From assembly GCA_018062285.1 (NCBI GenBank), contig JAGOSO010000003.1, positions 6,992 through 70,991 on the forward strand: a stretch of 64,000 nucleotides of DNA. Direction: 5' to 3'. The DNA comes from Minisyncoccota bacterium. GTDB taxonomy: Bacteria > Patescibacteriota > Minisyncoccia > 2-02-FULL-40-12 > GWA2-44-9. A model generated the notes under the pieces. That model had not been told where the DNA came from, made no database searches, and saw only the letters and a list, made by a program, of their open reading frames with translations. Below, piece after piece: positions 1 through 64,000 of the stretch. The first letter of the stretch is position 1, and the number at the start of each line of letters is the position of its first letter. The position numbers were made by a program, and so were the translations under genes.

Positions 1-798
1 CAAACATTAGGCTCCTATGCCGCTACGCTCAGAATAATCCCGGCTCAAATAAAAACAGTATCTGAATTGGGCCTACCTCCAATTTTAAATATTTTCACAA
101 AACTTTCGCAGGGCTTTGTTCTGGTTGTTGGACCTAATGGGCAAGGAAAATCAACCACACTAGCCAGTCTTTTAAGTACCATAAACAAAGAAAGGGGAGA
201 GAAAATAATAACTATCGAAGATCCAATTGAATATATTTTTACTCCAGAAAAAAGCATTGTTGACCAAAGAGAAATTTATCAAGACACACTTTCTTTTAGC
301 AAAGCTATCCGAGCATCACTCAGAGAAAATGTAAACGTATTGATGTTGAGCGACATGCGAGACTACGAAACAATGAGCGCCGCAGTTACTGCCGCTGAAA
401 CAGGGCACTTAGTATTTGCCACTCTACACACAAACAGTGCCTCCCAAACAATCGAAAGAATAATCGGCGGGTTCCCACCAAACCAGCAAGCCCAGATAAG
501 AAGCCAGCTTGCGTCAACAATTTCGGGGGTTGTTTCCCAGCGCTTAATCCCACGCATCCAAGGCGGATTAGTTCCAGCCGTTGAGGTAATGATTGCCACA
601 TCAGCCGTTAGAACGTTGATCCGGGATGACAAAGCCAGACAACTAGACCGTGTTATCGAAACAAGCAGTGAGGTGGGAATGATTTCAATGGACAAATCGC
701 TTGCAGAACTTGTTCGAAAGAAAGAGATCACCTTAGAGAGAGCTGAATTTTATTCTATCAATCCAGGCAATATGAAAAACTACGTAAATGGAGCTTAA
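1..798 (+). CDS. pilT: Type IV pilus retraction ATPase PilT, C-terminal ~265 aa. The gene starts upstream of the window.
   Basis: The frame is open from nt 1 with no stop before the listed ORF. Walker A GPNGQGKSTT and a PilT/GspE-family core (ITIEDPIEY, ATLHTNSA) are present. It is followed by pilC and pilin genes. Confidence 0.85.
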   Translation, partial: QTLGSYAATLRIIPAQIKTVSELGLPPILNIFTKLSQGFVLVVGPNGQGKSTTLASLLSTINKERGEKIITIEDPIEYIFTPEKSIVDQREIYQDTLSFSKAIRASLRENVNVLMLSDMRDYETMSAAVTAAETGHLVFATLHTNSASQTIERIIGGFPPNQQAQIRSQLASTISGVVSQRLIPRIQGGLVPAVEVMIATSAVRTLIRDDKARQLDRVIETSSEVGMISMDKSLAELVRKKEITLERAEFYSINPGNMKNYVNGA

Positions 799-1990
799 AT
801 ACCAAGCCAAAAATAATGCGGGTGAGATAGTCGAGGGCGTCATTGATGCGCCATCGGAAGACAATGCCATCTCCATTCTTCACGACAAACAACTTGTTGT
901 TCTTTCTCTCGAAGTAATTAAGAAAGATATACTTTCTAGGGATTTAACACAGATTTTTTCTAGAATAACGACAAAGGACGTGGTTGTATTCACCCGACAA
1001 CTCTCCACATTAATTGAAGCGGACATGCCATTGGCCGAAGGACTCAGAACGCTGGCCCAACAATCAGAAAAACCAGCTCTAAGAAAAGTCATCATGGAGG
1101 TAGCCCAAGGCGTTGAAGGGGGATCATCTTTATCAAATGCCCTAGGCCTTCACCCGAAGATATTCACCAACTTCTACATTAAGCTAGTTCAATCGGGAGA
1201 GATATCCGGAAAACTTCAGGGCTCTCTTATGTATCTTGCTGATTACTTGGAGCGAAGTCAGGAAATAAACTCCAAAATCAAAGGCGCCCTAACTTATCCC
1301 GCCTTCGTTGTTTCGGCCATGATTCTTGTCTTCTTAATCATGGGGGTATATGTTTTGCCACAACTCCTTTTGGTTTTCAAAGATTCTGGAATCAAAGAAT
1401 TACCACTAACAACCAAGCTCTTAATATCGAGCACTGACTTTCTTAACAACTACATCTACTATATTCTAACGATGTTAATCCTGGGTGGATTTTTTATTTT
1501 CCGTTTTTTAAGCAAGCCGGCTGGCAAAGCGTGGCGAGACAACTTTTTAGTCAACATGCCAAGCTTAGGCAAGGTTGTTCAAAATCTTTACTTAGCCCGA
1601 ATCGCTGAAAGTCTTTCCACTCTTATTAAGTCGGGGTTACCGATCCTTGATGCCTTAAAAATATCCTCTGACCTTGTCGGCAATGAGAATTACCGCAAAA
1701 TATTAATGGATTCTGAGGGGAATGTTCGGAGTGGGGGAACCATTTCAGAAATTCTTAGCCAACACAAAGAAATGCCCCCATTGTTTAGTTCGATGGTTGC
1801 GATCGGGGAGAGGACCGGAAAACTCGACTACATGCTTGAACACATTTCAAAATTCTATAAATCAGAATCAGAAACAGCCATCAGTAGTATCACCACCCTA
1901 ATTGAGCCAATACTTATTCTAGTGTTAGGTTTTGCGGTGGCTGTGTTGGTTTCTGCGATTTTGCTACCAATGTACAGCATTGTTGGGTAA
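788..1990 (+). CDS. pilC: Type IV pilus platform protein PilC (GspF family), 400 aa.
   Basis: Two GspF-like repeats and three TM segments. It overlaps the pilT stop and sits in the pilin operon. Confidence 0.85.
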   Translation: MELKYQAKNNAGEIVEGVIDAPSEDNAISILHDKQLVVLSLEVIKKDILSRDLTQIFSRITTKDVVVFTRQLSTLIEADMPLAEGLRTLAQQSEKPALRKVIMEVAQGVEGGSSLSNALGLHPKIFTNFYIKLVQSGEISGKLQGSLMYLADYLERSQEINSKIKGALTYPAFVVSAMILVFLIMGVYVLPQLLLVFKDSGIKELPLTTKLLISSTDFLNNYIYYILTMLILGGFFIFRFLSKPAGKAWRDNFLVNMPSLGKVVQNLYLARIAESLSTLIKSGLPILDALKISSDLVGNENYRKILMDSEGNVRSGGTISEILSQHKEMPPLFSSMVAIGERTGKLDYMLEHISKFYKSESETAISSITTLIEPILILVLGFAVAVLVSAILLPMYSIVG

Positions 1991-2009
1991 CTATTGTTGA
2001 TATCTTGTC

Positions 2010-2037
2010 TTGCACTCTTTCTAATAGAGCCTATACT
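2010..2037 (+). promoter_or_regulatory. Candidate sigma70-like promoter for the major pilin gene.
   Basis: TTGCAC at 2010-2015, a 16 nt spacer, TATACT at 2032-2037, about 30 nt upstream of the pilin start. This is pattern-based only. Confidence 0.3.
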
Positions 2038-2067
2038 AAAGTTAATTAACCTAAGACTGTTCTCACG

Positions 2068-2586
2068 ATGTTTACAAAAAAAACCTTTAATCTTTCTCGC
2101 GGTTTTACACTGATCGAATTGCTTGTGGTAATGGCTATCATTGCCATACTTTCTACACTGCTTATCCTCCAGTTTAATGTTGCTCGTGGCAAATCAAGAG
2201 ACACCAAACGTATTGCCGATATCTCCAGTCTTCAAGCAGCGGTTGAACAATACTACAACGACAATGGCGGTGAATATCCACCAGCACCACTTGCTTATTC
2301 TGACCTACAGCAATTCATTAGCACCGCTACCCTCCCAACCGATCCACTCTCTGGCGACGCTTACTATTATGCAGTCACAACAAATCACAGCAAATATGCC
2401 CTCTACACAGAACTAGAATACAATAACCCCGTTATAAGAAGTGACTACGACATAAACTCGAGCACTTACACGGGAGACACTAGTGCTGGCAACGATAACT
2501 CAAACACAGCAGTATCAGAACTCTGCAACAACACGAACTATACAGTTACCTCTAAGCAGTGCGTCTACGATGTCGGTCAAAAATAA
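2068..2586 (+). CDS. Type IV (major) pilin with a prepilin N-terminal cleavage/methylation domain, 172 aa.
   Basis: N-terminus ...RGFTLIELLVVMAIIAILS is a class III signal. The C-terminal part is Thr/Asn/Ser-rich. It has its own promoter-like site and terminator. Confidence 0.85.
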   Translation: MFTKKTFNLSRGFTLIELLVVMAIIAILSTLLILQFNVARGKSRDTKRIADISSLQAAVEQYYNDNGGEYPPAPLAYSDLQQFISTATLPTDPLSGDAYYYAVTTNHSKYALYTELEYNNPVIRSDYDINSSTYTGDTSAGNDNSNTAVSELCNNTNYTVTSKQCVYDVGQK

Positions 2587-2595
2587 AACCACTTT

Positions 2596-2626
2596 AAAAA
2601 TCCGCCAGCACATGGCGGATTTTTAA
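2596..2626 (+). terminator. Rho-independent terminator after the major pilin gene.
   Basis: Hairpin AAAAATCCGCC-agcacat-GGCGGATTTTT followed by a T-run. Confidence 0.7.
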
Positions 2627-2647
2627 TTTCTTGCATATACTTAACCA

Positions 2648-3394
2648 ATGAATATTATTTTAGCTTTTTTTGGCGGCCTTATTTATGGAAGTTTTTTAAA
2701 TGTTTTATTGTGGAGGCTCCCAGAAGGAAGGGGAGTTAACGGACGTTCTCGTTGCCGTTCTTGCAATCATCAGCTAGCCTGGTATGACCTTGTCCCAGTA
2801 TTAAGCTATCTAGTTCTTGGTGGGCGCTGCCGCTATTGCCACGAACGAATCCACCACAGATACCCGATTGTCGAAATTACCACTGCACTAATTTTGGGAA
2901 TATTTTTTATTATCAGGATTCCAGTTTTATCTATTGCCAGTGGTGTTGATATTTTTGGACTACTTATTTTGGTAAGCTTTTTTTTCTTTGATCTATTTTA
3001 CATGCTCCTACCAGACGTTTTAATGTTTCCGGCCATGGGGGTATATCTGGCCTACGATCTTGTTACTAAACAAGATCCCATGACTTATGTACTGGCCGCA
3101 TTACTTACTGCTAGTTTTTTTGCTATACTTTACGCAGCCTCAAAAGGAAGGGGGCTTGGTTTTGGGGATGTTAAATTGGGACTACTTTTAGGGCTAATGC
3201 TTGGCTACCCAACAGGTTTCATTTCTGTTGTTTTGGGCATATGGATAGCCGCAATTGTTTCCATAGGACTACTCCTTTCCGGAAAATATTCCAGAACCGA
3301 TGCTATTCCACTGGGTTCCTTCTTGGCTTTTTCGGCCATTATCATAATTATTTTTTATCATGAAATACCCAGATTTGTTTACCACCTATTTTAG
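2648..3394 (+). CDS. pilD: Prepilin peptidase PilD (A24 family), 248 aa.
   Basis: An N-terminal CxxC...CxxC zinc motif (RCRSCNHQL...CRYC), a polytopic membrane core and a GFGDVKLG motif. Confidence 0.85.
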   Translation: MNIILAFFGGLIYGSFLNVLLWRLPEGRGVNGRSRCRSCNHQLAWYDLVPVLSYLVLGGRCRYCHERIHHRYPIVEITTALILGIFFIIRIPVLSIASGVDIFGLLILVSFFFFDLFYMLLPDVLMFPAMGVYLAYDLVTKQDPMTYVLAALLTASFFAILYAASKGRGLGFGDVKLGLLLGLMLGYPTGFISVVLGIWIAAIVSIGLLLSGKYSRTDAIPLGSFLAFSAIIIIIFYHEIPRFVYHLF

Positions 3395-3941
3395 GGCCTT
3401 TACCAAAAAAGAATCTGGTTTTACCTTAATAGAACTGCTCGTCGTCATGGTAATAATTTCCTTCCTTAGTATTGCTATGATTAATAATTTTTCAAGAACA
3501 AAGATAGACATAGACCAGACCGCAAATTTAATAATGGCAACAATCCGTCAAGCTCAAACAAAAACAGTTTCTAGCAATCTATACAACAACTACAACCCAT
3601 GCGGATACGGAGTACACTACGTAGATCCAACGAGTATTGTCGTATACGTTGGACCAGATGCTTCCACGGCAACACCAAACTGCACAGACATGAATAAGAA
3701 CTACAACCCAAATAGGGACAGTGTTCTCCTGACCCAAACAATCAAGGACTCTCAAGTGCAACTACAAAACTCCTTTTCTGACATTTTCTTTTTACCACCA
3801 GACCCAAAAACCTACCTAAACAACGATGCTTCTTTGAACCAAGCCCCGATCTCTATACAGGTTGGACCAATCGGCAGAGCATGCACCGGCAATTGTAGGA
3901 CAATATACGTATACTCTTCCGGTAAAATAGAATCCCAATGA
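3360..3941 (+). CDS. Minor pilin / pseudopilin, 193 aa. The start codon is uncertain.
   Basis: GFTLIELLVVMVIISFL prepilin motif after an unusually long leader. It overlaps the pilD 3' end by 35 nt. Confidence 0.65.
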   Translation: MKYPDLFTTYFRAFTKKESGFTLIELLVVMVIISFLSIAMINNFSRTKIDIDQTANLIMATIRQAQTKTVSSNLYNNYNPCGYGVHYVDPTSIVVYVGPDASTATPNCTDMNKNYNPNRDSVLLTQTIKDSQVQLQNSFSDIFFLPPDPKTYLNNDASLNQAPISIQVGPIGRACTGNCRTIYVYSSGKIESQ

Positions 3942-4444
3942 TCACTGATAAATTTAAAAACGGACAGATAGGATTTACACTAATAGAAACTCTTGTTTCT
4001 TTGGTAATTTTAACACTTACGCTCATTCCAATTCTAAATCTTTCAAACAGCATAAACAGGGTAACCGAAAGCATCCAAGACAACATGATTGCTTCCGGCC
4101 TTGCGCAAGAGGGGATAGAAATAATAAGAAACATGCGAGACACAAACTGGTTTAACAATCGGGCTTTTGATCTCAACCTAGGAGAAGGCGTGGTTAATCA
4201 GCCCTACCAATACAGAGTGGAATGGCAATCTGTATGGCCGGGAACGTACGCTAACACCCCCCTAAACATAAGCAACGGAATGTACACATACTTCCCAGGA
4301 GAAGTTTCTAAGTTTACTCGCACAATCACAATCACAAAAATTAACGCGGGGGAACTCAGTGTGGTCAGCCAAGTGTCGTGGACGGATGGTCGAGGTAACT
4401 CAAGATCAATTTCAGCTGAAGACCATTTATTTAATTGGAAATAG
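3938..4444 (+). CDS. Minor pilin (GspI/PilV-like), 168 aa.
   Basis: N-terminus MITDKFKNGQIGFTLIETLVSLVILTL. It overlaps the previous stop by 4 nt. Confidence 0.7.
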   Translation: MITDKFKNGQIGFTLIETLVSLVILTLTLIPILNLSNSINRVTESIQDNMIASGLAQEGIEIIRNMRDTNWFNNRAFDLNLGEGVVNQPYQYRVEWQSVWPGTYANTPLNISNGMYTYFPGEVSKFTRTITITKINAGELSVVSQVSWTDGRGNSRSISAEDHLFNWK

Positions 4445-4445
4445 A

Positions 4446-4959
4446 ATGAACAGAATCAATAACCAAAAAGGATTCACTCTTATAGAACTTGTCGTATCTG
4501 CTTTTGTTTTTTCAATTATCGTTGCAGTTGTTAGTGGATTGTTTGTGCAAATACTTAAGGCCGAAAGGAGGGCTTTCGCTGCTCAAAAAATCCAAGAAAA
4601 TGGTTTATTTATTGTAGAACTCATGTCTCGTGAAATCAGAGTTAGCCAAATAGTCGCCAATGATCAAAGCCCAGCCGGCAACTCACCAAGCTGCACACTC
4701 CAAGCGCTGACAATCCGTCACCCAGTCAACGGTACCGTCACATACGCTCTGGTGGGGGACATTCTCCAGAGAACCGCTGACGGCTCAGTTACAGACCTAA
4801 GTTCTTCAGCAGTCAGTTTTTCACGACTAAACTTCTGTCTCACGGGAGGTGCCCCCACTGACGCACAGCAGGCAAGAGTTGGAATCATTGCTTCAATTCA
4901 AAATAAGACAGGCAAAGAAATAGTAAAAGTTAACTTGGAGACATCAGTCTCATCCAGAG

Positions 4960-4979
<20 letters not shown>
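4446..4979 (+). CDS. Minor pilin (GspJ/PilW-like), 177 aa. The start was moved to the ATG at 4446.
   Basis: MNRINNQKGFTLIELVVSAF... The in-frame ATG sits 2 nt after the upstream stop. The listed ORF start at 4359 lies inside the previous gene. Confidence 0.7.
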
Positions 4980-7304
<2,325 letters not shown>

Positions 7305-7322
7305 TCGTGTTAATTTAGTCAC

Positions 7323-7625
7323 ATGCTATCTGACAAAGAATTAGATCACATCGCCAAACTGGCACGTGTAAACATCGAACCAGACAAAAGAGATCAACTG
7401 AAAAAAGACCTTTCGGCCATTTTGGGTTACATTGAAAAATTAAACAAAGCAGACACTAGTTCAGTTGAGCCACTCTACCAAACCACCGGCCTTGTAAACA
7501 CTGCTCGCACAGATGAGCCTCGTGGAGAATTCCCGATGAGCGACAAACTGGAAAAACTACTAGTTGGGCAAGCCCCTGCAAGTAAGGACAGGTTTGTTAA
7601 AGTTAAACCTATTTTAAAGAAATAA
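7323..7625 (+). CDS. gatC: Asp/Glu-tRNA amidotransferase subunit C.
   Basis: 100 aa with the GatC family pattern (LAKLARV...IEKLNK). It is immediately upstream of gatA with a TAATG overlap. Confidence 0.85.
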   Translation: MLSDKELDHIAKLARVNIEPDKRDQLKKDLSAILGYIEKLNKADTSSVEPLYQTTGLVNTARTDEPRGEFPMSDKLEKLLVGQAPASKDRFVKVKPILKK

Positions 7626-9028
7626 TGATTCCGGAAAACCTAACAATCGTTCAGGCACGCAAAGGACTAAAGTCTGGTGATTTTTCGGCGCAAGATTTAG
7701 CAAATCATTATGCTAAAAAAATCGCCGACAAAAACAAAGACCTTAACGCCTATTTAACTGTATTTGAAAAACCAGAGACCAATGAAGGAGAAGGGGGCTT
7801 GGCTGGTATTCCGTGTGCCATTAAAGACAACATGCTCATCGAAGGCACTCGAACAACTGCTGCTTCGAAAGTCCTAGATAACTACATCGCTTCCTACGAC
7901 GCCACGGTTATCAAAAAGTTAAAACAAGCTGGCGTTACTTTTTTGGGGAAAACCAACATGGATGAATTCGCCATGGGTACATCTACGGAAAATTCTGCCT
8001 ATGGCCCAACCAAGAACCCGCTAGACACTTCACGCGTCCCTGGTGGCTCATCTGGTGGCTCTGCTGCTGCCGTGGCCGGTGACCTTTGCGTCTTTGCGCT
8101 TGGTTCTGACACTGGTGGCTCCGTCCGTCAGCCTGCCGCTCTTTGTGGTATTGTTGGACTCAAACCAACTTACGGCAGAATCTCCCGGCACGGACTAATT
8201 GCCATGGCTTCCTCTTTTGACCAAATTGGACCACTAACCAAAACCGTCGAAGATGCTGCCATTGTCTTAAACACTCTTTGTGGTCATGACATATTTGATT
8301 CCACAACTGTAAATAATGAGGTTCCTGATTTTACAGCCACACTCAACACACCAATCAAGGGACTGAGAGTTGGTGTACCCAAAGAATTCTTTGGTGAAGG
8401 ACTTTCTTTTGAAGTTTCAGAGAAGATTAAAGAAACTATCAAAAAATTAGAAGCGCTAGGATGCGAAATAAAAGAAATCACTCTTCCTAACTTTGAATAC
8501 GCTTTAGCTTCCTACTATATTGCTGTCCCGAGTGAAGTTTCTGCAAACTTATCCCGCTTTGACGGTGTTCGTTATGGATACTCAGCGAAAGATGGCGAGA
8601 ATCTTCTTGATACTTATATAAAATCTCGCACCGAAGGTATTGGCGCCGAACCTAAACGCCGCATCATGCTTGGGGCCTATGCTCTTTCAGCTGGCTACTA
8701 TGACGCCTATTATTTAAAAGCCCAGAAAGTCCGGGCGTTAATTAAAAAAGATTTCGATGATGCCTTCAAAGACGTAGACGTAATTGTTGGACCAACCTCG
8801 CCCAACACCGCCTTCAAACTAGGGGAAAAAGCTTCGGATCCGCTTGCGCTATACCTAGAAGACGTCTACACCGTGCCATTGAACCTCGCTGGCTTACCAG
8901 GAATTTCTATCCCTTGCGGCTTGGGCACTGAAAGCAAGATGCCAGTCGGTTTCCAAATTATTGCCAATCAATTTGAAGAAGCCACCATGCTTCGCGTTGC
9001 GCACCAGCTTGAAGAATCTTTGAAATAA
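7625..9028 (+). CDS. gatA: Asp/Glu-tRNA amidotransferase subunit A (amidase signature enzyme).
   Basis: Amidase signature GGSSGGSAAAVA and the Ser-cisSer-Lys context. 467 aa. Confidence 0.95.
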   Translation: MIPENLTIVQARKGLKSGDFSAQDLANHYAKKIADKNKDLNAYLTVFEKPETNEGEGGLAGIPCAIKDNMLIEGTRTTAASKVLDNYIASYDATVIKKLKQAGVTFLGKTNMDEFAMGTSTENSAYGPTKNPLDTSRVPGGSSGGSAAAVAGDLCVFALGSDTGGSVRQPAALCGIVGLKPTYGRISRHGLIAMASSFDQIGPLTKTVEDAAIVLNTLCGHDIFDSTTVNNEVPDFTATLNTPIKGLRVGVPKEFFGEGLSFEVSEKIKETIKKLEALGCEIKEITLPNFEYALASYYIAVPSEVSANLSRFDGVRYGYSAKDGENLLDTYIKSRTEGIGAEPKRRIMLGAYALSAGYYDAYYLKAQKVRALIKKDFDDAFKDVDVIVGPTSPNTAFKLGEKASDPLALYLEDVYTVPLNLAGLPGISIPCGLGTESKMPVGFQIIANQFEEATMLRVAHQLEESLK

Positions 9029-9610
9029 ATGGCTCACGAAATATACAACCAAATGCTGTTTGCCTTCTATCAATGGACCTCCTTCCAGGTTGGTAGTTTT
9101 AATATGGCCAATTTCTTTGTCAACTTCCAAGGAGCTTTCATTAACTCTTCTTTTGTATATGTATTACAAATCATATCGGCGATAGTAACAATTTTCCTTG
9201 GCGTAGCCGCAGGCTACTTGGTAATGAAGCGAAATGAATTTGAAGAAACTGTTGCCAGCCAAGAACCAGCCCAATCTGAAGCTTCTGGCCTTGGCCCAAT
9301 TCAAGAGCAATGGACTGACATCATGACCCATATTGACTCTATCCACGAAGGCGAATGGAAATTTGCTGTGATCGAAGCGGATTCTTTGGTTGATAATGTT
9401 TTAAAAAATTATTTCCCTGGCGCTTCAATGGGGGACAGGCTTATGAATATCGACAAGACCAAGCTTCTCACATTAGATGATCTTTGGGAGGCCCACAAAA
9501 TCCGTAACCGCTTGGCCCACGACTCAAATTATTTTCTTCGTCACGCAGAAGCTCTCCGCGCTATCCGTCTTTTTGAGTCCACACTCAAAGAACTCGGCGC
9601 TATCCAGTAA
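9029..9610 (+). CDS. Hypothetical membrane-anchored protein, 193 aa.
   Basis: One TM helix (VLQIISAIVTIFLGVAAGYLV), then a soluble domain ending ...HKIRNRLAHDSNYF... No family was recognised. Confidence 0.5.
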   Translation: MAHEIYNQMLFAFYQWTSFQVGSFNMANFFVNFQGAFINSSFVYVLQIISAIVTIFLGVAAGYLVMKRNEFEETVASQEPAQSEASGLGPIQEQWTDIMTHIDSIHEGEWKFAVIEADSLVDNVLKNYFPGASMGDRLMNIDKTKLLTLDDLWEAHKIRNRLAHDSNYFLRHAEALRAIRLFESTLKELGAIQ

Positions 9611-9616
9611 TTAAAA

Positions 9617-9642
9617 ACGCCCGCAGGTATTCTTGCGGGCGT
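9617..9642 (-). terminator. Hairpin terminator for the minus-strand gene 9644-10084. It may also act for the + gene.
   Basis: ACGCCCGCA-ggtattct-TGCGGGCGT. The minus-strand reading is followed by a TTTTTAA run. Confidence 0.6.
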
Positions 9643-9643
9643 A

Positions 9644-10084
9644 TCACACATCATCACGAACATACCAATGTTCGACCTCGAGACCATTGCTGATCCGGAA
9701 CTTTTCAGCCACAGCCTTTTTGTCTTTAAGCAAATCGGTCAATTCCCGAACCAATCTCTGCAGTTCACGAATCGCGCCAGCGACATGCATCGGCGCATCT
9801 GACGGCGAAAAGCTCATCAAGTTCGGATCAAGCCTATTGAGAATGAACTTGGAAGCATTCAAAACATTCTGAGCATCATCGAGCCTGACGTGAGGATCTA
9901 CGGCAACAGGGCCAGAGACGAATAGCTTCTCCAGGTTAATGCTCCACCCATGAACAGTGCGCCCGATTCTGGCAATAGCGTCGAGACCGTCAGGGCCAGA
10001 ACTTTTTGCCTTGATGATCTTCCTCAGTATTTCATAGTCGCTTAGCGAATCAGTTGCTCCACTAGACCTGGTACTCATGAACAA
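9644..10084 (-). CDS. Hypothetical protein, 146 aa.
   Basis: ORF only. An R-x5-H (RIGRTVH) segment hints at a HEPN-like fold, but that is speculative. It is bounded by a terminator and a tRNA. Confidence 0.5.
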   Translation of the reverse strand: MFMSTRSSGATDSLSDYEILRKIIKAKSSGPDGLDAIARIGRTVHGWSINLEKLFVSGPVAVDPHVRLDDAQNVLNASKFILNRLDPNLMSFSPSDAPMHVAGAIRELQRLVRELTDLLKDKKAVAEKFRISNGLEVEHWYVRDDV

Positions 10085-10161
10085 ATCTTCCTTCCCTAGA
10101 AACTAAAGAACACGCTGGATTTTAGCGTAAGCACTGACAACCGTCAAGAGAGACTTTTCTG

Positions 10162-10234
10162 TGGACCCAAGCGGGCTCGAACCGCTGACCTCTTCCATGC
10201 CATGGAAGCGCTCTACCAGCTGAGCTATGGGCCC
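10162..10234 (-). tRNA. tRNA-Ala (anticodon GGC).
   Basis: Cloverleaf read by hand: acceptor GGGCCCA/TGGGTCC with the G3:U70 Ala identity pair, anticodon loop AT-GGC-AT, T-loop TTCGAGC. No encoded CCA. Confidence 0.85.
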
Positions 10235-10300
10235 AATAACTTATTTCGATTGAAAATTTACCATAAAAATGATACTGTGGCAAGAAATAAGGCTCTAATA

Positions 10301-10372
10301 GCCCCTGTCGTTCAACGGATAGGACGGAGGTTTCCTAAACCTTAAATCCAGGTTCGATTCCTGGTGGGGGCA
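10301..10372 (+). tRNA. tRNA-Arg (anticodon CCT).
   Basis: Acceptor GCCCCTG/TGGGGGC, anticodon stem GAGGT/ACCTT with loop TT-CCT-AA, T-arm CCAGG-TTCGATT-CCTGG. No encoded CCA. Confidence 0.8.
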
Positions 10373-10381
10373 CAACATAAA

Positions 10382-11824
10382 ATGCGATTACCAAAAGAAG
10401 TCCAATCAATTCTAACCACAATCAAAGATGGTGGCTTTGAGGCGTATGCGGTTGGGGGTTGTGTGCGTGATTTAATCCTTGGCAAAGAACCGAAGGACTG
10501 GGATATTACCACCAATGCCGTCCCCGAAAAAATCCAAGCCTTTTTTCCAGAGCACGTATATGAAAACACCTTTGGGACAGTAGCTGTTAAAACTGGCTCT
10601 GATAATCCCAGCCTTGCCTTGGTTGAAGTTACCCCATATCGCATCGAGGGGAAATACAGCGACAAGCGCCATCCCGATGAAATTAAATTTGCTGACAAAC
10701 TAGAAGACGATTTATCGCGTCGTGATTTTACCGTTAATGCCTTAGCTCTCGATAATTATTCGGATGATGTAAAGATACTCGACCCATTCAATGGCCAAGA
10801 AGATATCAAGAACAAAATCATTCGCACTGTTGGTGATCCGGAATTGCGTTTCCACGAAGACGCCCTTCGTGTTTTAAGAGCGGTCCGTTTTGCCACCGTT
10901 CTTGGTTTTACAATCGAACCAGCCACGTTAAGCGCCATCAAGAAAAATGCAGAATTCTTAAGAACAATTTCTAAAGAAAGGATCCGTGATGAATTTGTAA
11001 AAATAGTTGAATCAGACAACGGCTACGAAGGTATGCTCTTACTGGAAGAAACTGGATTGATGCAATACATCGTCCCAGAACTTCGCGAGGGGATTGGTAT
11101 CGATCAAAACCTCCATCACATCTACACAGTATGGGAACACAACACCCGCGCCCTTAAATACACCGTAGAACAAAAATATTCCTTAGCTATTCGCTTAGGT
11201 GCTTTGTTCCATGACATCGGCAAGCCAAGAACTAAGCGAGGAGAAGGCAAATTTGCCACCTTCTACGGCCACGAAGTCATCGGTGCTCATATGGTTGCCG
11301 GAATTATAGATCGATTAAAATTCTCCAAGGAACTATCCGACAAAATCGTAAAGCTTGTCCGCTATCACATGTTCTACTACAACGTTGATGAAGTTACTGA
11401 ATCATCAGTCCGACGTCTCTTGGTTAATGTTGGCCAAGAAAATGTCGAAGACCTCTTAAAAATCCGCGAAGCCGACCGGATTGGTTCAGGTCGACCCAAA
11501 GCAATACCATACAAACTTCGCCATCTTAAATACATCATCGACAAAGTTTCTCATGACCCAATCTCTGTCAAAATGCTCAAGGTTAACGGCGAAGATGTGA
11601 TGAACGAACTAGCCTCTGGGCCAGGACCAAAAGTTGGATTAGTCTTGAACTGCTTACTGGCCGATGTTTTGGATGATCCATCCCACAACACCAAAGAATA
11701 CTTAATGGACCGTATCCACGAGCTAGACAAGCAATCACCGGAAGACCTTAAAAAGGCTCTCGAGAAAATTGAGAAAGCCCAAGAGGAAGAAGAAAAAGAA
11801 CGCGCCAAAAAATATTACGTTTAA
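10382..11824 (+). CDS. cca: CCA-adding tRNA nucleotidyltransferase with HD domain. The start was moved to the ATG at 10382.
   Basis: Pol-beta NTase head (GGCVRDLILG...DWDITTN), an HD motif (HDIGKP) and 481 aa. The listed start at 10364 lies inside the tRNA-Arg. Confidence 0.85.
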   Translation: MRLPKEVQSILTTIKDGGFEAYAVGGCVRDLILGKEPKDWDITTNAVPEKIQAFFPEHVYENTFGTVAVKTGSDNPSLALVEVTPYRIEGKYSDKRHPDEIKFADKLEDDLSRRDFTVNALALDNYSDDVKILDPFNGQEDIKNKIIRTVGDPELRFHEDALRVLRAVRFATVLGFTIEPATLSAIKKNAEFLRTISKERIRDEFVKIVESDNGYEGMLLLEETGLMQYIVPELREGIGIDQNLHHIYTVWEHNTRALKYTVEQKYSLAIRLGALFHDIGKPRTKRGEGKFATFYGHEVIGAHMVAGIIDRLKFSKELSDKIVKLVRYHMFYYNVDEVTESSVRRLLVNVGQENVEDLLKIREADRIGSGRPKAIPYKLRHLKYIIDKVSHDPISVKMLKVNGEDVMNELASGPGPKVGLVLNCLLADVLDDPSHNTKEYLMDRIHELDKQSPEDLKKALEKIEKAQEEEEKERAKKYYV

Positions 11825-11826
11825 AT

Positions 11827-12264
11827 ATGGCTAAAAAAATACTGGTAAAAAGATTCGACAAAGAATTACCTATGCCTGAATACAAAACTGCTGGGGCTGC
11901 TGGCTTTGATTTTTCTGCAAGAGAAACGACAACAATCAAAGCAGGGGAGCTGGCCCGTATTCCAATCAACATTGCGATGGAAATTCCCAAGGGCCACTTC
12001 TTATTGCTTGCTGCCAGAAGCTCAACCTACAAACTTGGTCTAACAATGATTAATGGTGTTGGTATTATCGATTCCGACTATCGCGGAGATGAAGATGAAA
12101 TTAGTTGTATGGTTCAAAACTATACCAAGAAATCTGTCACCATCGAAAAGGGTACTCGCATCGCTCAAGGCGTAATAATCAAACACGAACGAGCCATTTG
12201 GAAAGAAACAAAAAAGATGCGCGCCAAAACTCGTGGTGGATTTGGCACGACAGGACATAAATAA
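11827..12264 (+). CDS. dut: dUTP diphosphatase.
   Basis: 145 aa with dUTPase motifs (AGFDF, GVGIIDSDYRGE, RGGFGSTG-like C-terminus). Confidence 0.9.
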   Translation: MAKKILVKRFDKELPMPEYKTAGAAGFDFSARETTTIKAGELARIPINIAMEIPKGHFLLLAARSSTYKLGLTMINGVGIIDSDYRGDEDEISCMVQNYTKKSVTIEKGTRIAQGVIIKHERAIWKETKKMRAKTRGGFGTTGHK

Positions 12265-12278
12265 AAAAATAACACGAT

Positions 12279-12734
12279 ATGATAATTACCGAAGACCAAC
12301 TCGAACAAATAAGAATAGATAACCCAAACAAGAAAATTGTTTTTACTGCTGGATGTTTTGACCTTTTCCACGTCGGACATCTGAGCTACCTTGAGCAAGC
12401 AAAGCAATTAGGAGACATCCTCGTCGTCGATATTATAAACGATAACGGAGTTTCTAAGCTAAAAGGCCCAAAAAGACCAGTCATTCCTTCGGAACAACGT
12501 GCAAAGATTGTAAACGCCTTAAGGTGTGTTGATTATGTTTTGGTTTACCCTGATCTTAGCGACACGGGACCACTGGCAGAGATGATAAGGAGGTTAAGGC
12601 CAGACTTAATCGCTAATGGTAATCCAAAATTTATCAGCCAAATACAAGAAGAATTTCCAAACATGACAATGGTCCACATTCCAGTAATCGACGGGACATC
12701 TACCACCAAAATAGTTTCAAAAATAAACGAGTGA
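12279..12734 (+). CDS. Cytidylyl/adenylyltransferase-like protein (HxGH nucleotidyltransferase, TagD/RfaE-domain-II-like), 151 aa.
   Basis: TAGCFDLFHVGHLSYLEQA contains the HxGH motif of the CTP-transferase-like superfamily. Confidence 0.7.
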   Translation: MIITEDQLEQIRIDNPNKKIVFTAGCFDLFHVGHLSYLEQAKQLGDILVVDIINDNGVSKLKGPKRPVIPSEQRAKIVNALRCVDYVLVYPDLSDTGPLAEMIRRLRPDLIANGNPKFISQIQEEFPNMTMVHIPVIDGTSTTKIVSKINE

Positions 12735-13405
12735 AAGTAATACTATTCGGAGACAACAAAAAAATAGGGGAAGAACTTGTAACCAAGTTCGGTTTTGACG
12801 TTGTCGATAGCAATCCCGAAGCTGTCATCAGCTTTGGGGGAGATGGCACTTTAATGAAGGCAGAGTTTGCTTATCCGGGAATCCCAAAGATTGTATTGCG
12901 GGACAGCAACATCTGCAAAGTTTGCTCAGTGCTAACAAACGAAGAAGTTCTCGAGAAAATATCTCGCAAGGAATACACAATCCAACCCCTCATGAAAATC
13001 GAGGCTCAGTTCGAAGGTAACACAATCTCAGCCATCAACGACATCGTCATTCACAATGGCAACCCTCGCCACGGCATCCGCTACAACCTCACCGTCAACG
13101 ACAGGCCCATTGGAGGCACTATTATAGGCGATGGTATTGTTGTGGCAACACCACTAGGCTCTACGGCATATTATCGCAGTATTACCGACAGTTACTTTGA
13201 AGCCGGCATTGGTATCGCTTTCAACAACAGCACCGAGCAGATTGATCATGTTGTTTGTACCGAAGATAAAATAATCACGACCACTATTGTCCGTGGGCCA
13301 GCCATGGTTTATGCTGACAACCAAGAAAAAATTTTTGAATTAAAGGACGGCGATAAGGTGGTTATAAAAAGGTCGGGGAGTGTCGGGCAGAGGATAGTAG
13401 TTTAA
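12731..13405 (+). CDS. nadK: NAD kinase.
   Basis: GGDGT motif, NDxx segment and DGxxxxTPxGSTAY motif. 224 aa. The GTG start overlaps the upstream stop. Confidence 0.85.
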   Translation: MKVILFGDNKKIGEELVTKFGFDVVDSNPEAVISFGGDGTLMKAEFAYPGIPKIVLRDSNICKVCSVLTNEEVLEKISRKEYTIQPLMKIEAQFEGNTISAINDIVIHNGNPRHGIRYNLTVNDRPIGGTIIGDGIVVATPLGSTAYYRSITDSYFEAGIGIAFNNSTEQIDHVVCTEDKIITTTIVRGPAMVYADNQEKIFELKDGDKVVIKRSGSVGQRIVV

Positions 13406-13410
13406 AAGTT

Positions 13411-13481
13411 GGGCCTGTAGTTCAGTGGTAAAACGCCGCATTCGCATTGCGGAGGCGCGAGTCCGATTCTCGCCAGGTCCA
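13411..13481 (+). tRNA. tRNA-Ala (anticodon CGC).
   Basis: Acceptor GGGCCTG/CAGGTCC with G3:U70, anticodon loop TT-CGC-AT. The T-loop is GTCCGATTC (C at position 55, slightly atypical). No CCA. Confidence 0.75.
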
Positions 13482-13516
13482 CAAAAACATCCCAATAAAA
13501 ACTAAAAAATAAACAC

Positions 13517-13930
13517 ATGAACAGAGTCGTACATTTTGAGATACCGGCGGATGATATCGAGAGAGCACAGAAGTTTTATAACGAAACTTTTGGGTGGAAG
13601 CTTGTTCCGATGGGCGGAGAATACGGAAACTATGTCGTTGTCCAAACCGGACCAACTGACGAGCAGGGGATGCCAAAAGAATCTGCTTTTATAAACGGCG
13701 GGTTGTTTAAGCGCGACCCATCAGCCAAAGCACCAATCCTGGTTCTTGGCACCGATGACTGTGACGGAACGGTCAAAAAAGCAGAAGAAGCTGGCGGTAA
13801 GTTAATCGGGGAGATTTTAGACATCCCAAACGTCGGTCGTTACGCCCGTGTTCAAGACCCCGAAGGCAACGTCATTGCCATCATAAAGCCAATAATGCCA
13901 GGCAACCCGCAGGCCCAAATCTTGCCATAA
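13517..13930 (+). CDS. VOC-family (glyoxalase/bleomycin-resistance fold) protein, 137 aa.
   Basis: N-terminal ...VVHFEIPADDIERAQKFYNETFGW is typical of the VOC fold. Confidence 0.7.
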   Translation: MNRVVHFEIPADDIERAQKFYNETFGWKLVPMGGEYGNYVVVQTGPTDEQGMPKESAFINGGLFKRDPSAKAPILVLGTDDCDGTVKKAEEAGGKLIGEILDIPNVGRYARVQDPEGNVIAIIKPIMPGNPQAQILP

Positions 13931-13978
13931 TCAATTTTATATTGTAAATTATTTTAACTCATTGGTTGAGGAGGTTTT

Positions 13979-14317
13979 GTGGAGAAACAGAAAAACAACA
14001 AGTGTAGGCACTACTTTATTTACGTGTCCATCTTTCCAGGAGCATGGGCAGCAGCACTCGCTGGCACTATTAGTGGGATCCCTTCTGGCAGCTACCAGAT
14101 GCTAGTTTTGGCCCTGTTGGCTAGCGGGTTGTCGGTTTTCCTGGGTGATAGGTTTTACAAGAAACAAATTGGACCATGGCTCAGGGGGCGAGGCTGGAAT
14201 GAGTACTCCTACCTAAGAGGTCTCCAGCTTGCAATAACCGGCATGACCATTGGCTTCACAGGGCCACTCTTGGTCTTGGTGGCTTGTGACAAATTTTGGC
14301 ATCTAATAAAGCACTAG
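13979..14317 (+). CDS. Hypothetical small membrane protein, 112 aa, GTG start.
   Basis: A GAGGAGG Shine-Dalgarno at 13968-13974 precedes the GTG. Three predicted TM helices. Confidence 0.55.
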   Translation: MEKQKNNKCRHYFIYVSIFPGAWAAALAGTISGIPSGSYQMLVLALLASGLSVFLGDRFYKKQIGPWLRGRGWNEYSYLRGLQLAITGMTIGFTGPLLVLVACDKFWHLIKH

Positions 14318-14321
14318 CGAT

Positions 14322-14346
14322 GGGGCCTTCGGGCCCCGTTTTTTAT
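14322..14346 (+). terminator. Rho-independent terminator.
   Basis: GGGGCC-ttcg-GGCCCC followed by GTTTTTTATTTT. Confidence 0.75.
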
Positions 14347-14371
14347 TTTCGTGTTACAATAAGCAAATAAA

Positions 14372-16360
14372 ATGACTGACACCAATCCGATACTCAAAGG
14401 ACTGAATAACAAGCAACAAGAGGCCGTCAAAACAATTGACGGCCCTGTTTTGGTTATCTCTGGGCCAGGGTCAGGAAAAACTAAATGCTTAACCCATCGG
14501 GTGGCGTGGATGATTTCTAAAGGCGTTAATCCTGCCAACATATTAGCTATTACTTTCACCAACAAAGCATCGGGGGAGATGAAGGAGCGTATTGGCAAAC
14601 TATTAAACACGACCAAGAAAACCGACAAGGATTTGTTGCCAACAATTGGAACATTCCACTCTTTGGGTTTAAGAATCCTGAGAAAAGAAATTCACGTTTT
14701 GGGCTACAACTCGAACTTTAATATTTGTGATTCTGACGAACAGCTTTCGATGATGAAGCGCATTATGGGCAACTTAGAAATGGATCCAAAGCGTTATAAC
14801 CCACGAAGCATGCTTGGCAAAATATCCAAATTAAAAACATCTTTGGTTTGGCCCGATGATTATTCTCCGACAGAATACATGGACAAATTAGTGGCCAAGC
14901 TCTACGGTCACTACCAAAACGGTTTGCGCGAAATGAACGGTTTAGACTTTGATGATTTGATTGTTTTAACGGTTAAAATATTCCGCGAACATCCTGAAGT
15001 TTTAAAAAAATACCAAGAATGGTGGAAGTACATCATGGTTGATGAGTATCAAGACACCAGTCATGACCAGTATGAATTCGTACAATTATTGGCAAAGAAA
15101 TACAAAAATATTTTTGCCATCGGAGATGACGCTCAATCGATCTATGCTTTTCGCGAAGCCGATATTCGCAACATTTTGAATTTCCAAAAAGATTATCCTG
15201 ACGCTACAGTAATCATGCTTGAACAAAACTATCGTTCTACCCAAACTATTTTAGCCGCCGCACAAAATATTATTTCAAATAACAAAAATCAATTCCCCAA
15301 AACCCTGTGGACCGAGAACGTGGCGGGGGAGAAGATATTAATCAAAGAAACAATCAATGAGAAGACAGAAGCCAATTTTATTGTGGCTCAGATTGTTAAG
15401 TACATGCGCAAGGGTTACGGCTTAAACTCATTTACCATTCTATACCGCACCCATGCCCAGTCTCGCTCCATGGAAGAATCTCTGATCAGCCATGGCTTAC
15501 CTTACCAAATTGTGGGCGGACTAAAATTCTACGAGCGCCGAGAAATCAAAGACATCATGGCTTACTTAAAATTAATCCATAATCCAATGGATATTTTGAG
15601 CTTAGAAAGAATTTACAATGTGCCATCACGCGGAATAGGGGACACCACTTATCAAAAAATACTTGCTGTAGGTAATAAGGATTTATTTGAAAGCTTGGCC
15701 ACTCTTATAGAAAAAGAAGGTGGCACCAAAAAGGCCGCTGCCCTAAAAAACTTCCACCAACTCTTGATTGGTCTGCGAGAATTTGCCCAGAATAACGCCC
15801 TAACCAAAACCCTTAAGCACATAGTCGAAACAGTTGGCTACGAGCAATACATTCGCGCCCAAGGCTTAGCAAAGAATGCCAAAGCTGAAGAAATAGAATC
15901 TCGCATTGAAAACATCGCCGAACTTTTCACCGTAGCCAAAGGCTATGACGCGCTTGACCCAGAAGCCGGACGCAATAGATTCTTAGAAGAAATCGCGCTC
16001 CTTCAACAAGCCGACGCAATCAAAGACAATGCCATTCGTGTCACACTAATGACCATGCATTCGTCTAAAGGCTTGGAATTCCCAATTGTATTTATTATCG
16101 GCATGGAAGAAGGTCTGTTCCCGCATGCCCGTACACTCTATGCACCGCACGAGATGGAAGAAGAACGCCGTCTTTGCTATGTTGGTATTACGAGAGCCAA
16201 AGAACGACTGATTTTAACCCATGCCAAATACCGCAACATCTTTGGTACAACAGAAGTTAACCTACCATCACGTTTCTTAAATGAAATGTCGCAAGACTTA
16301 TTGGATCGCCAGTATTCCGATCCGACAAGCGACTACGAAGAATCAATTTCTTATGATTAA
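14372..16360 (+). CDS. UvrD/PcrA-family ATP-dependent DNA helicase, 662 aa.
   Basis: Walker A GPGSGKT, DEYQDT (motif II) and typical SF1A motifs throughout. Confidence 0.9.
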   Translation: MTDTNPILKGLNNKQQEAVKTIDGPVLVISGPGSGKTKCLTHRVAWMISKGVNPANILAITFTNKASGEMKERIGKLLNTTKKTDKDLLPTIGTFHSLGLRILRKEIHVLGYNSNFNICDSDEQLSMMKRIMGNLEMDPKRYNPRSMLGKISKLKTSLVWPDDYSPTEYMDKLVAKLYGHYQNGLREMNGLDFDDLIVLTVKIFREHPEVLKKYQEWWKYIMVDEYQDTSHDQYEFVQLLAKKYKNIFAIGDDAQSIYAFREADIRNILNFQKDYPDATVIMLEQNYRSTQTILAAAQNIISNNKNQFPKTLWTENVAGEKILIKETINEKTEANFIVAQIVKYMRKGYGLNSFTILYRTHAQSRSMEESLISHGLPYQIVGGLKFYERREIKDIMAYLKLIHNPMDILSLERIYNVPSRGIGDTTYQKILAVGNKDLFESLATLIEKEGGTKKAAALKNFHQLLIGLREFAQNNALTKTLKHIVETVGYEQYIRAQGLAKNAKAEEIESRIENIAELFTVAKGYDALDPEAGRNRFLEEIALLQQADAIKDNAIRVTLMTMHSSKGLEFPIVFIIGMEEGLFPHARTLYAPHEMEEERRLCYVGITRAKERLILTHAKYRNIFGTTEVNLPSRFLNEMSQDLLDRQYSDPTSDYEESISYD

Positions 16361-17141
16361 TAACAGCGACGCCAAAAAATCACTAGGCCAGAACTTCCTC
16401 ATCAACGAGGGGATTGTGGCTAAAATTGTTGCCTCTGCTGAATTGGGGGCCGAAGATACTGTACTTGAAGTCGGTCCTGGCACCGGCAATCTTACTCGCG
16501 CTTTACTTGCCACAGGAGCCAGAGTAATTGCGGTCGAAAAAGACCATCGAGTCATTGAAGATTTAAATGCCGAATTTAGTGCTGCACAAATTGAAATTAT
16601 CGAAGGCGACATTTTGGACTTTAAGCCAAGTGAGCACGGCCTGGTTGAAGGTGATTACAAAATCGTCGCCAATTTGCCGTACTATATTACCTCCCATTTT
16701 ATACGCACTGTTTTTGAAGAGTGGCCTCAACCAGAACACATGGTTTTGATGGTTCAAAAAGAAGTTGCCAAGCGTATAGTCGCAAAGCCACCAGAAATGA
16801 ATCTCCTAGCTTTGTCAGTTCAGTATTATGCTAACCCGGAAATTATCACCCAGGTCAGTCGAGGAAGTTTCCGTCCGATGCCCAACGTGGACTCAGCCGT
16901 AATTCGCCTAACCCCACGCACCGAATATTCTTTAACCGTTGAAAAAGAAAAATTATTCTTCTCGATTTTAAAAGCGGCCTTTGCTGGAAAGAGAAAACAA
17001 CTTATTAATACTTTAGTAACAGTGATAGGCAAGAACAAGCAGGGGACAGCGGAACTCCTAACCAGTATCGGCCTCACACCTCAAACCCGCCCCGAAACTG
17101 TCGACATGGAACACTGGCTCATTCTCGTGAATAGTCTATAA
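16353..17141 (+). CDS. rsmA: 16S rRNA (adenine1518/1519-N6)-dimethyltransferase RsmA/KsgA. The start was moved to the ATG at 16353.
   Basis: LGQNFLINEGIV and the SAM motif VLEVGPGTGNLT. The listed start at 16281 is inside the helicase gene. Confidence 0.85.
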   Translation: MINNSDAKKSLGQNFLINEGIVAKIVASAELGAEDTVLEVGPGTGNLTRALLATGARVIAVEKDHRVIEDLNAEFSAAQIEIIEGDILDFKPSEHGLVEGDYKIVANLPYYITSHFIRTVFEEWPQPEHMVLMVQKEVAKRIVAKPPEMNLLALSVQYYANPEIITQVSRGSFRPMPNVDSAVIRLTPRTEYSLTVEKEKLFFSILKAAFAGKRKQLINTLVTVIGKNKQGTAELLTSIGLTPQTRPETVDMEHWLILVNSL

Positions 17142-17148
17142 TCTAAAG

Positions 17149-17523
17149 ATGCTACTAAGATTTACAAGGATTAGCTTATCCAGTTTAATAATTTTATCTT
17201 TTATCTTAATTCTCTCTGCCAACAAAGCGGAGGCTCTTTCCTTGATGATGCCGTTTGGGGGTAAGATAAAATCTGTCCAACCTTGCACTTGCCCTGCAAA
17301 TCTAGCTTGGCAGATTACTGTCGGCCCGCCCCGACCCGGAGTTTTCATGTACAAACCAGGAATGTCCACCTTATTCTCTAAATTTAATATTTTCAGCCCA
17401 GGCCCTTATGTTGTGGGCATTGCAACGGGATACTCTCCCTGCATGCAAGCAAGTGTCACTGGTTGCACGCCAACCAGCACCGGCGGGCCACTTATCCGAC
17501 TTGTAGGAACCTCTGGTTTTTAG
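17149..17523 (+). CDS. Small secreted Cys-containing protein, 124 aa. First gene of a secretion-system-like operon.
   Basis: Signal peptide MLLRFTRISLSSLIILSFILILSANKAEA. No family recognised. Confidence 0.5.
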   Translation: MLLRFTRISLSSLIILSFILILSANKAEALSLMMPFGGKIKSVQPCTCPANLAWQITVGPPRPGVFMYKPGMSTLFSKFNIFSPGPYVVGIATGYSPCMQASVTGCTPTSTGGPLIRLVGTSGF

Positions 17524-17603
17524 ACCTCAAAGTATCCACACCTAGCCCTAAAATCGACACACTGATTGGTGCTATACTTAACGTAGGCAAAATAATGATT
17601 TTT

Positions 17604-17619
17604 GTGTGAAATTACACAC
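17604..17619. promoter_or_regulatory. Inverted repeat GTGTG-N6-CACAC, 12 nt upstream of the 17631 start. Candidate operator.
   Basis: Perfect 5 bp arms with a 6 nt spacer in the only sizeable intergenic gap of the operon. Confidence 0.25.
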
Positions 17620-17630
17620 GAAAAACTACC

Positions 17631-18530
17631 GTGCCAAATAAAATAAAGATCGCATTAACTCTCGTGGCCATAGTAGCCGGATTTTTGGTTTATCAGCTGG
17701 CACAATACGTCCACACAATAGCCAACGGCAACTCCACCTTCCAACAAGGCACTCCTTTGCCTAACCCTGATGATGATCCAGACCACGACGGACTAAATAA
17801 TCAACAAGAAATTATATGGGGGACAGATCCATTCAATTCAGACAGTGACAAGGATGGTTTTAAAGATGGCGAAGAGATTAAGTCGGGGCACAACCCACTC
17901 GTCCCTGGCCCCAACGACCTGCTTAACGACGACAATCTTACCCAAAAAATTTCTGATCTAACTGTTAGCGGTCTTTATTCTGGGGACCTCAAACCAGAGA
18001 GCCAGAACTACCAGCAAGCCATCGCCGACATAGCAGATGCGATCGCTGATTCTAGTAAATACACATTTGCTCAAAAAACAATATCTACCGACTTAAATAT
18101 TATTGAGGGTGGAACAAAAAACAACAAAGAATATCTAAAAAAATTAAATCCAATACTAACAGATTTTGAAATTTCACTGAAAGATCAATACGAAAATCTA
18201 ATTCCCAATCTCAACATTGTAGGTGAAAGAGGATTTTCTGATCAATCAATAAAAGACTTTTATTCAAAGCAGGAATCAAAACAATTGGATCTTTTTAAAC
18301 AAATGTCTGATCTTGATATTCCAAGAGATTTTAAAGACGCCCACCAACATTTCATGAGCATAATCCAAAGAGTGGGGGATATTAGTGAATCAATAAAAAA
18401 TGGTGAAGTTGATCCAGTTAAAGCCTCTAGCGCACTGAGCAATCTTGCTGAAATGTACCAAAACTACGAAACAATGCTTTCTGAATATAGTGTAGTAATT
18501 AATTCGAGGAGCCTAGGCGAAAGTCTATAA
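17631..18530 (+). CDS. Membrane-anchored protein with Asp-rich calcium-binding-like (TSP3-type) repeats, 299 aa, GTG start.
   Basis: N-terminal TM helix, then DDDPDHDGLNNQQE...DPFNSDSDKDGFKDGEE motifs. The remainder has no recognised family. Confidence 0.55.
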   Translation: MPNKIKIALTLVAIVAGFLVYQLAQYVHTIANGNSTFQQGTPLPNPDDDPDHDGLNNQQEIIWGTDPFNSDSDKDGFKDGEEIKSGHNPLVPGPNDLLNDDNLTQKISDLTVSGLYSGDLKPESQNYQQAIADIADAIADSSKYTFAQKTISTDLNIIEGGTKNNKEYLKKLNPILTDFEISLKDQYENLIPNLNIVGERGFSDQSIKDFYSKQESKQLDLFKQMSDLDIPRDFKDAHQHFMSIIQRVGDISESIKNGEVDPVKASSALSNLAEMYQNYETMLSEYSVVINSRSLGESL

Positions 18531-18532
18531 AA

Positions 18533-20431
18533 ATGAAAAGGTTATTTTCTGCAATATTAATAATAGTAATTATAAGTCAGTATTTTATTTATCCAATATA
18601 CGCTCAAGCAAGCATCAAAAGTAGTGCTGTTGAGTTTGCTGGGTGCGCAACCGGAAACATTGCAGGGAACTATCTTTCGGGGAAGGTTGCAGGGCTTGTG
18701 AGCAAGCTCAAGGACAAAATAAAAGATAAGGTGACAAGCGGCATAACAGACGCCTTAACAACTGTTCCGGTTTCAGACTCCGGCGTAAAAGGAGCCCAGA
18801 AGGATGGGAACGCGCAGGATTTTACAAAAGCATATGTGACTGATGTTATTGCGAGATGTGCAGCAAGAACAATATTAAACACGATGGTCGCAAATATTTT
18901 CGACATAATGCGCACTTCAGGTCGTGACGGGGGAGTAACATTCATAAGGAATTGGACAAACTTTCAATTGGCTGCTCAATACCGAGGAGAAAACATCTTT
19001 AGAGCTGAATTGAGCACTGCCCAATTGTGTGACTATCTAGCTGATGGAATAAAAAAATCTTTTGGAGTAGACCCTAACAAAAAAACTCCAATATCGGGAC
19101 AGAGCACTAGAACAGACTCATTGCAGCCCTTCAGTGTTTCCTCAAAATGCACCATGCCGGCTGGTTTTTCTATGAGTAAGTATCAAAATGATTTTGCTGG
19201 CAACGGGGGTTGGGATGCATTTTCCAGAATGCTAGAACCACAAAATAATGCTTGGGGACTTACTGCGATGTCTCAAACAGAAATAACCAAACAAAGAGGA
19301 CTCGCTGTTAGTGCTGACCTAGCTCAAGCTCAGGCCGGGTCTGGATACATAGGCACCAGTGGCAGAGGAAAAGCGGACAGTTGTGCAGTTAAAAGCCCGA
19401 ACGGTAACGATTGTATTGTCTACAATGATATAAAAACAACCGGTAGCTACATTGCCGCCAATGTAGCAGCGAGTATAAACGCTGAGCTAACTTGGATAAC
19501 TAGTGCACAAAGCTTGGGCTCTATCGTTGCAAACCTAACAGAAGTTCTTTTGAACAGGATGTTAGACCAAGGTAACCCAGACGAGGGCCTTCCTCGCTCA
19601 GCCGACGAAACAGGAGGAATAGATCTAAGCACCGCTGGCCCAACAGCCACAACAACCCCAACCGGAACACCACAAGTATGTTTACTCACTGCAACAAAAA
19701 CAAGACTCACACCCTTATCAATCCAAATAAAATCAGCGATAAACTCCATCGACTTAGGAACAAGAGAGAACACCATAAAAAGCAGGATGGACCCAGCGAT
19801 AATCCTAATCCACAACCTCAGGGTAAGTCTTTCAACCACTGAATACGACACGGCAAGTAAACTGCAAGACATAGAATCAATAATGGGATCTTTTGAATCT
19901 TTGGCCCTCACAAACAACAAAACGGCTCCCGAAACAAACCAGCTAAACGACTATAGGCGCGCAATAACAAAAGACCTTGATGATCTATTGGCGGAACCTA
20001 TCTGCACGACAGCAACCCCAACGCCAACAAGTGAGCCAGACCTAAGTTGCGCTGAACAAGGACTAAAAGAAGCATATTCACAGAATGTGGTGTCAGCAAT
20101 AAGTGATTTCATGTTAGCCCAACCAGCCATTGCATCGCTCCCAGATGACGATGAGGGTGGACCAAACAATACATTGTTTATGAATGGTGTAGTAAACACG
20201 CTGAGCGGAAAAGGATTCACCTCTGGCCGATTGCTCCATGTGGCCACTGGTAAATTAAGCGGTGACAAAATTATTGTTGGGAAAAACCCTCCTGATCCAG
20301 ATGGAGAAGTTTATGACATCATCAACTCAACGGGGGATGGCAAGCCATTTAATTCAAACGGTAAGATAAGCAATTCCTGCAAGATTCATGAAGATTGGTC
20401 AAAGCTAGTACCAGCCGAACCGGCACCATAA
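18533..20431 (+). CDS. Large secreted protein of unknown function, 632 aa.
   Basis: Signal peptide MKRLFSAILIIVIISQYFIYPIYAQA. Gly/Ser/Thr-rich with several Cys. It is tightly coupled (2 nt gap) to the neighbouring genes. Confidence 0.6.
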   Translation: MKRLFSAILIIVIISQYFIYPIYAQASIKSSAVEFAGCATGNIAGNYLSGKVAGLVSKLKDKIKDKVTSGITDALTTVPVSDSGVKGAQKDGNAQDFTKAYVTDVIARCAARTILNTMVANIFDIMRTSGRDGGVTFIRNWTNFQLAAQYRGENIFRAELSTAQLCDYLADGIKKSFGVDPNKKTPISGQSTRTDSLQPFSVSSKCTMPAGFSMSKYQNDFAGNGGWDAFSRMLEPQNNAWGLTAMSQTEITKQRGLAVSADLAQAQAGSGYIGTSGRGKADSCAVKSPNGNDCIVYNDIKTTGSYIAANVAASINAELTWITSAQSLGSIVANLTEVLLNRMLDQGNPDEGLPRSADETGGIDLSTAGPTATTTPTGTPQVCLLTATKTRLTPLSIQIKSAINSIDLGTRENTIKSRMDPAIILIHNLRVSLSTTEYDTASKLQDIESIMGSFESLALTNNKTAPETNQLNDYRRAITKDLDDLLAEPICTTATPTPTSEPDLSCAEQGLKEAYSQNVVSAISDFMLAQPAIASLPDDDEGGPNNTLFMNGVVNTLSGKGFTSGRLLHVATGKLSGDKIIVGKNPPDPDGEVYDIINSTGDGKPFNSNGKISNSCKIHEDWSKLVPAEPAP

Positions 20432-20441
20432 AACCAACGGG

Positions 20442-22451
20442 ATGCACGCCAACAAAAAACAAAAATTAATATGGGGAATAATGTTAGTGGCAACCCTGTC
20501 TTTGGTTTTACCAACACACCTCATCCAAGCAGCAACTGGGGATAGTTGGCTTGGGCTCCCAACCTTTGAGGGTTTAATGCAGGCATTCTTCTACTGGATT
20601 TTTGTTATCGTGGGCAATCTCACCGGTATTGCGGCCAAGGCTTTAAACTTTGCCATTTTCACTAGGCCAGGAGCCGACATACCCATAGTAACAGGCACTT
20701 GGACAATCCTTAGGGATTTTTCCAACATGATCTTTATACTCCTCTTGGTTTATATGGCCCTTGCAACCATTTTTGACTACGACAGTAAATACAAATTCAA
20801 AGATGTAATAGTTAAATTTGTATTTGTAGCAGTTTTAATTAATTTTAGTCTAGTAATCGGCCATCTCATTATTGATTTCTGCCAAGTTCTGACCAATGTT
20901 TTTCTGGGCACGATTGGCAACGTAGGGGATAGACTAGGCACCTATCTTAATCCATCCTTATTGTTACCTGGGCCAGACCAAGCCGGCGCAACGTTGATAT
21001 CTTTGGTTTTTGCTGTAATTCTTTCTTTGATCTATTTATTTAGTCTGCTTGTGGCCCTAGTCTTTGCTGTCATTCGCACGCCGTACATTTGGATCCTTTT
21101 AATTCTTTCTCCTCTTGCTTGGATGAGTCACATTTTTCCAAATGGAGAAAAGTGGTGGAAACAATGGTGGAGTAACTTTTGGGGCTGGAATCTTTTTTTG
21201 CCTGTATATTTATTTTTCATGTACCTGGGTCTTCTGTTTTTGGCACAGAGAGACACTATTATGTCGGCCGTTGTTAGGTCACAAATCGAAAGCGGAGGAG
21301 TCAACCCAACTGGTGTGCCGCTACTGGCTGGGCTGTCTACTTCAATGACTTTTAACCTTCTTTTCTTTTACCTATTTGCGGCCTTCGTAATGATTGGTGG
21401 TCTAAAAGCGGCAATAAGCGTTACCAGCATGATGGGCAGCGGATTTGATAAAAGCGTAGGTATGGCCAAGAATTTTGTTAAGAGATTGCCAATAGTACCT
21501 GGCGTTGGCAATCTTGAAGCTGCTGAAAAAGCTTACGGCGCACGCAGGTCGGAATTCCAACAAAAAGGATTCAGGAATCCTTGGCTCAACAAGGTCTATG
21601 GCGGGACAGATGCTCAGAAAAAAGCCAATGAAAAAGCCTCTAAATTTGCTCCTTTCCGGCTGGAAGTGCCGGAATCAAAGGTACAGAAAGACTTCGTCGC
21701 CGAAGTCAGGAAGCAATATGACGACATCGAAGATAAATATGACACAGGCGGTCTATCGATAACTCAACTAAAAGCAAAAATAGATTCCACAAAAGCAGAC
21801 AGTGCTGATGGTTACGCCTACCGCAAATTTGCAATCAAGAAAGGTGTCCTAAAGGGGGACCAGTTCAGAAACAGTCTCGAATCATTAAAAAACAATCCTT
21901 ACGCTGTTCAGGATTTTGTTAAAACCGCACAAGATGCCAAGTTTAACAACTTGGGTGACATTGCGGCCCTGGGATTAGACACGACCTTAGCAACGCCAGG
22001 GCTAGTGGCGGCAAGAAGGAGTATGCTCATGCACGTTTCAGATGACGCAAGAAGTGCCTCAAAACTCGATGCTGCCCAATTTGCTTCAGCCATACGGGAA
22101 TTAGGAACATACGAATCACCAGAAGGTAAAAAATTCTTCAAAAATGCTGGCAAATTTAGGCCAGATCTTATGATTAATTACACGCTTGATCCGGCAAACA
22201 ACACAGGGGAAACGAAGACCAGAGAGCAATTATGGGACGGAGCAATCAATACTGACGCCAAAGATATTGTCTCTATGCCTATGTCTGTTTGGGGGGAGAG
22301 TGGATTCCATGGCGCAATGAGCAGAAAACTTGGTCCGGTCGCAGGAAGAAACAATGCCCAGAAGAAACTAAGGGCAAGATTTGAGCAGCTATTCCTAAAT
22401 GACCCAGACGGGGCGGCCAAACAACTTGCGCTGGACACACACATACCTTAA
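20442..22451 (+). CDS. Polytopic membrane protein, VirB6/TrbL-like by topology, 669 aa.
   Basis: At least 7 TM helices in the first ~340 aa, then a ~300 aa hydrophilic C-terminal domain. It lies upstream of the VirB3-like and VirB4 genes. The assignment rests on architecture only. Confidence 0.4.
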   Translation: MHANKKQKLIWGIMLVATLSLVLPTHLIQAATGDSWLGLPTFEGLMQAFFYWIFVIVGNLTGIAAKALNFAIFTRPGADIPIVTGTWTILRDFSNMIFILLLVYMALATIFDYDSKYKFKDVIVKFVFVAVLINFSLVIGHLIIDFCQVLTNVFLGTIGNVGDRLGTYLNPSLLLPGPDQAGATLISLVFAVILSLIYLFSLLVALVFAVIRTPYIWILLILSPLAWMSHIFPNGEKWWKQWWSNFWGWNLFLPVYLFFMYLGLLFLAQRDTIMSAVVRSQIESGGVNPTGVPLLAGLSTSMTFNLLFFYLFAAFVMIGGLKAAISVTSMMGSGFDKSVGMAKNFVKRLPIVPGVGNLEAAEKAYGARRSEFQQKGFRNPWLNKVYGGTDAQKKANEKASKFAPFRLEVPESKVQKDFVAEVRKQYDDIEDKYDTGGLSITQLKAKIDSTKADSADGYAYRKFAIKKGVLKGDQFRNSLESLKNNPYAVQDFVKTAQDAKFNNLGDIAALGLDTTLATPGLVAARRSMLMHVSDDARSASKLDAAQFASAIRELGTYESPEGKKFFKNAGKFRPDLMINYTLDPANNTGETKTREQLWDGAINTDAKDIVSMPMSVWGESGFHGAMSRKLGPVAGRNNAQKKLRARFEQLFLNDPDGAAKQLALDTHIP

Positions 22452-22456
22452 TCAAT

Positions 22457-22951
22457 ATGGAAAACGACAAAAACTACAACACCCCCTACACAATAGGGCT
22501 GAGGCCTCTTAAGGATAGGGCCTCCATCGAAACCTACATGAATGAGGTCAGAAAAAGTCCGCCCGCCGTTTTAGGCATAATGACCGACGAAAAAACAGCT
22601 GACTTCTTAGAAGACGCTCTTGGCCCAGCTTTTGGTCTTACCGAACCAGCCATTGAAGAAATTACAAGAATTTTAAAAGACACTCTTCTTGGGAATTCAT
22701 TTGTCGGTGACCTTAGTAATGACATTAAGCATAAATTAAACATTGAAGAATACTTAGCCCAACAAATTAAAGACAAAATCGTAAAAGAACTTCTTGCCCC
22801 AGCTGCTGAAGATATTAAAAAAATACACAGAGAAAAGTTTCCAGACAGAATCAAGAAGGGAAGTGAACCAGTCCCACCTTCACCACCACAACAAACACAA
22901 CCAACACAAGTCAGTGATAGCAACGTTATCAATCTTAGGAACCAACAATAA
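22457..22951 (+). CDS. Hypothetical soluble protein with a Pro/Gln/Thr-rich C-terminal tail, 164 aa.
   Basis: ORF inside the operon with 5 nt and 8 nt gaps to its neighbours. Confidence 0.5.
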   Translation: MENDKNYNTPYTIGLRPLKDRASIETYMNEVRKSPPAVLGIMTDEKTADFLEDALGPAFGLTEPAIEEITRILKDTLLGNSFVGDLSNDIKHKLNIEEYLAQQIKDKIVKELLAPAAEDIKKIHREKFPDRIKKGSEPVPPSPPQQTQPTQVSDSNVINLRNQQ

Positions 22952-22959
22952 AAAAATAA

Positions 22960-23268
22960 ATGCGTTTTCAACTTCCACAATTCATTGAAACAGAGATAAA
23001 AATTATTGGCCCCTTTACCTTGAAGCAATTCTTGTGGGTGGCGACTGGAGCCGTGTTTTTGTTTTTAGATTTTAGCGTTTTCACTGGAGTCATCGCCATT
23101 GCAATTGCTATTCCGATTGTTGCCATATCTAGCGCTTTTGCTTTCTTAAGGATCGACGACATGCCACTAATTAATTATGTGGCCAACATGCTTTCTTTTT
23201 CTTTTGGCTCAAAAAAATATTTATACCAAGACGAAACCAATCAAAATGATATACTGAAAAGTAAATAG
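22960..23268 (+). CDS. Small two-TM protein, VirB3-like by size and position, 102 aa.
   Basis: Two hydrophobic helices (LWVATGAVFLFLDFSVF / GVIAIAIAIPIVAISSAFAFL). It lies immediately upstream of the VirB4 N-domain ORF, as VirB3/PrgI-type proteins do. Confidence 0.35.
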   Translation: MRFQLPQFIETEIKIIGPFTLKQFLWVATGAVFLFLDFSVFTGVIAIAIAIPIVAISSAFAFLRIDDMPLINYVANMLSFSFGSKKYLYQDETNQNDILKSK

Positions 23269-23271
23269 CCA

Positions 23272-23919
23272 ATGCCGACCCAATCCACAAAAGAACTAGT
23301 ATCAATTGCCGACATAAAAGACAGCATTGTCTTGCTAAAAAACGGTTCTCTCCGAGCCGTCCTTGAGGTTTCCGCGGTTAATTTTGAGCTACGTTCAGAA
23401 GAAGAACAAACCGGCATCCTTCAGAACTTCCAACGATTTTTGAATTCTGTAGATTTTCCTCTGCAGATGATTATCAACTCTCGCCAGCTCAACATGGACG
23501 AATATTTAAAAATGGTTGATGACGTCGCTGAATCATCCACAAATGAACTTCTGAAGATCCAGGCTATTGAATACCGAAAATTTGTCAAAGAACTCCTCGA
23601 ACTATCAAATATCATGACTAAGCATTTTTATGTTGTGCTACCTTTCTACGTCTACGAAACACCCACAAAAACAGGTGTATTAGACAGCATCAAGGGAATG
23701 TTTGGAAAAAATCAAACAGTTCAACAAATTAAACCAGAGCAACTTGAAACTTACCGCACCCAGTTAATGCAACGGGCTGACCTGATTCTCGACGGCCTGA
23801 TTGGTATTGGCCTTAAAGCACGCTTATTGGAGGGCCAAGAACTCAGCAATTTATACTACGGGATCTATAATCCAGGAGAAAAAATGAACACACCACCCAC
23901 AGAAAAAATAGCGATCTAA
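23272..23919 (+). CDS. VirB4/TraC/TrbE N-terminal domain-like protein, 215 aa. It is separated from the ATPase ORF by one in-frame TAA.
   Basis: ...SIADIKDSIVLLKNGSLRAVLEVSAVNFELRSEEEQ matches the conserved start of VirB4 N-domains (DG-SL...EL-G-D...S-EE). It is in the same frame as the next ORF. Confidence 0.5.
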   Translation: MPTQSTKELVSIADIKDSIVLLKNGSLRAVLEVSAVNFELRSEEEQTGILQNFQRFLNSVDFPLQMIINSRQLNMDEYLKMVDDVAESSTNELLKIQAIEYRKFVKELLELSNIMTKHFYVVLPFYVYETPTKTGVLDSIKGMFGKNQTVQQIKPEQLETYRTQLMQRADLILDGLIGIGLKARLLEGQELSNLYYGIYNPGEKMNTPPTEKIAI

Positions 23920-23922
23920 ACC

Positions 23923-25677
23923 ATGCCAGAACCACTAACCCAACAAACCCAAACTATTCCTGAAACCTTGGCCCCAGCCGCCATGTCTGTTTCTTCAAAT
24001 AGTATCCAAATTGGCCCCAAATTTGCCAGAACAATATTTCTTGCCACATACCCTAGGTATCTAAACACCAACTGGCTCTCTCCGATTATTAACTTGGACC
24101 GTGCTTTCGATGCTTCTATTTTTGTTCACCCAAAAAGCACCGCCGAGGTTTTAAAAAAGCTTCGCGATCAACTCGCCCGATTACAAGCACAAGCAATAGA
24201 AGAAGCTTCACAAGGTAAGGTGCGTGACCCAATCCTAGAAACAGCTATGGCCGACATTGAAACTCTTCGCGACAAGCTGCAGCAGGGGACAGATAAGTTT
24301 TTTGAACTAGGGGTTTATATCACTATCTACGAAAACAGTGTTAAAGAACTAGATGAAACCGAAAGTAAAATCAAAGGATTTTTGGAATACCAATTAATCT
24401 TTGCAAAGCCAGCAACCTTCCGAATGATGGAAGGATTTAATTCCACCCTCCCGACAGATGATGACCAACTCAACGTTCACACCTCATTAAACACGGAGCC
24501 ACTGTCATCACTATTCCCGTTCGTTTCTTTCGACCTTACTTCAAACTCTGGGATTCTGTATGGCATTAATACCCACAACAATTCTTTGGTTTTATTCGAC
24601 AGGTTTAAACTTGAAAACTACAATTCAGTTGTTTTTGGTAAATCTGGTGGAGGCAAAAGCTACACCATCAAACTAGAAATTCTTCGCAGTTTAGTTTTTG
24701 GCACCCAAGTACTAATCATTGACCCTGAAGATGAGTACAAATACTTAGCTGACACCGTGGGTGGTTCACCAGTAAAAATATCTATTAATTCCGACCAACA
24801 CATCAACCCATTTGACCTGCCTGCACCCAAAGAAGGGGAGATCCCGGCTGATATTTTCCGTTCTCATATTTTAGACCTGTCTGGATTGATGAAGTTAATT
24901 TTGGGAGATCTAACCCCAGAAGAATCGGCGATTCTAGACGAAGCCCTTATCCAAACTTACGCCATTAAAGACATTTCTCCTGATTCTGATTTTACAAAAA
25001 CACCACCACCAGTATTGGGTGACCTGCAAAACATTCTCGAAGGATTAACGGGAGCAGAATCAATGGCCACAAGATTAAAGAAATACACCTCTGGCACATT
25101 CGCTGGCTTCTTAAACCAACCAACAAACGTTCCCCTAGACAACCAGATGATAGTCTTTGGCATTCGAGACATGGAAGAAGAGCTTCGACCAATTGCAATG
25201 TACTTAATCTTGAACTTCATTTGGGTTAAGGTTCGTCGTGATATTAAACAAAGAATTATCTTGGTGGACGAAGCTTGGGTCTTAATGAAATACGAAGTCG
25301 GAGCCAACTTCTTATCAAACATCGCCAAGCGTTGTCGCAAATACTTCACAGGTTTAACTACTATCTCCCAAGATATTCCCGATTTCTTGGCAAGCCCCCA
25401 AGGTAAAACTATTTTGACCAACTCTTCGATTCAAATTTTGATGAAACAATCACCAGCCGCTATTGATATTGTTCAACAAACTTTCAACCTCACTGATGCC
25501 GAAAAATTCTATATCCTTGAAGCCCGCGTCGGCTTTGGCCTATTCTTCCTTGGTCAAAACCATATCGGTATTCGTATTGTTGCCTCTTACGCTGAAGACC
25601 AGATTATCACCTCTGACCCTCGCCAGATTTTAGAAATAGAAAAAGCCAAAGAAGAATGGGCTAATATTCAAAAATAG
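23923..25677 (+). CDS. VirB4/TraC/TrbE-family conjugation-type ATPase (C-terminal ATPase portion), 584 aa.
   Basis: Walker A VFGKSGGGKSYT and Walker B IILVDEAW (the DEAW hallmark of VirB4). Size and motif spacing fit a VirB4 C-terminal half. Confidence 0.75.
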   Translation: MPEPLTQQTQTIPETLAPAAMSVSSNSIQIGPKFARTIFLATYPRYLNTNWLSPIINLDRAFDASIFVHPKSTAEVLKKLRDQLARLQAQAIEEASQGKVRDPILETAMADIETLRDKLQQGTDKFFELGVYITIYENSVKELDETESKIKGFLEYQLIFAKPATFRMMEGFNSTLPTDDDQLNVHTSLNTEPLSSLFPFVSFDLTSNSGILYGINTHNNSLVLFDRFKLENYNSVVFGKSGGGKSYTIKLEILRSLVFGTQVLIIDPEDEYKYLADTVGGSPVKISINSDQHINPFDLPAPKEGEIPADIFRSHILDLSGLMKLILGDLTPEESAILDEALIQTYAIKDISPDSDFTKTPPPVLGDLQNILEGLTGAESMATRLKKYTSGTFAGFLNQPTNVPLDNQMIVFGIRDMEEELRPIAMYLILNFIWVKVRRDIKQRIILVDEAWVLMKYEVGANFLSNIAKRCRKYFTGLTTISQDIPDFLASPQGKTILTNSSIQILMKQSPAAIDIVQQTFNLTDAEKFYILEARVGFGLFFLGQNHIGIRIVASYAEDQIITSDPRQILEIEKAKEEWANIQK

Positions 25678-25679
25678 CC

Positions 25680-26213
25680 ATGCCCACAGAAGAAGAGATT
25701 ACAAAACTTCGTTTAGACCCTCAGAGAGAAAAATATCAGGCCCAACAACGAGCCCAACAATACCCTGAGAAAACAGAGGAAGACACAATAAGACTCAATC
25801 TCAGCCAAGAACGCCAAGCTTACGAACTTCAACTTCAAGCAGAACAAGAGGAAAGAGAGCCAGACCCAACCAAGCCAACAGAAAAGATGGGGTTTTTCTT
25901 TTTTGTGGCGGGATTACTCCTTTGTGTTGTGGGGGATCTTATAGATTTTTTTACTGGTGGAACAATTGGCTGGTTAGTTGGAATTTTTATAGATTTAATC
26001 CTTCTTGCAATGTTCGGCATGTCTAGGTCAGGAAGGGGACAGATAAAAAAAATACTTATAGCTGTTGTTGGAGAAAGCATTCCTGTCGTGGACATGTTAC
26101 CGCTTAGGACAATCTTCCTGTGCTGGTCATTTATAAAATCGCGTAGTAAAATTGCAAATGTTATAGACAAAGGGTTTAATTCCCGAGCTTCTGGCGCTGG
26201 ACCCGTTTTATAA
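25680..26213 (+). CDS. Hypothetical membrane protein: Gln/Glu-rich N-terminal region plus a C-terminal TM hairpin, 177 aa.
   Basis: MGFFFFVAGLLLCVVGDLIDFFTGGTIGWLVGIFIDLILLAMFGM TM segments. Operon member. Confidence 0.5.
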   Translation: MPTEEEITKLRLDPQREKYQAQQRAQQYPEKTEEDTIRLNLSQERQAYELQLQAEQEEREPDPTKPTEKMGFFFFVAGLLLCVVGDLIDFFTGGTIGWLVGIFIDLILLAMFGMSRSGRGQIKKILIAVVGESIPVVDMLPLRTIFLCWSFIKSRSKIANVIDKGFNSRASGAGPVL

Positions 26214-26226
26214 CCAATAGAAACCC

Positions 26227-27306
26227 ATGGAAAACAACAAAAAACAACTTATTACACTTATTGTTGTCGCCTCATCCCTGACTTCTTTTTTAGCTGGATA
26301 TCTACTGACCCGACCATCCAATGAAATCTCTGATGCTATTCAGCAACAAAGAGGAGTTTTGATAGACAGATTCAGTGACATGGACACAAACTCAACACCC
26401 ACACCGTTACCACCAGGACTCCTTCAGGCATCGACCGATACTGCTTTGGCCCCAACCAACGCCCACGATTCCAACTCTGTTATTTACTACCATACTGTCA
26501 ATGGACACGTTTCCAAGATTGATCTAGAAACACGCAACAGCACCTTAATTTCAACAACACAGCTCAACAATCTTTCTAGGGTTATATGGTCTTCAGACAA
26601 AAACAGAGTCGTAACTGTTTCTAGGAATTCTTCTAGCCCAGCTTATAAATACTTTGATTACACCAGCAAAGCAAATGGGTCATTGGGGATAAACATAAAA
26701 GATGCCGTCTTTTCCCCAGATAGCCAAAATATTGCCATAGTTAGATCGGCTGGGGGAGATAGCACAATTGAAATAATCGGATTTGGTGCGAGTTATCCAA
26801 AGACAATCCTAAAAACTAGATTAAATAACATAAGTTTATTTTGGCCCAGCAGTTCCACTTTGGCTTTTAGCGCAAATGATGATGGCGCAGACACTCAAAG
26901 TCTTTACTTATTAAACGAAAACGGCGAACTAACTCAGTTGATAGACGGGGAACGTGCCCTTTCCATTGTTTGGTCTTCTGATGGTTCTAGGTTTATATAC
27001 TCTGGCCGAGATGGCGACACAACAACATTAAAGCTTTTCGATATTACTTCCCAAAAATCATCCATACTCCCAGTTGCTTCAACTGCCCAAAATTGCGCCT
27101 GGACAATGGACCAAAAATCCATTCTCTGCGCAATTGAGTTCCAAGGAGAAACCTCTGCCACAAAAATAAACCTTTCTAATAATTCGACCCAAACCCTCTT
27201 TTCAAATCTAATCATCACTCCCAAGCAAGTGTTTCTGTCTAACCTTGAGGACTTCTTAGTTATTATCAGTGCTGCCGACCAAAGCATTTGGGAACTCAAG
27301 CTCTAG
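26227..27306 (+). CDS. N-terminally anchored beta-propeller (TolB/WD40-like) protein, 359 aa.
   Basis: One TM helix, then repeated strand-rich blocks with ...WSSD...VV... periodicity. Last gene of the operon. Confidence 0.5.
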   Translation: MENNKKQLITLIVVASSLTSFLAGYLLTRPSNEISDAIQQQRGVLIDRFSDMDTNSTPTPLPPGLLQASTDTALAPTNAHDSNSVIYYHTVNGHVSKIDLETRNSTLISTTQLNNLSRVIWSSDKNRVVTVSRNSSSPAYKYFDYTSKANGSLGINIKDAVFSPDSQNIAIVRSAGGDSTIEIIGFGASYPKTILKTRLNNISLFWPSSSTLAFSANDDGADTQSLYLLNENGELTQLIDGERALSIVWSSDGSRFIYSGRDGDTTTLKLFDITSQKSSILPVASTAQNCAWTMDQKSILCAIEFQGETSATKINLSNNSTQTLFSNLIITPKQVFLSNLEDFLVIISAADQSIWELKL

Positions 27307-27349
27307 TAAAACAAAACAGCCCCATATTGGGGCTGTTTTGTTTTACTAG
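27303..27349. terminator. Bidirectional terminator: a perfect 21 bp inverted repeat with A-tract/T-tract arms that spans both convergent stop codons.
   Basis: CTAGTAAAACAAAACAGCCCC-atatt-GGGGCTGTTTTGTTTTACTAG. The TAG of the + gene (27304-06) and the TAG of the - gene (27346-48) lie inside the arms. Confidence 0.8.
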
Positions 27350-27822
27350 GACCTATAGGGCTTCACGACGATGCGACGTTGAGGTTCTTGGCCAATGCTC
27401 TCGGTTGTGATGTCCGACACCGAGGCGAGCTCCATATGCACGATACGACGCTCGTAGGGAGACATGGGGGAGAGAGCTTCTGCTCTTTGTGTACTACGGA
27501 CCCTAGCAACAACTTCTTTGGCTAAGTTTGAAACTTGCGTGGCTCGTGATTTCTTATAATCATTCACGTCCACAAATAAAGTAATCCCTTCATTTTTTTT
27601 CAAAAAAAGCCCACGAACAACATGTTCGAGAGCCTGAAGGTTTTGGCCATTTTTACCAATTAAAAACTTGGCGTCCTCCGGAGCAGAAACAGAAGCAACC
27701 ACAACCTCTTTGTTGCCGGCCATTTCTTCTCTGATGGAAACATCACAAGGGACACTCATTGGCGAAATGACATTCTTAACAGTTTCGATTAATTTGTCTT
27801 TCTGGTCTTGGGTAATACTCAT
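27346..27822 (-). CDS. jag: Jag/KhpB-like RNA-binding protein (KH plus R3H domains).
   Basis: GKNGQNLQALEHVV (KH) and a C-terminal R3H-like segment. It lies downstream of yidC as in the canonical rpmH-rnpA-yidC-jag cluster. Confidence 0.8.
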   Translation of the reverse strand: MSITQDQKDKLIETVKNVISPMSVPCDVSIREEMAGNKEVVVASVSAPEDAKFLIGKNGQNLQALEHVVRGLFLKKNEGITLFVDVNDYKKSRATQVSNLAKEVVARVRSTQRAEALSPMSPYERRIVHMELASVSDITTESIGQEPQRRIVVKPYRS

Positions 27823-28527
27823 TTATTTAGCCTTTCTTAAATACAGCTGTTCTCCAATCGAAAAAGCTGTTGTTGTTATCCAATATAATATCAGACCAGC
27901 CTGAAGATTCCAACCAATAACCACGATCATGACAGGGAAAAAATACAACATCTGAGCATTTAAAGCTGACATCTGTGGATTAGAGCCACCACCAGCCTTC
28001 ATGTAGGCCATACTTTGTTTGGCTTGGATGAATTGCAAGACACCAGCTAGCAAGGCTAGGAATATATTTCTAGCACCAATACTTATAAAGCCCATAGAGA
28101 GAGGGTTAATTGCCCCAGGATTACTAACAAAAGAATAAAGCATGGAAAAACTTTCCGGCTTTAAACCAGCGATAAAAACTTGATACAAGGCAATGAGAAT
28201 AGGCAACTGAATCAACAATGGTAAACACCCAGCAATTGGATTAATATTGTTCTCCTTATAAAGCTGCATCATTGCTGCTCCTTGTGCTGCTTGATCGTTT
28301 TTGTGCTTTTCTTTTATGGCTTGGATATGTGGATTAATAGCATTTAAGGCGCGCTGAGAGCGTTGGGCCTTGATAGAGAGAGGGAAGAACAGGAAACGTA
28401 TAATTATAGTTAGGATAATTATACCTACACCAAGGTCATGCTTGGGTACAAAATTAGAAATAAATATAAGGGCATTAAAAAGCGGGACATACAGAACAAC
28501 CTTAAAGAATGCGAATATTGTACTCAT
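27823..28527 (-). CDS. yidC: Membrane protein insertase YidC (short form).
   Basis: Five TM helices and the conserved LQLPILIALY / CLPLLIQ region. 234 aa. Confidence 0.9.
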   Translation of the reverse strand: MSTIFAFFKVVLYVPLFNALIFISNFVPKHDLGVGIIILTIIIRFLFFPLSIKAQRSQRALNAINPHIQAIKEKHKNDQAAQGAAMMQLYKENNINPIAGCLPLLIQLPILIALYQVFIAGLKPESFSMLYSFVSNPGAINPLSMGFISIGARNIFLALLAGVLQFIQAKQSMAYMKAGGGSNPQMSALNAQMLYFFPVMIVVIGWNLQAGLILYWITTTAFSIGEQLYLRKAK

Positions 28528-28754
28528 TATGGATAGTCAACGCCTCCAGAGGCGAAGGGATTACATTTAATAATACGGACTAGGGCTTTCCCGCTACCCT
28601 TGATTATACCGTACTTAGCAACTGCTAGTTCAGCGTATTCGGAACAAGACGGATGAAACTTGCAATGAGTATAGACAACACCAGGGATCTGAACAGCCCT
28701 AAGCAAAAAAAACACCCTCTGATACAACCGAATTAAGACTATTACTGGATTCAT
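28527..28754 (-). CDS. yidD: Membrane protein insertion efficiency factor YidD. The start was moved to the internal ATG, about 75 aa.
   Basis: CKFHPSCSEYA motif. The ATG at 28754 overlaps the rnpA TGA in an ATGA junction. The listed longer start would run across the rnpA 3' end. Confidence 0.75.
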   Translation of the reverse strand: MNPVIVLIRLYQRVFFLLRAVQIPGVVYTHCKFHPSCSEYAELAVAKYGIIKGSGKALVRIIKCNPFASGGVDYP

Positions 28755-29089
28755 GAAAATCCAGCCTTTCTTAAAACAGCAATGAAATCCTCCTGCAAGA
28801 CACTGATCTCCACAGGAACCTTTTTCATCACTACTACTACGGTATCGCATGATGGCACATTGGGCAAGAGTTTAGGGTGGATCATGTCTGAAAAAATTCT
28901 TCTAATCTTATTTCTGACTACGGCTTTGGGGGCAAACTTAGCAGCCACAATAAAACCAAAACGGGGATAGCCCCTTTCTGTGGGGGATGACTTAATAAAC
29001 AAAAAGGAGCCGTTTACGGCTTTACCTTTTTTAAAAACAAGATCAAAATCCTTCTTGTTTTTTATACGATTCTTTGTTGGGAGAGCCAC
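28751..29089 (-). CDS. rnpA: RNase P protein component.
   Basis: 112 aa, basic, with RnpA family motifs (KNRIKNK..., RNKIRR). It lies immediately downstream of rpmH. Confidence 0.9.
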   Translation of the reverse strand: MALPTKNRIKNKKDFDLVFKKGKAVNGSFLFIKSSPTERGYPRFGFIVAAKFAPKAVVRNKIRRIFSDMIHPKLLPNVPSCDTVVVVMKKVPVEISVLQEDFIAVLRKAGFS

Positions 29090-29098
29090 GAAGAAGGG

Positions 29099-29245
29099 CT
29101 AGACGGTCAGGCTTTTGCGGCCCTTTCGTCGACGACGAGCTAGAACGGTTCGACCGTTTTTGGTGTGCATGCGTGACAAAAAACCATGCTTTTTCTTTCT
29201 CTTTGCCTTCTTTGGGTTGAATGTTAGTGCGAGTGACTTAGACAT
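29099..29245 (-). CDS. rpmH: 50S ribosomal protein L34. Not in the ORF track because it is under 60 aa.
   Basis: Hand translation of the minus strand gives [48 protein letters not shown], the canonical L34 sequence. Confidence 0.9.
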
Positions 29246-29557
29246 ATTGGTACTAATTAATTTATATCAGTATAGCTAAAAAGGGGAGATAGGTCAACTC
29301 AGTGCAAATTTAATGGTTTTTGTTTTTATAAAACCTTAATATTTTTTATTAGAAAATTAATTTGACATCAAAACAAGCACTGACCTCTGGCCGACAGCAG
29401 TTAAATAACATGGTCAATATTTACTATTTTTTTACAGTTGTTATACAAGATTCAGTGGATTATAAATTTGAGATAGTTATGCACATGATATCCACTGGTA
29501 AAAATATTCTAAAAGTTTTATTCAGTATAGTAAGCTTGTAACTAACTTAAAGGAAAA
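29246..29557. promoter_or_regulatory. Divergent rpmH/dnaA intergenic region: AT-rich, with DnaA-box-like 9-mers. Candidate dnaA promoter or oriC part.
   Basis: AGTGGATTA (29454-62, reverse complement TAATCCACT) and TATCCACT (29489-96) resemble TTATCCACA. Strongly AT-rich. Confidence 0.5.
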
Positions 29558-30931
29558 ATGACAAACGAGGAATTATGGAAAGCGGTTCTTGGGGAAATGG
29601 AGCTCTCGTTAACACGAGCCAATTTTATCACTTGGTTTAAAAACACAACGATTGTGGCTCGTGATAATAATTCTATCGTTGTTAGTGTTCCCAACGGATT
29701 CATTAAAGAGTGGCTGGAGAACAAGTTTAATAAAAAGATTTTACAATCAATTCGTGGTTTAACCCCTGAAATACGAGAGGTTAAGTATTCAATAGGGAAG
29801 CCTAAGGTGGAATTTGTCCGACAGGATATCTCTAGGATAATCTTTGAAAAGGAGCTAGAGGAGAAATCAAACAATGCACCAGCCGACACAGACGTAGACC
29901 GTGCCACCAACCTAAACAAAAGGTATTCCTTTGATACATTCGTGTCTGGTTCAAGCAACGACATGGCCCATGCTGCTTGTTTGGCTGTCACTAAAAATTT
30001 AGGTAAGGTTTATAACCCTTTATTTATCTACGGAAATGTTGGTCTTGGTAAAACCCATTTAATCCAAGCGGTTGGAAACAAAGTTGCCGAAAACAAAGAA
30101 AAGAAAGTTTTATATCTTCAAGCCGAAAGATTTGCTGCCCAAATAGTTGAAGCTATTATGAACAGAACGATCGAAGACCTTAAGGGGCAATACGCAAAAC
30201 TAGATCTTTTGATTCTAGATGATATTCAATTTATTGCCGGCAAAACAAAGGCCCAGGAAATTGTTTTCTCTACCTTTAATGAGCTGTACGGAAAAAATAA
30301 ACAAATTATTTTATCCTCAGATAGGCCTCCTGCTGCAATTTCAACCCTTGAAGATCGTCTCAGGTCTCGCTTTGAAGGGGGAATGATTGCGGATGTTGGT
30401 TTACCAGACATGGAAACAAGGTTGGCTATTTTAAAGCAGAAACTTATTGGCAAAAATGTAGAATTGGCAGACGACACACTTGCTTATATTGCCACCCACA
30501 TGCAAAAGAACATTAGAGAATTAGAGGGTGCTCTTAATAGGGTCGTGGCTTACACTCAAATCTACAACAAAGCTCCTGACTTGAAGGAAGTTAAAAACAT
30601 TCTTAATACATACCTGAGTACCCCTTACAAAAAGACTTCTCCTCAGGTAATTCTTAAGGCTGTTGCTGATTTTTACAATATCTCCGCGGCTGACTTAGTA
30701 AAAAGGAGTCGCAAAAAAGAAGTCGTTCGACCAAGGCAAGTGGCAATGTTCTTATTGAGAGACGAAACAAAGCTTTCTTTCCCTGAAATTGGACAAAAAC
30801 TTGGAGGAAGAGACCACTCTACTGTTATCCATGCCTGTGAAAAAATAAAAACCGAATCTGCCATTGACGAGCCGCTTAAGCAGGAGTTAACACTTATCAA
30901 GGAACGTGTGTATAACTCTTTTGATAAGTAG
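29558..30931 (+). CDS. dnaA: Chromosomal replication initiator DnaA.
   Basis: AAA+ Walker A GNVGLGKTHL, sensor motifs and a C-terminal DNA-binding domain. 457 aa. Confidence 0.95.
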   Translation: MTNEELWKAVLGEMELSLTRANFITWFKNTTIVARDNNSIVVSVPNGFIKEWLENKFNKKILQSIRGLTPEIREVKYSIGKPKVEFVRQDISRIIFEKELEEKSNNAPADTDVDRATNLNKRYSFDTFVSGSSNDMAHAACLAVTKNLGKVYNPLFIYGNVGLGKTHLIQAVGNKVAENKEKKVLYLQAERFAAQIVEAIMNRTIEDLKGQYAKLDLLILDDIQFIAGKTKAQEIVFSTFNELYGKNKQIILSSDRPPAAISTLEDRLRSRFEGGMIADVGLPDMETRLAILKQKLIGKNVELADDTLAYIATHMQKNIRELEGALNRVVAYTQIYNKAPDLKEVKNILNTYLSTPYKKTSPQVILKAVADFYNISAADLVKRSRKKEVVRPRQVAMFLLRDETKLSFPEIGQKLGGRDHSTVIHACEKIKTESAIDEPLKQELTLIKERVYNSFDK

Positions 30932-31150
30932 GGGATAATTAAGGGATAAGTATCTTATTGGAGTCGGGTGTGGATTAATACCAAGTTTTTACCCCCAGAT
31001 ATCCTACTACATATCCACAGGTAGCAGACAGCTAGGGTGGTAATTAAAGCAAGGATTAATAAGTGTTTATAGAAATATTTGTTAATCTTATCCCCATATC
31101 CACTCCCTTAATAAGAGTAATAAAATAATTAAGAATAATATTTATTCATT
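30932..31150. promoter_or_regulatory. dnaA-dnaN intergenic region with a cluster of DnaA boxes. Candidate oriC.
   Basis: TGTGGATTA (30969-77), TATCCACA (31012-19), TTATCCCCA (31088-96) and ATATCCACT (31096-104) within about 140 nt of AT-rich DNA. Confidence 0.6.
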
Positions 31151-32239
31151 ATGAAACTCGTAGTCAACCAAAAGAATCTAAAGAAAGCAGTAGGTCTTGT
31201 AGAAAAGGTCGTTTCTAAAAACACATCCCTACCAATTCTTGGAAACATTTTGCTTAAAACCGAAAATGGCCGCTTAAGATTATCTGCTACTAATCTAGAG
31301 TTAGGCATAAATGCTTTGATTGGTGTAAAGATTGACGAGGTGGGGGAGATTGCTATACCAGCGAAGATATTCTCTGATTTTATAAATACCGTTCAAGACG
31401 AAAAGGTTTCATTTGTTACAAAAAACAATACATTAACCATTAATGCTGAAAAATACAAAACCAATATTTTAGGTTTTGATTCTAAAGATTTTCCAATTAT
31501 TCCAAAGATTAAGTCAGAAGCAATCGTTACTATGTCGGCTAGTATGTTAAAAAGTGCTTTGGTTAAAGTTGTTGATTCTATGGCTGTTTCTGAAACAAGA
31601 CCGGAACTGGCTGGTGTTTTTGTTCAGATAAATGAAAATCAATGCATTCTTGTTGCTACTGACATATTTAGATTGTCAGAAGTTACTATCCCAGTGATTT
31701 CAACAGGAAAAGCTTCAATGATTTTGCCACGCAACACTGTCGCTGAACTAGTACGTATGTGCGGGGACATAGAGGGGGATATACAAATAAAATATTCCGA
31801 CAATCAAGTAGCTTTTGTTGCGGAAGATGTTGAACTGGTTTCCCGTGTTGTTGACGGAACTTATCCACCATACAAGAACGTTATCCCCGAAAAATTTATT
31901 TCCAAAGCCCTTATTAAAAAGACTGACCTAGAAAGCAATATTCGTTTAGCTGGTTTGTTTTCATCGAGTATTTCTGATGTAAAGATTCTTTGTGAAAACA
32001 ATAATCTTAAGATAACCGCCCAAAATAGTGATAAGGGTGAGATAGAAACAGATATTCCTATTAACTTAAAAAACGAAGCCTTTGAATTGTCTTTAAACTA
32101 TCGCTATATACTCGATGGTATTAAAAATATAAGTAGTAACGAGATAATAATTGAATTTACTGGTGCTGGAAGCCCTCTCATTATGAGACCAAGTGAAGAT
32201 AAGTCTTTTGTTTATTTAATTATGCCTCTTCGAAATTAA
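31151..32239 (+). CDS. dnaN: DNA polymerase III beta sliding clamp.
   Basis: 362 aa with a three-domain clamp pattern, directly after dnaA. Confidence 0.9.
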   Translation: MKLVVNQKNLKKAVGLVEKVVSKNTSLPILGNILLKTENGRLRLSATNLELGINALIGVKIDEVGEIAIPAKIFSDFINTVQDEKVSFVTKNNTLTINAEKYKTNILGFDSKDFPIIPKIKSEAIVTMSASMLKSALVKVVDSMAVSETRPELAGVFVQINENQCILVATDIFRLSEVTIPVISTGKASMILPRNTVAELVRMCGDIEGDIQIKYSDNQVAFVAEDVELVSRVVDGTYPPYKNVIPEKFISKALIKKTDLESNIRLAGLFSSSISDVKILCENNNLKITAQNSDKGEIETDIPINLKNEAFELSLNYRYILDGIKNISSNEIIIEFTGAGSPLIMRPSEDKSFVYLIMPLRN

Positions 32240-32520
32240 TGTTTCGAAACATCCAAGATAGATTTAGCAGGAGACTGGAGACAATAAAGACTAAAAATCA
32301 AGTTCAGTCTGGTTTAGATAAAGTTATACGTTCTTTTTTGATTCAAGAATTCGGTCCAATAGGGGAATCTCTAAGCTTTAAGGCTTCTCAAGAAAATAAA
32401 AAGGTAAGTATTAGAATGGACAGTAAGATTGCTGCCAACGAGATAGTTATAAGAAGTGGAAAACTAAAAAAGTTGCTACAAGAATACGACTTTAAAATAG
32501 AGGGATTAAATGTTGACTAA
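32239..32520 (+). CDS. Small DUF721/DciA-like protein downstream of dnaN, 93 aa.
   Basis: The position after dnaN and a C-terminal KVSIRMDSKIAANEIVIRSGKL segment reminiscent of DUF721. Weak. Confidence 0.35.
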   Translation: MFRNIQDRFSRRLETIKTKNQVQSGLDKVIRSFLIQEFGPIGESLSFKASQENKKVSIRMDSKIAANEIVIRSGKLKKLLQEYDFKIEGLNVD

Positions 32521-34709
32521 GGAGTTGGGGTAGGGGAAAGACTCCCTGATGCTGGTATCTCAGATTGTGAGTAAGTTTGTAAAACTGGCCAATCCCAATT
32601 TGTGTACTGGGGGTCACTGGATGGATTCGATGGTGTTGGGCCCTGAGGGTCGCTACGATCGACGTAATAAAGAATTTCGTGGTACTGAACAGGACCACCA
32701 TCTTGAGGCGTGTAGGCGCTACTACCGTTAAGCATTGGTTTACTGGAACTAACAGGATTAGGATCAGAGAATGATTCGTGTGGAAATGTGGCTAAAGCTT
32801 TGGACATAAATTCGTTCCACATAGGGCCAGCAGCACTAATACCAGCACCAGCTGCTGTCATGGATGTGTTGTTGTTGTTGCCAGTCCAAACAACTGTTGA
32901 AATAGATGGGCTAAAACCGGCAACCCAACCATCGCGATTGTCTTGAGTTGTTCCGGTTTTTGCACCAACACTATACCCAGGAATATAAAGAGAGTTGTTG
33001 TAGCCAAAGACTGAGGCTCGAGCAGAGTTGTCCGAAAGAACATTGTTCATTAGTCGTGCAGTTTGAGAATCTAAGACCCTTTCTGATTGGTCTTGGGCCT
33101 GCTCTAAGATATTACCACTAACATCTTCTACTCTCTGGATGATTCTATAAGGGTTTCTTATTCCGTCATTAGCAAAAACACCGTAAGCAGAAGCAAGATC
33201 GATTGGTTTAACCTCAGCTCCACCAAGAACCAGAGACAATCCATAACGTTCTGGTTCTGTTAATGTTGTAATACCCATTTGTTGGGCCAAATTAATAGTG
33301 TCAGGAATTCCAGCTAGGTATAAAGTTTTAACAGAAGGAATGTTTAATGATTGATCTAAAGCTTGGCGCAAAGTAACAGGGCCACGGAATAAACCATCAT
33401 AGTTTCTTGGGTGATAACAAGCCAAACCGTACTGGTCCTTGTTTTGACTTGCATCAGGGGAACAAGATGGGTTAAATTCTGTTTTTAAATCGAATAAAAT
33501 AGTTGAATCAGGATATCCTTTTTGAAAAGCCGCAGCATAAGCAAAAGGTTTAAAAGAGGACCCTGGTTGTCGTTCAGCGGTGATCACATTGAAATTTCCT
33601 TGGTTGGGTAGATCAAAATAGTCACTAGAACCAACTAAAGCAAGAACATCACCACTCTTAGGGCTAATTGCAACCAAGGCAGCATTGGATGCTTTGTATT
33701 TGGTTTTGTTGATTGCTGAGTACTTTGCAACAGCTTCTTCTGCGTAATCTTGTAGGTTGGCATCAAGGGTGGTAATTACATTAAAACCACCACTCTCAAT
33801 AGCATCTTCTCCGTACTTGTTTGCTAAATAATCTTTGACCATTATTACAAAGTGAGGGGCAGTTATACTCTCCATACTGGAGTGGAAAACTGGCTTATCA
33901 GACAAAGCTTGCTTGTACTCTTCTTCTGTAATAGAGCCAAGTTTTTTCATGTTTGCTAAAATACTATTCCGACGCGCCATCAGGGAATCAACGTGGTTTC
34001 CGTAAGGTGAGTAATAGCTTGGGGCTTGGGGAAGTGAAGCCAAGGTTGCGGCTTCACTTAAAGTTAATTGATCAACATCTTTGTTGAAAAAAGCTTTAGA
34101 TGCTGCTTGGATTCCATAAGCATTTGAACCATAAGGAATCTGGTTTAAGTACATCCAAAAAATCTGATCTTTACTAAAGTTTCGTTCAAGCTCAATAGAT
34201 AAAACAAGTTCTTTGATTTTCCTGAGAGCTGTTTTTTCGCTACCCAAAAGAGTTTGCTTAACTAATTGTTGAGTAATAGTTGATCCACCTTGAGACAAAC
34301 TAAAAGAAGTCACATCTTTATAGAGAGATCGAATAATGCCCTTAACATCAAAACCACCATGCGAGTAAAAACCACTATCTTCAGCCGCGAGGGTGGCATT
34401 CTTTAGATTTGCTGGTATTTTTTCCCAAGGGATAATCGTTCTTTTTTCTTCTCCATGAATATCATAAAGAAGAACCTTCCCTGTGCGATCATATATTTTA
34501 GTAGATTCACTAACTTTGCGATTAGCGATCGAACTTGGATCGGGGAGTGTTTGTTGAATATAGATAAAGAAAGCAAAAAACAAGATTGCCCCAATAACGC
34601 CTGACCACATAATAAAGGTGCCAGTTTCTTTTAGGCTTGGTTTTCTGAGTTTTTTAATTTTAGAACCCCCAAACACTCGTCCAATAATAGATTTCATAAC
34701 TAGTATCAT
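32517..34709 (-). CDS. Class A penicillin-binding protein (PBP1A: transglycosylase plus transpeptidase).
   Basis: N-terminal TM, GT51 motifs (EDxxFxxHxG-like, RKIKE), transpeptidase SSFKPF (SxxK), SxN and KTGTT. 730 aa with a Pro/Ser-rich C-terminal tail. Confidence 0.9.
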   Translation of the reverse strand: MILVMKSIIGRVFGGSKIKKLRKPSLKETGTFIMWSGVIGAILFFAFFIYIQQTLPDPSSIANRKVSESTKIYDRTGKVLLYDIHGEEKRTIIPWEKIPANLKNATLAAEDSGFYSHGGFDVKGIIRSLYKDVTSFSLSQGGSTITQQLVKQTLLGSEKTALRKIKELVLSIELERNFSKDQIFWMYLNQIPYGSNAYGIQAASKAFFNKDVDQLTLSEAATLASLPQAPSYYSPYGNHVDSLMARRNSILANMKKLGSITEEEYKQALSDKPVFHSSMESITAPHFVIMVKDYLANKYGEDAIESGGFNVITTLDANLQDYAEEAVAKYSAINKTKYKASNAALVAISPKSGDVLALVGSSDYFDLPNQGNFNVITAERQPGSSFKPFAYAAAFQKGYPDSTILFDLKTEFNPSCSPDASQNKDQYGLACYHPRNYDGLFRGPVTLRQALDQSLNIPSVKTLYLAGIPDTINLAQQMGITTLTEPERYGLSLVLGGAEVKPIDLASAYGVFANDGIRNPYRIIQRVEDVSGNILEQAQDQSERVLDSQTARLMNNVLSDNSARASVFGYNNSLYIPGYSVGAKTGTTQDNRDGWVAGFSPSISTVVWTGNNNNTSMTAAGAGISAAGPMWNEFMSKALATFPHESFSDPNPVSSSKPMLNGSSAYTPQDGGPVQYHEILYYVDRSDPQGPTPSNPSSDPQYTNWDWPVLQTYSQSEIPASGSLSPTPTP

Positions 34710-34764
34710 GCCACAAAAACAGCATATTTACAACGTTAATATTTAAAGATATGATAAAAGGATT

Positions 34765-35913
34765 ATGTTCGGATTTTCAAAACAAAAACTAGTTACTGAT
34801 TCAGAAGTTATTAAACAGGCCCTTGAAAGACGCCTAGAGAATAATGGTATTTTCCCAAACAAGGAAGAGGCAGTTAGTTTATTAAAATCAAAACCACTCA
34901 GGGTCTATTTAGGCATTGACCCAACTGGCCCAGACATTCACCTTGGTCACACAATCCCATTATTGTTCCTAAAGCAGTTATTAGACCTTGGTCACACTCC
35001 CGTGATTGTCATTGGTGATTTTACAGCTCGTATTGGTGACCCAACAGGCAAAGACGCCGCTCGCAAGCCACTAACGATCGAACAAGTCAGGGAAAATTTT
35101 AAAAACTACATAGAACAAATTCACCACATCTTACCTAAGGGCTCTTTCGAGGTTAAACACAATGGTGATTGGTTAGACAAACTATCTTTCAAGGACGTTG
35201 TTCAGTTGGCCAGCAACGTCACTGTTCAGCAAATGATTCAGCGTGATATGTTTCAAGAACGTCTTAAAAATGAGAAACCAATTGGTCTTCATGAGTTTTT
35301 GTACCCACTAATGCAAGGCTACGATTCTGTGGCCATGGAAATTGATGGTGAGGTTGGCGGTAATGACCAAGTCTTCAATATGTTGATGGGTCGAGATCTA
35401 GAAAAGAAATTAATCCAAAAAGATAAATTAGTTTTTGCCACAAAACTTTTAATTAACGCCGATTCAGGAAAAAAGATGAGTAAGTCAGAAGGGGAACTAA
35501 TCGCACTCTCAGATAGTCCACAAGAAATGCGCCGCAAGGTGTTGGCATCCGATGACTCAATGATCCAATCAACCTTTGAGCTTTGCACCGAAAAGCCAAT
35601 GGTTTGGATTGAAGAAAATAAAACCAAGACCCCCCGTGAATGGAAAGAAGAACTTGCTGACGAAATTGTAAGAATGTATCACGGCGAAGAAGGCGTTGCT
35701 AAATCAAGGGAGCCTGTCACTACTTCTGGTGCCGGAACATCCGTTGTGAATTATGTTTCTTCTTGGTTAAATATTTCAAAATCAGAAGCTAAAAAACTTC
35801 TCGACCAAGGCGCAGTCGAAATAAACAGTCAACCCGAAAAAAGCTGGGAATACGAAATGAAAACAGGGGACGAAGTAAAAGTTGGTAAAGGTAAAATTTC
35901 AAAAGTCTCATAA
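34765..35913 (+). CDS. tyrS: Tyrosyl-tRNA synthetase.
   Basis: GIDPTGPDIHLGHTIPLL (TyrRS-type HIGH region), KMSKS, and a C-terminal S4-like segment. 382 aa. Confidence 0.85.
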   Translation: MFGFSKQKLVTDSEVIKQALERRLENNGIFPNKEEAVSLLKSKPLRVYLGIDPTGPDIHLGHTIPLLFLKQLLDLGHTPVIVIGDFTARIGDPTGKDAARKPLTIEQVRENFKNYIEQIHHILPKGSFEVKHNGDWLDKLSFKDVVQLASNVTVQQMIQRDMFQERLKNEKPIGLHEFLYPLMQGYDSVAMEIDGEVGGNDQVFNMLMGRDLEKKLIQKDKLVFATKLLINADSGKKMSKSEGELIALSDSPQEMRRKVLASDDSMIQSTFELCTEKPMVWIEENKTKTPREWKEELADEIVRMYHGEEGVAKSREPVTTSGAGTSVVNYVSSWLNISKSEAKKLLDQGAVEINSQPEKSWEYEMKTGDEVKVGKGKISKVS

Positions 35914-35946
35914 ATAAAACCGGCCCCATTGGGGCCGGTTTTATTT
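35914..35946. terminator. Bidirectional hairpin terminator between tyrS and the convergent acidic-protein gene.
   Basis: AAATAAAACCGGCCCC-att-GGGGCCGGTTTTATTT. Confidence 0.75.
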
Positions 35947-36174
35947 TTATTGCATATCGTCATCATCATCCTCGTCGTCTTCTTCGTCATCGTCTTCCTC
36001 ATCTTCATCGGTGTCTTCTTCGTCATCTTTGTCTAATTCATCATCTTCCTCATCTTCATCTAGCTCCTCGCCAGTGACAGGATCCTTCTTTTTTGTTGGG
36101 TTTCCGGCTGGATCGTTGTGAAGATCTAGGGCCAATATCTCCTCAGCCTCCGACAATATTAACTGTTCAGTCAT
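35947..36174 (-). CDS. Small highly acidic protein with a poly-Asp/Glu C-terminal tail, 75 aa.
   Basis: MTEQLILSEAEEILALDLHNDPAGNPTKKKDPVTGEEL, then about 45 residues that are almost all D/E. Last ORF of the ruvB-ruvC operon, before the terminator. The SD is weak. Confidence 0.5.
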   Translation of the reverse strand: MTEQLILSEAEEILALDLHNDPAGNPTKKKDPVTGEELDEDEEDDELDKDDEEDTDEDEEDDDEEDDEDDDDDMQ

Positions 36175-36252
36175 GGTGACTCAAAAAATCTTCTTTGTGG
36201 TGACCAACCTCTTTAAAGAAGTCTGGATATCACAAACAAGGCAATTATTATA

Positions 36253-36723
36253 TTACGATTGTACAGTGTGAGCCGAGCAAATTGCAATAGCCAGAGCATC
36301 AGCGGCATCGTCCGGTTTAATTTCTTCTTTAATTCCCAACAACAACTTAACCATTCTTTGAACTTGGTTTTTGTCGGCTCCGCCATAACCACTAATATTT
36401 TGCTTAACTTGCAATGGGGTAAATTCGTGAATCGGTAAATTCGCTTTAGCCAGAGTTAGCATTATTACTCCGCGCATCTCGCTCACCGCCATAACTGTCT
36501 TTTGGTTATTAAAGAAGAATAATTTTTCTATGCCCGCCACATCTGGTTTATATTTTTTAATCAGTGCTGTTAGGTTTTTTTCTGTTTCTTTAAAATCAAA
36601 CAACTTATCTTTGCCACCATTAGAGATAATCCCGTAGGCGAGACAGGTCATCTTGTTGCGTTCGTGCTTAACGATTCCGTAACCAATCCGAGTTGTGCCT
36701 GGGTCAATGCCGAGTGAGATCAT
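36253..36723 (-). CDS. ruvC: Holliday junction resolvase RuvC.
   Basis: MISLGIDPGTTRIGYGIV... The RNase H-like fold catalytic Asp/Glu are in place. 156 aa. Confidence 0.9.
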   Translation of the reverse strand: MISLGIDPGTTRIGYGIVKHERNKMTCLAYGIISNGGKDKLFDFKETEKNLTALIKKYKPDVAGIEKLFFFNNQKTVMAVSEMRGVIMLTLAKANLPIHEFTPLQVKQNISGYGGADKNQVQRMVKLLLGIKEEIKPDDAADALAIAICSAHTVQS

Positions 36724-36735
36724 GTAACAAGTATT

Positions 36736-37572
36736 TTAGTTACCAACCAGTCTTATATGGACTTGCGGAATGTCTTGGGGGATTAGTATTTCTGGTTCCC
36801 TTATTCCCTTAGGCAAACCATCTGGCGCACCTTTGAGTAAACAGTAATCCATAGTATTGATGTCTTCTCCGTCTTTGAATTGGTCAGCGTTCTCTATGTC
36901 ATTACCATTTTCTGCCCATTCTGGTTTTCTGTACCAAGTTAAAAAGTCTTTTAGAGTGATTAAATTTTTCCAGTACTCCTTACCATTTCTTTCAACGGCT
37001 TCTTGTTCAGTAAAATAGCGCATATCCTCCATTATCAAAGTTATAAAATACATATCACCGACGTAGCACTTATCGGGATCAACTTTCATTTCAAGGACTT
37101 CCCCGGGGTACTCCTTCTTTAAGTAGGCAGGATCATTCATCTGAGCAATGTATTCTTCTTCGGTCTTGACTCCTCTTCTGACTAAAACGTCAGGGTAATA
37201 CTTGGCGAATCCCTGAAAGTCTCTTTTCAGGTTATTAATATCTCGTTTTATAAACCTTTGGTCTGCCCCAGACAGACCATTTCCAATTTCTAAAAATGGG
37301 TAAGCGTATATATTGCCAATCCTGCTAACACCCTGAGCCCTAAGTGCTTCTGGCCGCAGCTCATCAATGGCCGAATTCCGTCGTGGCATCCAGCCTGCTC
37401 CGCCAACATTTTTAACTTCAGCGCCAATCTGCAGGCCGCCAGTATCTATGGATTTCAAAAATTGTTCTTTGGTTTCATGGAATACACTCACAAAACCAGG
37501 AGGAGCAATAATCTCCTTTCGAGCTAGAATGCTTTCATTATTTGATTCAGATGGGTGCTTTGGTTCGTGCAC
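36736..37572 (-). CDS. Hypothetical protein, 278 aa.
   Basis: ORF within the ruvB-yebC-ruvC operon. No family recognised. Confidence 0.55.
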   Translation of the reverse strand: MHEPKHPSESNNESILARKEIIAPPGFVSVFHETKEQFLKSIDTGGLQIGAEVKNVGGAGWMPRRNSAIDELRPEALRAQGVSRIGNIYAYPFLEIGNGLSGADQRFIKRDINNLKRDFQGFAKYYPDVLVRRGVKTEEEYIAQMNDPAYLKKEYPGEVLEMKVDPDKCYVGDMYFITLIMEDMRYFTEQEAVERNGKEYWKNLITLKDFLTWYRKPEWAENGNDIENADQFKDGEDINTMDYCLLKGAPDGLPKGIREPEILIPQDIPQVHIRLVGN

Positions 37573-37588
37573 GGTTTGGACGTTTAAT

Positions 37589-38104
37589 TTAAGAATTAGC
37601 TTCCACTAAGTTGCTTACGACATCATCAACATCGTCTTGATCATCTAGGGCCTCGAACAAGGTGTCGAGCTGAGAGTGTTCTTCGGGGCTAATTGTGGCC
37701 GGAGTATTAAACATCCAGGTAATACTGTTTGGCAAAACCATTTTACTGTTGTGGTCTCCCAAAATCTTTTTTATTTCGCTGATGGTGCGGTTAGAGTTGT
37801 CGGTGACAGCTTTAATCTTCAAAGCGACACCACCTGGACCAATGGCCTCAACAACAACCTCTTGGAGCTGGGCAGCAGATTTGTCAGAAACTTTTTTGAT
37901 GGCTCGTTCAATATTCTCTTTGGGCATGTTCTCAGCACGAGCCTGTTCAATCGCGTTGGCCAAGGTCGTGTTTGTTTTTGGGTCGGCCCCGTTTCTGGCG
38001 GCGAGAGTTATGTTTTTAGAAAGCTTAGCAAAAAGCTGACCTCTTTTCTGGTCGGTTGCGCCCTTCTTTCTTTTAATTGTGCTCCATTTAGAATGTCCGG
38101 ACAT
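37589..38104 (-). CDS. yebC: YebC/PmpR-family protein, shortened form of 171 aa.
   Basis: MSGHSKWSTIKRKKGATDQKRGQLFAKLSK... is the YebC N-terminal signature. It is about 70 aa shorter than typical YebC. Confidence 0.8.
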   Translation of the reverse strand: MSGHSKWSTIKRKKGATDQKRGQLFAKLSKNITLAARNGADPKTNTTLANAIEQARAENMPKENIERAIKKVSDKSAAQLQEVVVEAIGPGGVALKIKAVTDNSNRTISEIKKILGDHNSKMVLPNSITWMFNTPATISPEEHSQLDTLFEALDDQDDVDDVVSNLVEANS

Positions 38105-38131
38105 ATGGGCTACATATTAATCTTTAGAAAA

Positions 38132-39154
38132 CTACAAATCAAGACCGGCGTTGGCTGGGGGAGTGAGGCCGATGTGTTTGTAGCCAAACGGGGTGAGGAC
38201 GCGTCCCTTAGAGGTGCGGGCCAATAATCCTAATTGCATTAAGTATGGTTCGTAAACATCTTCAACAGTGGCTTCTTCTTCAGAGATGGCGGCAGCGATT
38301 GTCTTTAATCCCACAGGGCCACCAGAAAACTTTTCGGCGATAGTTAAGAGAATCTTACGGTCAGTATCTTCGAGGCCCTTGTCGTCGACCTCAAGCATCT
38401 TCAGGCACTGCTGGGCGAGAGCGGGCGTAACCATAACCGTGTCATTCATTTGAGCAAAGTCGCGGACACGTTTAAGTAATCTATTGGCTATGCGGGGCGT
38501 ATACCTAGATGAACGAGCAATAGCAGCGATAGCTTCTGGTTCAGCTTGAACACCCAACAAATTTGCGGAACGAGAAATAATTTTTGAGATCTCGGCTTCG
38601 TTATAAAAATCTAAACGGAAACTAACCCCGAAACGAGATCGGAAGGGGGCAGAGAGGAGAGAGATTTTTGTTGTGGCGGCGATTAATGTAAATCTTGGCA
38701 AATCAATCTGAAGAGTCTTGGCACTGTTACCCTTACCAATAACAATATCCAAGTTAAAGTTCTCCATGGCTGGGTAGATGACCTCTTCGACACTCTTGTT
38801 TAATCGGTGAACCTCGTCGATGAATAAAACATCCCCATCCTGAAGACCAGTTAATATAGAACCCACGTCGCCAGCCTTTTCTAGGGCTGTTCCGGAGGTG
38901 ATTTTGATAGAAGCGCCCAACTCCTTGGCGATTAGGTAAGAAAGGGTGGTTTTCCCAAGGCCGGAAGGGCCATGGAGGAGCAAATGTTCGATAGGTTCGT
39001 TGCGTTTCTTGGCTGCCCCGATCATAACCTTAAGATTGGCCTTAATCTTTTCTTGGCCTATATACTCATCAAAAGTCTTGGGCCGGAGGGCTTGATCCAG
39101 CAATTGGTCGTCTAAAACGGCCACTGGCGCTGTTATTGGGGGCTTGACATTCAT
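38132..39154 (-). CDS. ruvB: Holliday junction branch-migration helicase RuvB.
   Basis: AAA+ Walker A GPSGLGKTTL, Walker B and sensor motifs. 340 aa. Confidence 0.95.
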   Translation of the reverse strand: MNVKPPITAPVAVLDDQLLDQALRPKTFDEYIGQEKIKANLKVMIGAAKKRNEPIEHLLLHGPSGLGKTTLSYLIAKELGASIKITSGTALEKAGDVGSILTGLQDGDVLFIDEVHRLNKSVEEVIYPAMENFNLDIVIGKGNSAKTLQIDLPRFTLIAATTKISLLSAPFRSRFGVSFRLDFYNEAEISKIISRSANLLGVQAEPEAIAAIARSSRYTPRIANRLLKRVRDFAQMNDTVMVTPALAQQCLKMLEVDDKGLEDTDRKILLTIAEKFSGGPVGLKTIAAAISEEEATVEDVYEPYLMQLGLLARTSKGRVLTPFGYKHIGLTPPANAGLDL

Positions 39155-39202
39155 GATTATTTAGATTAAAATATAGACTGAGACAGCTAGAAGGACCTCT
39201 TT

Positions 39203-39345
39203 AATCTGTAGGCAATTAGACTGCTCCCTAAACGTGGTGGTCTAATCGGGATATTATCGTGATGGGCGACTTGGCCTCGGCTAGGTCTACCCTCTGACCT
39301 ATCTTGTCCAATTTTCTTATGAAAACTGGTATTTGCCTACAGATT
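39203..39345. other. Structured element enclosed by 13 bp perfect inverted repeats. Candidate small ncRNA or MITE-like element.
   Basis: AATCTGTAGGCAA (39203-15) pairs with TTGCCTACAGATT (39333-45). The interior has further hairpins (ATTAGAC...GTCTAAT, TAGGTC...GACCTA). It lies in the ruvB-upstream / pilB-downstream spacer. Confidence 0.35.
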
Positions 39346-39397
39346 AGAAAGGTTCTTTTTTGTTTACTTCCAAAACTGAGCCGGATTTATTTTGGAA

Positions 39398-39483
39398 GTG
39401 CTTTTAAACCCAGCAGTGGAGGGGGCCCCTCTGGGGGAACCGACGGGACTGGTTCCCCGGGTCTGGGTGCAAAAGCACTTCTA
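39398..39483. other. Long imperfect hairpin of about 86 nt without a U-tract. Candidate structured RNA.
   Basis: GAAGTGCTTTT...AAAAGCACTTC outer stem, inner ACCCAG.../...CTGGGT pairing, GC-rich interior. Confidence 0.35.
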
Positions 39484-39490
39484 GAATAAA

Positions 39491-41215
39491 TCAGCCTAAA
39501 ATTCTCTCAATCTCATCAAAGGATGTGACTCCGGCCAACATTTTCATGTAGGCATCTTGTCTCATGGTAATCATTCCTTGCTTGATTGCTAATTCGGTTA
39601 CGTCGGCCATGGATGGACTGGTCATGACAAGCTTCTCCATTTCAGGGGTGACAACAAAGGCTTCATAAACACCAATACGTCCTTTGTAGCCAGTGTTGTT
39701 GCACTTGTCGCAACCAGCCGGCTCAAAGACTTCTGGGTTTTCTGCTAATGATGGTAATTTAAATTTATCAGCGATTGGTTCAATGTCCGTTTTGATTTTT
39801 TCTAAGCGACCTGCGGCTAAAGGTTTTTTGGCTCGGCAAGATTCGCATAATTTTCTGAGCAAGCGCTGAGCCATGGCCATACGAATTGATGGAGCAATAA
39901 TCTGAGGTTGAACTTTCAAGTCGATCAAACGGGGGATCGTGCCAGCTGCATCATTGGTGTGGATGGTCGACAAAACCAAATGGCCAGTGAGGGCAGCATT
40001 CAAAGCAATCTCAGCAGTTTCATTGTCGCGGATTTCGCCGACGAGAATAATGTCAGGGTCTTGGCGAACTATAGACCTTAATCCATCAGCAAATGTGTAG
40101 CCCTTAGTTGGGTCTACTTGGGTTTGGGAGATTCCAGTAATGTGATATTCGATTGGGTCTTCAATGGTCACAATCTTATCTTCGGAAGAGTTCAAGAAAT
40201 TAACAAAGGCGTAGAGAGTGGTTGTTTTACCAGATCCGGTTGGACCAGTGGTCAATATGGCCCCCGTGGGTTTGCCTAATTGCTCCTTAACCATTTCTAA
40301 AAAGTCTGGGCGCATACCCAAATCTTCTAACTTGCCCTTGATGCTTCGTGGATCTAAAAGACGCATTACAATTGTTTCGCCAAATTCACTAGGCAACAAA
40401 GAAACACGAACCTCGATATCGATCCCACCTTCGCGAATAGTGAAGCGTCCGTCTTGCGGGGCGCGGGAGATGTTTAATTTTAAGTGGGATAAAATTTTGA
40501 TACGATTGACCACTTTCTCATAGGATTCTTTTTCAATGGTCGTAACATCTTCCAAGACGCCATCCATACGATATCGCAAGCGAGCATTTTCGTTGGTTGG
40601 CTCAAAGTGGATGTCGGAGGCTCCAATCTTTAAGGCGCCAGCCAAAAGAATTTCTAACAATTTGGTGGTAGAAACACTGGCCACTTGTTGTTGGAGGTCT
40701 TTAACCGAACCGATCTTGCTTTGTAGTTCTGCGAGTTCTTCTTCTTTAATATCAATCGAACCAACTTCAAAAGTATCAACATGTTTTAAATTGGCGTATC
40801 TTCCCCAAGCATGATCAAGCCCAGCAGGGGAGGTCATGATTACTGCAATCTTGAATCCGCGGCCCTTAAGCGCAACGATTGATTCATTTGTTTCTATTGC
40901 TGCTGGATCGGTGGTAGCAACGGTGAGAGTTACTCCTGTCTTTAGGATAATGGCAAAGTTTCCAGCTCGAGCTCGAGCTTCATCAACCAAACCAAGTGCA
41001 CCAGTATCGATTGGGGCATTAGCGAGATCAGAAAACGGAACACCAAGCTTCTGGGCTGCTGCCTGGAAGGAGTCCTTGCTTCCGTGAGCATTAATTTGCC
41101 CTAGCTTTTTCTCTAGTTCTGCTTCTCTCTTTGCTTGTGCTGTTGCTTGGTCAGACATTTCTATAATTATATCACCTTGGCTTGTTTCAGATATCACCAA
41201 CATGATCCTGGCCAT
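39491..41215 (-). CDS. pilB: Type IV pilus assembly ATPase PilB (GspE family).
   Basis: N-terminal GSPII_E_N-like domain, Walker A GPTGSGKTTT, Asp box, Walker B and His box. 574 aa. Confidence 0.9.
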   Translation of the reverse strand: MARIMLVISETSQGDIIIEMSDQATAQAKREAELEKKLGQINAHGSKDSFQAAAQKLGVPFSDLANAPIDTGALGLVDEARARAGNFAIILKTGVTLTVATTDPAAIETNESIVALKGRGFKIAVIMTSPAGLDHAWGRYANLKHVDTFEVGSIDIKEEELAELQSKIGSVKDLQQQVASVSTTKLLEILLAGALKIGASDIHFEPTNENARLRYRMDGVLEDVTTIEKESYEKVVNRIKILSHLKLNISRAPQDGRFTIREGGIDIEVRVSLLPSEFGETIVMRLLDPRSIKGKLEDLGMRPDFLEMVKEQLGKPTGAILTTGPTGSGKTTTLYAFVNFLNSSEDKIVTIEDPIEYHITGISQTQVDPTKGYTFADGLRSIVRQDPDIILVGEIRDNETAEIALNAALTGHLVLSTIHTNDAAGTIPRLIDLKVQPQIIAPSIRMAMAQRLLRKLCESCRAKKPLAAGRLEKIKTDIEPIADKFKLPSLAENPEVFEPAGCDKCNNTGYKGRIGVYEAFVVTPEMEKLVMTSPSMADVTELAIKQGMITMRQDAYMKMLAGVTSFDEIERILG

Positions 41216-41500
41216 ACCCTAACGGACTGAATGGTAAAGTAAATACTTTTTTGTGGATAAGCTCCGCTTTTCTGATTTTTGTCATCTCGCTCCGCCAACT
41301 AGGTCTGGCCAAAATATCTTCATTGCTTCCGAACAAAAACGCCAGCTTGCCTCGAAGCCATCGGATTCCTTTTTGTTACCGGAAGAATTTCAGATATTTT
41401 GGTCCAGACAGTAAGTCGTCGCTCGGAATGTCAAAAATCAGCAAGGCTTCGCTTCCTTTGCTTGGTGCCGATTGTTTATATCCATCCTTGTATTTTCCAT

Positions 41501-41509
41501 GGGGGGGGG
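41501..41509. repeat. Homopolymeric G9 tract in the divergent pilB / 41542 intergenic region.
   Basis: ccatGGGGGGGGGtaag, 33 nt upstream of the 41542 start and about 290 nt upstream of pilB. Confidence 0.9.
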
Positions 41510-41541
41510 TAAGATTGGGGTAATAAATTTAATCTAAAAAT

Positions 41542-42096
41542 ATGGCAGAAAAATACGAACCAACCCAAGAAGATATAAAAAAAGCAGAAGACTCAATGGG
41601 GCCAGAGCAGGTACACGGATCAACTGAACGAGATAAATTCAGAGAATCTCTCATGAATGGTGGCAGTATTTACTTTACCATTGAGCCAACCCCAGGGCCC
41701 GATAACGGTTTTAGTGAGCGCTGGAGTAACTATATAATGTCTGCCCCAGATGTTGCAGACAGGGGTCTAGAGGTCCATGTCCTTAAGAAGGCACCAGAGA
41801 GCAAGAGTATGGCCGATCGACGCGCTGTTGACTCTGGCGAAGCAAAATGGATAACCTATGAAGAAGCCGTAAGTATACTAAAAGAGGCAGCAGAAAATAA
41901 TAATCGAATTATCCAAGGCTTTGAAGCCGTGATAGGTCACTACTCTAGTCCTGCTTCAAAAGAAGATATGAAGAAGCAGTTAAAAGACTCACTGGAATAC
42001 CTAAAGGAAGGTTCTGATCAGCTAGAGACTGCAATCCAGGTATTTCAAGAGAAGCAGTCAAAATCCAAAAAAGAAGATGAGGGTAGTAAAAAATAA
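41542..42096 (+). CDS. Hypothetical acidic soluble protein, 184 aa.
   Basis: ORF with no recognised family. Confidence 0.55.
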   Translation: MAEKYEPTQEDIKKAEDSMGPEQVHGSTERDKFRESLMNGGSIYFTIEPTPGPDNGFSERWSNYIMSAPDVADRGLEVHVLKKAPESKSMADRRAVDSGEAKWITYEEAVSILKEAAENNNRIIQGFEAVIGHYSSPASKEDMKKQLKDSLEYLKEGSDQLETAIQVFQEKQSKSKKEDEGSKK

Positions 42097-42109
42097 TCCA
42101 AAAGTGTGT

Positions 42110-42151
42110 CACGTAATATAAATGCCCCATACGGGGCATTTATATTACGTG
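42110..42151. terminator. 19 bp perfect inverted repeat (terminator or protein-binding palindrome) abutting the nusA promoter.
   Basis: CACGTAATATAAATGCCCC-atac-GGGGCATTTATATTACGTG. Confidence 0.6.
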
Positions 42152-42180
42152 TTGACTTGTGCATAAGTCGCTGGTATTAT
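42152..42180 (+). promoter_or_regulatory. Candidate sigma70 promoter for nusA.
   Basis: TTGACT, then a 17 nt spacer, then TATTAT. About 80 nt upstream of nusA. Confidence 0.45.
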
Positions 42181-42258
42181 AGAGAAGTTGGATGTACTGG
42201 TTCACCTAAGGAGGTGGGCCCGTTTTTGTAAATAATAAACAATTAACTAATAACCACC

Positions 42259-43500
42259 ATGTTTGACATGAAAGAGTTCGCATCTGCCATGAAGCAGATC
42301 TCGGAGGAAAAGGGCATCTCAGCCGAGAGTGTCTTTGAAACAATTGAAGCTGCCATCTCCGCAGCCTATAAGCGTGAATACGGCGAGAAGGGACAGATCA
42401 TTAAAGCTAGTATGGACCCAGAGACTGGGGTTTTGAAGATGACCCAGACTCACTATGTAGTTGAGGGTATGGACGAAGAAGGCAACATCACCGGCCCATT
42501 ACCAACTAAGGTGATCGAAGAAAAACCAGACTTCCAAGATTTGGAAGGAACTCGCCGACGCCGACCAGGCGAAGAAGCTCCAGTTGAAACTGGCGAAGTT
42601 AAAATTAAATTTAATCCCCAGAAGCACATTCTATTAAAAGACGCCCAAGAGAAAAACAAGAAGGCTACAGTAGGGGATGAAATCATCACAAAACTTGAAC
42701 CTAAGACCGACTTTGGTCGCATCGCTGCTCAGACCGCTAAGCAAGTTATTATCCAGCGCTTACGAGAAGCAGAACGCGGAGCCATCTTTAACGAATTCAA
42801 GGGCCGTGAAGGCGAAATCGTTTCTGGTGTTGTTCAGCGCCGTGAAGGAGCCTTGGTCTTTGTTGATCTTGGTAAAACCAATGGCCTTGTTCCACCAGCC
42901 GAACAGATGTTCACCGACAACTATCGCTTGGGTCAGCGCTATCGATTTGTAATTAACAAAGTCGAAGAGACCTCACGTGGTCCAGTTGTTATCTTGTCTC
43001 GTGCCAACCCTCAATTGGTAGTTGGTTTGTTCCGCTCTGAAGTTCCTGAAATCGACAGTGGCAGTGTTCAGGTTAAAGCTATTGCCCGCGAAGCCGGTTC
43101 TCGCACCAAGATTGCCGTTGCTTCTGCTGAGGAAAGTATCGACCCAATCGGTTCATTGGTTGGTCAAAAAGGTGTTCGTGTTCAGACTGTTATCAATGAA
43201 ATTTCTGGTGAAAAAATCGACATCATTTTGTGGAGTGATAAGCCAACAGAATTTATCGCTAACTGTTTCTCTCCAGCCAAAGTCTTGCAGGTTAAGGTTG
43301 TCGACGAAGAACGCAAACACGCTTTGGTTGAAGTTTCTGAAGACCAATTCTCTCTTGCTATCGGCAAGAAAGGCCAGAATGTTCGTCTTGCTGCCAAATT
43401 AAGTGGCTGGAAGATCGATGTTCGCTCTCCAAAAGAAGCCGTTGTCTTTGATGAAATTAAAGATGACACTCTCGAACCAGTTACAGAAGAAACAAACTAA
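42259..43500 (+). CDS. nusA: Transcription termination/antitermination factor NusA.
   Basis: N-terminal domain, S1 and two KH domains (GxxG: IGKKGQNV). 413 aa. Confidence 0.9.
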   Translation: MFDMKEFASAMKQISEEKGISAESVFETIEAAISAAYKREYGEKGQIIKASMDPETGVLKMTQTHYVVEGMDEEGNITGPLPTKVIEEKPDFQDLEGTRRRRPGEEAPVETGEVKIKFNPQKHILLKDAQEKNKKATVGDEIITKLEPKTDFGRIAAQTAKQVIIQRLREAERGAIFNEFKGREGEIVSGVVQRREGALVFVDLGKTNGLVPPAEQMFTDNYRLGQRYRFVINKVEETSRGPVVILSRANPQLVVGLFRSEVPEIDSGSVQVKAIAREAGSRTKIAVASAEESIDPIGSLVGQKGVRVQTVINEISGEKIDIILWSDKPTEFIANCFSPAKVLQVKVVDEERKHALVEVSEDQFSLAIGKKGQNVRLAAKLSGWKIDVRSPKEAVVFDEIKDDTLEPVTEETN

Positions 43501-43511
43501 TTTAAAAAAGG

Positions 43512-44798
43512 ATGACATCAACTAATAAAAGAATAGATGCCGACCACCTCGAACTGGCCGTAGAGCTGGGGCGTGATGAATTGGCTGAATATGTTAAGGC
43601 TGCCGAAGATGCTCACGGTCAGGAATTAACCATCGATGGATTCCGCCCAGGTAAAGCTCCTCGTGAAAAGGTTCGCCAACACGTTGGTGAAGCCCAGATC
43701 CTAGAGACTGCTTTGCAGACCGCCGTTCAGCAAAGTTTGGGTAAGGTTATTGCTGAACAAAAACTCGACGTTATCGAAGCTACAGATCTTTCGGTTAAAG
43801 AAAACACTCCAGAAAAATTAGTCTACACCGTCAAAGTTCGGGTTTTCCCTGACGTTGTTTTACCAACCCTCACTGATGTTAAGGTTAGTCGCCGCGAGAT
43901 TGTAATTGAGAACAAGGAAGTCGATGAAGCCCTAGAAACAGTCAAAGCTTCTCGTGCTATCTTGAGTGCCACCGACGAACCAGCCACAAAAGGCGACCGC
44001 CTCGAGGTTGATTTTGAGGTTAAAGAAAAAGGCACCTTGATTGAAGATGGTGCTAGCTCAAACCACCCTGTTGTTATTGGTAAAGAAAATTTTGTTCCTG
44101 GCTTCGAGGATCAATTGATCGGTCTCAAGAAAGGGGATCACAAAGAATTTTCACTAACCGCCCCTAAGGATTTTGCCAACAAGGCTGTCGCTGGGAAGAA
44201 ACTCGATTTCTCTGTAACCGTCAAAGATGTCAAGAAGGTAACCCTGCCAGAATTAACCGATGAATTTGCCAAGTCTCTAGGTAAGTTTGAAAACCTCGAT
44301 CAGTTGATGCTCAACTTGCGCGATGGTTTAACCGAAGAAAAGAAAGAAAAAGAAAATCAGCGCGTTCGTTTGGAAGTCATGAATGCTTTGATTGATAAAT
44401 CAAAGTGCACCGCTTCACCAGCTTTGATCGAAGACCAGCTCACTAGCATGATGCAAAACTTTGATCAGGACTTACATCGTCACAATATGGAGTTGAGTTT
44501 ATACTTGGCCAAGATCAACAAGACTCAGGAAGACATCAAAAAAGAATGGCGCCCTGAAGCTGAACGCCAAGTAAAGATGGCTCTTATCTTGCACGCTATC
44601 GCTCGTCAAAACAATATTGAAGTTACTAAAGAAGAAACCGAAGAAGCTTTGGAATCCTTGATTCAATCAACCATGTTGCGCAATGGGGGAACTACCCCAA
44701 ACTTAGATATGGAAAGAATGCGTAGCTCAATTCAATCTCGTCTTTTGAATGAAAAAGTATTCCAGTATCTCGAAGCAACCTGCGTTGTCACCTTGTAG
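43512..44798 (+). CDS. tig: Trigger factor.
   Basis: N-terminal ribosome-binding motif TIDGFRPGKAP, a PPIase-like middle domain and 428 aa. Confidence 0.85.
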   Translation: MTSTNKRIDADHLELAVELGRDELAEYVKAAEDAHGQELTIDGFRPGKAPREKVRQHVGEAQILETALQTAVQQSLGKVIAEQKLDVIEATDLSVKENTPEKLVYTVKVRVFPDVVLPTLTDVKVSRREIVIENKEVDEALETVKASRAILSATDEPATKGDRLEVDFEVKEKGTLIEDGASSNHPVVIGKENFVPGFEDQLIGLKKGDHKEFSLTAPKDFANKAVAGKKLDFSVTVKDVKKVTLPELTDEFAKSLGKFENLDQLMLNLRDGLTEEKKEKENQRVRLEVMNALIDKSKCTASPALIEDQLTSMMQNFDQDLHRHNMELSLYLAKINKTQEDIKKEWRPEAERQVKMALILHAIARQNNIEVTKEETEEALESLIQSTMLRNGGTTPNLDMERMRSSIQSRLLNEKVFQYLEATCVVTL

Positions 44799-44828
44799 TT
44801 TAGTCTAGTCTAAGGTTAGAATGGAGTT

Positions 44829-45212
44829 ATGTGGCAATCACTGCGCATTTCTCATCTAATCTTACGTCTCTCGTTGGCGGCGGTATTTTTGTGGTTCGGT
44901 ATCGATAAATTCTTTCACCCGGGCCATTGGATTAGTTCTTGGATTCCTCAGTACGTTATTAACGTTGTCGGATTCCTTCATATTTCCGCAAATGCATTCG
45001 TCTACTCGATGGGTGTTGTAGAGTTGCTAATCGGTATCAGTTTGGCTGCCAATATGTTTATCGATTTCTTTGCTCTGGTTGCGGCTATAATGCTCGTGAT
45101 CGTGTCTTTGACCCACGGCTTGAGCGATGTGCTCATCAGGGATATCGGGCTTATTGGGGCTCTCTTGGCCCTAGTCTTTTGGCCCAATCCTGGTTTGCGT
45201 AGATATTTCTAG
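44829..45212 (+). CDS. DoxX-like small membrane protein, 127 aa.
   Basis: Four TM helices. LILRLSLAAVFLWFGIDKF matches the DoxX pattern. Confidence 0.55.
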   Translation: MWQSLRISHLILRLSLAAVFLWFGIDKFFHPGHWISSWIPQYVINVVGFLHISANAFVYSMGVVELLIGISLAANMFIDFFALVAAIMLVIVSLTHGLSDVLIRDIGLIGALLALVFWPNPGLRRYF

Positions 45213-45270
45213 CCCTAGTAAAAATCAATATTTTGTGGTATAACAATAAAGCCCTGAAGGGGCTTTATTC

Positions 45271-46422
45271 ATGAAAAATATTTATCTCGATAATGCAGCC
45301 GCAACCCCGATTGACAGTCGGGTATTGAGCGCGATGAATGCTGTTGGTAAGAAATATGGTAACCCTTCCTCCTATAACAATACTGGCCGATTGGCCCGCA
45401 AAGAAATCGAATTAGCCCGCCTCTCTATTGCTCGATTTGTTGGTGCTCGTGCTGAAGAAATAGCTTTCACATCTTCTGGCTCTGAATCAAATAACTTGGC
45501 CCTAATTGGTTCCCTTAAAGAAAAACAGGGAACAGTTTTAACCACCGCAACAGAACATCCTTCTGTCCTCGAGCCATTAAAAAGTTTAAAAAAGATAGGT
45601 TTAAAATATGTACCCATTAGTAAAGAGGGGTCTGTTGATTTAGTAAAATTTGAAGCCATGCTTTCTTCGGACTGTCGTTTGGTTTCTGTGATGTACGCCA
45701 ATAACGAGATTGGCACAATTCAGCCTATTAAAAAAATAGCCAAAATAATTACAGCATACAACAATGAGCACGGCACGGAGATTTTGTTCCACGTTGATGC
45801 TTGTCAGGCGACAGGCTATTTAGACATGAATGTTCAGCACCTTGGTGTCGACCTCATGACCTTCAATGGTTCAAAGATATATGGCCCTCGCGGTATTGGT
45901 GTTTTGTATGTTCGACGTGGAGTAAAAATAAACCCAATTATTATGGGTGGCTCTCAAGAGCATAATCTTCGGGCTGGTACAGAAAACACTTCGGCGATTG
46001 TCGGTTTGGCTAAAGCTATCTCGATTATTAAATCCACAGAATCCAAAAAAGTGTCGGCTCTTCGTGACTACACCATTAATCAAATCCAAAACAATCTCCC
46101 AGAAGTTTTAATAAATGGCGCCCTCGGCGCGGACCGTTTGGCTAACAATGCCAGCGTTTGTATTAAGGGCTTGGATAGTGAAAATTTACTTCTTGAATTG
46201 GATAAATACGGTATTTCCGCAGGTAGTGGTTCGGCCTGCACTTCTCATGCCGTTGAACCATCTCATGTCCTAAAAGCTATCGGTGTTCCCGAAGAATATA
46301 TTAATGGCGCCATTCGCTTTTCCTTGGGCCGTGAAACAACAAAAAAAGATATCGACTATCTTGTTAAATCTTTAGTTAAAATTGTTGCCGATCTAACCAA
46401 GCGCTATTCTCGTTTGAGGTAA
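45271..46422 (+). CDS. Cysteine desulfurase (class V aminotransferase, NifS/IscS-like).
   Basis: LDNAAATP N-terminus, PLP-lysine context NGSKIYGP, and an active Cys region SAGSGSACTS. Confidence 0.9.
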   Translation: MKNIYLDNAAATPIDSRVLSAMNAVGKKYGNPSSYNNTGRLARKEIELARLSIARFVGARAEEIAFTSSGSESNNLALIGSLKEKQGTVLTTATEHPSVLEPLKSLKKIGLKYVPISKEGSVDLVKFEAMLSSDCRLVSVMYANNEIGTIQPIKKIAKIITAYNNEHGTEILFHVDACQATGYLDMNVQHLGVDLMTFNGSKIYGPRGIGVLYVRRGVKINPIIMGGSQEHNLRAGTENTSAIVGLAKAISIIKSTESKKVSALRDYTINQIQNNLPEVLINGALGADRLANNASVCIKGLDSENLLLELDKYGISAGSGSACTSHAVEPSHVLKAIGVPEEYINGAIRFSLGRETTKKDIDYLVKSLVKIVADLTKRYSRLR

Positions 46423-46955
46423 AGTAAAAACTCTTTATTCTTTCCTTTCTCTCCCAAGATGGGGGATTCTGTTTCTCCGAGTATCTCTAGGCCAAGCTCT
46501 TTCATCTTGGCTTTTACTTCGTGCAAAACTTCAGGGATGGCTTCTTCTGGTAGTTTGCCTTTAACCAATCTTGGCTTGTCGGCCTCATAGTGCGGCTTAA
46601 CCAGAGTGATTAAGTGGCCTTCTTGTTTTAGGTTTAATAAGGCATTGGGCACAACTTTCTCAAGCTTGGTCCAGCTAGTATCTATGGTTATAAAATCAAC
46701 CTTCTCTGGCAGTTCAACGTGCATAGCGTTTTTCTTTTCCATGACAACAACACGAGGGTCATTGCGGAGCTTCCAATCTAGTGTGCCATAACCAGTTTCG
46801 ACGGCGTAAACTTTTTGGGCGCCATGTTGGAGTAGGCAATCAACAAACCCACCCGTGCTTGATCCAAAATCAGCACAGACCAAGTTGGTTACATTGGCTT
46901 TAAATTCCCTGATCGCATGTTCTAGTTTTTCACCAGCCCGAGAGGCGTATGCCAT
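46404..46955 (-). CDS. TlyA/FtsJ-like rRNA 2'-O-methyltransferase (no S4 domain), 183 aa.
   Basis: SAM motif ADFGSSTGGF and the TlyA-family core. Confidence 0.7.
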   Translation of the reverse strand: MAYASRAGEKLEHAIREFKANVTNLVCADFGSSTGGFVDCLLQHGAQKVYAVETGYGTLDWKLRNDPRVVVMEKKNAMHVELPEKVDFITIDTSWTKLEKVVPNALLNLKQEGHLITLVKPHYEADKPRLVKGKLPEEAIPEVLHEVKAKMKELGLEILGETESPILGEKGKNKEFLLYLKRE

Positions 46956-46960
46956 AGTTG

Positions 46961-47032
46961 TGCGCCCGGAGGGAATCGAACCCCCACCAACAGCTTCGAA
47001 GGCTGCTGCTCTATCCGTTGAGCTACGGGCGC
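46961..47032 (-). tRNA. tRNA-Arg (anticodon TCG).
   Basis: Acceptor GCGCCCG/CGGGCGC, anticodon stem GCAGC/GCTGT with loop CT-TCG-AA, T-loop TTCGATT. No CCA. Confidence 0.8.
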
Positions 47033-47058
47033 AAATAAAATAGTCGCTTCGTTCCTTG

Positions 47059-47131
47059 TGCGCCCGGTAGGATTCGAACCTACGACCGTATCCTTAAGAG
47101 GGATCTGCTCTACCAACTGAGCTACGGGCGC
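47059..47131 (-). tRNA. tRNA-Lys (anticodon CTT).
   Basis: Acceptor GCGCCCG/CGGGCGC, anticodon loop CT-CTT-AA, T-arm GTAGG-TTCGAAT-CCTAC. No CCA. Confidence 0.8.
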
Positions 47132-47189
47132 AAACTTTATATTTTAAACTTATCATATTTTACCAGCATTTTGGTCTTTTAGCAAACAT

Positions 47190-47222
47190 AAAACCGCCTC
47201 GATAAATCGGGCGGTTTTATGT
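47190..47222 (-). terminator. Hairpin terminator downstream of the minus-strand 3D-domain gene.
   Basis: AAAACCGCC...GGCGGTTTT, with a T-run on the minus-strand reading. Confidence 0.6.
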
Positions 47223-47227
47223 TTCGA

Positions 47228-47752
47228 TTATGACACGACTTCGATCTTAATTGTCTTGCGACCGAACTGCTTGGCTAATTCCTTAGAGGGGAACCAAACG
47301 TCGACGTTAAGATTGTAGCGACTATTCATGCGGTCCTCAACAACGAAGATCTTGTTGCCATAAAGGGCAGGGATCTTGATTGCAGTACCAAGTGGCAAGA
47401 AGTTTGCAGCTACGATACCGTCGCGAGTAAAAGTACCAGCGGCAGTAATGAATGGAGTATCATCGGTCTCATCTACAGAAGAGGAGTAGGCAGAAGCACT
47501 AACGGTGTAAGTCTTTACAGTAGTCTTAGCTTTGGCCTTACTGTCCGAAGGGTTGGTCACAGAAACAACGGAACCAGATTTAATTGTGGAGTCGTTGGTC
47601 TGGGCCTGGACACCTTGGATGCTCTGTAAGATAGAATCGAATGACCAAGTAGATGTATTGTCGAAGAACGCGGCGTTGGCATGGCTGGTTGAACCGATAC
47701 TGAAGACGATAGCCATAAGAACGATACCGACACTTTTTTTCATAATATACAT
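47228..47752 (-). CDS. Secreted 3D-domain (MltA/YuiC-like DPBB) protein, 174 aa.
   Basis: Signal peptide plus a C-terminal DETDDTPFITAAG...DRMNSRYN...VDVWF (3D-domain Asp pattern). Confidence 0.6.
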   Translation of the reverse strand: MYIMKKSVGIVLMAIVFSIGSTSHANAAFFDNTSTWSFDSILQSIQGVQAQTNDSTIKSGSVVSVTNPSDSKAKAKTTVKTYTVSASAYSSSVDETDDTPFITAAGTFTRDGIVAANFLPLGTAIKIPALYGNKIFVVEDRMNSRYNLNVDVWFPSKELAKQFGRKTIKIEVVS

Positions 47753-47926
47753 AGCCGTGAAGGACTAGGTAATGAGGGCTTTTTAGGCACAAAAAAAGGC
47801 CTACTAAGCCATGTATCGCATTACGTTACTCCTCTAGGTTATATGTACATTATATCAGAATGCACCAAAAAAGTCAATAGCTGTCAAGGCCCCCAAAACA
47901 GGTCTAAAATAGGCCCCTTTTGGGGG

Positions 47927-48403
47927 CTATTTTACCTCTTTCCTGAGGAAGTGGTGGCGCCAAGCCCTAGCCCCTGATTCAGCTGAGATAATAAGAATAA
48001 ACAAGGCCACCAAGACAACTAGCCCATCGTAACTCCATCGAGCCTGGTCGCTTGTTGTCAGTTTTAGCCAAATCCCAAATTCATCAAATACTAAGCCGAG
48101 ACCAAAACCGTATAGGAGGGCGATAAGATATTTACTGCGGGGCCCGTTGTTTACTAGGGCCAGATAAGTAGAAGCAACTACGAGAATAATTCCATAAGAA
48201 AAATGGTGGATCCGTACATCCTTAAGAATTGGAATGAAAAAACTAGGATCTATGTGACTGATAATTCTAGAACCAACAAAAGCAATCAGAAATGAAACCG
48301 CTATTGGAAAGAGGATGTACAAGTATAATTCAGAATCGGGCGATAGGTTCTTTTTCGTAAAAGCGCCTCTCTGAGTGATTTTAGAAAAAATACTTAATAA
48401 CAC
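47927..48403 (-). CDS. Hypothetical membrane protein. The start was moved to the GTG at 48403, about 158 aa.
   Basis: The first 25 codons of the listed ORF are the tRNA-Gly gene read in frame. Four predicted TM helices. Confidence 0.45.
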   Translation of the reverse strand: MLLSIFSKITQRGAFTKKNLSPDSELYLYILFPIAVSFLIAFVGSRIISHIDPSFFIPILKDVRIHHFSYGIILVVASTYLALVNNGPRSKYLIALLYGFGLGLVFDEFGIWLKLTTSDQARWSYDGLVVLVALFILIISAESGARAWRHHFLRKEVK

Positions 48404-48405
48404 GG

Positions 48406-48476
48406 AGCGGATAACGGGAGTCGAACCCGTCTCTGGTCCTTGGCAAGGACCCATAATACCGATATACGATATCCGC
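48406..48476 (-). tRNA. tRNA-Gly (anticodon GCC).
   Basis: Acceptor GCGGATA/TATCCGC, anticodon stem GGTCC/GGACC with loop TT-GCC-AA, T-arm CGGG-TTCGACT-CCCG. The D-arm has one mismatch. The 3' flank is CCG. Confidence 0.75.
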
Positions 48477-48510
48477 AATTTCTTTTAATATATTAACCTA
48501 AAAAGGACTC

Positions 48511-49170
48511 CTAGGCAAGTTCTTTTTGATATAGATTTATCCAGGTTAGCATCTTCTCTTTTAATTCTCGGCTACCAACGGCTATGTTGCAAATACCATA
48601 AGAAAGGCGTTTGGCGGGGTTCTTGCCTTTGATAAAAGCCGACTTCCTGAATTGAGAAAGCGGGATGCCGGTGGCCCTGCTCCAGAATGTTTTTTGCATG
48701 TCATCTCTCAAGTCTGGGTACAACAAAAGATAAGAAGTTATTTTGTCTTTAGTCACCCCTAATTCTTCTGTTAGGAAGGCATAGAAAACACGGACCATCA
48801 TCGGGTCACTATTGGCTAATTTGAGCTGGCTGCTTTTGGGTGATTTTGAGCCTTCTCCCCAATACAGCATAACGCCAGCAATGAATAAGGGGCTGTCTTT
48901 CTTTTTGCTGAATTCTTTTTCAGCGGCGGTCCTATATTCCTTGTACTTGTTATCCCAACGAGCCTTGTTGGCTTTCTGAATGGCTGCCAATTTGGAGGGG
49001 GACGACAGTGACGTTTTGGCGCCTAATTCATCCCTTATCTTCTGAGACCATTCTTCGTTCTTAAACCATCCTGCCAAGGTCGCCAATGGAATACCAAGAA
49101 CGGCTTTGATTTCTTTGTAGCTTTTGCCTTCACGTCTTAATTTGTAAGCTCTAACCTTGTCTTTTCGCAT
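48511..49170 (-). CDS. HTH-domain protein with a degenerate LAGLIDADG-like homing-endonuclease-type domain, 219 aa.
   Basis: N-terminal HTH (GKSYKEIKAVLGIPLATLAGWF). The central LFIAGVMLYWGEGSKS...FLTEELGVTKDKITSYLL resembles the LAGLIDADG core and following strands (compare I-CreI FLDKLVDEIGVGYVRD...DYIL). Located between divergent tRNA clusters. Confidence 0.35.
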   Translation of the reverse strand: MRKDKVRAYKLRREGKSYKEIKAVLGIPLATLAGWFKNEEWSQKIRDELGAKTSLSSPSKLAAIQKANKARWDNKYKEYRTAAEKEFSKKKDSPLFIAGVMLYWGEGSKSPKSSQLKLANSDPMMVRVFYAFLTEELGVTKDKITSYLLLYPDLRDDMQKTFWSRATGIPLSQFRKSAFIKGKNPAKRLSYGICNIAVGSRELKEKMLTWINLYQKELA

Positions 49171-49324
49171 GATGGGGATATCTTTTCGAAGTTATCTTCT
49201 AATAATACCTTTAGTATAGCACAGGGGTTCGGTTTTAAAATACCCAATGTGCATATGTGTGGAAAACAGGGGATAACAATTGAAAAATAGCGAGGTAAAT
49301 GTTAGTATTGGTTGGTAAGCAGAT

Positions 49325-49396
49325 GCCGCGGTAGCTCAGTGGTAGAGCATTTCCCTGAAGAGGAAGTGGTCGTCGGTTCAATTCCGACCCGCGGCA
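49325..49396 (+). tRNA. tRNA-Phe (anticodon GAA).
   Basis: Acceptor GCCGCGG/CCGCGGC, anticodon stem TTTCC/GGAAG with loop CT-GAA-GA, T-arm GTCGG-TTCAATT-CCGAC. No CCA. Confidence 0.8.
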
Positions 49397-49432
49397 CATT
49401 GGTGGTAATAAATGGTTCATCTACAATATTAT

Positions 49433-49516
49433 GCGCGGGTGGCGAAACTGGCAGACGCACTACCTTGAGGTGGTAACGGGGGCAACCCCATGGAGGTTCA
49501 AATCCTCTCCCGCGCA
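49433..49516 (+). tRNA. tRNA-Leu (anticodon GAG), type II.
   Basis: Long variable arm (CGGGGGCAACCCCATG), acceptor GCGCGGG/CCCGCGC, anticodon loop TT-GAG-GT. 84 nt. Confidence 0.75.
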
Positions 49517-49529
49517 CAGTTGGTATTTT

Positions 49530-49605
49530 GCGCGGTTAGCTCAATTGGTAGAGCGCCACATTGACGTTGTGGATGTTATAGGTTCGAGTCCTATACCGCG
49601 CACCA
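49530..49605 (+). tRNA. tRNA-Val (anticodon GAC) with encoded CCA.
   Basis: Acceptor GCGCGGT/ACCGCGC, anticodon stem CCACA/TGTGG with loop TT-GAC-GT, T-arm TAGG-TTCGAGT-CCTA, then ACCA. Confidence 0.85.
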
Positions 49606-49606
49606 T

Positions 49607-49903
49607 ATGGAATTTAAAAAAGATAGATTCCAAAAATCTAGAGGAGGCCCCAGTAGGGAATTGTTACTTTCGTGTGCAAAGTGTGGAAATGTTTTGTTCG
49701 CATATCAAAAAGATGGCACAGGGTCACTAAAGCGTCTTTATCGAGATAGAATAATGGGCTCAAATCTTGCCACAAAAGACAATCTTGTCTGCCCCGGTTG
49801 CGGTGATCTGATCGGTGTTTCTATGGTTTATAAAAAAGAATCTCGTCCTGCATTTCGTCTTATACCAGGAAAGTTTTCTAAGAAATTGCCGTCCAATAAA
49901 TAA
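49607..49903 (+). CDS. Small zinc-ribbon (CxxC...CxxC) protein, 98 aa.
   Basis: CAKCGN...CPGCGD. It starts 2 nt after the tRNA-Val CCA and has a terminator after it. Confidence 0.5.
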   Translation: MEFKKDRFQKSRGGPSRELLLSCAKCGNVLFAYQKDGTGSLKRLYRDRIMGSNLATKDNLVCPGCGDLIGVSMVYKKESRPAFRLIPGKFSKKLPSNK

Positions 49904-49938
49904 AACAAAACACCCCGCATTTGCGGGGTGTTTTGTTT
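49902..49938. terminator. Bidirectional A/T-flanked hairpin terminator.
   Basis: AAAACAAAACACCCCGC-attt-GCGGGGTGTTTTGTTT. Confidence 0.8.
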
Positions 49939-49944
49939 GAGATA

Positions 49945-50364
49945 TTATTCAGCGGCTTCTTCTTTGGTGGCTGCGGCTTTCTTTTTCTTGCTGGCAGCAG
50001 TGACCATTTTAGGAGCTTCAGTACGGAGTTTCTTGCGGATTTCTTTGGTGGTCTTATCGCGGAGGTAGTAGAGTTTGGCACGTCTTACTTTGGCCTTGCG
50101 GACAACCTTTACGCTTTCGACTGATGGGAGGTGGATTGGGAAGGTCTTTTCAACACCGATGTTGTCGGTAACCTTGCGCACGGTGATAGTGGCACCGGCT
50201 TCAGCACCATGCTTCTGAGAAATAACCATGCCTTCAAAGGCCTGAACACGGGTCTTTTCTCCGTCTTTAATGCGCTGACTAATACGAATAGTCCAGCCCG
50301 GCTTGATGCCCTCGAATTTATTGGTTGCGTTGAGTCCTGATTGGAATTTGACGATATGATTCAT
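49945..50364 (-). CDS. rplS: 50S ribosomal protein L19 with a Lys/Ala-rich C-terminal extension.
   Basis: The core matches L19 (…RISQRIKDGEKTRVQAFEGMVI…). 139 aa, including an extension of about 25 aa. Confidence 0.9.
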   Translation of the reverse strand: MNHIVKFQSGLNATNKFEGIKPGWTIRISQRIKDGEKTRVQAFEGMVISQKHGAEAGATITVRKVTDNIGVEKTFPIHLPSVESVKVVRKAKVRRAKLYYLRDKTTKEIRKKLRTEAPKMVTAASKKKKAAATKEEAAE

Positions 50365-50392
50365 ATGTTTAGCTATTCTAACTCAAAAGCAG

Positions 50393-51124
50393 TTATTTAT
50401 CAAGCCCCTCTAGGGTTGCCTGCAAATCTGATGGTAGTCCAGCCTCAAGAACCAAGGATTTGCCATCTTGGGTTGTGAATTCAAGCTTGTAGGCATGAAG
50501 GAATAGGCGAGTCAGGCCGGCTGGTTTTTGCCAGCCCTTAGGGCCATAAACGGGGTCACCAGCGATAGGACAACCGATAGATTGAAGGTGGACTCTGATT
50601 TGGTGGGTACGGCCCGTCTTGGGTGCTACGTCCATTAAAGTGTATTTGTCATAGCTCTTGGCGATAGACCACTCGGTGATTGCGTCTTTTCCATCGATTA
50701 GTTTTTTCCCGTCTAGTTTGATGGTTCTTTTTAGTCCTACTCGACCCATTGGGGCATCGATTGTCCCATGGCCCTCTTTCGGTCGACCATATACCAGTGC
50801 ATAGTAGTGCTTCTGGATTTTTCTTGTTTGGAATAGGGACTTTAGATAGTAAAAAGAGTCATTGGTTTTGGCGACGACAAGTAGTCCGGAGGTGTCTTTG
50901 TCTAAACGATGAACAATGCCGGCTCGAGGGCTTTCGGTACCAGAGGCGATAAAGGGTTCGCCTACGTTAGTAATCCCTGGATACATTTCACTAAGCAAAG
51001 AAACTACACTTTCTTGGGTGTCGGTCGCGTTCTTTGGGTGAACAATTAATCCGGCCGGTTTATTGATGACCAGCAGATTTTCGTCTTCAAAAACGATGCT
51101 TATTTTAGATTCTTCCTGTACCAT
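50393..51124 (-). CDS. RluA-family pseudouridine synthase, 243 aa.
   Basis: HRLDKDTSGLLVVAKT catalytic-Asp motif. No N-terminal S4 domain. Confidence 0.85.
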   Translation of the reverse strand: MVQEESKISIVFEDENLLVINKPAGLIVHPKNATDTQESVVSLLSEMYPGITNVGEPFIASGTESPRAGIVHRLDKDTSGLLVVAKTNDSFYYLKSLFQTRKIQKHYYALVYGRPKEGHGTIDAPMGRVGLKRTIKLDGKKLIDGKDAITEWSIAKSYDKYTLMDVAPKTGRTHQIRVHLQSIGCPIAGDPVYGPKGWQKPAGLTRLFLHAYKLEFTTQDGKSLVLEAGLPSDLQATLEGLDK

Positions 51125-52047
51125 TCGAGAGTTATTTTAAGCCCTTCTTCAAGACCAATCTTTGGGTTATATCCGAGATCTTGTGTGGCTAGGGTTATGT
51201 CGGCTTGGGAATCCAAAACATCGCCATCGCGAGCTACACCAGTATAAGTTTCTTTAATATCTGAGCCAGATATTTTTTTCATGGTTTCCCAGACATGAGT
51301 TAGTGAATATCTGTTGCCGGTACCACCGTTATAGACGCTGTGGCGTGGGGCTTCGGCTTTTGCTGCTAAAATGTTTAGGTCAACAATGTTATCCACAAAA
51401 GTGAAATCCCTAGTATGGTTGCCGTCCCCGAATATCGTGGGAGGGGTTCCGTTTATTATTGATTTAGAAAAGATCGGTATAACTCCGGCATAGGCAGAAG
51501 AGGGATCCTGCCTTGGCCCAAAAACATTGAAGTATCTCAAGGAGACGACTTCTATCCCAAATACGTTTTTGAAGGCTTGGCCATAATATTCGCCAACTAA
51601 TTTTTGAACGGCATAGGGTGATAATGGCTTTGGCTGGAAGTGTTCTTTTTTGGGTAATTCGTCCGTGTTGCCGTAAGCGGAAGATGATGCAGCATAAACG
51701 ATCCTTTTAACGCCACCTTCTTTGGCGGCAAGGAACACATTAAAGGTCCCATCGATGTTGGTGGTGTGTGATAAGATCGGTTCGTTTATTGAGCGGGGGA
51801 CAGACGGCAATGCTGCTTCGTGGAACACAAGGTTGGCGTTCTTAAAATAATCTTTGATTGAGTCAAAGTCTCTAATATCAGCTTTAATAAAAGTTATCTT
51901 GTCTTTTATTTCTTCCAAATTTTCTTCTTTGCCAGTAGAGAGGTTATCAATAATAACTATTTCTGCCGAAGGGTATTCGACGAGTAAACGCCTAACGATT
52001 GTTGAGCCGATAAAACCGGCTCCGCCAGTGACGACTATTTTTTTCAT
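51100..52047 (-). CDS. NAD-dependent epimerase/dehydratase (SDR extended family). The start was moved to the ATG at 52047, 315 aa.
   Basis: MKKIVVTGGAGFIGS Rossmann start and the YAVQK (YxxxK) motif. The first 49 codons of the listed ORF are two tRNA genes read in frame. Confidence 0.8.
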   Translation of the reverse strand: MKKIVVTGGAGFIGSTIVRRLLVEYPSAEIVIIDNLSTGKEENLEEIKDKITFIKADIRDFDSIKDYFKNANLVFHEAALPSVPRSINEPILSHTTNIDGTFNVFLAAKEGGVKRIVYAASSSAYGNTDELPKKEHFQPKPLSPYAVQKLVGEYYGQAFKNVFGIEVVSLRYFNVFGPRQDPSSAYAGVIPIFSKSIINGTPPTIFGDGNHTRDFTFVDNIVDLNILAAKAEAPRHSVYNGGTGNRYSLTHVWETMKKISGSDIKETYTGVARDGDVLDSQADITLATQDLGYNPKIGLEEGLKITLEWYRKNLK

Positions 52048-52122
52048 GGTGGGCAGTACAGGACTCGAACCTGTGACCCTCTCGGTGTAAACGAGATGCT
52101 CTACCAACTGAGCTAACTGCCC
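52047..52122 (-). tRNA. tRNA-Val (anticodon TAC) with encoded CCA. The body is 52050-52122.
   Basis: Acceptor GGGCAGT/ACTGCCC, anticodon stem TCTCG/CGAGA with loop TT-TAC-AC, T-arm ACAGG-TTCGAGT-CCTGT, then ACCA. The terminal A is the A of the epimerase ATG. Confidence 0.8.
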
Positions 52123-52136
52123 ATGATTATTAACTG

Positions 52137-52208
52137 TGCGACTGGATGGGATCGAACCATCGACCGCGTCATTATAAGTGACGTGCTCTACCACTGAGCT
52201 ACAGTCGC
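52137..52208 (-). tRNA. tRNA-Ile (anticodon TAT / UAU).
   Basis: Acceptor GCGACTG/CAGTCGC, anticodon stem CGTCA/TGACG with loop CT-TAT-AA, T-arm GATGG-TTCGATC-CCATC. The anticodon was read directly from the sequence. No CCA. Confidence 0.7.
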
Positions 52209-52230
52209 AATGATACCCTATGGTACCATT

Positions 52231-54081
52231 TTATTTTACGAGCGCGTAGAACTCTTTCTGCTCGATTGTCTCCTTCTTTATAAGTTCTTTTGCTATTAAA
52301 TTCAACTTATCTGTTTGCTCGGCTAATATCTTCTTGGCTGAAGCAAGGCCCTTGGTGACAAGTTTTTTGATCTCCGAGTCTATCTGGTAGGCGATTGTTT
52401 CGGAGTAGTTTTTGCCTGAAGAAAAATCACGTCCCAAGAAAACTTGGTCGTCTTTTTCATGGAAAGATATTGGGCCCAGAGTATCGGACATACCGTATTG
52501 GGTAACCATTTTGCGGGCTAATTCTGAAGCAACCTTTAGGTCGTTAGAGGCACCAGTGGTAGTTTGCTTGAAGATTAATTTTTCAGCGGCGTAACCAGCC
52601 AAAAGGACAGCTAATTCTGACTCAAATTCTGGCTTTGATTTTAAGTACTTATCTTCACTTGGAACTTTCATCGTGAAGCCACCAGCCCGGCCACGAGACA
52701 CGATTGAGACTTTGTGGACTTTGTCTGAGTGGGGCATGGCTGAGGCTACCAAAGCGTGACCAGCTTCGTGGTAGGCAGTGATTTCCTTTTCTTTCTTAGA
52801 CATGACATGGCTGCGTCGTTCTGGGCCTAGGATAACTTTTTCGATAGCTTCGATTATGTTTAATTGAGTGATTTCGGTTTGGTTGCCACGAGCGGCAAGG
52901 ATAGCAGATTCGTTTAAGAGGTTGGCTAATTCAGCACCAGAAAATCCAACAGTTCTTTCGGCGATTGGTACAAGATTTACATCCTTAGATAAAGGCTTAT
53001 CCATTGCGTGAATTTTCAAGATAGCTTCACGGTCTTTTAGTGAAGGTTCATCCAAGATGACGCGGCGATCAAAACGACCTGGGCGCAATAAGGCTGGATC
53101 AAGAATATCAGGGCGGTTGGTGGCGCCCATTACAATGACGGCATTGTTGGTGTCAAAGCCATCCATCTCCACAAGAATTTGGTTTAAAGTTTGTTCGCGT
53201 TCATCGTGGCCCCCACCAAGACCGGCGCCTCGGTGTCTGCCAACAGCATCGATTTCGTCGATGAAAATAATAGACGGAGAGGTTTTTTTGGCGAGCTCAA
53301 AAGTGTCACGAACACGGTTGGCACCAACGCCAACAAACATTTCTACGAACTCAGAACCAGAAACATAGTAGAAGGGGACACGAGCTTCGTTGGCAACGGC
53401 TCTGGCTAGTAATGTTTTGCCAGTACCCGGAGAACCAACAAGTAAAACACCACGAGGAATACGAGCGCCAAGTTTGTGGAACTTTGCTGGATCTTTTAAG
53501 AATTCAACAATTTCTGTGACTTCGGCTTTGGCCTCTAATAATCCGGCGACGTCAGCAAAGGTAACTGGTTTGCGACCACCACCAGATGTGTTGGCGAGTT
53601 GGGCTTTTGATTTTCCAAAAGACAAAGCTTGGCCAGAACCTTTTTGAGCTTGGCGGAACATGTACCAGAAGATGAACCAGATAAGGGCAAAGGGGATCAA
53701 GGTTGGAATGATGTTCGAGAAGAAGGATTCTATTCCTGACGGGTCTTGTATTTGAATTTTAACAGCGTTTAGCTTTGTTTTATCAGCACCAAGATTTACC
53801 AAGGTTTCAAAAGCAGAAATTGAATTTTCTTTTTTGGTCGAGAAGATGGCTTGGTCGTTACCAATAAGTTGGATTTTGTCTCCGGTGACGTTTATTTCTT
53901 TAATACTACTAGAGTTTATTTTGCTAACAGCTTCGGAAAGAGCGATATTTGACGAAGAAGTGGTGGAACCAAAAAGCGAGGCAATTAAGGCCATTGTAAA
54001 TAGGATCCCCAATACAATTAAGAAGTATTTTATGTATGCTTTCATGGACATGATTTTAGCATAAAATAACTCTTCTGGCAA
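52231..54081 (-). CDS. ftsH: ATP-dependent zinc metalloprotease FtsH.
   Basis: N-terminal TM pair, AAA+ Walker A GSPGTGKT, an SRH region and the HEAGHAL zinc site. 616 aa. Confidence 0.95.
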
Positions 54082-54127
54082 TCAATATTTTTTAAAAAAA
54101 TTGGAGTGATTTTTTGAATTAAAAATA

Positions 54128-54166
54128 CCCGTGAGAAGATAGCAATTTCTGCTGTCTTCTCACGGG
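54128..54166 (-). terminator. Hairpin terminator downstream of the GC-rich island ORF.
   Basis: CCCGTGAGAAGA-tagcaatttctgctg-TCTTCTCACGGG, with a T-rich run on the minus-strand reading. Confidence 0.55.
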
Positions 54167-54189
54167 TCGTGTGTCTTGCGCCGACGATG

Positions 54190-54810
54190 TTACCGCCGGC
54201 TACCTCCCTGCTGGCGCCCGCCGCGCGGCTGTTCGGCCGGGTCGTGCCCGCCAAGAGCGCGGAGGTTGTTCACCAAGCGGGCCCAGCTGTGGACTTGCTT
54301 CGCCGGGTCCTCTTCCTTCTGGGCTTCCGTCCACATCTCGTCAACCTCTGCCTGCGTGAGACCGGGGATGGTTCCCAGCATCCGCTCGGCGCGAGCGATC
54401 TCGCTTTCCACGACGAACTCGAACATCTCCTTTCGGAGATCGACGAGTTCGGTGATGAAGCCCTCCCAGTCATATCCCTTGTCGCGGGAAGAGGGGAGCG
54501 CCGCCTTCTCCTTGAACGTCTGGGTTAGCGCCGCGAGGCGATCCCAGAAGCTCGTGAAGTCGAGGGCCTTGTTGGCCTGGTGCTCGGACTGCTTGACGTA
54601 GTCGGCCCAGACTGCGTTGAGGAGCTTGCTCGCCGAGACCATCGGCGGGCGCTTTCGCTCCTCCCGGGGCTTTGCCACGGGCCGGGCCGGAATTGCCGGT
54701 ACGAGGTCTGCAACGATCGCGGCAACCTTGGGGGTTGAGCGCTTGGTCTTTGCGGTGGTCGAGCCGGCTTCTGCCTTCGGGGTCTTTGCTGCCTTCGGGG
54801 TCTTTGCCAT
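54190..54810 (-). CDS. Hypothetical protein with a Lys/Ala/Pro-rich (histone-H1-like AKTPKA repeat) N-terminal tail, encoded in a ~65% GC island. 206 aa.
   Basis: It is the longest ORF in the GC-rich segment and the only one with protein-like composition. A strong SD (AAGGAG) sits 9 nt upstream of the ATG. The competing + strand ORFs are Arg/Pro/Cys-rich frame artefacts. Confidence 0.6.
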   Translation of the reverse strand: MAKTPKAAKTPKAEAGSTTAKTKRSTPKVAAIVADLVPAIPARPVAKPREERKRPPMVSASKLLNAVWADYVKQSEHQANKALDFTSFWDRLAALTQTFKEKAALPSSRDKGYDWEGFITELVDLRKEMFEFVVESEIARAERMLGTIPGLTQAEVDEMWTEAQKEEDPAKQVHSWARLVNNLRALGGHDPAEQPRGGRQQGGSRR

Positions 54811-54987
54811 GACGTCTTGCTCCTTGCCCTAACGGGCGGATGTGCGGACAGCGGGTTGCCGTCGCGCGCTTCTTCGGATGAAAGACTCGGATGATGGCGG
54901 AATTGCCACCCGCCGAATCGAACTTTTTTAGTTGTTATGGTGCTTACCTTGTCCCTGTATTATATACCCAAACACCATAAATGTCAA

Positions 54988-55028
54988 TACTAAAAAGACG
55001 ACCCTTTTGGGGGTCGTCTTTTTAGTAT
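54988..55028. terminator. Bidirectional palindromic terminator downstream of rpsA.
   Basis: ATACTAAAAAGACGACCC-ttttg-GGGTCGTCTTTTTAGTAT. Confidence 0.8.
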
Positions 55029-55040
55029 TTTTGCCTGGAT

Positions 55041-56144
55041 TTAGGCTTTCTTTTCTAGGGTAAGAGTAAGCTTGTGGTCCTTGGCATCGATGTTAAGGAT
55101 AGCCATGTCATATTCTTGGCCAGCCACTAAAACTTCCTGAGGGGTTTGGCCACCGAGCTCAGCAAGGGGGATGAAGCCAATGATGTTTCCAGGTAATTCC
55201 ACAAAGGCACCAGAATTGCGAACCTTTGAGATCTTGCCGCGGATTTTCTGGCCGACTTGATACATGCTGTCGATACCAGTCCATGGGTCTTCTTTTAATG
55301 CTTTAAGAGAAAGGGAAACACGGCCACCATCGAGACTGATAATCTTGGCAGTAACGGTTTCGCCGATGTGCAAGATGTCGCGTGGGTTCTCGATGAACTT
55401 CCAATCGATTTCAGAAGAGTGGATTAAGCCATCAAGAGTGTCGGTGATTTTAACGAAGGCACCAAAGTCGGTAACTTCAGTGATCGTGCCTTCAACTGTT
55501 TCGCCGATAGTAAGTTTTTGTAATTCTTCCTTAGCGGCTTCTTCTTGGATAGCACGTTCAGAAACGATAAGTTTATTTTCGGCTTCGTTGAAGTCTAAGA
55601 TCTTAACTTTAAAGATTTGGCCTTTGAATTTTTGCAAAGCTTGAACAATCTTGGTTGTGTCGCCACCATCTACTTTAGGATAGTGTTCGCCAGCGAGCTG
55701 GGAAAGAGGGAGGAAGCCCTGGATGCCAGAAACTTCGACAATCAAACCGCCCTTGTTGATGTTAACAATTATAGTGTCGATGACTTCGCCAGATTCTTTC
55801 TTTTCTTTGACGTCCTGCCATGCGGTTGTAACCTGGGCAGCTTTCAAAGAAAGTTCGCGATAACCTTCGTCGTTTTCAAGCTCAAGAAGCATGGTGGAGA
55901 TAGAATCACCAGCTTTTAAGACTTTCATGCGATCTGGGTTGTCGTAGAATTCGCCTGGGTAGACGATACCAATACCAACTGGACCAAGGTCAACGATGAC
56001 GTTGGTTTTGGAGGTATTAATGATTGTGCCTCCTAAAATACTGCCTGGCTTTGGAAGGAAAAACTCCTCTTTTAAAAGAAGATCCTTCATTGATTTAATT
56101 TCTGCTGGTGCGTCTGCCATGTTGTGAGTTTCGATATTCTCCAA
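55041..56144 (-). CDS. rpsA: 30S ribosomal protein S1 (four S1 domains).
   Basis: Repeated S1 OB-fold motifs (GxV...G.FV.L..GL.H.S). 367 aa. Confidence 0.85.
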   Translation of the reverse strand: MENIETHNMADAPAEIKSMKDLLLKEEFFLPKPGSILGGTIINTSKTNVIVDLGPVGIGIVYPGEFYDNPDRMKVLKAGDSISTMLLELENDEGYRELSLKAAQVTTAWQDVKEKKESGEVIDTIIVNINKGGLIVEVSGIQGFLPLSQLAGEHYPKVDGGDTTKIVQALQKFKGQIFKVKILDFNEAENKLIVSERAIQEEAAKEELQKLTIGETVEGTITEVTDFGAFVKITDTLDGLIHSSEIDWKFIENPRDILHIGETVTAKIISLDGGRVSLSLKALKEDPWTGIDSMYQVGQKIRGKISKVRNSGAFVELPGNIIGFIPLAELGGQTPQEVLVAGQEYDMAILNIDAKDHKLTLTLEKKA

Positions 56145-56329
56145 AGGACCTTTTAGACAAAGCCCTGAACGAGAAGCTCGATGTTAATTGATATCTCAAG
56201 GTCTTGGAAGAAGTATTCTCCCTTGCTTCATGAGTGGTAGAACTATACATCAAAACACAATGATTTGCAAGCCCTTAAATGTGGCAGCGGCGATTGATTA
56301 TTGGGTCACAATCTGCTAAGATATAAGCA

Positions 56330-56965
56330 ATGACGATTACCTGGTACGGTCAAAGCTGTTTCCGACTCGAAGCCAAAGAAGGCAGTATTTTAATTGACCC
56401 ATTCTCAAAGGAAATCGGACTCAAGCCACCTCGAATTAAAGACGATGTCGTGCTCGTTACTCATCAGCACCATGACCACAACGCAATTGATGACGCCAAC
56501 CCAGAAGCTTTTATAATTCAAAATCCTGGTGAATACGAAAACCATGGCATTGCTATTCGCGGTATCCAATCTTTCCATGACAATAAAGAGGGAACTGAAC
56601 GTGGATTGAACACTATCTATATATTGAAGGCTGAAGAGCTAAATATCTGCCACTTGGGCGACCTTGGGCATGTTTTAACCGACAAGCAGGTTGAAGATAT
56701 TGGCGATGTCGATATTTTAATGATTCCAGTCGGCGGAACTTACACAATCGATGCCAAAACCGCTGTGGAAGTCATCAATCAAATTGAACCAAAGATTGTT
56801 ATTCCGATGCACTACAAAGTCGGTGGTTCTAATATTAAAGAAATCGAAGGGCCAGAGAAGTTTGTTAAAGAGCTTGGTTTAACTCCAGAAAAAGTCGACA
56901 AATATAAAATCGCTAAGAAGTTGTTGCCAGCCGAAGAGATTAAGTTGGTGATGTTCGAACTTTAG
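56330..56965 (+). CDS. MBL-fold metallo-hydrolase, 211 aa.
   Basis: HQHHDH zinc-binding motif with downstream His/Asp ligands. Confidence 0.8.
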   Translation: MTITWYGQSCFRLEAKEGSILIDPFSKEIGLKPPRIKDDVVLVTHQHHDHNAIDDANPEAFIIQNPGEYENHGIAIRGIQSFHDNKEGTERGLNTIYILKAEELNICHLGDLGHVLTDKQVEDIGDVDILMIPVGGTYTIDAKTAVEVINQIEPKIVIPMHYKVGGSNIKEIEGPEKFVKELGLTPEKVDKYKIAKKLLPAEEIKLVMFEL

Positions 56966-57056
56966 TAGCAGAAAGTATCGTCTTGGCTTTTGAGTCCCGG
57001 CAGTAGAAAAAAGGAGGGGGTCTGGGGCAAAAAAGCTAAGACAATACTGAATAACC

Positions 57057-57416
57057 ATGAAAACAATTATTCACGAAATTAGACAGCAACCTCACCATGT
57101 TCGCGAAATCGCGACCATTGTTTGTACTGTAGCTGTTGCTGCTGTTGTTGTTTTTGTCTGGTTTCACTCTTTTCAAAAAAACATATATACTCTCTTGAAC
57201 CCAGAAGATCAAACCCAATCACAAGATAAAGTGTTTGCTCAGGAGTCAAAATCATTGTTCGGATCTATTTTGCAGACACTCAGTGATGGTAAGGCTCAGA
57301 TCGCCAGTATTTTTTCAGGGACTAGTAGCCAGTCCGAAATTATAAATATCCAAAACCAGGAAACGGTAACTGGCAGTGATAAGGCGTATCCTTTTCCCGT
57401 TTCTGGTAATCGCTAA
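57057..57416 (+). CDS. Hypothetical membrane-anchored protein, 119 aa.
   Basis: A single TM helix ([19 protein letters not shown]). No family recognised. Confidence 0.45.
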
Positions 57417-57424
57417 ATTATTAT

Positions 57425-59854
57425 ATGGAAGATATCAAAGGCATAAAACCAAGAGAGATTGTTGATGAGGTTCAGCAATCGTACATAGAATACGCCATGA
57501 GCGTTATTGTCGCGCGTGCTTTGCCTGATGTGCGCGATGGTTTAAAGCCGGTTCACCGCCGCATTTTGTATTCGATGCAAGAGATGGGTTTGCGTCATTC
57601 TGCTAAGTATCAAAAATCAGCTAAGGTGGTCGGTCATGCCATGGGTAATTACCACCCACACGGTGACTCTGCTATCTATGACTCCTTGGCTCGTATGGCC
57701 CAGGATTTTTCTTTGCGCTATCCATTGGTTGATGGGCAGGGTAACTTTGGTTCGGTTGATGGTGATGCTCCAGCGGCCATGCGTTACACTGAAGCTCGCT
57801 TAGATTCAATCGCGGATCAACTTCTGGCCGACATTGATAAAGATACGGTTAATTTTAGAGATAACTATGATGGCTCGCATCAGGAGCCAGTGGTTTTGCC
57901 AACCAGAATTCCAAACCTGCTTATTAATGGTACCGAAGGTATCGCTGTAGGTATGGCTACTAAAATCCCACCTCACAACTTGAGTGAAATTTTGGCTGCC
58001 ATGATGCATTTGATTGATGAACCAGAAGCCGACCTCAAATCATTGATGCAATTTGTTAAAGGTCCGGATTTTCCAACAGGCGCCACAATTTACAACGAAC
58101 AAGATATTACTAATGCCTATGCCACCGGTCGGGGACCAGTTGTAATGCGCGGTAAGGCAGAAATCGTGGAAGGTAAAAAGGGTTTTCAAATTATTATTTC
58201 CGAAATTCCTTATCAGGTTAACAAGTCCGAGCTAATCATTAAGATGGCTGAACTACATAAGGAAAAAAAGATTGATGGAATCAGGGACTTGCGAGATGAA
58301 TCTGACAAAGACGGCATGCGTATCGCCATTGATTTAAAAAATGACGCTTTCCCTCGCAAAGTTTTGAACCAACTATACAAATACACCGAACTCCAAAAAG
58401 CTTTTCACTTTAATATGATCGCCTTGGTAGACGGTATTCAGCCTCAGACTATGGGTCTGAAGAGTTTGCTTGAGAAATTTATTGAGCATCGCAAAGAAGT
58501 TATTATCCGTCGCAGTAAATTTGATTTACAAAAAGCTAAGGATCGCGCCCATATTTTAGAAGGCTTAAAAAAGGCTTTAGATTTTATTGATGAAGTCATT
58601 AAGATTATTCGTAAGTCTGCAGACAAAGATGAGGCCTCAGCTAACTTAATTAAGCGCTTTAAGTTTTCGACACTCCAAGCTTCTGCCATTTTAGATATGC
58701 GCTTGCAGGCTCTTGCTGGATTGGAGCGCAAAAAAATTGAAGACGAGCTTGCTGAAAAAATGTCGATTATCGAATACCTCGAGAGTTTGCTTAAGAGCCC
58801 AAAGAAAATCCTCGGTGTTGTAAAGGATGAATTTAATGAAATCAAAGAAAAATTTGGCGACGAACGTCGAACAAAAGTCGTTAAGTCGGCCCTCCGAGAA
58901 ATAGGGGAAGAAGAGTTAATTCCAGAAGAGGAGTCCCTATTCATGATTACTCGTGACGGATATGTTAAGCGTATGGCCCCAGACACCCTCAAGGCTCAAA
59001 AGCGTGGCGGTAAGGGCTTGATTGGTATGGCCACCAAAGAAGAAGACGTCGTTTCCCATTTCTTTTTGGCTAACACCCATGACAATTTATTATTCTTTAC
59101 TAATTCCGGAAAAGTATTTCAGACAAAGGGCTATGAAGTCCCAGAATCCTCTAGACAATCAAAAGGAAAAGCCATCGTCAACTTCCTTCAGGTCTCGCCA
59201 AGTGATGTCATTACTGCCGTCGTGCCAATTCCAAAGGGTCAGAAACAAATGTATTTATTTATGGCCACAGAACATGGCGTAATCAAGAAAGTTGAAATGG
59301 ATGCTTTTGAAGCGGTCCGCCGCAATGGTATGATTGCCATTAAATTAAACGCAGATGATCGTTTGGGTTGGGTCTTGCCAACTTCTGGCGATGATCAAAT
59401 CTCAATGGTTACTTCTGGTGGCAATGCGATTCGGTTCAAAGAAAAAGATGTCCGCCCAATGGGTCGTGGCGCTGCTGGTGTTATCGGTGTACGCTTAGGA
59501 AAAGACGAACGTGTCGTTGGTGCCGACATGATTCCTTCAGGTGCCGAAAAGGGCCTACATCTCTTGGTGCTCATGGAAAACGGTTACGGTAAACGCTCAG
59601 CTCTCAATTCGTATAAGATTCAAAAGCGTGGTGGGCATGGTATTATGACTGCAAAATTAACCCCAAAGACCGGCAAGTTGGTTTCTGCTCACGTTACTTC
59701 CGAAGAGAACACTGAAATTATCGCCGTTTCTCTCAAGGGGCAGGTAATCCGAACTTCAATTGAAAGTATTTCTGTTCTCGGTCGAGCCACACAAGGTGTT
59801 CGCGTCATGCGTCTTGATACGGGGGATAAGCTGGCTTCCGTCGCCGTTTCATAG
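57425..59854 (+). CDS. gyrA: DNA gyrase subunit A.
   Basis: Active-site [10 protein letters not shown], a GyrA-box QKRGGKG and a C-terminal beta-pinwheel. 809 aa. Confidence 0.9.
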
Positions 59855-59869
59855 TGCTATAATATTTTT

Positions 59870-60517
59870 GTGAAAACTATCTCTGAAATAATGACCTCTA
59901 AGGTCGTTACTGTTTCTCCTCAAACTCCAATCGTGGAAGCGATTGGAGTTTTGTTGCAGGGCAATTTTAATGGTCTGCCCGTTGTTGATGATAAGGGCTT
60001 TTTGGTGGGGATATTAACCGAATACAATTTCATTGTTGGAAGTTCGTCTATCCATTTACCAACCTTGGTTAAATTGTTTGACCAGCTTGATACGTATAAA
60101 AAGGACCAATACTTGATTAAAGACGAACTTAAAGAAATATTGAAACTAAGTGTTAATGAGGTCATGAACAAAGAACCATTGACTCTTGCGCCAAGTGATT
60201 CAATTGAAAAATTAGCCCAAGTATTTAAGGAGCATCATACCGTTAATCCCATTCCCGTTGTTGACGAGGTTAAGCACTTGGTTGGTGTGGTCAGTCGTTC
60301 TGATTTGTTGAAATTTTTTGGAGACAACCAGATAGAGATTAAGCATGGCACTGAGGCGGAAGTAGATAAAAGCGTATCTATTTTTGTGAAAAATTTTGAA
60401 AATAGGTTCACCTTTGTTAGTAAGACTAGGACTAAGTGGTGGATCGTGGTCAGTTTGCTTTTTGCTCTTGTTGGCTTTGCAATTGCGTGGTTGTTGATAT
60501 TGAGAGTTAACGTTTAG
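59870..60517 (+). CDS. CBS-pair domain protein with a C-terminal TM anchor, 215 aa.
   Basis: Two CBS motifs (…VVTVSPQTPI…GLPVVD…, …PLTLAPSDSI…PIPVVD…) and a terminal TM helix. Confidence 0.75.
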   Translation: MKTISEIMTSKVVTVSPQTPIVEAIGVLLQGNFNGLPVVDDKGFLVGILTEYNFIVGSSSIHLPTLVKLFDQLDTYKKDQYLIKDELKEILKLSVNEVMNKEPLTLAPSDSIEKLAQVFKEHHTVNPIPVVDEVKHLVGVVSRSDLLKFFGDNQIEIKHGTEAEVDKSVSIFVKNFENRFTFVSKTRTKWWIVVSLLFALVGFAIAWLLILRVNV

Positions 60518-60591
60518 TTTTTTGTAGTATCATTATCTGAAGGTCGATTTGGTGATTTTGGTTATAAAAATAAAAATAAAAAATAAATGGA

Positions 60592-61047
60592 ATGGCTTTA
60601 AGTAAAAATAGCATATTAAGGAGTAGGGAATTTTGGATTGGTTTTTTGGTTGCTGTAGTTGTTTTTGTTGGTTTAATTGAATTACAGAAGAGTAATAATC
60701 GGGCAGCGGCCTTGAGCGATCTTAATTCTAAGTTTTCAAAAATAACTAGTCCAACTGCGAGAGCAGCATTAGTTATCAGGGACGAAGCGATTATTAAGGC
60801 CAATAAGTCTTGGTTCAGTTTTTATAACTCTAGCGCTATGATGGCAAGTCCTGATGAGGAAGAAGTTGATAATAAGTGCCGTGGTAACGCAACCGATTGG
60901 ACCTGCAACTTAAGGAATGACAGGGAGCTCATTGGTTCGGTTACTGGCTCCGAGGATTTTAACTTGACCCCAACTCAAGACGAAAATGGTGAGTGGCAGA
61001 TTGGTGTGCCCACACCACCATGCGCTGTGTCAGACGAGGGTTGCTAG
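60592..61047 (+). CDS. Small N-terminally anchored secreted protein, paralog A, with a Cys-rich C-terminal domain. 151 aa.
   Basis: Conserved N-terminus EFWIGFLVAVVVFVGL.ELQ..SNRAAALSDLN shared with paralog B. C-terminal CRGNATDWTCN...CAVSDEGC. Confidence 0.6.
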   Translation: MALSKNSILRSREFWIGFLVAVVVFVGLIELQKSNNRAAALSDLNSKFSKITSPTARAALVIRDEAIIKANKSWFSFYNSSAMMASPDEEEVDNKCRGNATDWTCNLRNDRELIGSVTGSEDFNLTPTQDENGEWQIGVPTPPCAVSDEGC

Positions 61048-61056
61048 TTAAATAAA

Positions 61057-61110
61057 TACAGCAAATCAAAAAAGATCCGCGCGCACGCGGATCTTTTTTG
61101 ATTTGCTGTA
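61057..61110. terminator. 25 bp near-perfect palindromic bidirectional terminator.
   Basis: TACAGCAAATCAAAAAAGATCCGCG-cgca-CGCGGATCTTTTTTGATTTGCTGTA. Confidence 0.85.
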
Positions 61111-61220
61111 TAAATAAAAGTTAGATATTTTTTATCCTGCCCGACCTTGCAATTGCGTGATTGTTGATATTGAGAGTTAATGTTTAGTTTTTTTGTAGTA
61201 TTATTATTTTAAGGTCGAAT

Positions 61221-61640
61221 GTGGTTTTAAAAAATATCAAAAAAATGGCTTATAATTCAAAAAACATGTTAAAGAGCAAGGAATTTTGGATTGGTTTTTT
61301 GGTTGCTGTAGTTGTTTTTGTCGGCCTAGGAGAATTGCAAAGAGGGAGCAATCGAGCAGCAGCGTTAAGTGATCTTAATGCCAAATGGGCCACCCTAAAG
61401 GGTGATTCCCAGAAGGACATTGCGCTCACGTGGGCAACGTCTGTCATGTTTCAAAATAAATCTTGGTTTGATTTTTCAAACTCAAGTGCTGACGAAGGGG
61501 ATGGAGAAGGGGATGGAGAAAAAAGACCGAGGGAATACGGCATGGAGTTCTGGAATCGTGTCAGCCCTGTTGTGCCTTCTGTTATGACGGGTTGGGGTTG
61601 GTTTAACCCAGACACAGGCGCATGGGTTGAAGGTCGCTAG
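61221..61640 (+). CDS. Small N-terminally anchored secreted protein, paralog B, with a Gly/Asp/Glu-rich and Trp-containing C-terminal domain. 139 aa.
   Basis: Same N-terminal 45 aa as paralog A. The C-terminus (DEGDGEGDGEK...GWGWFNPDTGAWVEGR) is unrelated. Confidence 0.6.
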   Translation: MVLKNIKKMAYNSKNMLKSKEFWIGFLVAVVVFVGLGELQRGSNRAAALSDLNAKWATLKGDSQKDIALTWATSVMFQNKSWFDFSNSSADEGDGEGDGEKRPREYGMEFWNRVSPVVPSVMTGWGWFNPDTGAWVEGR

Positions 61641-61654
61641 TAACTAATTTAGAT

Positions 61655-61691
61655 AAAACAAAAACGACCCAGTTGGGGTCGTTTTTGTTTT
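61655..61691. terminator. Bidirectional A/T-flanked hairpin terminator.
   Basis: AAAACAAAAACGACCC-agtt-GGGGTCGTTTTTGTTTT. Confidence 0.8.
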
Positions 61692-61739
61692 GGTGGATAA
61701 CTAAAATTAAAATAAGTTTTGTTGTGATAAAATTAAAAG

Positions 61740-62291
61740 GTGGAACCAACTAATACACCTTTGGAAGGTTTTCTAGACCCTGATGCGGTTGTCGGGGAGT
61801 TTGGGATTTTACCCGGCATGAGAATTGCCGACTTTGGTTGCGGTGCTGGTCATATCGGAATAATGGTGGCCCAACAGGTTGGGAAGGATGGTCTTGTTGT
61901 TGCTGTCGACATAATGGAAGACAAGCTAGAGAGTATTAAGGCTAGGGCAAAAGCTTCCGGCTTAGAGAATTTAGAAATCAAAAGAGCCAACCTAGAGGTT
62001 CCAAATAATACTGGCCTTGGTGATAGTACCCAAGACCTAGTTCTTCTTATTAACATTCTTTTTCAATCAAATAAAAAATCTGACATTATTAAAGAAGCAA
62101 AAAGAGTTTTAAAAACTGGCTCACAGGTTGTTGTGGTTGATTGGAAAAAGGGGGGCGGTGGATTCGGTCCGCCTAACAACCTAAGGACAGAGGTGGTTGA
62201 TATGCAAAATCTTTTTACGAACGAGGGTCTCAGTCTTGTGCGTCAGTTTAACGCTGGGCAATTCCATTACGGTTTAATTTTTAAAAAATAG
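61740..62291 (+). CDS. Class I SAM-dependent methyltransferase. The start codon is uncertain (GTG at 61740 or the internal ATG).
   Basis: Motif I DFGCGAGH and an acidic motif II (VVAVDI). Confidence 0.7.
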   Translation: MEPTNTPLEGFLDPDAVVGEFGILPGMRIADFGCGAGHIGIMVAQQVGKDGLVVAVDIMEDKLESIKARAKASGLENLEIKRANLEVPNNTGLGDSTQDLVLLINILFQSNKKSDIIKEAKRVLKTGSQVVVVDWKKGGGGFGPPNNLRTEVVDMQNLFTNEGLSLVRQFNAGQFHYGLIFKK

Positions 62292-62297
62292 TTTCTC

Positions 62298-63602
62298 ATG
62301 AATAGTAAAAAGTTAATGTACATTTTGGTCGGTGTCATATCCGTTGCAGTTTTGATTACAATTGTTTTGGTTTTAAAGAATGTGGGTGGGTCAATTTCAA
62401 AACCAGTCACTCTTCAATTTTGGGGAGTGTTTGATGACCATAATGATTTTGACGCTACTGTAAAAAACTTTAAATCTCAAAATCCTGGAATTGATGTTAA
62501 GTATCAATTGTTTACTTTTCAGCAATATGAATCAGGATTTGTTAATGCCTTGGCAGCTGGAACAGGCCCAGATGTTCTGATGATTCACAACACTTGGCTA
62601 CCTAAGCATGGTGACAAGTTGGCTCCAATGCCTGCCACAGGCGTGCCTGACACAAAAACACCATTTACTCTACAGAATTTTAAAGATCAATTTGTCGATG
62701 TTGCTTATCAGGACTTAGTGTTTAATAATCAGATTTATGGCATGCCTTTGTATACCGATACGCTGGGTCTTTATTACAACAAAGATTTGTTTAATAGTGC
62801 TGGAATTGCTCGTCCACCTCAGACATGGGATGAGGTTAATTCAGACGTCCAATTGTTGACCAAGATTGATAAGAGTAACAATGTTATTCAGTCCGGGTTT
62901 TCTTTGGGAACTGCTCGCAACATAAACCGTTCCACCGATATTTTAATGGACATGATGATTCAGTCAGGTGCTCAAATGACCTCTGTTGATCAGCGGTCAG
63001 CCAGTTTTTCTCAAAACGTTAACGGTCAGCCAGTTGGCCAAATTGCATTACAGTATTACACAAACTTTGCTAACCCTCGAAATCAGAATTATTCCTGGAA
63101 CGATAGTCAGCACTACTCGATAGATGCTTTTACAGAGGGCACTGTGGCCATGATGCTCGGATACGCTCATGATACGCAAGTTATTAGATCCAAGGCGCCT
63201 CGTCTGAATTTTGCTGTCGCCCCAATGCCACAAGCATCGATAAGTGATGTTAGAAATTTTGCTAACTACTGGGCCGTTGCGGTTCCCTCAAAATCCACTA
63301 ATCAGTTGCAGGCTTGGAAATTTGTAAATTATTTATCCTCAAAGGAGGGGATAACAAGTTATCTTAATGCCACAAATCGCCCTTCTGCTCGAAGGGATTT
63401 AATTGATTTACAGAGGAGTGACCCGGATACTGGGGTTTTTGCTGTTCAGGCTCTTTCTGCTCGTTCGTGGTTCCAGGCAGACAATACAGCGATAGAAGGA
63501 ATTTTTGCGGACATGATTGATGATGTTAATTTTAATCGGTCTTCGCTCAAAGAAGCGATAACCCGAGCCGAATCTAGGGTTACGGTACTCATGCAACGTT
63601 AA
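62298..63602 (+). CDS. ABC transporter substrate-binding protein (family 1, sugar-type), N-terminally anchored. 434 aa.
   Basis: TM anchor, then an SBP_bac_1-like sequence (…WGVFDDHN…KYQLFTFQQYESGF…AGTGPDVLMIHNTWLP…). Confidence 0.8.
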   Translation: MNSKKLMYILVGVISVAVLITIVLVLKNVGGSISKPVTLQFWGVFDDHNDFDATVKNFKSQNPGIDVKYQLFTFQQYESGFVNALAAGTGPDVLMIHNTWLPKHGDKLAPMPATGVPDTKTPFTLQNFKDQFVDVAYQDLVFNNQIYGMPLYTDTLGLYYNKDLFNSAGIARPPQTWDEVNSDVQLLTKIDKSNNVIQSGFSLGTARNINRSTDILMDMMIQSGAQMTSVDQRSASFSQNVNGQPVGQIALQYYTNFANPRNQNYSWNDSQHYSIDAFTEGTVAMMLGYAHDTQVIRSKAPRLNFAVAPMPQASISDVRNFANYWAVAVPSKSTNQLQAWKFVNYLSSKEGITSYLNATNRPSARRDLIDLQRSDPDTGVFAVQALSARSWFQADNTAIEGIFADMIDDVNFNRSSLKEAITRAESRVTVLMQR

Positions 63603-64000
63603 TGATAAAATATTTTTCTGTATTTATTTTAATCTTTGCTCTCGTCCTTTCTTCTCCTCGCCAAGCATCTGCCGTGGATTGGTTTCCGCTTGTGCCGTGC
63701 GGTTTGAACCAACAACCGGTCGGAGCGACTAGAAAAGATACTTTGCCTGACGGGACCCAGGTCCCTCATGACTACACCCAGCCCTGCAATCAGTGCTTGC
63801 TGATAGAGTTGGGGAAGAACGGAATTGATATGACGTTTTTTGCTATTGTGCCGTCTGTTGGTACACTTTTGTTTTTGTATGCCGGATTTAAGATTTTATT
63901 AGGCGCCCGAGAAGGTAAATCTGCTCAAGTTGCAGAGGCCCAAAAAATAATGAAGACCACCGCTACGGGTATCGCCATTATTTTAAGTTCATGGCTGATA
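63602..64000 (+). CDS. Partial ORF (5' part, runs off the window): signal peptide plus two-helix small protein, VirB2/TrbC-type T4SS-pilin-like.
   Basis: Hand-translated from nt 63602: MIKYFSVFILIFALVLSSPRQASA | VDWFPLVPCGL...CNQCLL...MTFFAIVPSVGTLLFLYAGFKILLGAREGKSAQVAEAQKIMKTTATGIAIILSSWLI. Topology is a long signal peptide plus two hydrophobic helices. Confidence 0.4.
   Translation, partial: MIKYFSVFILIFALVLSSPRQASAVDWFPLVPCGLNQQPVGATRKDTLPDGTQVPHDYTQPCNQCLLIELGKNGIDMTFFAIVPSVGTLLFLYAGFKILLGAREGKSAQVAEAQKIMKTTATGIAIILSSWLI

What the first reader, a model, noticed from the sequence alone, without database searches (positions are those of the whole stretch)
17149..27306. Nine-gene operon encoding a minimal VirB4/VirB6/VirB3-like secretion apparatus with novel secreted and membrane components
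Ten ORFs lie on one strand. The first is separated by a 107 nt spacer that carries an inverted repeat, and the remaining nine are packed with 1-13 nt gaps. They encode: a small Cys-containing secreted protein; a membrane-anchored protein with Asp-rich Ca-binding-like repeats; a 632-aa secreted protein; a 669-aa polytopic protein with VirB6/TrbL-like topology; a 164-aa soluble protein; a 102-aa two-TM VirB3-like protein; a VirB4 N-domain ORF; a VirB4 ATPase ORF (Walker A GKSGGGKS, Walker B VDEAW); a C-terminally anchored membrane protein; and an anchored beta-propeller. No VirD4 coupling protein, relaxase, VirB8/9/10/11 or VirB1 is recognisable. This is therefore not a canonical conjugation system. 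It is a reduced VirB4-powered membrane machine with lineage-specific partners. In a CPR-like episymbiont with a chromosomal type IV pilus, it could serve DNA uptake or host interaction. Most partners have no recognisable family.
Basis: partly seen in the sequence, partly recalled or inferred. Interest (0 to 1): 0.85.

Follow-up and report, generated by a model that had tools for sequence, protein, structure and literature searches.

The report
Patescibacterial type IV secretion operon
This is the chromosomal, origin-proximal type IV secretion gene cluster already described for CPR/Patescibacteria, here in a Yanofskybacteria-like genome: real and well conserved, but not new, and its cargo is still unknown.

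Summary
- 23923-25677 is a VirB4 ATPase of the Gram-positive CD1110 / MPF-FATA type.
- 23272-23919 is a TrsD-like protein that matches the N-terminal part of VirB4.
- 22960-23268 is a PrgI/VirB3 protein.
- 20442-22451 is an extended VirB6. Its best natural fold matches are DotA and TrwI/VirB6.

The operon lies between ksgA and jag-yidC-yidD-rnpA-dnaA-dnaN, next to the replication origin. Its gene order is conserved in dozens of Yanofskybacteria/Paceibacteria genomes. No relaxase or coupling protein is present in the 64-kb window, nor among the recorded Pfam hits for the flanks seen.

This is the patescibacterial T4SS published in 2023-2025: no relaxase nearby, close to dnaA, and essential in one cultured Saccharibacterium.

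Points beyond the finding:
- The TrsD/VirB4 split is a conserved two-gene arrangement, not a pseudogene.
- The TSP3-anchored protein and the 632-aa protein are fused into one protein in some relatives.
- The 632-aa family is large and has no Pfam family or solved-fold match.
- VirB2-like pilin genes and an SLT (VirB1-like) domain do exist, in an array that starts at window 63602, 36 kb away.

Novelty is low and interest is modest.

The parts
17149..17523 (+). o124: small secreted Cys-containing protein. Membership of the T4SS module is doubtful.
   Evidence: The ORF and its N-terminal hydrophobic segment are confirmed. No Pfam or NCBIfam family. tblastn detects it in only 6 of 80 related loci; in other loci a roughly 480-540-aa multi-TM protein sits upstream of the o299 homologue instead. 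A promoter-like spacer separates it from the operon.
17570..17578 (+). Extended -10 promoter-like motif TGCTATACT, the likely start of the operon's transcript.
   Evidence: A TGnTAnAnT motif lies within 130 nt upstream of the o299 homologue in about 30 of 41 related loci. L001 has TGCTATAAT at the same offset of -61. This is a consensus match only; no expression data.
17599..17624 (+). Imperfect hairpin or inverted repeat in the 5' leader, just before the GTG start.
   Evidence: Predicted in the RNA fold, spacer z-score -3.2. L001 has a hairpin at the same place with both arms changed (TTTTTGCGT-AAAATA-ACGCAAAAA), and L023 has a similar one. It is not seen in most other loci. Function unknown.
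17631..18530 (+). o299: N-terminally anchored extracellular protein with bacterial TSP3 (Ca-binding type) repeats and a C-terminal domain of unknown fold.
   Evidence: Pfam TSP3_bac, 32.6 bits against a cut-off of 25. One N-terminal TM segment. Syntenic homologue in 41 of 80 loci. Fused full-length to the o632 core in P0130 (40% identity over 284 aa) and P0234 (30%).
18533..20431 (+). o632: secreted protein with a conserved core (about residues 100-350) that has four invariant Cys and many invariant polar residues. Family uncharacterised.
20442..22451 (+). o669: extended VirB6-like polytopic membrane protein. The N-terminal 330 aa hold about 6-7 hydrophobic segments; the C-terminal 340 aa form a basic helical-repeat domain.
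22457..22951 (+). o164: soluble protein without hydrophobic segments and with a Pro/Gln-rich tail. Unknown role.
   Evidence: No family or PDB hit. No hydrophobic segment. A soluble ORF of 155-330 aa occupies this slot between VirB6 and PrgI in most loci examined, although tblastn recognises only 19.
22960..23268 (+). PrgI-family (VirB3-like) small membrane protein.
   Evidence: Pfam PrgI, 36.7 bits against a cut-off of 27. One 44-residue hydrophobic hairpin. Syntenic in 59 loci.
23272..23919 (+). TrsD-like protein, equivalent to the N-terminal domain of VirB4.
   Evidence: It aligns to positions 11-144 of the CD1110 VirB4 model and 102-233 of the Mycoplasma-type VirB4 model (8e-11). TrsD/TraD family 7.4e-7. 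29% identity (1.8e-24) to the ORF upstream of virB4 in Pontibacillus. Present as a separate ORF in 79 of 80 loci.
23923..25677 (+). VirB4 ATPase, MPF-FATA / CD1110 type, with Walker A GKSGGGKS and Walker B VDEAW.
   Evidence: NCBIfam NF045971, 353.3 bits against a cut-off of 325, covering model positions 181-733. Pfam P-loop_TraG, AAA_10 and CagE_TrbE_VirB. PDB 4ag5 at 4.6e-42 and TrwK at 1.2e-5. 51-95% identity in 80 CPR loci.
25680..26213 (+). o177: membrane protein with a hydrophilic N-terminal tail, a TM hairpin and a third hydrophobic segment carrying a conserved E-x-I-P...P motif. Lineage-specific.
   Evidence: No family. Positionally conserved straight after virB4; the family HMM hits 46 loci at about +1.7 kb. 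Not a VirB2-type pilin: hhalign probability 0.5% against a T4SS_pilin alignment.
26227..27306 (+). o359: N-terminally anchored TolB/PD40-like beta-propeller.
   Evidence: NCBIfam TolB propeller 1.8e-8 and Pfam PD40 1e-3, both below their cut-offs. PDB TolB 1.3e-4. One N-terminal TM segment. Syntenic in 53 loci.
63602..64000 (+). Start of a second T4SS-related cluster. This 393-aa ORF runs off the window end and combines a T4SS_pilin-like segment with an SLT lytic transglycosylase domain. Further pilin-domain genes follow it.
   Evidence: The contig continuation is L082 (window position = L082 position + 52297). First ORF: SLT 31 bits against a cut-off of 21.3, T4SS_pilin 24 bits (below the 26.6 cut-off). 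Downstream genes: 515 aa (T4SS_pilin 39.5 bits), 141 aa, 127 aa and 104 aa (33.2 bits).

Best explanation
[quoted passage not shown] It is a monoderm, MPF-FATA-derived T4SS, inherited vertically and sited next to the replication origin.

Proposed working. Component identities are shown; assembly and function are inferred from knowledge of VirB/Trw and Prg systems.
- The VirB4 ATPase, whose N-terminal domain is supplied by the separate TrsD-like protein, forms the cytoplasmic motor.
- The motor docks on the small PrgI/VirB3 membrane protein.
- It energises a channel or assembly platform built from the extended VirB6 protein.
- VirB2-like pilins and an SLT wall hydrolase, encoded 36 kb away, supply an extracellular filament and a local opening in the wall.
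- Four lineage-specific envelope proteins make the extracellular or envelope-spanning part, in place of a recognisable VirB8: the Ca-binding TSP3-anchored protein, the 632-aa secreted protein that is fused to it in some relatives, the small membrane protein after virB4, and the anchored beta-propeller.

No relaxase or coupling protein is nearby, so it is very unlikely to be a conjugation machine. The most likely role is contact-dependent transfer between the episymbiont and its host cell, most probably export of proteins or a pilus-mediated host interaction. The cargo is not known.
For: Component identity:
- VirB4 above the curated CD1110 cut-off; TrsD-like N-domain; PrgI above the Pfam cut-off.
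- VirB4 resembles solved VirB4 structures.

Vertical, housekeeping context:
- The locus is flanked by uvrD and ksgA upstream, and by jag-yidC-yidD-rnpA, dnaA and dnaN downstream.
- The cumulative GC-skew minimum lies at 26-28 kb, and GC content is the same as in the flanks.
- The order uvrD-ksgA-...-virB4-...-jag-yidC-dnaA-dnaN recurs in most of the 46 loci with VirB4 identity of 67% or more. The VirB6-PrgI-TrsD-VirB4 core persists down to 51% identity.

Not a pseudogene: TrsD and VirB4 are separate ORFs in 79 of 80 loci, and in different frames in 58 of 79.

No T4CP or relaxase among all sizeable ORFs of the window, nor among the Pfam hits on record for contig positions 1-80.6 kb.

Pilin array with SLT at window 63602 onward.

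The same core order, pilin-pilin-VirB6-VirB3-TrsD-VirB4-hydrolase, occurs in a Bacillota replicon with 35% VirB4 identity.

Literature:
- A Patescibacteria VirB4 clade nested in MPF-FATA; TrsD, PrgI and VirB6 near virB4; relaxases rare; proximity to dnaA, dnaN, ksgA, rnpA and rpmH (PMC12102498).
- The T4SS is essential for epibiotic growth of Southlakia epibionticum and independent of comEC (PMC10633639, PMC12857230).
Against: - No functional data exist for this organism, and the substrate is unknown even in the cultured Saccharibacteria (PMC11665869).
- VirB6 is supported by fold and transitive hits only. The protein itself has no Pfam hit at E<=1, and the Foldseek E-values are weak, at about 0.2.
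- No VirB8-like protein was recognised.
- Linking the distal pilin/SLT cluster to this operon is an inference from domain content, not from co-regulation or conservation.
- A coupling protein could be encoded in the unseen part of the genome. The 2025 survey found VirD4 homologues far from virB4 in most genomes.
- No VirB4 phylogeny was built here.
Confidence: 0.88

Rival explanations
1. The machine imports material from the host or the environment rather than exporting it. It would take up DNA or nucleotides in the manner of the ComB system of Helicobacter or the archaeal Ced system.
For: - These organisms cannot make nucleotides, and reviews raise T4SS-mediated uptake as a candidate (PMC11665869).
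- The VirB4 gives weak hits to CedB and CedD DNA-import ATPases (35 and 21 bits).
- There is no relaxase or T4CP, as in ComB-type systems.
- In class ABY1 the T4SS lies next to comF, recG and radA (PMC12102498).
Against: - The CedB and CedD scores are far below the family cut-offs of 700 and 600.
- In S. epibionticum, competence depends on comEC and type IV pili, while the T4SS is essential independently of comEC (PMC12857230).
- The neighbours in this window are housekeeping genes, not competence genes.
- Nothing in the sequence indicates the direction of transport.
Confidence: 0.2
2. The locus is a decaying remnant of an integrated conjugative element. Its VirB4 would be inactivated by an in-frame stop codon (TAA at 23917-23919).
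For: The TrsD-like ORF and the VirB4 ORF are in the same frame, separated only by TAA ACC. Relaxase, T4CP and VirB8 are absent.
Against: - The split is present in 79 of 80 related loci. In 58 of 79 the two ORFs are in different frames, often with overlapping stop and start codons, so this is an old two-gene arrangement.
- The same split occurs in Bacillota and is known as TrsD in pGO1-type systems (PMC12102498).
- All genes are intact, tightly packed and syntenic down to 51% VirB4 identity.
- The flanks are housekeeping genes, there is no integrase, and GC content is uniform.
Confidence: 0.02
3. The ATPase is a generic FtsK/HerA-type P-loop protein, the polytopic protein is an unrelated transporter, and the locus is not a T4SS at all.
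For: Pfam DUF87/HerA hit at 5.8e-8. The 669-aa protein has no direct Pfam hit.
Against: - VirB4-specific models score far higher: CD1110 at 353 bits, TraC at 178, VirB4_CagE at 130.
- PrgI and TrsD are adjacent.
- The best natural fold matches of o669 are T4SS channel proteins, not transporters.
Confidence: 0.01

Closest known systems
Patescibacteria-clade T4SS (Quinonero-Coronel et al. 2025, PMC12102498; Southlakia epibionticum SEML1_0006-0019, Wang et al. 2023, PMC10633639)
   Same: - An MPF-FATA-like VirB4 with a separate TrsD.
- PrgI/VirB3 and VirB6 next to virB4.
- No relaxase or T4CP nearby.
- A chromosomal site beside dnaA, dnaN, ksgA, rnpA and yidC.
- VirB2-like pilin arrays in the genome.
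- VirB8 not recognisable.
   Different: - In this genome the pilin array and the SLT domain lie 36 kb from virB4 rather than inside the cluster.
- The accessory set is not mentioned in the main text of that survey: TSP3-anchored protein, 632-aa secreted family, 2-3-TM protein after virB4, anchored beta-propeller.
- Essentiality is shown only for the Saccharibacterium, not for Paceibacteria.
Gram-positive conjugative T4SS of MPF-FATA type (pCF10 Prg/Pcf, pGO1 Trs, C. difficile CTn2 CD1110 family)
   Same: - VirB4 of the CD1110 family, above the curated cut-off.
- The PrgH-PrgI-PrgJ-like order VirB6-VirB3-VirB4 (order recalled from knowledge of pCF10).
- TrsD as in pGO1.
- No outer-membrane core (VirB7/9/10).
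   Different: - No relaxase, no T4CP, no VirB8-like PrgL and no adjacent wall hydrolase.
- VirB2-like pilins are present elsewhere in the genome; Gram-positive systems lack them.
- Chromosomal, vertically inherited, and not on a mobile element.
Pontibacillus sp. ALD_SL1 replicon NZ_CP062975.1, 352-361 kb (the closest match in the plasmid collection)
   Same: - Order: pilin, pilin, VirB6-like (779 aa), VirB3-like, TrsD-like, VirB4, then an M23/NlpC-P60 hydrolase.
- VirB4 35% identical and TrsD 29% identical (1.8e-24).
- The VirB6 family HMM hits at 2.2e-6.
- The replicon is typed non-mobilizable.
   Different: - Pilins and hydrolase are inside the cluster.
- There are no counterparts of o299, o632, o177 or the propeller.
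- The host is a Bacillota member, not a CPR organism.
R388 Trw / Agrobacterium VirB (MPF-T) and Legionella Dot/Icm
   Same: - The VirB4 ATPase core (TrwK 1.2e-5).
- VirB2/TrbC-type pilin domains in the distal array.
   Different: No VirB5, VirB7-VirB11 or VirD4. Monoderm envelope. About 10% sequence identity in the VirB6 alignment.

Membership tests
Patescibacteria-clade T4SS (MPF-FATA-derived) | VirB4 ATPase of the monoderm MPF-FATA type | tested here: met
   NCBIfam CD1110 family, 353.3 bits against a cut-off of 325. Walker A and B present. PDB 4ag5 at 4.6e-42.
Patescibacteria-clade T4SS (MPF-FATA-derived) | VirB4 falls inside the monophyletic Patescibacteria clade of the VirB4 tree | tested here: inconclusive
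   No tree was built. As a proxy, 80 CPR loci share 51-95% identity, whereas the best of 3093 plasmid-borne VirB4 matches has 35%.
Patescibacteria-clade T4SS (MPF-FATA-derived) | Separate TrsD-like gene adjacent to virB4 | tested here: met
   23272-23919 matches the N-terminal part of VirB4 models and the TrsD/TraD family. The split is conserved in 79 of 80 loci.
Patescibacteria-clade T4SS (MPF-FATA-derived) | PrgI/VirB3 homologue near virB4 | tested here: met
   Pfam PrgI, 36.7 bits against 27.
Patescibacteria-clade T4SS (MPF-FATA-derived) | VirB6 homologue near virB4 | tested here: met
Patescibacteria-clade T4SS (MPF-FATA-derived) | No relaxase or coupling protein associated with virB4 | tested here: met
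   None among the sizeable ORFs of the 64-kb window, nor among the recorded Pfam hits for contig positions 1-80.6 kb. The rest of the genome was not seen.
Patescibacteria-clade T4SS (MPF-FATA-derived) | Chromosomal position next to dnaA, dnaN, ksgA, rnpA and yidC (Paceibacteria arrangement) | tested here: met
   ksgA ends 7 nt before the first ORF. jag, yidC, yidD, rnpA, dnaA and dnaN follow. The GC-skew minimum is at 26-28 kb.
Patescibacteria-clade T4SS (MPF-FATA-derived) | VirB2-like pilin genes in the genome | tested here: met
   Five T4SS_pilin/TrbC-domain genes start at window 63602. Two are above the Pfam cut-off, at 39.5 and 33.2 bits against 26.6. None lies within the operon itself.
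Patescibacteria-clade T4SS (MPF-FATA-derived) | Required for epibiotic growth | not testable with these tools
   Shown by Tn-seq only for Southlakia epibionticum (PMC10633639).
Conjugative T4SS (any MPF class) | Relaxase (MOB) and type IV coupling protein | tested here: not met
   Absent from the window and the flanks seen.
Conjugative T4SS (any MPF class) | Carried on a mobile element (plasmid or ICE with integrase and boundaries) | tested here: not met
   Housekeeping flanks are conserved across dozens of genomes. There is no integrase, and GC content is uniform.
Gram-positive minimal T4SS set (VirB1, B3, B4, B6, B8, D4) | VirB8-like bitopic protein with an NTF2-like domain | tested here: inconclusive
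   No Pfam, NCBIfam or PDB sequence hit for any operon protein.
Gram-positive minimal T4SS set (VirB1, B3, B4, B6, B8, D4) | VirB1-like cell-wall hydrolase | tested here: met
   Not in the operon. An SLT domain (31 bits against 21.3) is fused to a pilin-like segment in the ORF that starts at window 63602.
DNA-import T4SS-like systems (archaeal Ced) | CedB/CedD-type ATPase | tested here: not met
   35.1 and 20.6 bits against cut-offs of 700 and 600.

The most novel reading that the evidence does not exclude
The TSP3-anchored protein (17631-18530) and the 632-aa secreted protein (18533-20431) may together form an undescribed extracellular T4SS component that is widespread in Patescibacteria. It would have a new fold and possibly an enzymatic or ligand-binding site, and it would fill the role of the 'missing' VirB8, VirB5 or adhesin at the host-contact face.

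Support:
- The two proteins occur as one fused polypeptide in at least two divergent relatives.
- The o632 core has 19 invariant residues, including four Cys.
- It has no Pfam family and no solved-fold match.
- It counts hundreds to thousands of sequence clusters.
- In every locus examined it lies directly upstream of VirB6.
Probability: 0.3. Interest if true: 0.5.

Novelty: new member of a known kind. Interest (0 to 1): 0.3.

Why it matters
The T4SS is one of the few machines shown to be essential for the epibiotic life of CPR bacteria, and its cargo and direction of transport remain unknown. This locus does not change that picture. It is one more, well-conserved example from the Yanofskybacteria branch.

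Its practical value is a cleaner parts list for Paceibacteria:
- TrsD plus VirB4 as a genuine two-piece ATPase.
- An extended VirB6 with a confident model.
- A conserved set of four uncharacterised envelope proteins. One pair is linked by gene fusion, and one belongs to a large family with no known fold.
- A pilin-SLT fusion in a distal pilin array.

These are concrete targets for structure work or for genetics once a Paceibacteria co-culture can be manipulated.

Tried and rejected
1. In-frame stop as pseudogene or read-through. Rejected: the split is conserved and usually out of frame.
2. o177 as a divergent VirB2 pilin. An HMM built from three T4SS_pilin proteins found pilin genes in 15 related loci but never the o177 family. 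hhalign probability was 0.5%. Pfam and PDB profile scans of 41 positional orthologues gave only hydrophobic-bias hits.
4. o299's C-terminal domain as VirB8-like. PDB sequence hits were only weak matches to helical proteins such as cytochrome b562 fusions. Not settled, because no structure could be predicted.
5. o164 and TrsD against PDB: nothing informative.
6. A direct Pfam hit for o669: none at E<=1. The identical database protein carries a precomputed PF19590 label that the local Pfam copy did not reproduce, and I did not verify what that accession is.
8. An exact-seed inverted-repeat search of the spacer found nothing, and the window's hairpin sequence is not found verbatim in any locus.
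9. The sigma-70 and terminator scan of the region gave fewer promoter-like sites than in shuffles and terminator-like sites only about 1.8 sd above them, so it was uninformative.

Full report
**Observation.**
- The gaps are 107 nt after the first ORF and then 2, 10, 5, 8, 3, 3, 2 and 13 nt.
- Walker A (GKSGGGKS) and Walker B (VDEAW) are in the 584-aa product.
- A hydropathy scan reproduces the stated topologies.
- The spacer holds an imperfect 10-pair hairpin at 17599-17624. An exact-seed repeat search missed it, but RNA folding recovers it, with a spacer z-score of -3.2.

**Identity of the core.**
- 23923-25677 scores 353 bits on NCBIfam's CD1110-family VirB4 model (cut-off 325). It also hits TraC, VirB4_CagE and the Pfam VirB4-type domains. 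Its best solved relatives are the Thermoanaerobacter VirB4 (4ag5, 4.6e-42) and R388 TrwK (1.2e-5).
- 23272-23919 aligns to positions 11-144 of the same VirB4 model, while the ATPase ORF covers positions 181-733. It also matches the TrsD/TraD family. Together the two ORFs make one VirB4.
- 22960-23268 is a PrgI-family (VirB3-like) protein, above the Pfam cut-off.
- 20442-22451 has no direct Pfam hit, but several lines point to VirB6:
  - 4 of 48 homologues hit TrbL/VirB6, best 1.5e-7.
  - A confident AF2 model (pLDDT 86) has R388 TrwI/VirB6 chains as its only high-probability Foldseek matches.
  - The C-terminal 340 residues form a basic helical-repeat domain, which fits the 'extended VirB6' type described in PMC12857230.

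**The split VirB4.** The TrsD-like and VirB4 ORFs share a reading frame in this window, separated by TAA ACC. That could suggest a pseudogene or read-through. Across 80 related loci the two are separate ORFs in 79. In 58 of 79 they are in different frames, often with overlapping stop and start codons. The same split occurs in a Bacillota replicon (29% identity, 1.8e-24). It is an old two-gene arrangement, and the shared frame here is incidental.

**Context.**
- Upstream lie uvrD/pcrA and ksgA. Downstream, on the other strand, lie jag/khpB, yidC, yidD and rnpA, followed by dnaA and dnaN.
- The cumulative GC skew reaches its minimum at 26-28 kb, and GC content does not differ from the flanks.
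- Every other sizeable ORF of the window is housekeeping or type IV pilus machinery. There is no relaxase, coupling protein or integrase.
- The window is positions ~6992-70991 of contig JAHZTO010000222.1, assembly GCA_020049755.1. Its closest relatives are Ca. Yanofskybacteria, in the Parcubacteria/Paceibacteria group.

**Conservation.** tblastn and family HMMs on the 80 loci show a conserved order: uvrD-ksgA-[variable]-o299-o632-VirB6-[soluble protein]-PrgI-TrsD-VirB4-o177-propeller-jag-yidC-yidD-dnaA-dnaN.
- The full order holds in most of the 46 loci with VirB4 identity of 67% or more.
- The VirB6-soluble-PrgI-TrsD-VirB4 core persists down to 51% identity.
- The first ORF (124 aa) is found in only 6 loci, and other genes replace it elsewhere. 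It is probably not part of the module.
- An extended -10 motif (TGnTAnAnT) lies upstream of the o299 homologue in about 30 of 41 loci, and at 17570-17578 here. The operon therefore most likely starts at o299.
- The leader hairpin recurs at the same place in L001 with both arms changed, and a similar hairpin occurs in L023.

**Accessory proteins.**
- o299 carries bacterial TSP3 repeats, above the Pfam cut-off.
- o359 is a TolB/PD40-like propeller, supported by sub-threshold but consistent hits.
- An exhaustive profile search shows the o632 family is large: 258 clusters at E<=1e-30 and 1174 at <=1e-10.
- Two divergent members, P0130 and P0234, are fusions of a full-length o299-like protein with the o632 core. 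This suggests the two products work as one anchored extracellular unit.
- o177 is positionally conserved straight after virB4 and is not a VirB2-type pilin.

**A second cluster.** The ORF that begins at window 63602 and runs off the window is a 393-aa protein with a T4SS_pilin-like segment and an SLT lytic transglycosylase domain. It is followed by four more T4SS_pilin/TrbC-domain genes. The system is therefore not pilin-less or hydrolase-less: those parts lie 36 kb away. In more distant Paceibacteria the pilin genes sit 0-6 kb downstream of virB4, and in L045 a pilin gene takes the o177 slot.

**Comparison with what is known.** The locus fits the published description of the patescibacterial T4SS.
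- The 2025 survey (PMC12102498) reports the following:
  - A Patescibacteria VirB4 clade nested in MPF-FATA.
  - TrsD as the commonest partner.
  - PrgI and VirB6 near virB4.
  - VirB8 mostly undetectable.
  - VirB2-like pilin arrays.
  - Relaxases that are rare.
  - T4CP homologues that lie far from virB4.
  - Proximity to dnaA, dnaN, ksgA, rnpA and rpmH in Paceibacteria.
- Tn-seq in Southlakia epibionticum shows the T4SS is essential for epibiotic growth (PMC10633639). This is independent of comEC (PMC12857230). Its role is still described as completely unknown (PMC11665869).
- Outside the CPR, the nearest match in the plasmid collection is a Pontibacillus replicon. It has the same core order and 35% VirB4 identity.

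**Mechanism.** Component identities are shown; assembly and function are inferred.
- TrsD plus VirB4 form the ATPase, which sits on PrgI and the VirB6 platform.
- Distal pilins and the SLT domain provide a filament and passage through the wall.
- The TSP3/o632 unit, o177 and the propeller form the lineage-specific envelope part.
- With no relaxase or coupling protein nearby, conjugation is unlikely.
- Contact-dependent export or pilus-mediated host interaction is the most likely role. Uptake of host DNA or nucleotides is the main rival.

**Verdict.** I score it as a new member of a known kind, with modest interest. That interest rests mainly on the uncharacterised, conserved accessory proteins.

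Noticed in passing
window 63602-64000 and beyond (L082 11305-15901): An array of five T4SS_pilin/TrbC-domain genes directly follows a solute-binding-protein gene. The first gene fuses a pilin-like segment to an SLT lytic transglycosylase domain. The second pilin-domain gene, the third gene of the array, is a 515-aa protein with the pilin domain in its middle.
   Followed up: partly
window 60592-61047 and 61221-61640 (+): Two paralogous small proteins share an N-terminal membrane segment (SKEFWIGFLVAVVVFVGLxELQ...NRAAALSDLN). Neither has a Pfam family. Their function is unknown.
   Followed up: no
window 1-5300 (+) and 39491-41215 (-); contig upstream (L084 2362-11970): A complete type IV pilus gene set is present: PilM, PilO, PilB, PilT, PilC at window 788-1990, several N_methyl pilins and a prepilin peptidase. 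A second PilB-like T2SSE ATPase is at 39491-41215.
   Followed up: partly
window 26000-31200: The cumulative GC-skew minimum coincides with the jag-yidC-yidD-rnpA / dnaA-dnaN divergent cluster. The replication origin therefore lies within about 2-4 kb of the end of the T4SS operon.
   Followed up: partly
window 17570-17624; L001 3427-3480; L023 upstream of 4053: An extended -10-like motif is followed by a leader hairpin. The stem sequence differs between genomes while pairing is kept (window TTTTTGTGTG/CACACGAAAA; L001 TTTTTGCGT/ACGCAAAAA). It could be a regulatory RNA hairpin or an operator for the operon.
   Followed up: partly
L081 (Pontibacillus sp. ALD_SL1, NZ_CP062975.1, 351.8-361.4 kb): A Bacillota 0.9-Mb replicon typed non-mobilizable carries a pilin-pilin-VirB6-VirB3-TrsD-VirB4-hydrolase cluster beside chemotaxis and flagellar genes. 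No relaxase is annotated within about 9 kb on either side. It may be another co-opted, non-conjugative MPF-FATA system.
   Followed up: no
window 36736-37572 (-), 54190-54810 (-), 9029-9610 (+), 41542-42096 (+): Several sizeable ORFs among housekeeping genes have no Pfam family.
   Followed up: no
L045 11718-12128: In one Parcubacteria relative, the slot straight after virB4 holds a classic 137-aa T4SS_pilin gene (28.7 bits) instead of the o177-family membrane protein.
   Followed up: partly

Follow-up and report, generated by a model that had tools for sequence, protein, structure and literature searches.

Two adjacent genes in a 64,000-nucleotide stretch of the chromosome of a Minisyncoccota bacterium (contig JAGOSO010000003.1; hereafter the window) together resemble a single VirB4, the ATPase motor of the T4SS, and are read in one frame with a lone stop codon between them. 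This arrangement raises the question of whether the motor has been disabled by mutation, is produced by recoding, or is made in two parts. An earlier note on this DNA had offered a recent nonsense mutation, programmed stop-codon readthrough and a naturally split VirB4 as explanations; the last is borne out by relatives in which a stand-alone ORF1 and a short ATPase are conserved, and the other two fail. The position and length of the genes (215 and 584 aa), their shared frame, the TAA at 23917-23919 followed by one codon, and the ATG at 23923 were confirmed in the sequence. The features of the locus are as follows.

17149-27306, plus strand: T4SS-like operon as a whole, ten tightly packed genes
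17149-20431, plus strand: secreted or membrane proteins at the start of the operon
20442-22451, plus strand: polytopic membrane protein of 669 aa, a VirB6/TrbL-like channel component with ~7 TM-like segments (TM scan)
22960-23268, plus strand: PrgI/VirB3-like small membrane protein of 102 aa with ~2 TM, adjoining ORF1 upstream
23272-23919, plus strand: ORF1, TrsD-like, 215 aa, corresponding to the first ~200 residues of a single-chain VirB4
23917-23922, plus strand: junction, the TAA stop of ORF1 plus the 3-nt spacer ACC, followed by the ATG of ORF2
23923-25677, plus strand: ORF2, short-form VirB4 ATPase of 584 aa, made up of the N-terminal domain's second half plus the RecA-like C-terminal ATPase domain
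24637-24660, plus strand: Walker A, GKSGGGKS, ORF2 residues 239-246
25255-25278, plus strand: Walker B region, IILVDEAW, ORF2 residues 445-452

The operon and its two adjoining genes

The T4SS locus is chromosomal, near dnaA and next to oriC, and past the first gene the spacers of the operon measure 2-13 nt. A gene identical to that of the channel component (locus L083) carries a precomputed Pfam assignment to PF19590 (TrbL_3), and the PrgI gene product matches PF12666 (PrgI; E 6.4e-9) and has a TM-like segment at residues 23-66. A 164-aa protein, a 177-aa protein with 2 TM and a membrane-anchored beta-propeller protein are encoded in the operon as well. No relaxase was noticed within the window, and its T4SS is probably not conjugative. 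An Rfam scan of a GC-rich stretch at 53.8-56.4 kb returned a palindrome alone, with a score under threshold.

ORF1 and ORF2 lie in one frame because their starts are 651 nt (23923 minus 23272), or 217 codons, apart. The junction between the PrgI gene and ORF1 likewise consists of a stop, 3 nt and an ATG in frame 0. The single in-frame TAA is not special, since the ORF1/ORF2 junction resembles the operon's other junctions, and its in-frame position is accidental. SD sites are hardly used in this genome (2 of 57 genes), and no SD-like motif was found upstream of ORF2, as for nearly all genes in the window; translational coupling from ORF1 to ORF2 is possible. Annotation pipelines label ORF1 a "hypothetical protein" and ORF2 an "ATP-binding protein."

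ORF1 encodes a small, soluble protein without a TM segment, and its gene has the context of a TrsD-type gene, flanked by one for a VirB3-like protein and by a short virB4. Its proposed identity as the N-terminal part of VirB4, with ORF2 as the ATPase remainder, would have fallen had HMM searches returned no similarity to VirB4 N-domains. Such similarity was found: the NCBIfam matches of ORF1, namely VirB4_plasma (8e-11), TrsD/TraD (7.4e-7), CD1110 (6e-5) and TIGR00929 (6e-4), all fall on N-terminal profile positions, as expected of a remote homologue of the VirB4 N-terminal portion. The match to NF041427 (TrsD/TraD; ORF1 5-123 to profile 14-142) reached 29.2 bits against a curated cut-off of 200 bits, which indicates homology to the TrsD/TraD family below equivalog-level membership. 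Consistent with this, hhalign of the ORF1 family profile with pGO1 TrsD gave a full-length, colinear alignment (ORF1 3-201 to TrsD 31-217 of 227) with a probability of 80.6% and an E-value of 1.3e-5. The precomputed Pfam assignment of ORF1 is PF26593 ("TraC-like"); there were zero matches in a local copy of Pfam-A, and a search of the PDB with the ORF1 family profile gave nothing meaningful, the best match being dihydrodipicolinate synthase (E 0.9).

By its score against NCBIfam conju_CD1110 (353.3 bits; cut-off 325), its Walker A and B motifs and its VirB4 C-terminal domain fold, ORF2 is a VirB4 ATPase. Its Pfam matches are P-loop_TraG, AAA_10, DUF87 and CagE_TrbE_VirB, and its PDB matches include the VirB4 CTD (4AG5; 4.6e-42) and TrwK (1.2e-5). 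Neither product passes as a single-chain VirB4, the scores against TIGR00929 (VirB4_CagE; cut-off 643 bits) being 18 bits for ORF1 and 130 bits for ORF2. Walker A, which the earlier note had placed near residue 450 of the concatenated products, was found at residue ~454. When the two are laid on the CD1110 profile, ORF1 15-148 corresponds to 11-144 and ORF2 6-549 to 181-733, colinearly and without overlap, and the same pattern was obtained with the VirB4_plasma and TIGR00929 profiles. The two products are strictly complementary, with nothing missing or duplicated, which is a minor new point; there is no redundancy between them because the segment supplied by ORF1 is exactly the one absent from ORF2.

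Homologues in fused form (780-892 aa) can be aligned through the ORF1/ORF2 junction, and the length of the linker is preserved. In the window the linker amounts to 56 aa, that is, a 14-aa ORF1 tail past a YNP motif plus a 42-aa ORF2 head before YPRYL, as compared with a median of 51 aa in the fused homologues. In an AF2 model of the concatenation, residues 205-225 have a pLDDT below 50. That the cut falls in a variable, low-confidence (disordered) linker is another minor new point.

Conservation of the split

The best 120 of 746 ORF1 homologues are all 199-228 aa long, and 148 of the best 150 among 2129 matching 50%-level clusters are stand-alone; this form (200-220 aa) is kept across the phylum from 100% down to ~30% identity. 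Similarly, the best 120 homologues of ORF2 are all of the short form (562-595 aa). Identity at rank 120 is 63% for ORF1 vs. 75% for ORF2, indicating that ORF1 is the faster evolving of the two, and approximately one-third of its stand-alone homologues bear extra C-terminal extensions, up to 300-440 aa. The orthologous loci, when compared in 75 species-level Patescibacteria genomes, proved to be split: the ORF1 homologue measures 199-295 aa (median 213), and the ATPase gene follows directly in 66. In eight loci (L055, L061, L067, L068, L070, L072, L073, and L076) the retrieved downstream flank showed no virB4 homologue, and the seven of them with a long enough flank have secreted or membrane proteins instead. 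An apparent fusion, a 715-aa gene at L044, is an artefact of a scaffold gap of 100 N lying exactly over the junction. These comparisons show the split to be old and conserved rather than a lesion.

A probable two-piece VirB4 and the alternatives

We consider it very probable (approximately 0.88) that ORF1, of the TrsD family, and ORF2, a short VirB4, are separate functional genes of a chromosomal, monoderm (MPF_FATA-like) Patescibacteria T4SS whose products would assemble as a two-piece VirB4. The two polypeptides would be translated separately off one operon mRNA and may then assemble non-covalently into a VirB4-like protomer, to which ORF1 would contribute the N-terminal subdomain; in this position, ORF1 could join the hexameric motor to the membrane anchor PrgI, whose gene lies 3 nt before that of ORF1. 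VirB3 is reported to wrap the N-terminal domain of VirB4 (PMC9259494); in the R388 structure it is the entire domain that is wrapped and that mediates VirB4 dimer contacts. The AF2 model of the concatenation matches TrwK from end to end; the docking of ORF1 on ORF2 in that model is not independent evidence because the input was an artificial concatenation and the alignment included fused homologues. Modeling of ORF1 alone from an 11-sequence alignment gave a pLDDT of 38.6, and the model was discarded.

The best surviving alternative, although improbable, is that ORF1 is an independent accessory factor, having diverged as a stand-alone copy of the N-terminal module of VirB4, and serves for example as a chaperone in assembly or as a partner of PrgI/VirB6, and does not form part of a VirB4 protomer with ORF2. 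The eight loci in which no downstream virB4 was found and the unlinked trsD of Gracilibacteria (PMC12102498) would fit such a role, and both indicate that TrsD may also act apart from the ATPase; the C-terminal extensions and the faster evolution of ORF1 point in the same direction. However, ORF2 is without precisely the segment that ORF1 represents, the fused homologues bridge the halves with a linker of equal length, the concatenation is modeled with the fold of full-length TrwK, and ORF1 and virB4 adjoin in 66 of the 75 loci.

Much less probable is programmed readthrough or recoding of the TAA, yielding a single-chain VirB4 besides or instead of the two products. The idea draws on the shared frame, with just TAA and ACC between the ORFs, and on the single-chain homologues known in other Patescibacteria. 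In contrast, relative frames of 0, +1, and +2 were seen at 16, 20, and 30 of the 66 orthologous junctions, respectively, such that frame 0 is not above one-in-three chance; many of these genes overlap by 1-17 nt (as ATGA or TAATG) or lie from 20 to several hundred nt apart, and neither stop context nor downstream structure is conserved among relatives. Because frame, overlap or gap, and stop codon all vary, readthrough is excluded. The ORF1 homologues of the 75 genomes end in TAA (43), TAG (19), and TGA (13), and since each of the three codons terminates orthologues there is no sign of stop reassignment, in agreement with what had been expected from the window.

A recent nonsense mutation, whereby one TAA would have pseudogenised a full-length virB4 and disabled the motor, is less credible still. 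It is suggested by the local look of the junction only (shared frame, one stop, an ATG one codon on), whereas the position of the stop is kept, at identities as low as 30%, in the 75 species-level genomes, with three stop codons and three frames. Moreover, close homologues of both halves are all short, each ORF has its own ATG, and the junction is like others of the operon. The dN of ORF1 is 0.09-0.28 with dS saturated, values that show strong purifying selection and are not those of a pseudogene. The lesion is excluded because the stand-alone ORF1 and its short ATPase partner are conserved and dN is low. Similarly negligible is an assembly or sequencing error that put the TAA into this metagenome-assembled genome, since the junction (gatcTAAaccATG; TAA-acc-ATG) and the 215-aa product are identical in three independent assemblies from different sequencing runs and the same architecture occurs in dozens of other genomes.

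The two-piece reading carries a caution, namely that neighbouring in-frame ORFs which jointly resemble one protein are not evidence for a lesion or for recoding. The T4SS motor of Patescibacteria is normally made from two genes, and once ORF1 is recognized as the putative N-terminal module that the VirB4 lacks, it has a specific role open to testing, as a bridge between PrgI/VirB3 and the ATPase. The current understanding of the T4SS is unchanged by these findings.

Comparison with known systems

Single-chain VirB4 proteins, such as TrwK of R388 (PDB 7O41/8RTD) and the CD1110 family of Firmicutes ICEs, are covered colinearly by ORF1 plus ORF2, but are one polypeptide where the window has two. 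A fused VirB4 also exists within the phylum, in Colwellbacteria-type and Berkelbacteria-type lineages, which is a minor new point. One form is ~790 aa long and named Colwellbacteria in some records, and the other, named Berkelbacteria in some records, measures ~870-890 aa and contains a long linker rich in Pro and Ala. These patescibacterial proteins are 42-51% identical to the window's pair and have a linker of 46-151 aa in place of a stop, 3 nt and a start. Split and fused forms within one phylum provide natural controls for testing the bridging role of ORF1. The two-gene state is conserved in the lineage and common to pGO1 TrsD/TrsE, and is probably ancestral. Our phylogeny is an NJ tree without support values. 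We propose tentatively, at somewhat less than even odds, that from an ancestral two-gene state in the Patescibacteria T4SS the single-chain VirB4 arose secondarily, by at least two re-fusions at the same disordered linker. If true, TrsD would be the half of the VirB4 N-terminal domain that binds VirB3, in detachable form, and a natural system for dissecting that subdomain.

The conjugative plasmid pGO1 of Staphylococcus aureus (NC_012547; pSK41 type, pGO1 subclass of MPF_FATA) has the order trsC-like, trsD (227 aa) and trsE (672 aa), the same succession of VirB3-like protein, TrsD and short VirB4 as in the window. ORF2 aligns with TrsE at 24% identity (E 7e-42; ORF2 14-552 to TrsE 36-617), and the cut point is homologous in the two systems because the alignment begins at the same motif. 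They differ in that identity between the proteins is very low (~25%) and that pGO1 possesses a relaxase and a coupling protein; the system in the window sits on the chromosome, beside oriC. Plasmids of Paenibacillus and Pontibacillus show the order PrgI, ORF1-like protein, VirB4. Two other candidates for comparison were rejected: the "TraD" of pELF is a VirD4-type TraD and not TrsD-type, and the system of pNP40 is without trsD.

The closest counterpart is the published T4SS of Patescibacteria, on which the epibiotic lifestyle is reported to depend. In this phylum, 2272 TrsD homologues were counted, of which 1664 adjoin virB4 (Quinonero-Coronel et al. 2025, Microb Genom, PMC12102498), making TrsD the most abundant T4SS component beside virB4; the survey assigned it no function, described it as a "remote homologue of the N-terminal portion of VirB4" and reported it as unlinked from virB4 in Gracilibacteria (PMC12102498). 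According to its account of Wang et al. 2023, a TrsD homologue is essential in Ca. Southlakia epibionticum ML1. The survey is silent on the adjacent VirB4 being without its N-terminal portion, and on fused versions in the phylum. As far as its citations of them go, VirB3-VirB4 fusions of some conjugative systems show that, in evolution, the covalent linkage of the VirB3, VirB4-N and VirB4-ATPase modules varies while gene order is kept; these changes run in the opposite direction (fusion, not fission) and at another junction, and none is present in the window. The phylum, the gene pair, the TrsD-like gene directly upstream of virB4, the PrgI/VirB3 gene before it and a chromosomal position near dnaA are the same in the published system and in the window, whose locus is one of the ~1664 virB4-associated TrsD cases of the type surveyed, with no essential difference. 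The two-gene arrangement is already published as TrsD plus VirB4 (PMC12102498), and the locus in the window is an unexceptional case of this known system.

Two complementary pieces of VirB4

The earlier note had described two ORFs in one frame, parted by a TAA and a single codon, with Walker A near residue 450 of the concatenation (ORF1 and ORF2 joined). Coordinates, frame, and spacing match the sequence, and Walker A lies at about residue 454.

23272-23919, + strand: ORF1, TrsD-like, 215 aa, TAA stop at 23917-23919
Directly after this TAA, before the ATG at 23923: spacer codon ACC
23923-25677, + strand: ORF2, 584 aa, ATG start, same frame as ORF1
ORF2 residues 239-246: Walker A, GKSGGGKS
ORF2 residues 445-452: Walker B

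ORF2 scored 353 bits against NCBIfam conju_CD1110, above the cut-off of 325 bits, matched Pfam P-loop_TraG, AAA_10, DUF87, and CagE_TrbE_VirB, and aligned with the solved VirB4 C-terminal domain 4AG5 (4.6e-42); on these matches it is assigned as a VirB4-type ATPase. ORF1 had no match in the local Pfam copy. The likeness to VirB4 N-terminal domains claimed for it was found by HMM comparison, in which three full-length VirB4 profiles were matched at their N-terminal positions, along with the TrsD/TraD family profile of NCBIfam. In the CD1110 profile, ORF1 15-148 corresponds to positions 11-144 and ORF2 6-549 to positions 181-733. Since these matches run colinearly without overlap, the ORFs are complementary pieces rather than a VirB4 with a duplicated domain.

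With a profile built from two fused homologues, P0248 (797 aa) and P0240 (898 aa), at least 120 single-chain proteins of 778-892 aa were found, all with PF26593 ("TraC-like") plus ATPase domains; those with a lineage name in the record are labelled Colwellbacteria or Berkelbacteria. Between the YNP motif ending their ORF1-like part and the YPRYL motif opening their ORF2-like core lie 46-151 aa (median 51), vs. 56 aa (14 + 42) in the window. Judged by this spacing, the cut falls in a variable linker and nothing is missing between ORF1 and ORF2. An AlphaFold2 model of the concatenation, from an alignment of fused and split homologues, had a mean pLDDT of 80 and a pTM of 0.67, with low-confidence stretches that include residues 205-225 across the junction; its placement of the two parts relative to each other is biased by the concatenation and by the fused sequences in the alignment. 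About one-third of stand-alone ORF1 homologues measure 280-440 aa (proteins P0132-P0269; loci L052 and L054), and their C-terminal extensions after YNP indicate that the linker-equivalent tail is sometimes long in split proteins.

Conservation of the split among relatives

Among 5.8 billion proteins searched, 746 were ORF1 homologues; the best 120, all from Patescibacteria (Paceibacteria, Yanofskybacteria, and Parcubacteria), are 199-228 aa long at 100% to 63% identity, and the best 120 ORF2 homologues are 562-595 aa long at 100% to 75%. Scanning 1.84 billion cluster representatives exhaustively with HMMER for the ORF1 family produced 2129 hits, and 148 of the best 150 were stand-alone proteins with the domain at the N-terminus. 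Complete ORF1 homologues were present in 75 of 79 loci from GTDB species representatives, with lengths of 199-295 aa (median 213), and the ATPase gene followed in 66 of the 75; the orthologous locus is split in these relatives. The sole apparent fusion, locus L044 (public MAG scaffold JBBTTJ010000025), was rejected: a 100-N scaffold gap (4390-4490) lies exactly over the trsD/virB4 junction, so that ORF callers would give a spurious 715-aa "fused" VirB4. In a neighbor-joining tree of the ATPase core (108 sequences, 535 columns, rooted on TrsE of Staphylococcus aureus plasmid pGO1), which is root-dependent and without support values, the fused proteins fell into two distinct clades, both lying within split forms. 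By Fitch parsimony this tree has a split root and two changes, suggesting an ancestral split in this lineage with two or more re-fusions.

The alternative that TrsD works independently of the ATPase has some support, as virB4 was not found 3′ of the ORF1 homologue within the retrieved flank in eight related loci, and secreted or membrane proteins take its place in seven of them. These seven (L061, L067, L068, L070, L072, L073, and L076) form one sub-lineage, with ORF1 homologues 33-38% identical and the gene order PrgI (a VirB3-like small membrane protein), TrsD-like, a ~340-aa protein, then a ~700-760-aa signal-peptide protein (e.g., L070 3968-7902). The ATPase of this sub-lineage must lie elsewhere or past the 4-kb flank.

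Programmed readthrough, another option of the earlier note, is rejected by the junctions of relatives. Relative to the ORF1 homologue, the ATPase gene lies in frame 0, +1, or +2 in 16, 20, and 30 of the 66 loci, and the window's in-frame arrangement thus agrees with chance. Junction spacing varies widely, with the genes overlapping (ATGA, TAATG, as far as -17 nt) at one extreme and lying several hundred nt apart at the other, and the 75 homologues end in TAA (43), TAG (19), or TGA (13). A recent nonsense mutation is dismissed by the stand-alone length kept in relatives and by the purifying selection on ORF1 (dN to orthologues 0.09-0.28, saturation at synonymous sites). The junction gatcTAAaccATG is identical in three independent assemblies from different sequencing runs, and the split is not a lesion. 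The naturally split VirB4 that the note had also offered is the correct option, given conservation across relatives, purifying selection, and the TrsD/TrsE counterpart of pGO1.

Junctions, origin region, and other features

Operon spacers after the first gene are all 2-13 nt. The PrgI-ORF1 junction (window 22960-23919) consists of a TAG stop, 3 nt (cca), and ATG in frame 0; with both junctions being a stop plus one codon, PrgI, ORF1, and ORF2 share one reading frame. This is curious, and probably an accident of tight operon packing; VirB3-VirB4 fusions are known in other systems (as cited in PMC12102498). No Shine-Dalgarno-like motif was found 5′ of ORF2, against a window background of just 2/57 putative genes with a GGAG/GAGG/AGGA core within 20 nt 5′ of the start. 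From these motif counts, initiation in this genome appears to proceed largely without Shine-Dalgarno pairing.

27306: end of the T4SS operon, ~2.2 kb from dnaA
Between operon and dnaA, - strand: jag-yidC-yidD and a 112-aa ORF (probable rnpA)
29558-30931, + strand: dnaA, then dnaN (+)
52136-52208, - strand: tRNA-Ile, anticodon TAT (UAU), adjoining tRNA-Val(TAC)
788-1990 and 39491-41215: type IV pilus/T2SS-type genes (T2SSF platform protein, T2SSE PilB-like ATPase)
54190-54810, - strand: 205-aa ORF without Pfam hit
54986-55029: perfect-looking palindrome (hairpin) between the 205-aa ORF and the S1-domain gene
55041-56144, - strand: S1-domain protein gene

The cumulative GC-skew minimum lies near 28 kb. 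Four DnaA-box-like 9-mers, each one mismatch from TTATCCACA, cluster within 190 bp (30907-31096) that take in the 3′ end of dnaA and run into the spacer before dnaN, and make this a candidate oriC element; window-wide, such sites (24 vs. 17 expected) are not above chance. Almost all genes from 67 to 27306 are on the + strand, transcribed towards dnaA, and if the origin is here the leftward fork would meet them head-on, an unusual orientation for a ~27-kb gene block that contains an operon of apparent importance.

A UAU tRNA-Ile is uncommon for AUA reading in bacteria, most of which use a CAU tRNA bearing TilS-made lysidine. Pilus and T4SS machines are both reported to matter for the epibiotic lifestyle, and their occurrence in one 64-kb window fits this role. 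Local GC is 0.51 at 54001-56000 vs. ~0.42 elsewhere. The hairpin there is probably a terminator; a miRNA match was discarded (unrelated model, below threshold, equal on both strands).

Proposed assembly of the two products, and known systems

[quoted passage not shown] We consider it likely that one operon transcript yields ORF1 and ORF2 as separate translation products, and that these join non-covalently into a VirB4-like protomer, in which ORF1 would link the membrane anchor PrgI, encoded immediately 5′, to the ATPase hexamer.

Quinonero-Coronel et al. (PMC12102498) describe TrsD as remotely homologous to the N-terminal part of VirB4 and report that no other T4SS component is as abundant in Patescibacteria: of its 2272 homologues there, 1664 are associated with virB4, and the one in Ca. 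S. epibionticum ML1 is among the genes listed as essential. That paper discusses neither fused forms nor how TrsD complements a shortened VirB4. It reports T4SS loci often near dnaA, as is the window's operon. Paenibacillus and Pontibacillus plasmids carry PrgI, an ORF1-like protein (274-332 aa), and VirB4 (621-641 aa), and pGO1 carries, also in sequence, a trsC-like gene, trsD (227 aa), and VirB4-like trsE (672 aa). The hhalign match of the ORF1 family profile to TrsD is full-length (probability 80.6%, E 1.3e-5, ORF1 3-201 to TrsD 31-217), and the TrsE-ORF2 alignment opens at the same starting motif (E 7e-42). The two-gene TrsD and VirB4 arrangement is thus already known, and ORF1/ORF2 is an ordinary member of this published architecture of Patescibacteria and MPF_FATA (pGO1-type) T4SSs.

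What the first reader, a model, noticed from the sequence alone, without database searches (positions are those of the whole stretch)
60480..61696. Recent tandem duplication producing two small anchored secreted proteins with the same N-terminus but unrelated C-terminal domains
About 250 nt, comprising the last 40 nt of the CBS gene, the spacer, and the first ~45 codons (MxxK.KEFWIGFLVAVVVFVGL.ELQ..SNRAAALSDLN), are duplicated at about 85% identity. Downstream, copy A encodes a Cys-rich domain (four Cys, likely disulfide-bonded). Copy B encodes a Gly/Asp/Glu-rich, Trp-containing domain. Each copy ends in a very strong palindromic terminator. This resembles a cassette system: a fixed export/anchor module fused to variable extracellular heads. 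Such a system would be used for surface variation or polymorphic toxin/immunity-like functions.
Basis: seen in the sequence. Interest (0 to 1): 0.6.

Follow-up and report, generated by a model that had tools for sequence, protein, structure and literature searches.

The report
Two-type anchored surface protein, tandem copies
Two neighbouring genes in an uncultured Pacebacteria (CPR) genome are old, full-length paralogues of a small, uncharacterised membrane-anchored protein family; they share a recently homogenised promoter and anchor segment but carry two ancient, still homologous head types, and close relatives have one type or the other at the same locus.

Summary
The repeat is real. A unit of about 670 bp was duplicated in tandem: the last 41 nt of the CBS gene, a spacer with a promoter-like box, the whole small gene, its terminator and about 25 nt beyond.

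"Recent" and "unrelated C-termini" do not hold.
- Protein homology runs over residues 1-82 (54% identity).
- The tails are linked through family members and through a shared terminal Trp-rich hairpin motif.
- Synonymous sites outside the membrane segment are largely changed. The 3' flanks are only 73% identical.
- Each copy is closer to a gene in another genome than to its neighbour.
- The 39-nt membrane-segment coding block is 100% identical between the copies, but differs at 5-13 positions between lineages. This indicates gene conversion or recombination of the 5' module.

In close relatives the locus (gyrA, CBS, X, methyltransferase, solute-binding protein) holds a single gene. Two contigs with about 93% identical flanks carry either an A-type or a B-type body.

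The family has about 30 members, all found so far in Parcubacteria-type CPR bacteria. It has no Pfam, NCBIfam, PHROG, PADLOC, PDB or fold match.

Best reading: a variable cell-surface protein locus, with a conserved promoter and anchor and exchangeable head types. It is not a toxin/immunity cassette. The function is inferred, not shown.

The parts
59870..60517 (+). Upstream gene: a CBS-pair protein (215 aa) with a C-terminal hydrophobic tail. Its last 41 nt are the first block of the duplicated unit.
   Evidence: Pfam CBS, E 4.6e-29. The same gene precedes the family member in L001, L003, L004-L007 and L018.
60477..61146 (+). Duplicated unit, copy A (about 670 bp): CBS 3' end, spacer, gene A, terminator A and a short distal flank.
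   Evidence: Repeat families D1-D3 with spacings of 653-671 nt. 3' flank homology 61088-61132 against 61675-61720, 33/45 identical, reached by 0 of 500 shuffles.
60528..60547 (+). Promoter-like -10 box TATCAT (60528-60533), followed by an invariant GGTCGA (60542-60547).
   Evidence: The TAT(A/C/T)AT-type box (TACGAT in L018) and GGTCGA are conserved in six upstream regions from five loci, including L008, where the CBS gene is absent. That this is a promoter is inferred; the generic sigma-70 scan did not call it.
60592..61047 (+). Gene A (151 aa, P0001, NCBI KBC81_02295), A-type body. It has a basic N-tail, a membrane helix, a helical stalk, the NKSWFSFYNSSA motif, an acidic linker, a Cys-loop head (C95, C104), a GEWQIG hairpin and an extra C-terminal Cys pair (C143, C151).
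   Evidence: AlphaFold: pLDDT 69.8, helices 8-48 and 54-70, strands 127-129 and 135-137. The tail is homologous to the P0015 tail, E 3e-8.
60628..60668 (+). 41-nt block, 100% identical to 61281-61321 (codons 13-25 and 2 nt more, the membrane helix). This is the gene-conversion or recombination tract.
   Evidence: Synonymous changes: 0 of 12 here against 16 of 29 elsewhere, Fisher p = 0.001. The same codons differ at 5-13 nt between lineages.
61056..61111 (.). Terminator A: a perfect palindrome with 26-nt arms (A-run, GC stem, T-run) that could act in both directions.
   Evidence: I1.: -41.7 kcal/mol, z -11.9. (terminator-like on the minus strand).
61112..61146 (+). Distal flank of unit A and the duplication junction. 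The sequence is unique in the window and ends in ...ATCCTGCCCGACC, directly abutting the CBS remnant.
   Evidence: No second copy with up to 7 mismatches. Identity to the real CBS sequence left of 60477 is at chance level, 47%.
61147..61187 (+). Dead remnant of the CBS gene 3' end (39/41 identical to 60477-60517), with TGG changed to TGA at 61158-61160.
   Evidence: and direct reading.
61199..61218 (+). Promoter-like -10 box TATTAT (61199-61204) and GGTCGA (61213-61218) of copy B.
   Evidence: alignment A7. The function is inferred.
61245..61640 (+). Gene B (131 aa, P0002, NCBI KBC81_02300), B-type body. It has the same N-module, stalk and NKSWFDFSNSSA motif, an EGDGEGDG linker, no Cys, and a terminal hairpin WGWFNPDTGAWVEGR.
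   Evidence: AlphaFold: pLDDT 72.9, helices 12-48 and 54-70, strands 118-121 and 126-129. The tail is homologous to the P0008 tail, E 1e-9. P0003 aligns over residues 1-137.
61655..61691 (.). Terminator B: a perfect palindrome with 16-nt arms.
   Evidence: I2.: -24.9 kcal/mol, z -5.9.
61740..62291 (+). Downstream boundary gene: a class I SAM methyltransferase (183 aa). It lies outside the duplication.
   Evidence: Pfam Methyltransf_31, E 5.5e-19. It is syntenic in most related loci; in L016/L017 an FtsJ-type methyltransferase follows instead.

Best explanation
Window 60477-61733 holds two complete, self-contained transcription units in tandem. Each has a promoter-like box, an ORF and an intrinsic terminator.

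Each encodes a member of a small, unannotated protein family, found so far in Parcubacteria-type CPR bacteria (the few named records are Pacebacteria/Paceibacterota and Yanofskybacteria). The proteins are single-pass membrane proteins, most likely N-in/C-out. Their parts, in order:
- a short basic cytoplasmic tail;
- a membrane helix that continues into a helical hairpin stalk;
- an invariant N-x-S-x-F-x-F motif, followed by near-invariant N-S and an invariant A (NKSWFxFSNSSA);
- an acidic, low-complexity linker;
- a small Trp-rich C-terminal head ending in a beta-hairpin, W-x-W-x-(D/N)-P-x-T-G-x-W-x-x-G.

The whole unit was duplicated, with the left breakpoint 41 nt before the CBS stop codon. 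The two bodies are old. They represent two head and stalk types (A and B) that predate the split from the L001/L013 lineage. In those close relatives the types occupy the same single-copy locus alternately.

The 5' module (CBS remnant, promoter region, membrane helix) is kept nearly identical within each lineage. This is due to gene conversion or homologous recombination, with a breakpoint zone at about codons 26-45.

The tandem array therefore arose in one of two ways. Either it is an old duplication with later 5' homogenisation, or it came from unequal recombination that joined two pre-existing alleles.

Inferred function: a surface-exposed protein whose head is under diversifying or balancing selection, for example as a contact point for phage, host or partner cells. 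This genome displays both head types.

Shown: the anatomy, the homology, the synteny and the mosaic identity pattern. Inferred: promoter activity, topology, surface exposure and the selective reason.
For: Duplication and its extent.

Full-length homology:
- Residues 1-82 are 54% identical.
- The family alignment has 8 columns invariant in all 17 sequences, including both copies (E30, R37, A40, L44, N71, S73, F77, A82); N45, F75, N79 and S80 are near-invariant.
- Tail-only comparisons give E 3e-8, 1e-9 and 0.002.
- AlphaFold gives both copies the same architecture.

Old bodies:
- 16 of 29 conserved codons outside the membrane helix carry synonymous changes.
- The 3' flank is 73% identical.
- In residues 38-82, A matches P0007 at 27/45 and B matches P0003 at 26/45, against 19/45 for A with B.

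Homogenised 5' module:
- There are 0 differences in 39 nt within this genome, against 5-13 between lineages. The contrast in synonymous changes gives Fisher p = 0.001.
- P0003 and P0007 are identical at 25/25 in residues 13-37 but only 18/45 in residues 38-82.

Alternating types at one locus:
- L001 and L013 have 88-100% identical flanks and a 350-bp island of 25-53% identity.
- Their methyltransferase proteins are 94% identical.

Conserved synteny and copy number:
- Single-copy synteny gyrA, CBS, X, methyltransferase, solute-binding protein.
- An independent three-gene array in L003.

Topology and exposure:
- The N-tail carries net +1.9 per protein, against +0.8 in the 15 residues after the helix.
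- The Cys count is even (0, 2 or 4) in 26 of 27 members.

Own promoter: the -10-like box and GGTCGA are conserved in six upstream regions.
Against: - No experimental or annotation evidence for function exists. There is no Pfam, NCBIfam, PHROG, PADLOC, PDB-sequence or Foldseek match.
- The C-terminal heads are modelled at low confidence (pLDDT 41-63 for A; 42-76 for B).
- The A/B typing rests on short segments (45 residues) and few genomes, and the neighbour-joining trees are unsupported by resampling.
- Differential loss from a two-copy ancestor and allelic exchange cannot be told apart.
- High conservation of the CBS remnant in copy B could reflect promoter constraint rather than conversion.
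- The generic promoter scan did not call the proposed promoters.
- The tandem arrangement comes from a metagenome-assembled contig. The second public record is sequence-identical, so it is not independent confirmation.
Confidence: 0.7

Rival explanations
1. A recent tandem duplication of about 250 nt plus a gene was followed by very fast divergence, or by replacement of the C-terminal domain with unrelated sequence. That would give a cassette system of polymorphic toxin/immunity type.
For: The 5' blocks are 90-100% identical, including non-coding DNA. The heads differ strongly at DNA level: 32-41% identity.
Against: - Synonymous sites are largely changed just outside the 41-nt block.
- The 3' flank is only 73% identical.
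- Each copy has closer relatives in other genomes than its neighbour.
- The tails are homologous through P0015 and P0008.
- No toxin or immunity domain, no immunity gene, and no further cassettes in 64 kb.
Confidence: 0.05
2. This is an assembly artefact. Two co-existing strains, one with an A-type and one with a B-type allele at a single-copy locus, were stitched into a false tandem.
For: - Close relatives do carry alternative alleles in near-identical flanks.
- The contig is from a metagenome-assembled genome.
- The only other record is sequence-identical.
Against: - The A-to-B join runs through a unique 35-nt sequence (61112-61146) into a CBS remnant.
- That remnant differs from the true CBS end at 2 of 41 positions and carries a premature TGA.
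- Left of 61147 there is no similarity to the CBS gene (47% identity).
- A k-mer mis-join would occur inside a shared repeat. It would not create a new junction.
- L003 shows that real tandem arrays of this family exist.
Confidence: 0.05
3. The protein is not a variable surface molecule. It is a membrane partner or regulator of the tail-anchored CBS-pair protein encoded just upstream, for example a sensor-transducer pair. Under this view the divergence of the C-terminal part reflects weak constraint rather than selection for diversity.
For: - The CBS gene and X are adjacent in Pacebacteria- and Yanofskybacteria-type genomes. The spacing is as tight as 10 nt in L004-L007.
- Both proteins have a single membrane helix.
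- The conserved part of X is the helix and stalk.
Against: - X occurs without the CBS gene in L008 and L016.
- X has its own conserved promoter-like box and terminator.
- The sharp divergence island in otherwise ~93% identical backgrounds, and the persistence of two types across lineages, are not expected from relaxed constraint alone.
- The terminal hairpin motif is conserved.
Confidence: 0.15
4. One copy is a decaying pseudogene left over from the duplication. Copy B, which lost the Cys loop, and copy A, with its aberrant C-terminus, are both candidates.
For: Copy B lacks the Cys loop and the first NVET-W element. Copy A lacks the WxW and the GG(K/R) end found in most members.
Against: - Both ORFs are intact and keep all 8 family-invariant residues; the near-invariant positions N45, F75, N79 and S80 are also retained.
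- Codons 26-45 show 12 synonymous against 4 non-synonymous codon changes.
- Both keep the promoter-like box and a strong terminator.
Confidence: 0.05

Closest known systems
Type IV pilin allele groups (for example Pseudomonas aeruginosa pilA groups, held at a fixed locus)
   Same: A small protein with a conserved N-terminal hydrophobic helix and a divergent C-terminal head, sometimes with a disulfide loop. Highly divergent allele types occupy one conserved chromosomal position, with recombination in conserved flanks. This comparison rests on my general knowledge of pilin genetics, not on a tool result.
   Different: There is no class III signal (G/FxxxE); the N-terminus reads K-x-(E/Q)-F-W-I-G-F-L. 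No Pfam pilin or N_methyl hit. The predicted fold is a helical hairpin with a disordered linker and a single hairpin, not an alpha-beta pilin fold. There are no pilus assembly genes next to it.
Tandem paralogous surface-protein genes with partial gene conversion (concerted evolution of 5' ends, as in many bacterial variable surface-protein families)
   Same: The 5' segment is identical within a genome and different between genomes. The bodies follow a different phylogeny. The genes are direct tandem repeats.
   Different: There are only two copies and no silent cassettes in 64 kb. There is no evidence of ongoing switching. The family is unannotated and found only in CPR bacteria so far.
Idiomorph or pherotype-like dimorphic loci (for example agr or comC allele groups): ancient divergent alleles in conserved flanks
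   Same: A sharp divergence island (25-53% identity) sits inside 88-100% identical flanks in L001 and L013. The types are shared across lineages.
   Different: No co-varying receptor or processing gene was seen next to it. The product is a membrane-anchored protein of 115-166 aa, not a processed peptide. The only nearby dip in identity is at the methyltransferase 3' end and the start of the solute-binding protein gene, and it was not examined.
Polymorphic toxin / immunity cassettes
   Same: A conserved N-terminal module with variable C-termini, and tandem arrangement.
   Different: No toxin or immunity domain, no cognate immunity ORF, very small proteins, and C-termini that are mutually homologous.

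Membership tests
Tandem segmental duplication | Two directly repeated copies of one unit, head to tail, with homology at both ends of the unit and a novel junction | tested here: met
   5' blocks are 90-100% identical. 3' flanks are 33/45 identical, above all 500 shuffles. The junction at 61146/61147 is unique.
   16 of 29 conserved codons carry synonymous changes. The 3' flank is 73% identical. A is closer to P0007 and B closer to P0003 and P0005.
Gene conversion / concerted evolution of a segment | The segment is more alike within a genome than between genomes, and its tree disagrees with the tree of the rest of the gene | tested here: met
   Membrane-helix block: 0/39 differences within the genome against 5-13/39 between lineages. 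Fisher p = 0.001 for synonymous changes. Segment trees are incongruent. Allelic recombination would give the same signal.
Type IV pilin / pseudopilin | Class III signal peptide: Gly at -1, Phe/Met at +1, Glu at +5; an N_methyl motif | tested here: not met
   The sequence reads ...S(R/K)EFWIGFLVAVVVF..., with no G-F junction and no Glu at +5. No Pfam hit in any of 17 members.
Polymorphic toxin system | A recognisable C-terminal toxin domain and an adjacent cognate immunity gene | tested here: not met
   No Pfam or PADLOC domain. The only such hit, Imm35 at E 0.62 in one member, is noise. The next gene is the paralogue or the methyltransferase.
Silent-cassette antigenic variation (pilE/pilS type) | Additional promoterless partial copies that donate sequence to the expressed gene | tested here: not met
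   There are no further protein or DNA copies of the module or the heads in the 64-kb window. The rest of the genome could not be searched.
Diversity-generating retroelement target | A template repeat about 90% identical to the variable region, with adenine-specific differences, and a nearby reverse transcriptase | tested here: not met
   Neither head has a second DNA copy in the window. A reverse transcriptase was not specifically searched for.
Rho-independent (intrinsic) terminator | A GC-containing stem-loop followed by a T-run, directly after the stop codon | tested here: met
   Both hairpins begin 8-15 nt after the stop codon and include T-runs in the descending arm. Activity was not tested.
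Bitopic N-in/C-out (type II) membrane protein | A single hydrophobic helix of about 19-20 residues, positive-inside charge bias, no signal-peptidase site close to the helix, and extracytoplasmic features | tested here: inconclusive
   Mean Kyte-Doolittle hydropathy is 2.0-2.3 over 19 residues. The N-tail is +3, against +1 after the helix. Cys counts are even across the family. AlphaFold gives a continuous helix 8-48. No dedicated topology or signal-peptide predictor was available. An AAA motif at residues 38-40 lies 10-12 residues beyond the hydrophobic core.

The most novel reading that the evidence does not exclude
The locus is an ancient dimorphic, idiomorph-like recognition locus of Parcubacteria-type CPR bacteria. 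Two or more head types of a membrane-anchored surface protein would be maintained across genera by balancing selection and exchanged by recombination in a conserved promoter and anchor module. The types would set specificity for a partner: a host cell, kin or phage. This genome would have captured both types in tandem. The invariant N-x-S motif could be a glycosylation site. The homopolymer tract upstream of the promoter box in some relatives could add on/off switching.
Probability: 0.2. Interest if true: 0.6.

Novelty: new member of a known kind. Interest (0 to 1): 0.38.

Why it matters
CPR bacteria are thought to live attached to other cells, yet almost nothing is known about their surface molecules. 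This small family sits in a conserved chromosomal position and has a conserved anchor. Its head types differ sharply between near-identical genomes. That makes it a concrete, cheap-to-test candidate for a strain-specific surface determinant, such as a phage receptor or a host or partner contact. It could also serve as a marker locus for strain typing in metagenomes. It is in addition a clean small example of mosaic evolution: an old paralogue or allele pair with a freshly homogenised promoter and anchor segment. If the heads turn out to be unimportant, this is simply an ordinary duplicated hypothetical gene.

Tried and rejected
- Known-family searches for both copies and relatives all found nothing meaningful: Pfam, NCBIfam, PHROGs, PADLOC, PDB sequences with a family profile (46; only FAM50A at E 0.008, treated as noise), and Foldseek against the PDB with the copy A model (57; best E 3.2, generic helical hairpins).
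- Rfam on 59800-62400 gave only sub-threshold hits on the terminator hairpins.
- Collection scans found nothing. Population-level data for the window's own species could therefore not be obtained.
- A third profile search of the protein database with 27 sequences added only P0027 and confirmed the 166-aa L003 paralogue. The family stays small.
- Rejected readings: pilin (no class III signal); polymorphic toxin (no domains, no immunity gene); DGR or silent cassettes (no second DNA copy in the window); pseudogene (the invariant residues are kept).
- The sigma-70 scan's hit at 61227-61256 was rejected as a promoter for copy B, because its -10 hexamer lies inside the ORF.
- The GTG start at 61221 for copy B was rejected in favour of the ATG at 61245, which aligns with copy A and with the orthologues.
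- One paper search found no prior description.
Full report
**Source and genes.** The window comes from a metagenome-assembled "Candidatus Pacebacteria" (Paceibacterota, CPR) genome. The two small ORFs are NCBI hypothetical proteins KBC81_02295 (151 aa, 60592-61047, here copy A) and KBC81_02300 (131 aa, 61245-61640, here copy B). They lie between a CBS-pair gene with a C-terminal hydrophobic tail (59870-60517) and a class I methyltransferase gene (61740-62291). gyrA lies upstream and a family-1 solute-binding protein gene downstream.

**Checking the observation.** The repeat is real and far beyond chance.
- 60477-60523 matches 61147-61193 at 96%.
- 60518-60547 matches 61189-61218 at 90%.
- A 41-nt block, 60628-60668, is identical to 61281-61321. 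Shuffles expect 0 matches.
- blastn joins these into one 253-column match at 78% identity, E 1e-51. My segment count gives 188/232, or 81%, excluding an 18-nt indel.
- The first block is the last 41 nt of the CBS gene. In copy B it is a dead remnant, with TGG changed to TGA at 61158-61160.
- The Cys content of A, the Gly/Asp/Glu- and Trp-rich tail of B, and both strong palindromic terminators are confirmed. The terminators fold at -41.7 kcal/mol (z -11.9) and -24.9 kcal/mol (z -5.9).

**Where the description falls short.**
- Protein similarity does not stop at codon 45. It runs ungapped through residue 82 (54% identity, E 1e-28) and includes a shared motif, NKSWF-x-F-x-NSSA.
- The 3' flanks of the two genes (the descending terminator arm plus about 25 nt) are also homologous: 33/45 identical, score 35 against a maximum of 29 in 500 shuffles.
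- The duplicated unit is therefore the whole gene with its upstream and downstream signals, about 670 bp (60477 to about 61146, and 61147 to about 61733).
- The junction sequence 61112-61146 is unique in the window. Left of 61147 there is no similarity to the CBS gene.

**The C-termini are related.**
- A full scan of 1.84 billion representative proteins found only 15 relatives. Profile searches of 5.8 billion clusters brought the family to about 30 sequences of 85-166 aa; the few that carry a source name are from Pacebacteria/Paceibacterota or Yanofskybacteria.
- In the alignment, 8 columns are invariant in all 17 sequences, both copies included (E30, R37, A40, L44, N71, S73, F77, A82); N45, F75, N79 and S80 are near-invariant.
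- Both copies also share a terminal W...G pattern belonging to the family motif W-x-W-x-(D/N)-P-x-T-G-x-W-x-x-G.
- With tails alone, tail A matches the tail of P0015 (E 3e-8; Cys loop C..W.CNLRND plus GEW). Tail B matches the tail of P0008 (E 1e-9) and the hairpin of P0015 (E 0.002).
- P0008 and P0003 align nearly full-length to the copies.
- AlphaFold2 with an 18-sequence alignment gives both copies the same architecture. It has a confident helix from about residue 8-12 to 48 (membrane helix plus stalk), a second helix 54-70, a low-confidence acidic linker and a C-terminal beta-hairpin (A 127-137; B 118-129, pLDDT about 76).
- Copy A has kept the Cys loop and lost the WxW. Copy B has lost the Cys loop and kept the WxW hairpin.

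**Not recent.**
- Outside the membrane-helix block, 16 of 29 codons with a conserved amino acid carry synonymous changes. Within codons 13-25 the count is 0 of 12 (Fisher p = 0.001).
- The non-coding 3' flank is only 73% identical.
- In residues 38-82, copy A is closest to P0007 (27/45) and copy B to P0003 (26/45). A against B is 19/45.
- tblastn scores agree: P0005 and P0003 score better on B, while P0007, P0012 and P0015 score better on A.
- The bodies therefore diverged before the window's lineage split from the lineage of L001/L013, whose neighbouring proteins are 72-88% identical to the window's.

**A homogenised 5' module.**
- The 39-nt block encoding EFWIGFLVAVVVF is identical in A and B. 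It differs at 5-13 positions from the same codons in L001, L013, L008 and L018, mostly at synonymous sites.
- There is thus no nucleotide-level constraint that would explain the identity.
- The module follows the genome and the body follows the type. This is the signature of gene conversion or homologous recombination.
- The identity profile along A against B is: 95%, 90%, 65%, 69%, 100%, 68%, 32%, 78%, 41%. It mirrors the profile between two different genomes described next.

**Related loci.**
- L001/L002 (P0003), L018 (P0006) and four Yanofskybacteria-type contigs (P0013) have a single family member in the same order: gyrA, CBS, X, methyltransferase, solute-binding protein (with an SLT/T4SS-pilin-like gene further downstream where the contig extends that far: L003-L007, L015, L018).
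- L001 (P0003, B-type) and L013 (P0007, A-type) are 88-100% identical through the CBS 3' end, the spacer, the first ~18 codons, the terminator and the methyltransferase gene. Their methyltransferase proteins are 94% identical. From about codon 19-38 to the last few codons they fall to 25-53%.
- Two ancient body types thus alternate at one locus in close relatives. The window's genome has both.
- L003 has three diverged family members in tandem between CBS and the methyltransferase gene, so arrays arose more than once.
- The family also occurs without the CBS gene, in L008 and L016.

**Signals.**
- Six upstream regions share a -10-like box, TAT(A/C/T)AT (TACGAT in L018), followed 8-10 nt later (19 nt in L008) by an invariant GGTCGA. 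This includes L008, which lacks the CBS gene.
- In the window these lie at 60528-60533 and 60542-60547, and at 61199-61204 and 61213-61218.
- Each copy therefore looks like an autonomous unit of promoter, ORF and terminator. This could partly explain why the "CBS remnant" upstream of B stays conserved.
- Promoter activity is inferred. The generic sigma-70 scan did not call these sites. Its one hit near B has its -10 hexamer inside the ORF.

**What the protein probably is.**
- It has one hydrophobic helix (mean hydropathy 2.0-2.3 over 19 residues).
- It has a short basic N-tail (+3), against +1 after the helix. Family-wide the figures are +1.9 and +0.8.
- Cys counts are even in 26 of 27 members.
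- It has an invariant N-x-S and a Trp-rich end.
- Together these point to an N-in/C-out anchored, extracytoplasmic protein.
- No library gives a function.
- I therefore read it as a surface-exposed protein with a conserved stalk and a rapidly evolving head. Its type diversity would be maintained by selection from phage, host or partner contact. This step is inference.

**Rivals.**
- A false tandem from strain mixing is unlikely. The junction is a novel sequence that abuts a mutated CBS remnant rather than a shared k-mer. However, the only second record is sequence-identical, so read-level confirmation is still needed.
- A role as a membrane partner of the CBS protein is compatible with the tight linkage. 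It does not explain the divergence island, and it is not exclusive of the main reading.
- A toxin/immunity cassette, pilin, DGR target, silent-cassette system and pseudogene were each tested and not supported.

**Verdict.**
- This is a real tandem pair of an unannotated CPR protein family.
- The event is not recent, the heads are homologous, and nothing points to toxins.
- The phenomenon (a variable surface-protein locus with recombining conserved ends) is of a well-known kind. The family and its two-type pattern in CPR bacteria are new details.
- Interest is moderate.

Noticed in passing
L008 335-344; L009-L012 at the contig starts: A homopolymer of 9-12 or more G lies immediately upstream of the -10-like box ATTATAAT of the family gene P0005. 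Four of the five contigs break at or near it, and L009 shows a poly-C/poly-G fold-back. It could be a slippage-prone (phase-variable) promoter tract, or merely a sequencing or assembly problem.
   Followed up: partly
L008 240-306: The CBS gene is missing in this relative. A remnant of about 60 nt of the gyrA 3' end (…VRVMRLDAGDKLASIVVA*) sits upstream of the family gene, preceded by an unrelated ORF. This is another rearrangement at the same spot that retains the 3' end of an upstream gene.
   Followed up: no
L001 5090-5131 and 5192-5371 against L013: A second drop in identity (40-68%) in otherwise 90-100% identical DNA. It covers the methyltransferase 3' end, the intergenic spacer and the first codons of the solute-binding protein gene. 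I did not examine whether it co-varies with the X type.
   Followed up: no
L003 4186-5411: Three tandem family members lie between the CBS and methyltransferase genes in another CPR contig (GCA_034680565.1). They are a distant 166-aa form with four Cys (P0028), a 95-aa short form and the 136-aa P0015. Their N-termini are not homogenised, unlike those in the window.
   Followed up: partly
window 61494-61517: An exact 12-nt tandem repeat, GAAGGGGATGGA x2, encodes EGDGEGDG in the acidic linker of copy B. It is a small in-frame slippage expansion (D4).
   Followed up: no
window 60542-60547 and 61213-61218; L001, L013, L018, L008 upstream regions: An invariant hexamer GGTCGA lies 8-10 nt (19 nt in L008) downstream of the -10-like box in all six upstream regions compared. 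It could be the transcription start region or a binding site. There is no Rfam match.
   Followed up: partly
window 52136-52208 (-): ARAGORN calls a tRNA-Ile with anticodon TAT, which to my knowledge is uncommon in bacteria, next to a tRNA-Val(TAC). There are eleven tRNA genes in the window.
   Followed up: no
window 60802-60837 and 61455-61490; all family members: The invariant N-x-S within QNKSWFxFSNSSA is a sequon-like motif present in every member, and most members have a second N-S-S. Possible glycosylation is pure speculation.
   Followed up: no
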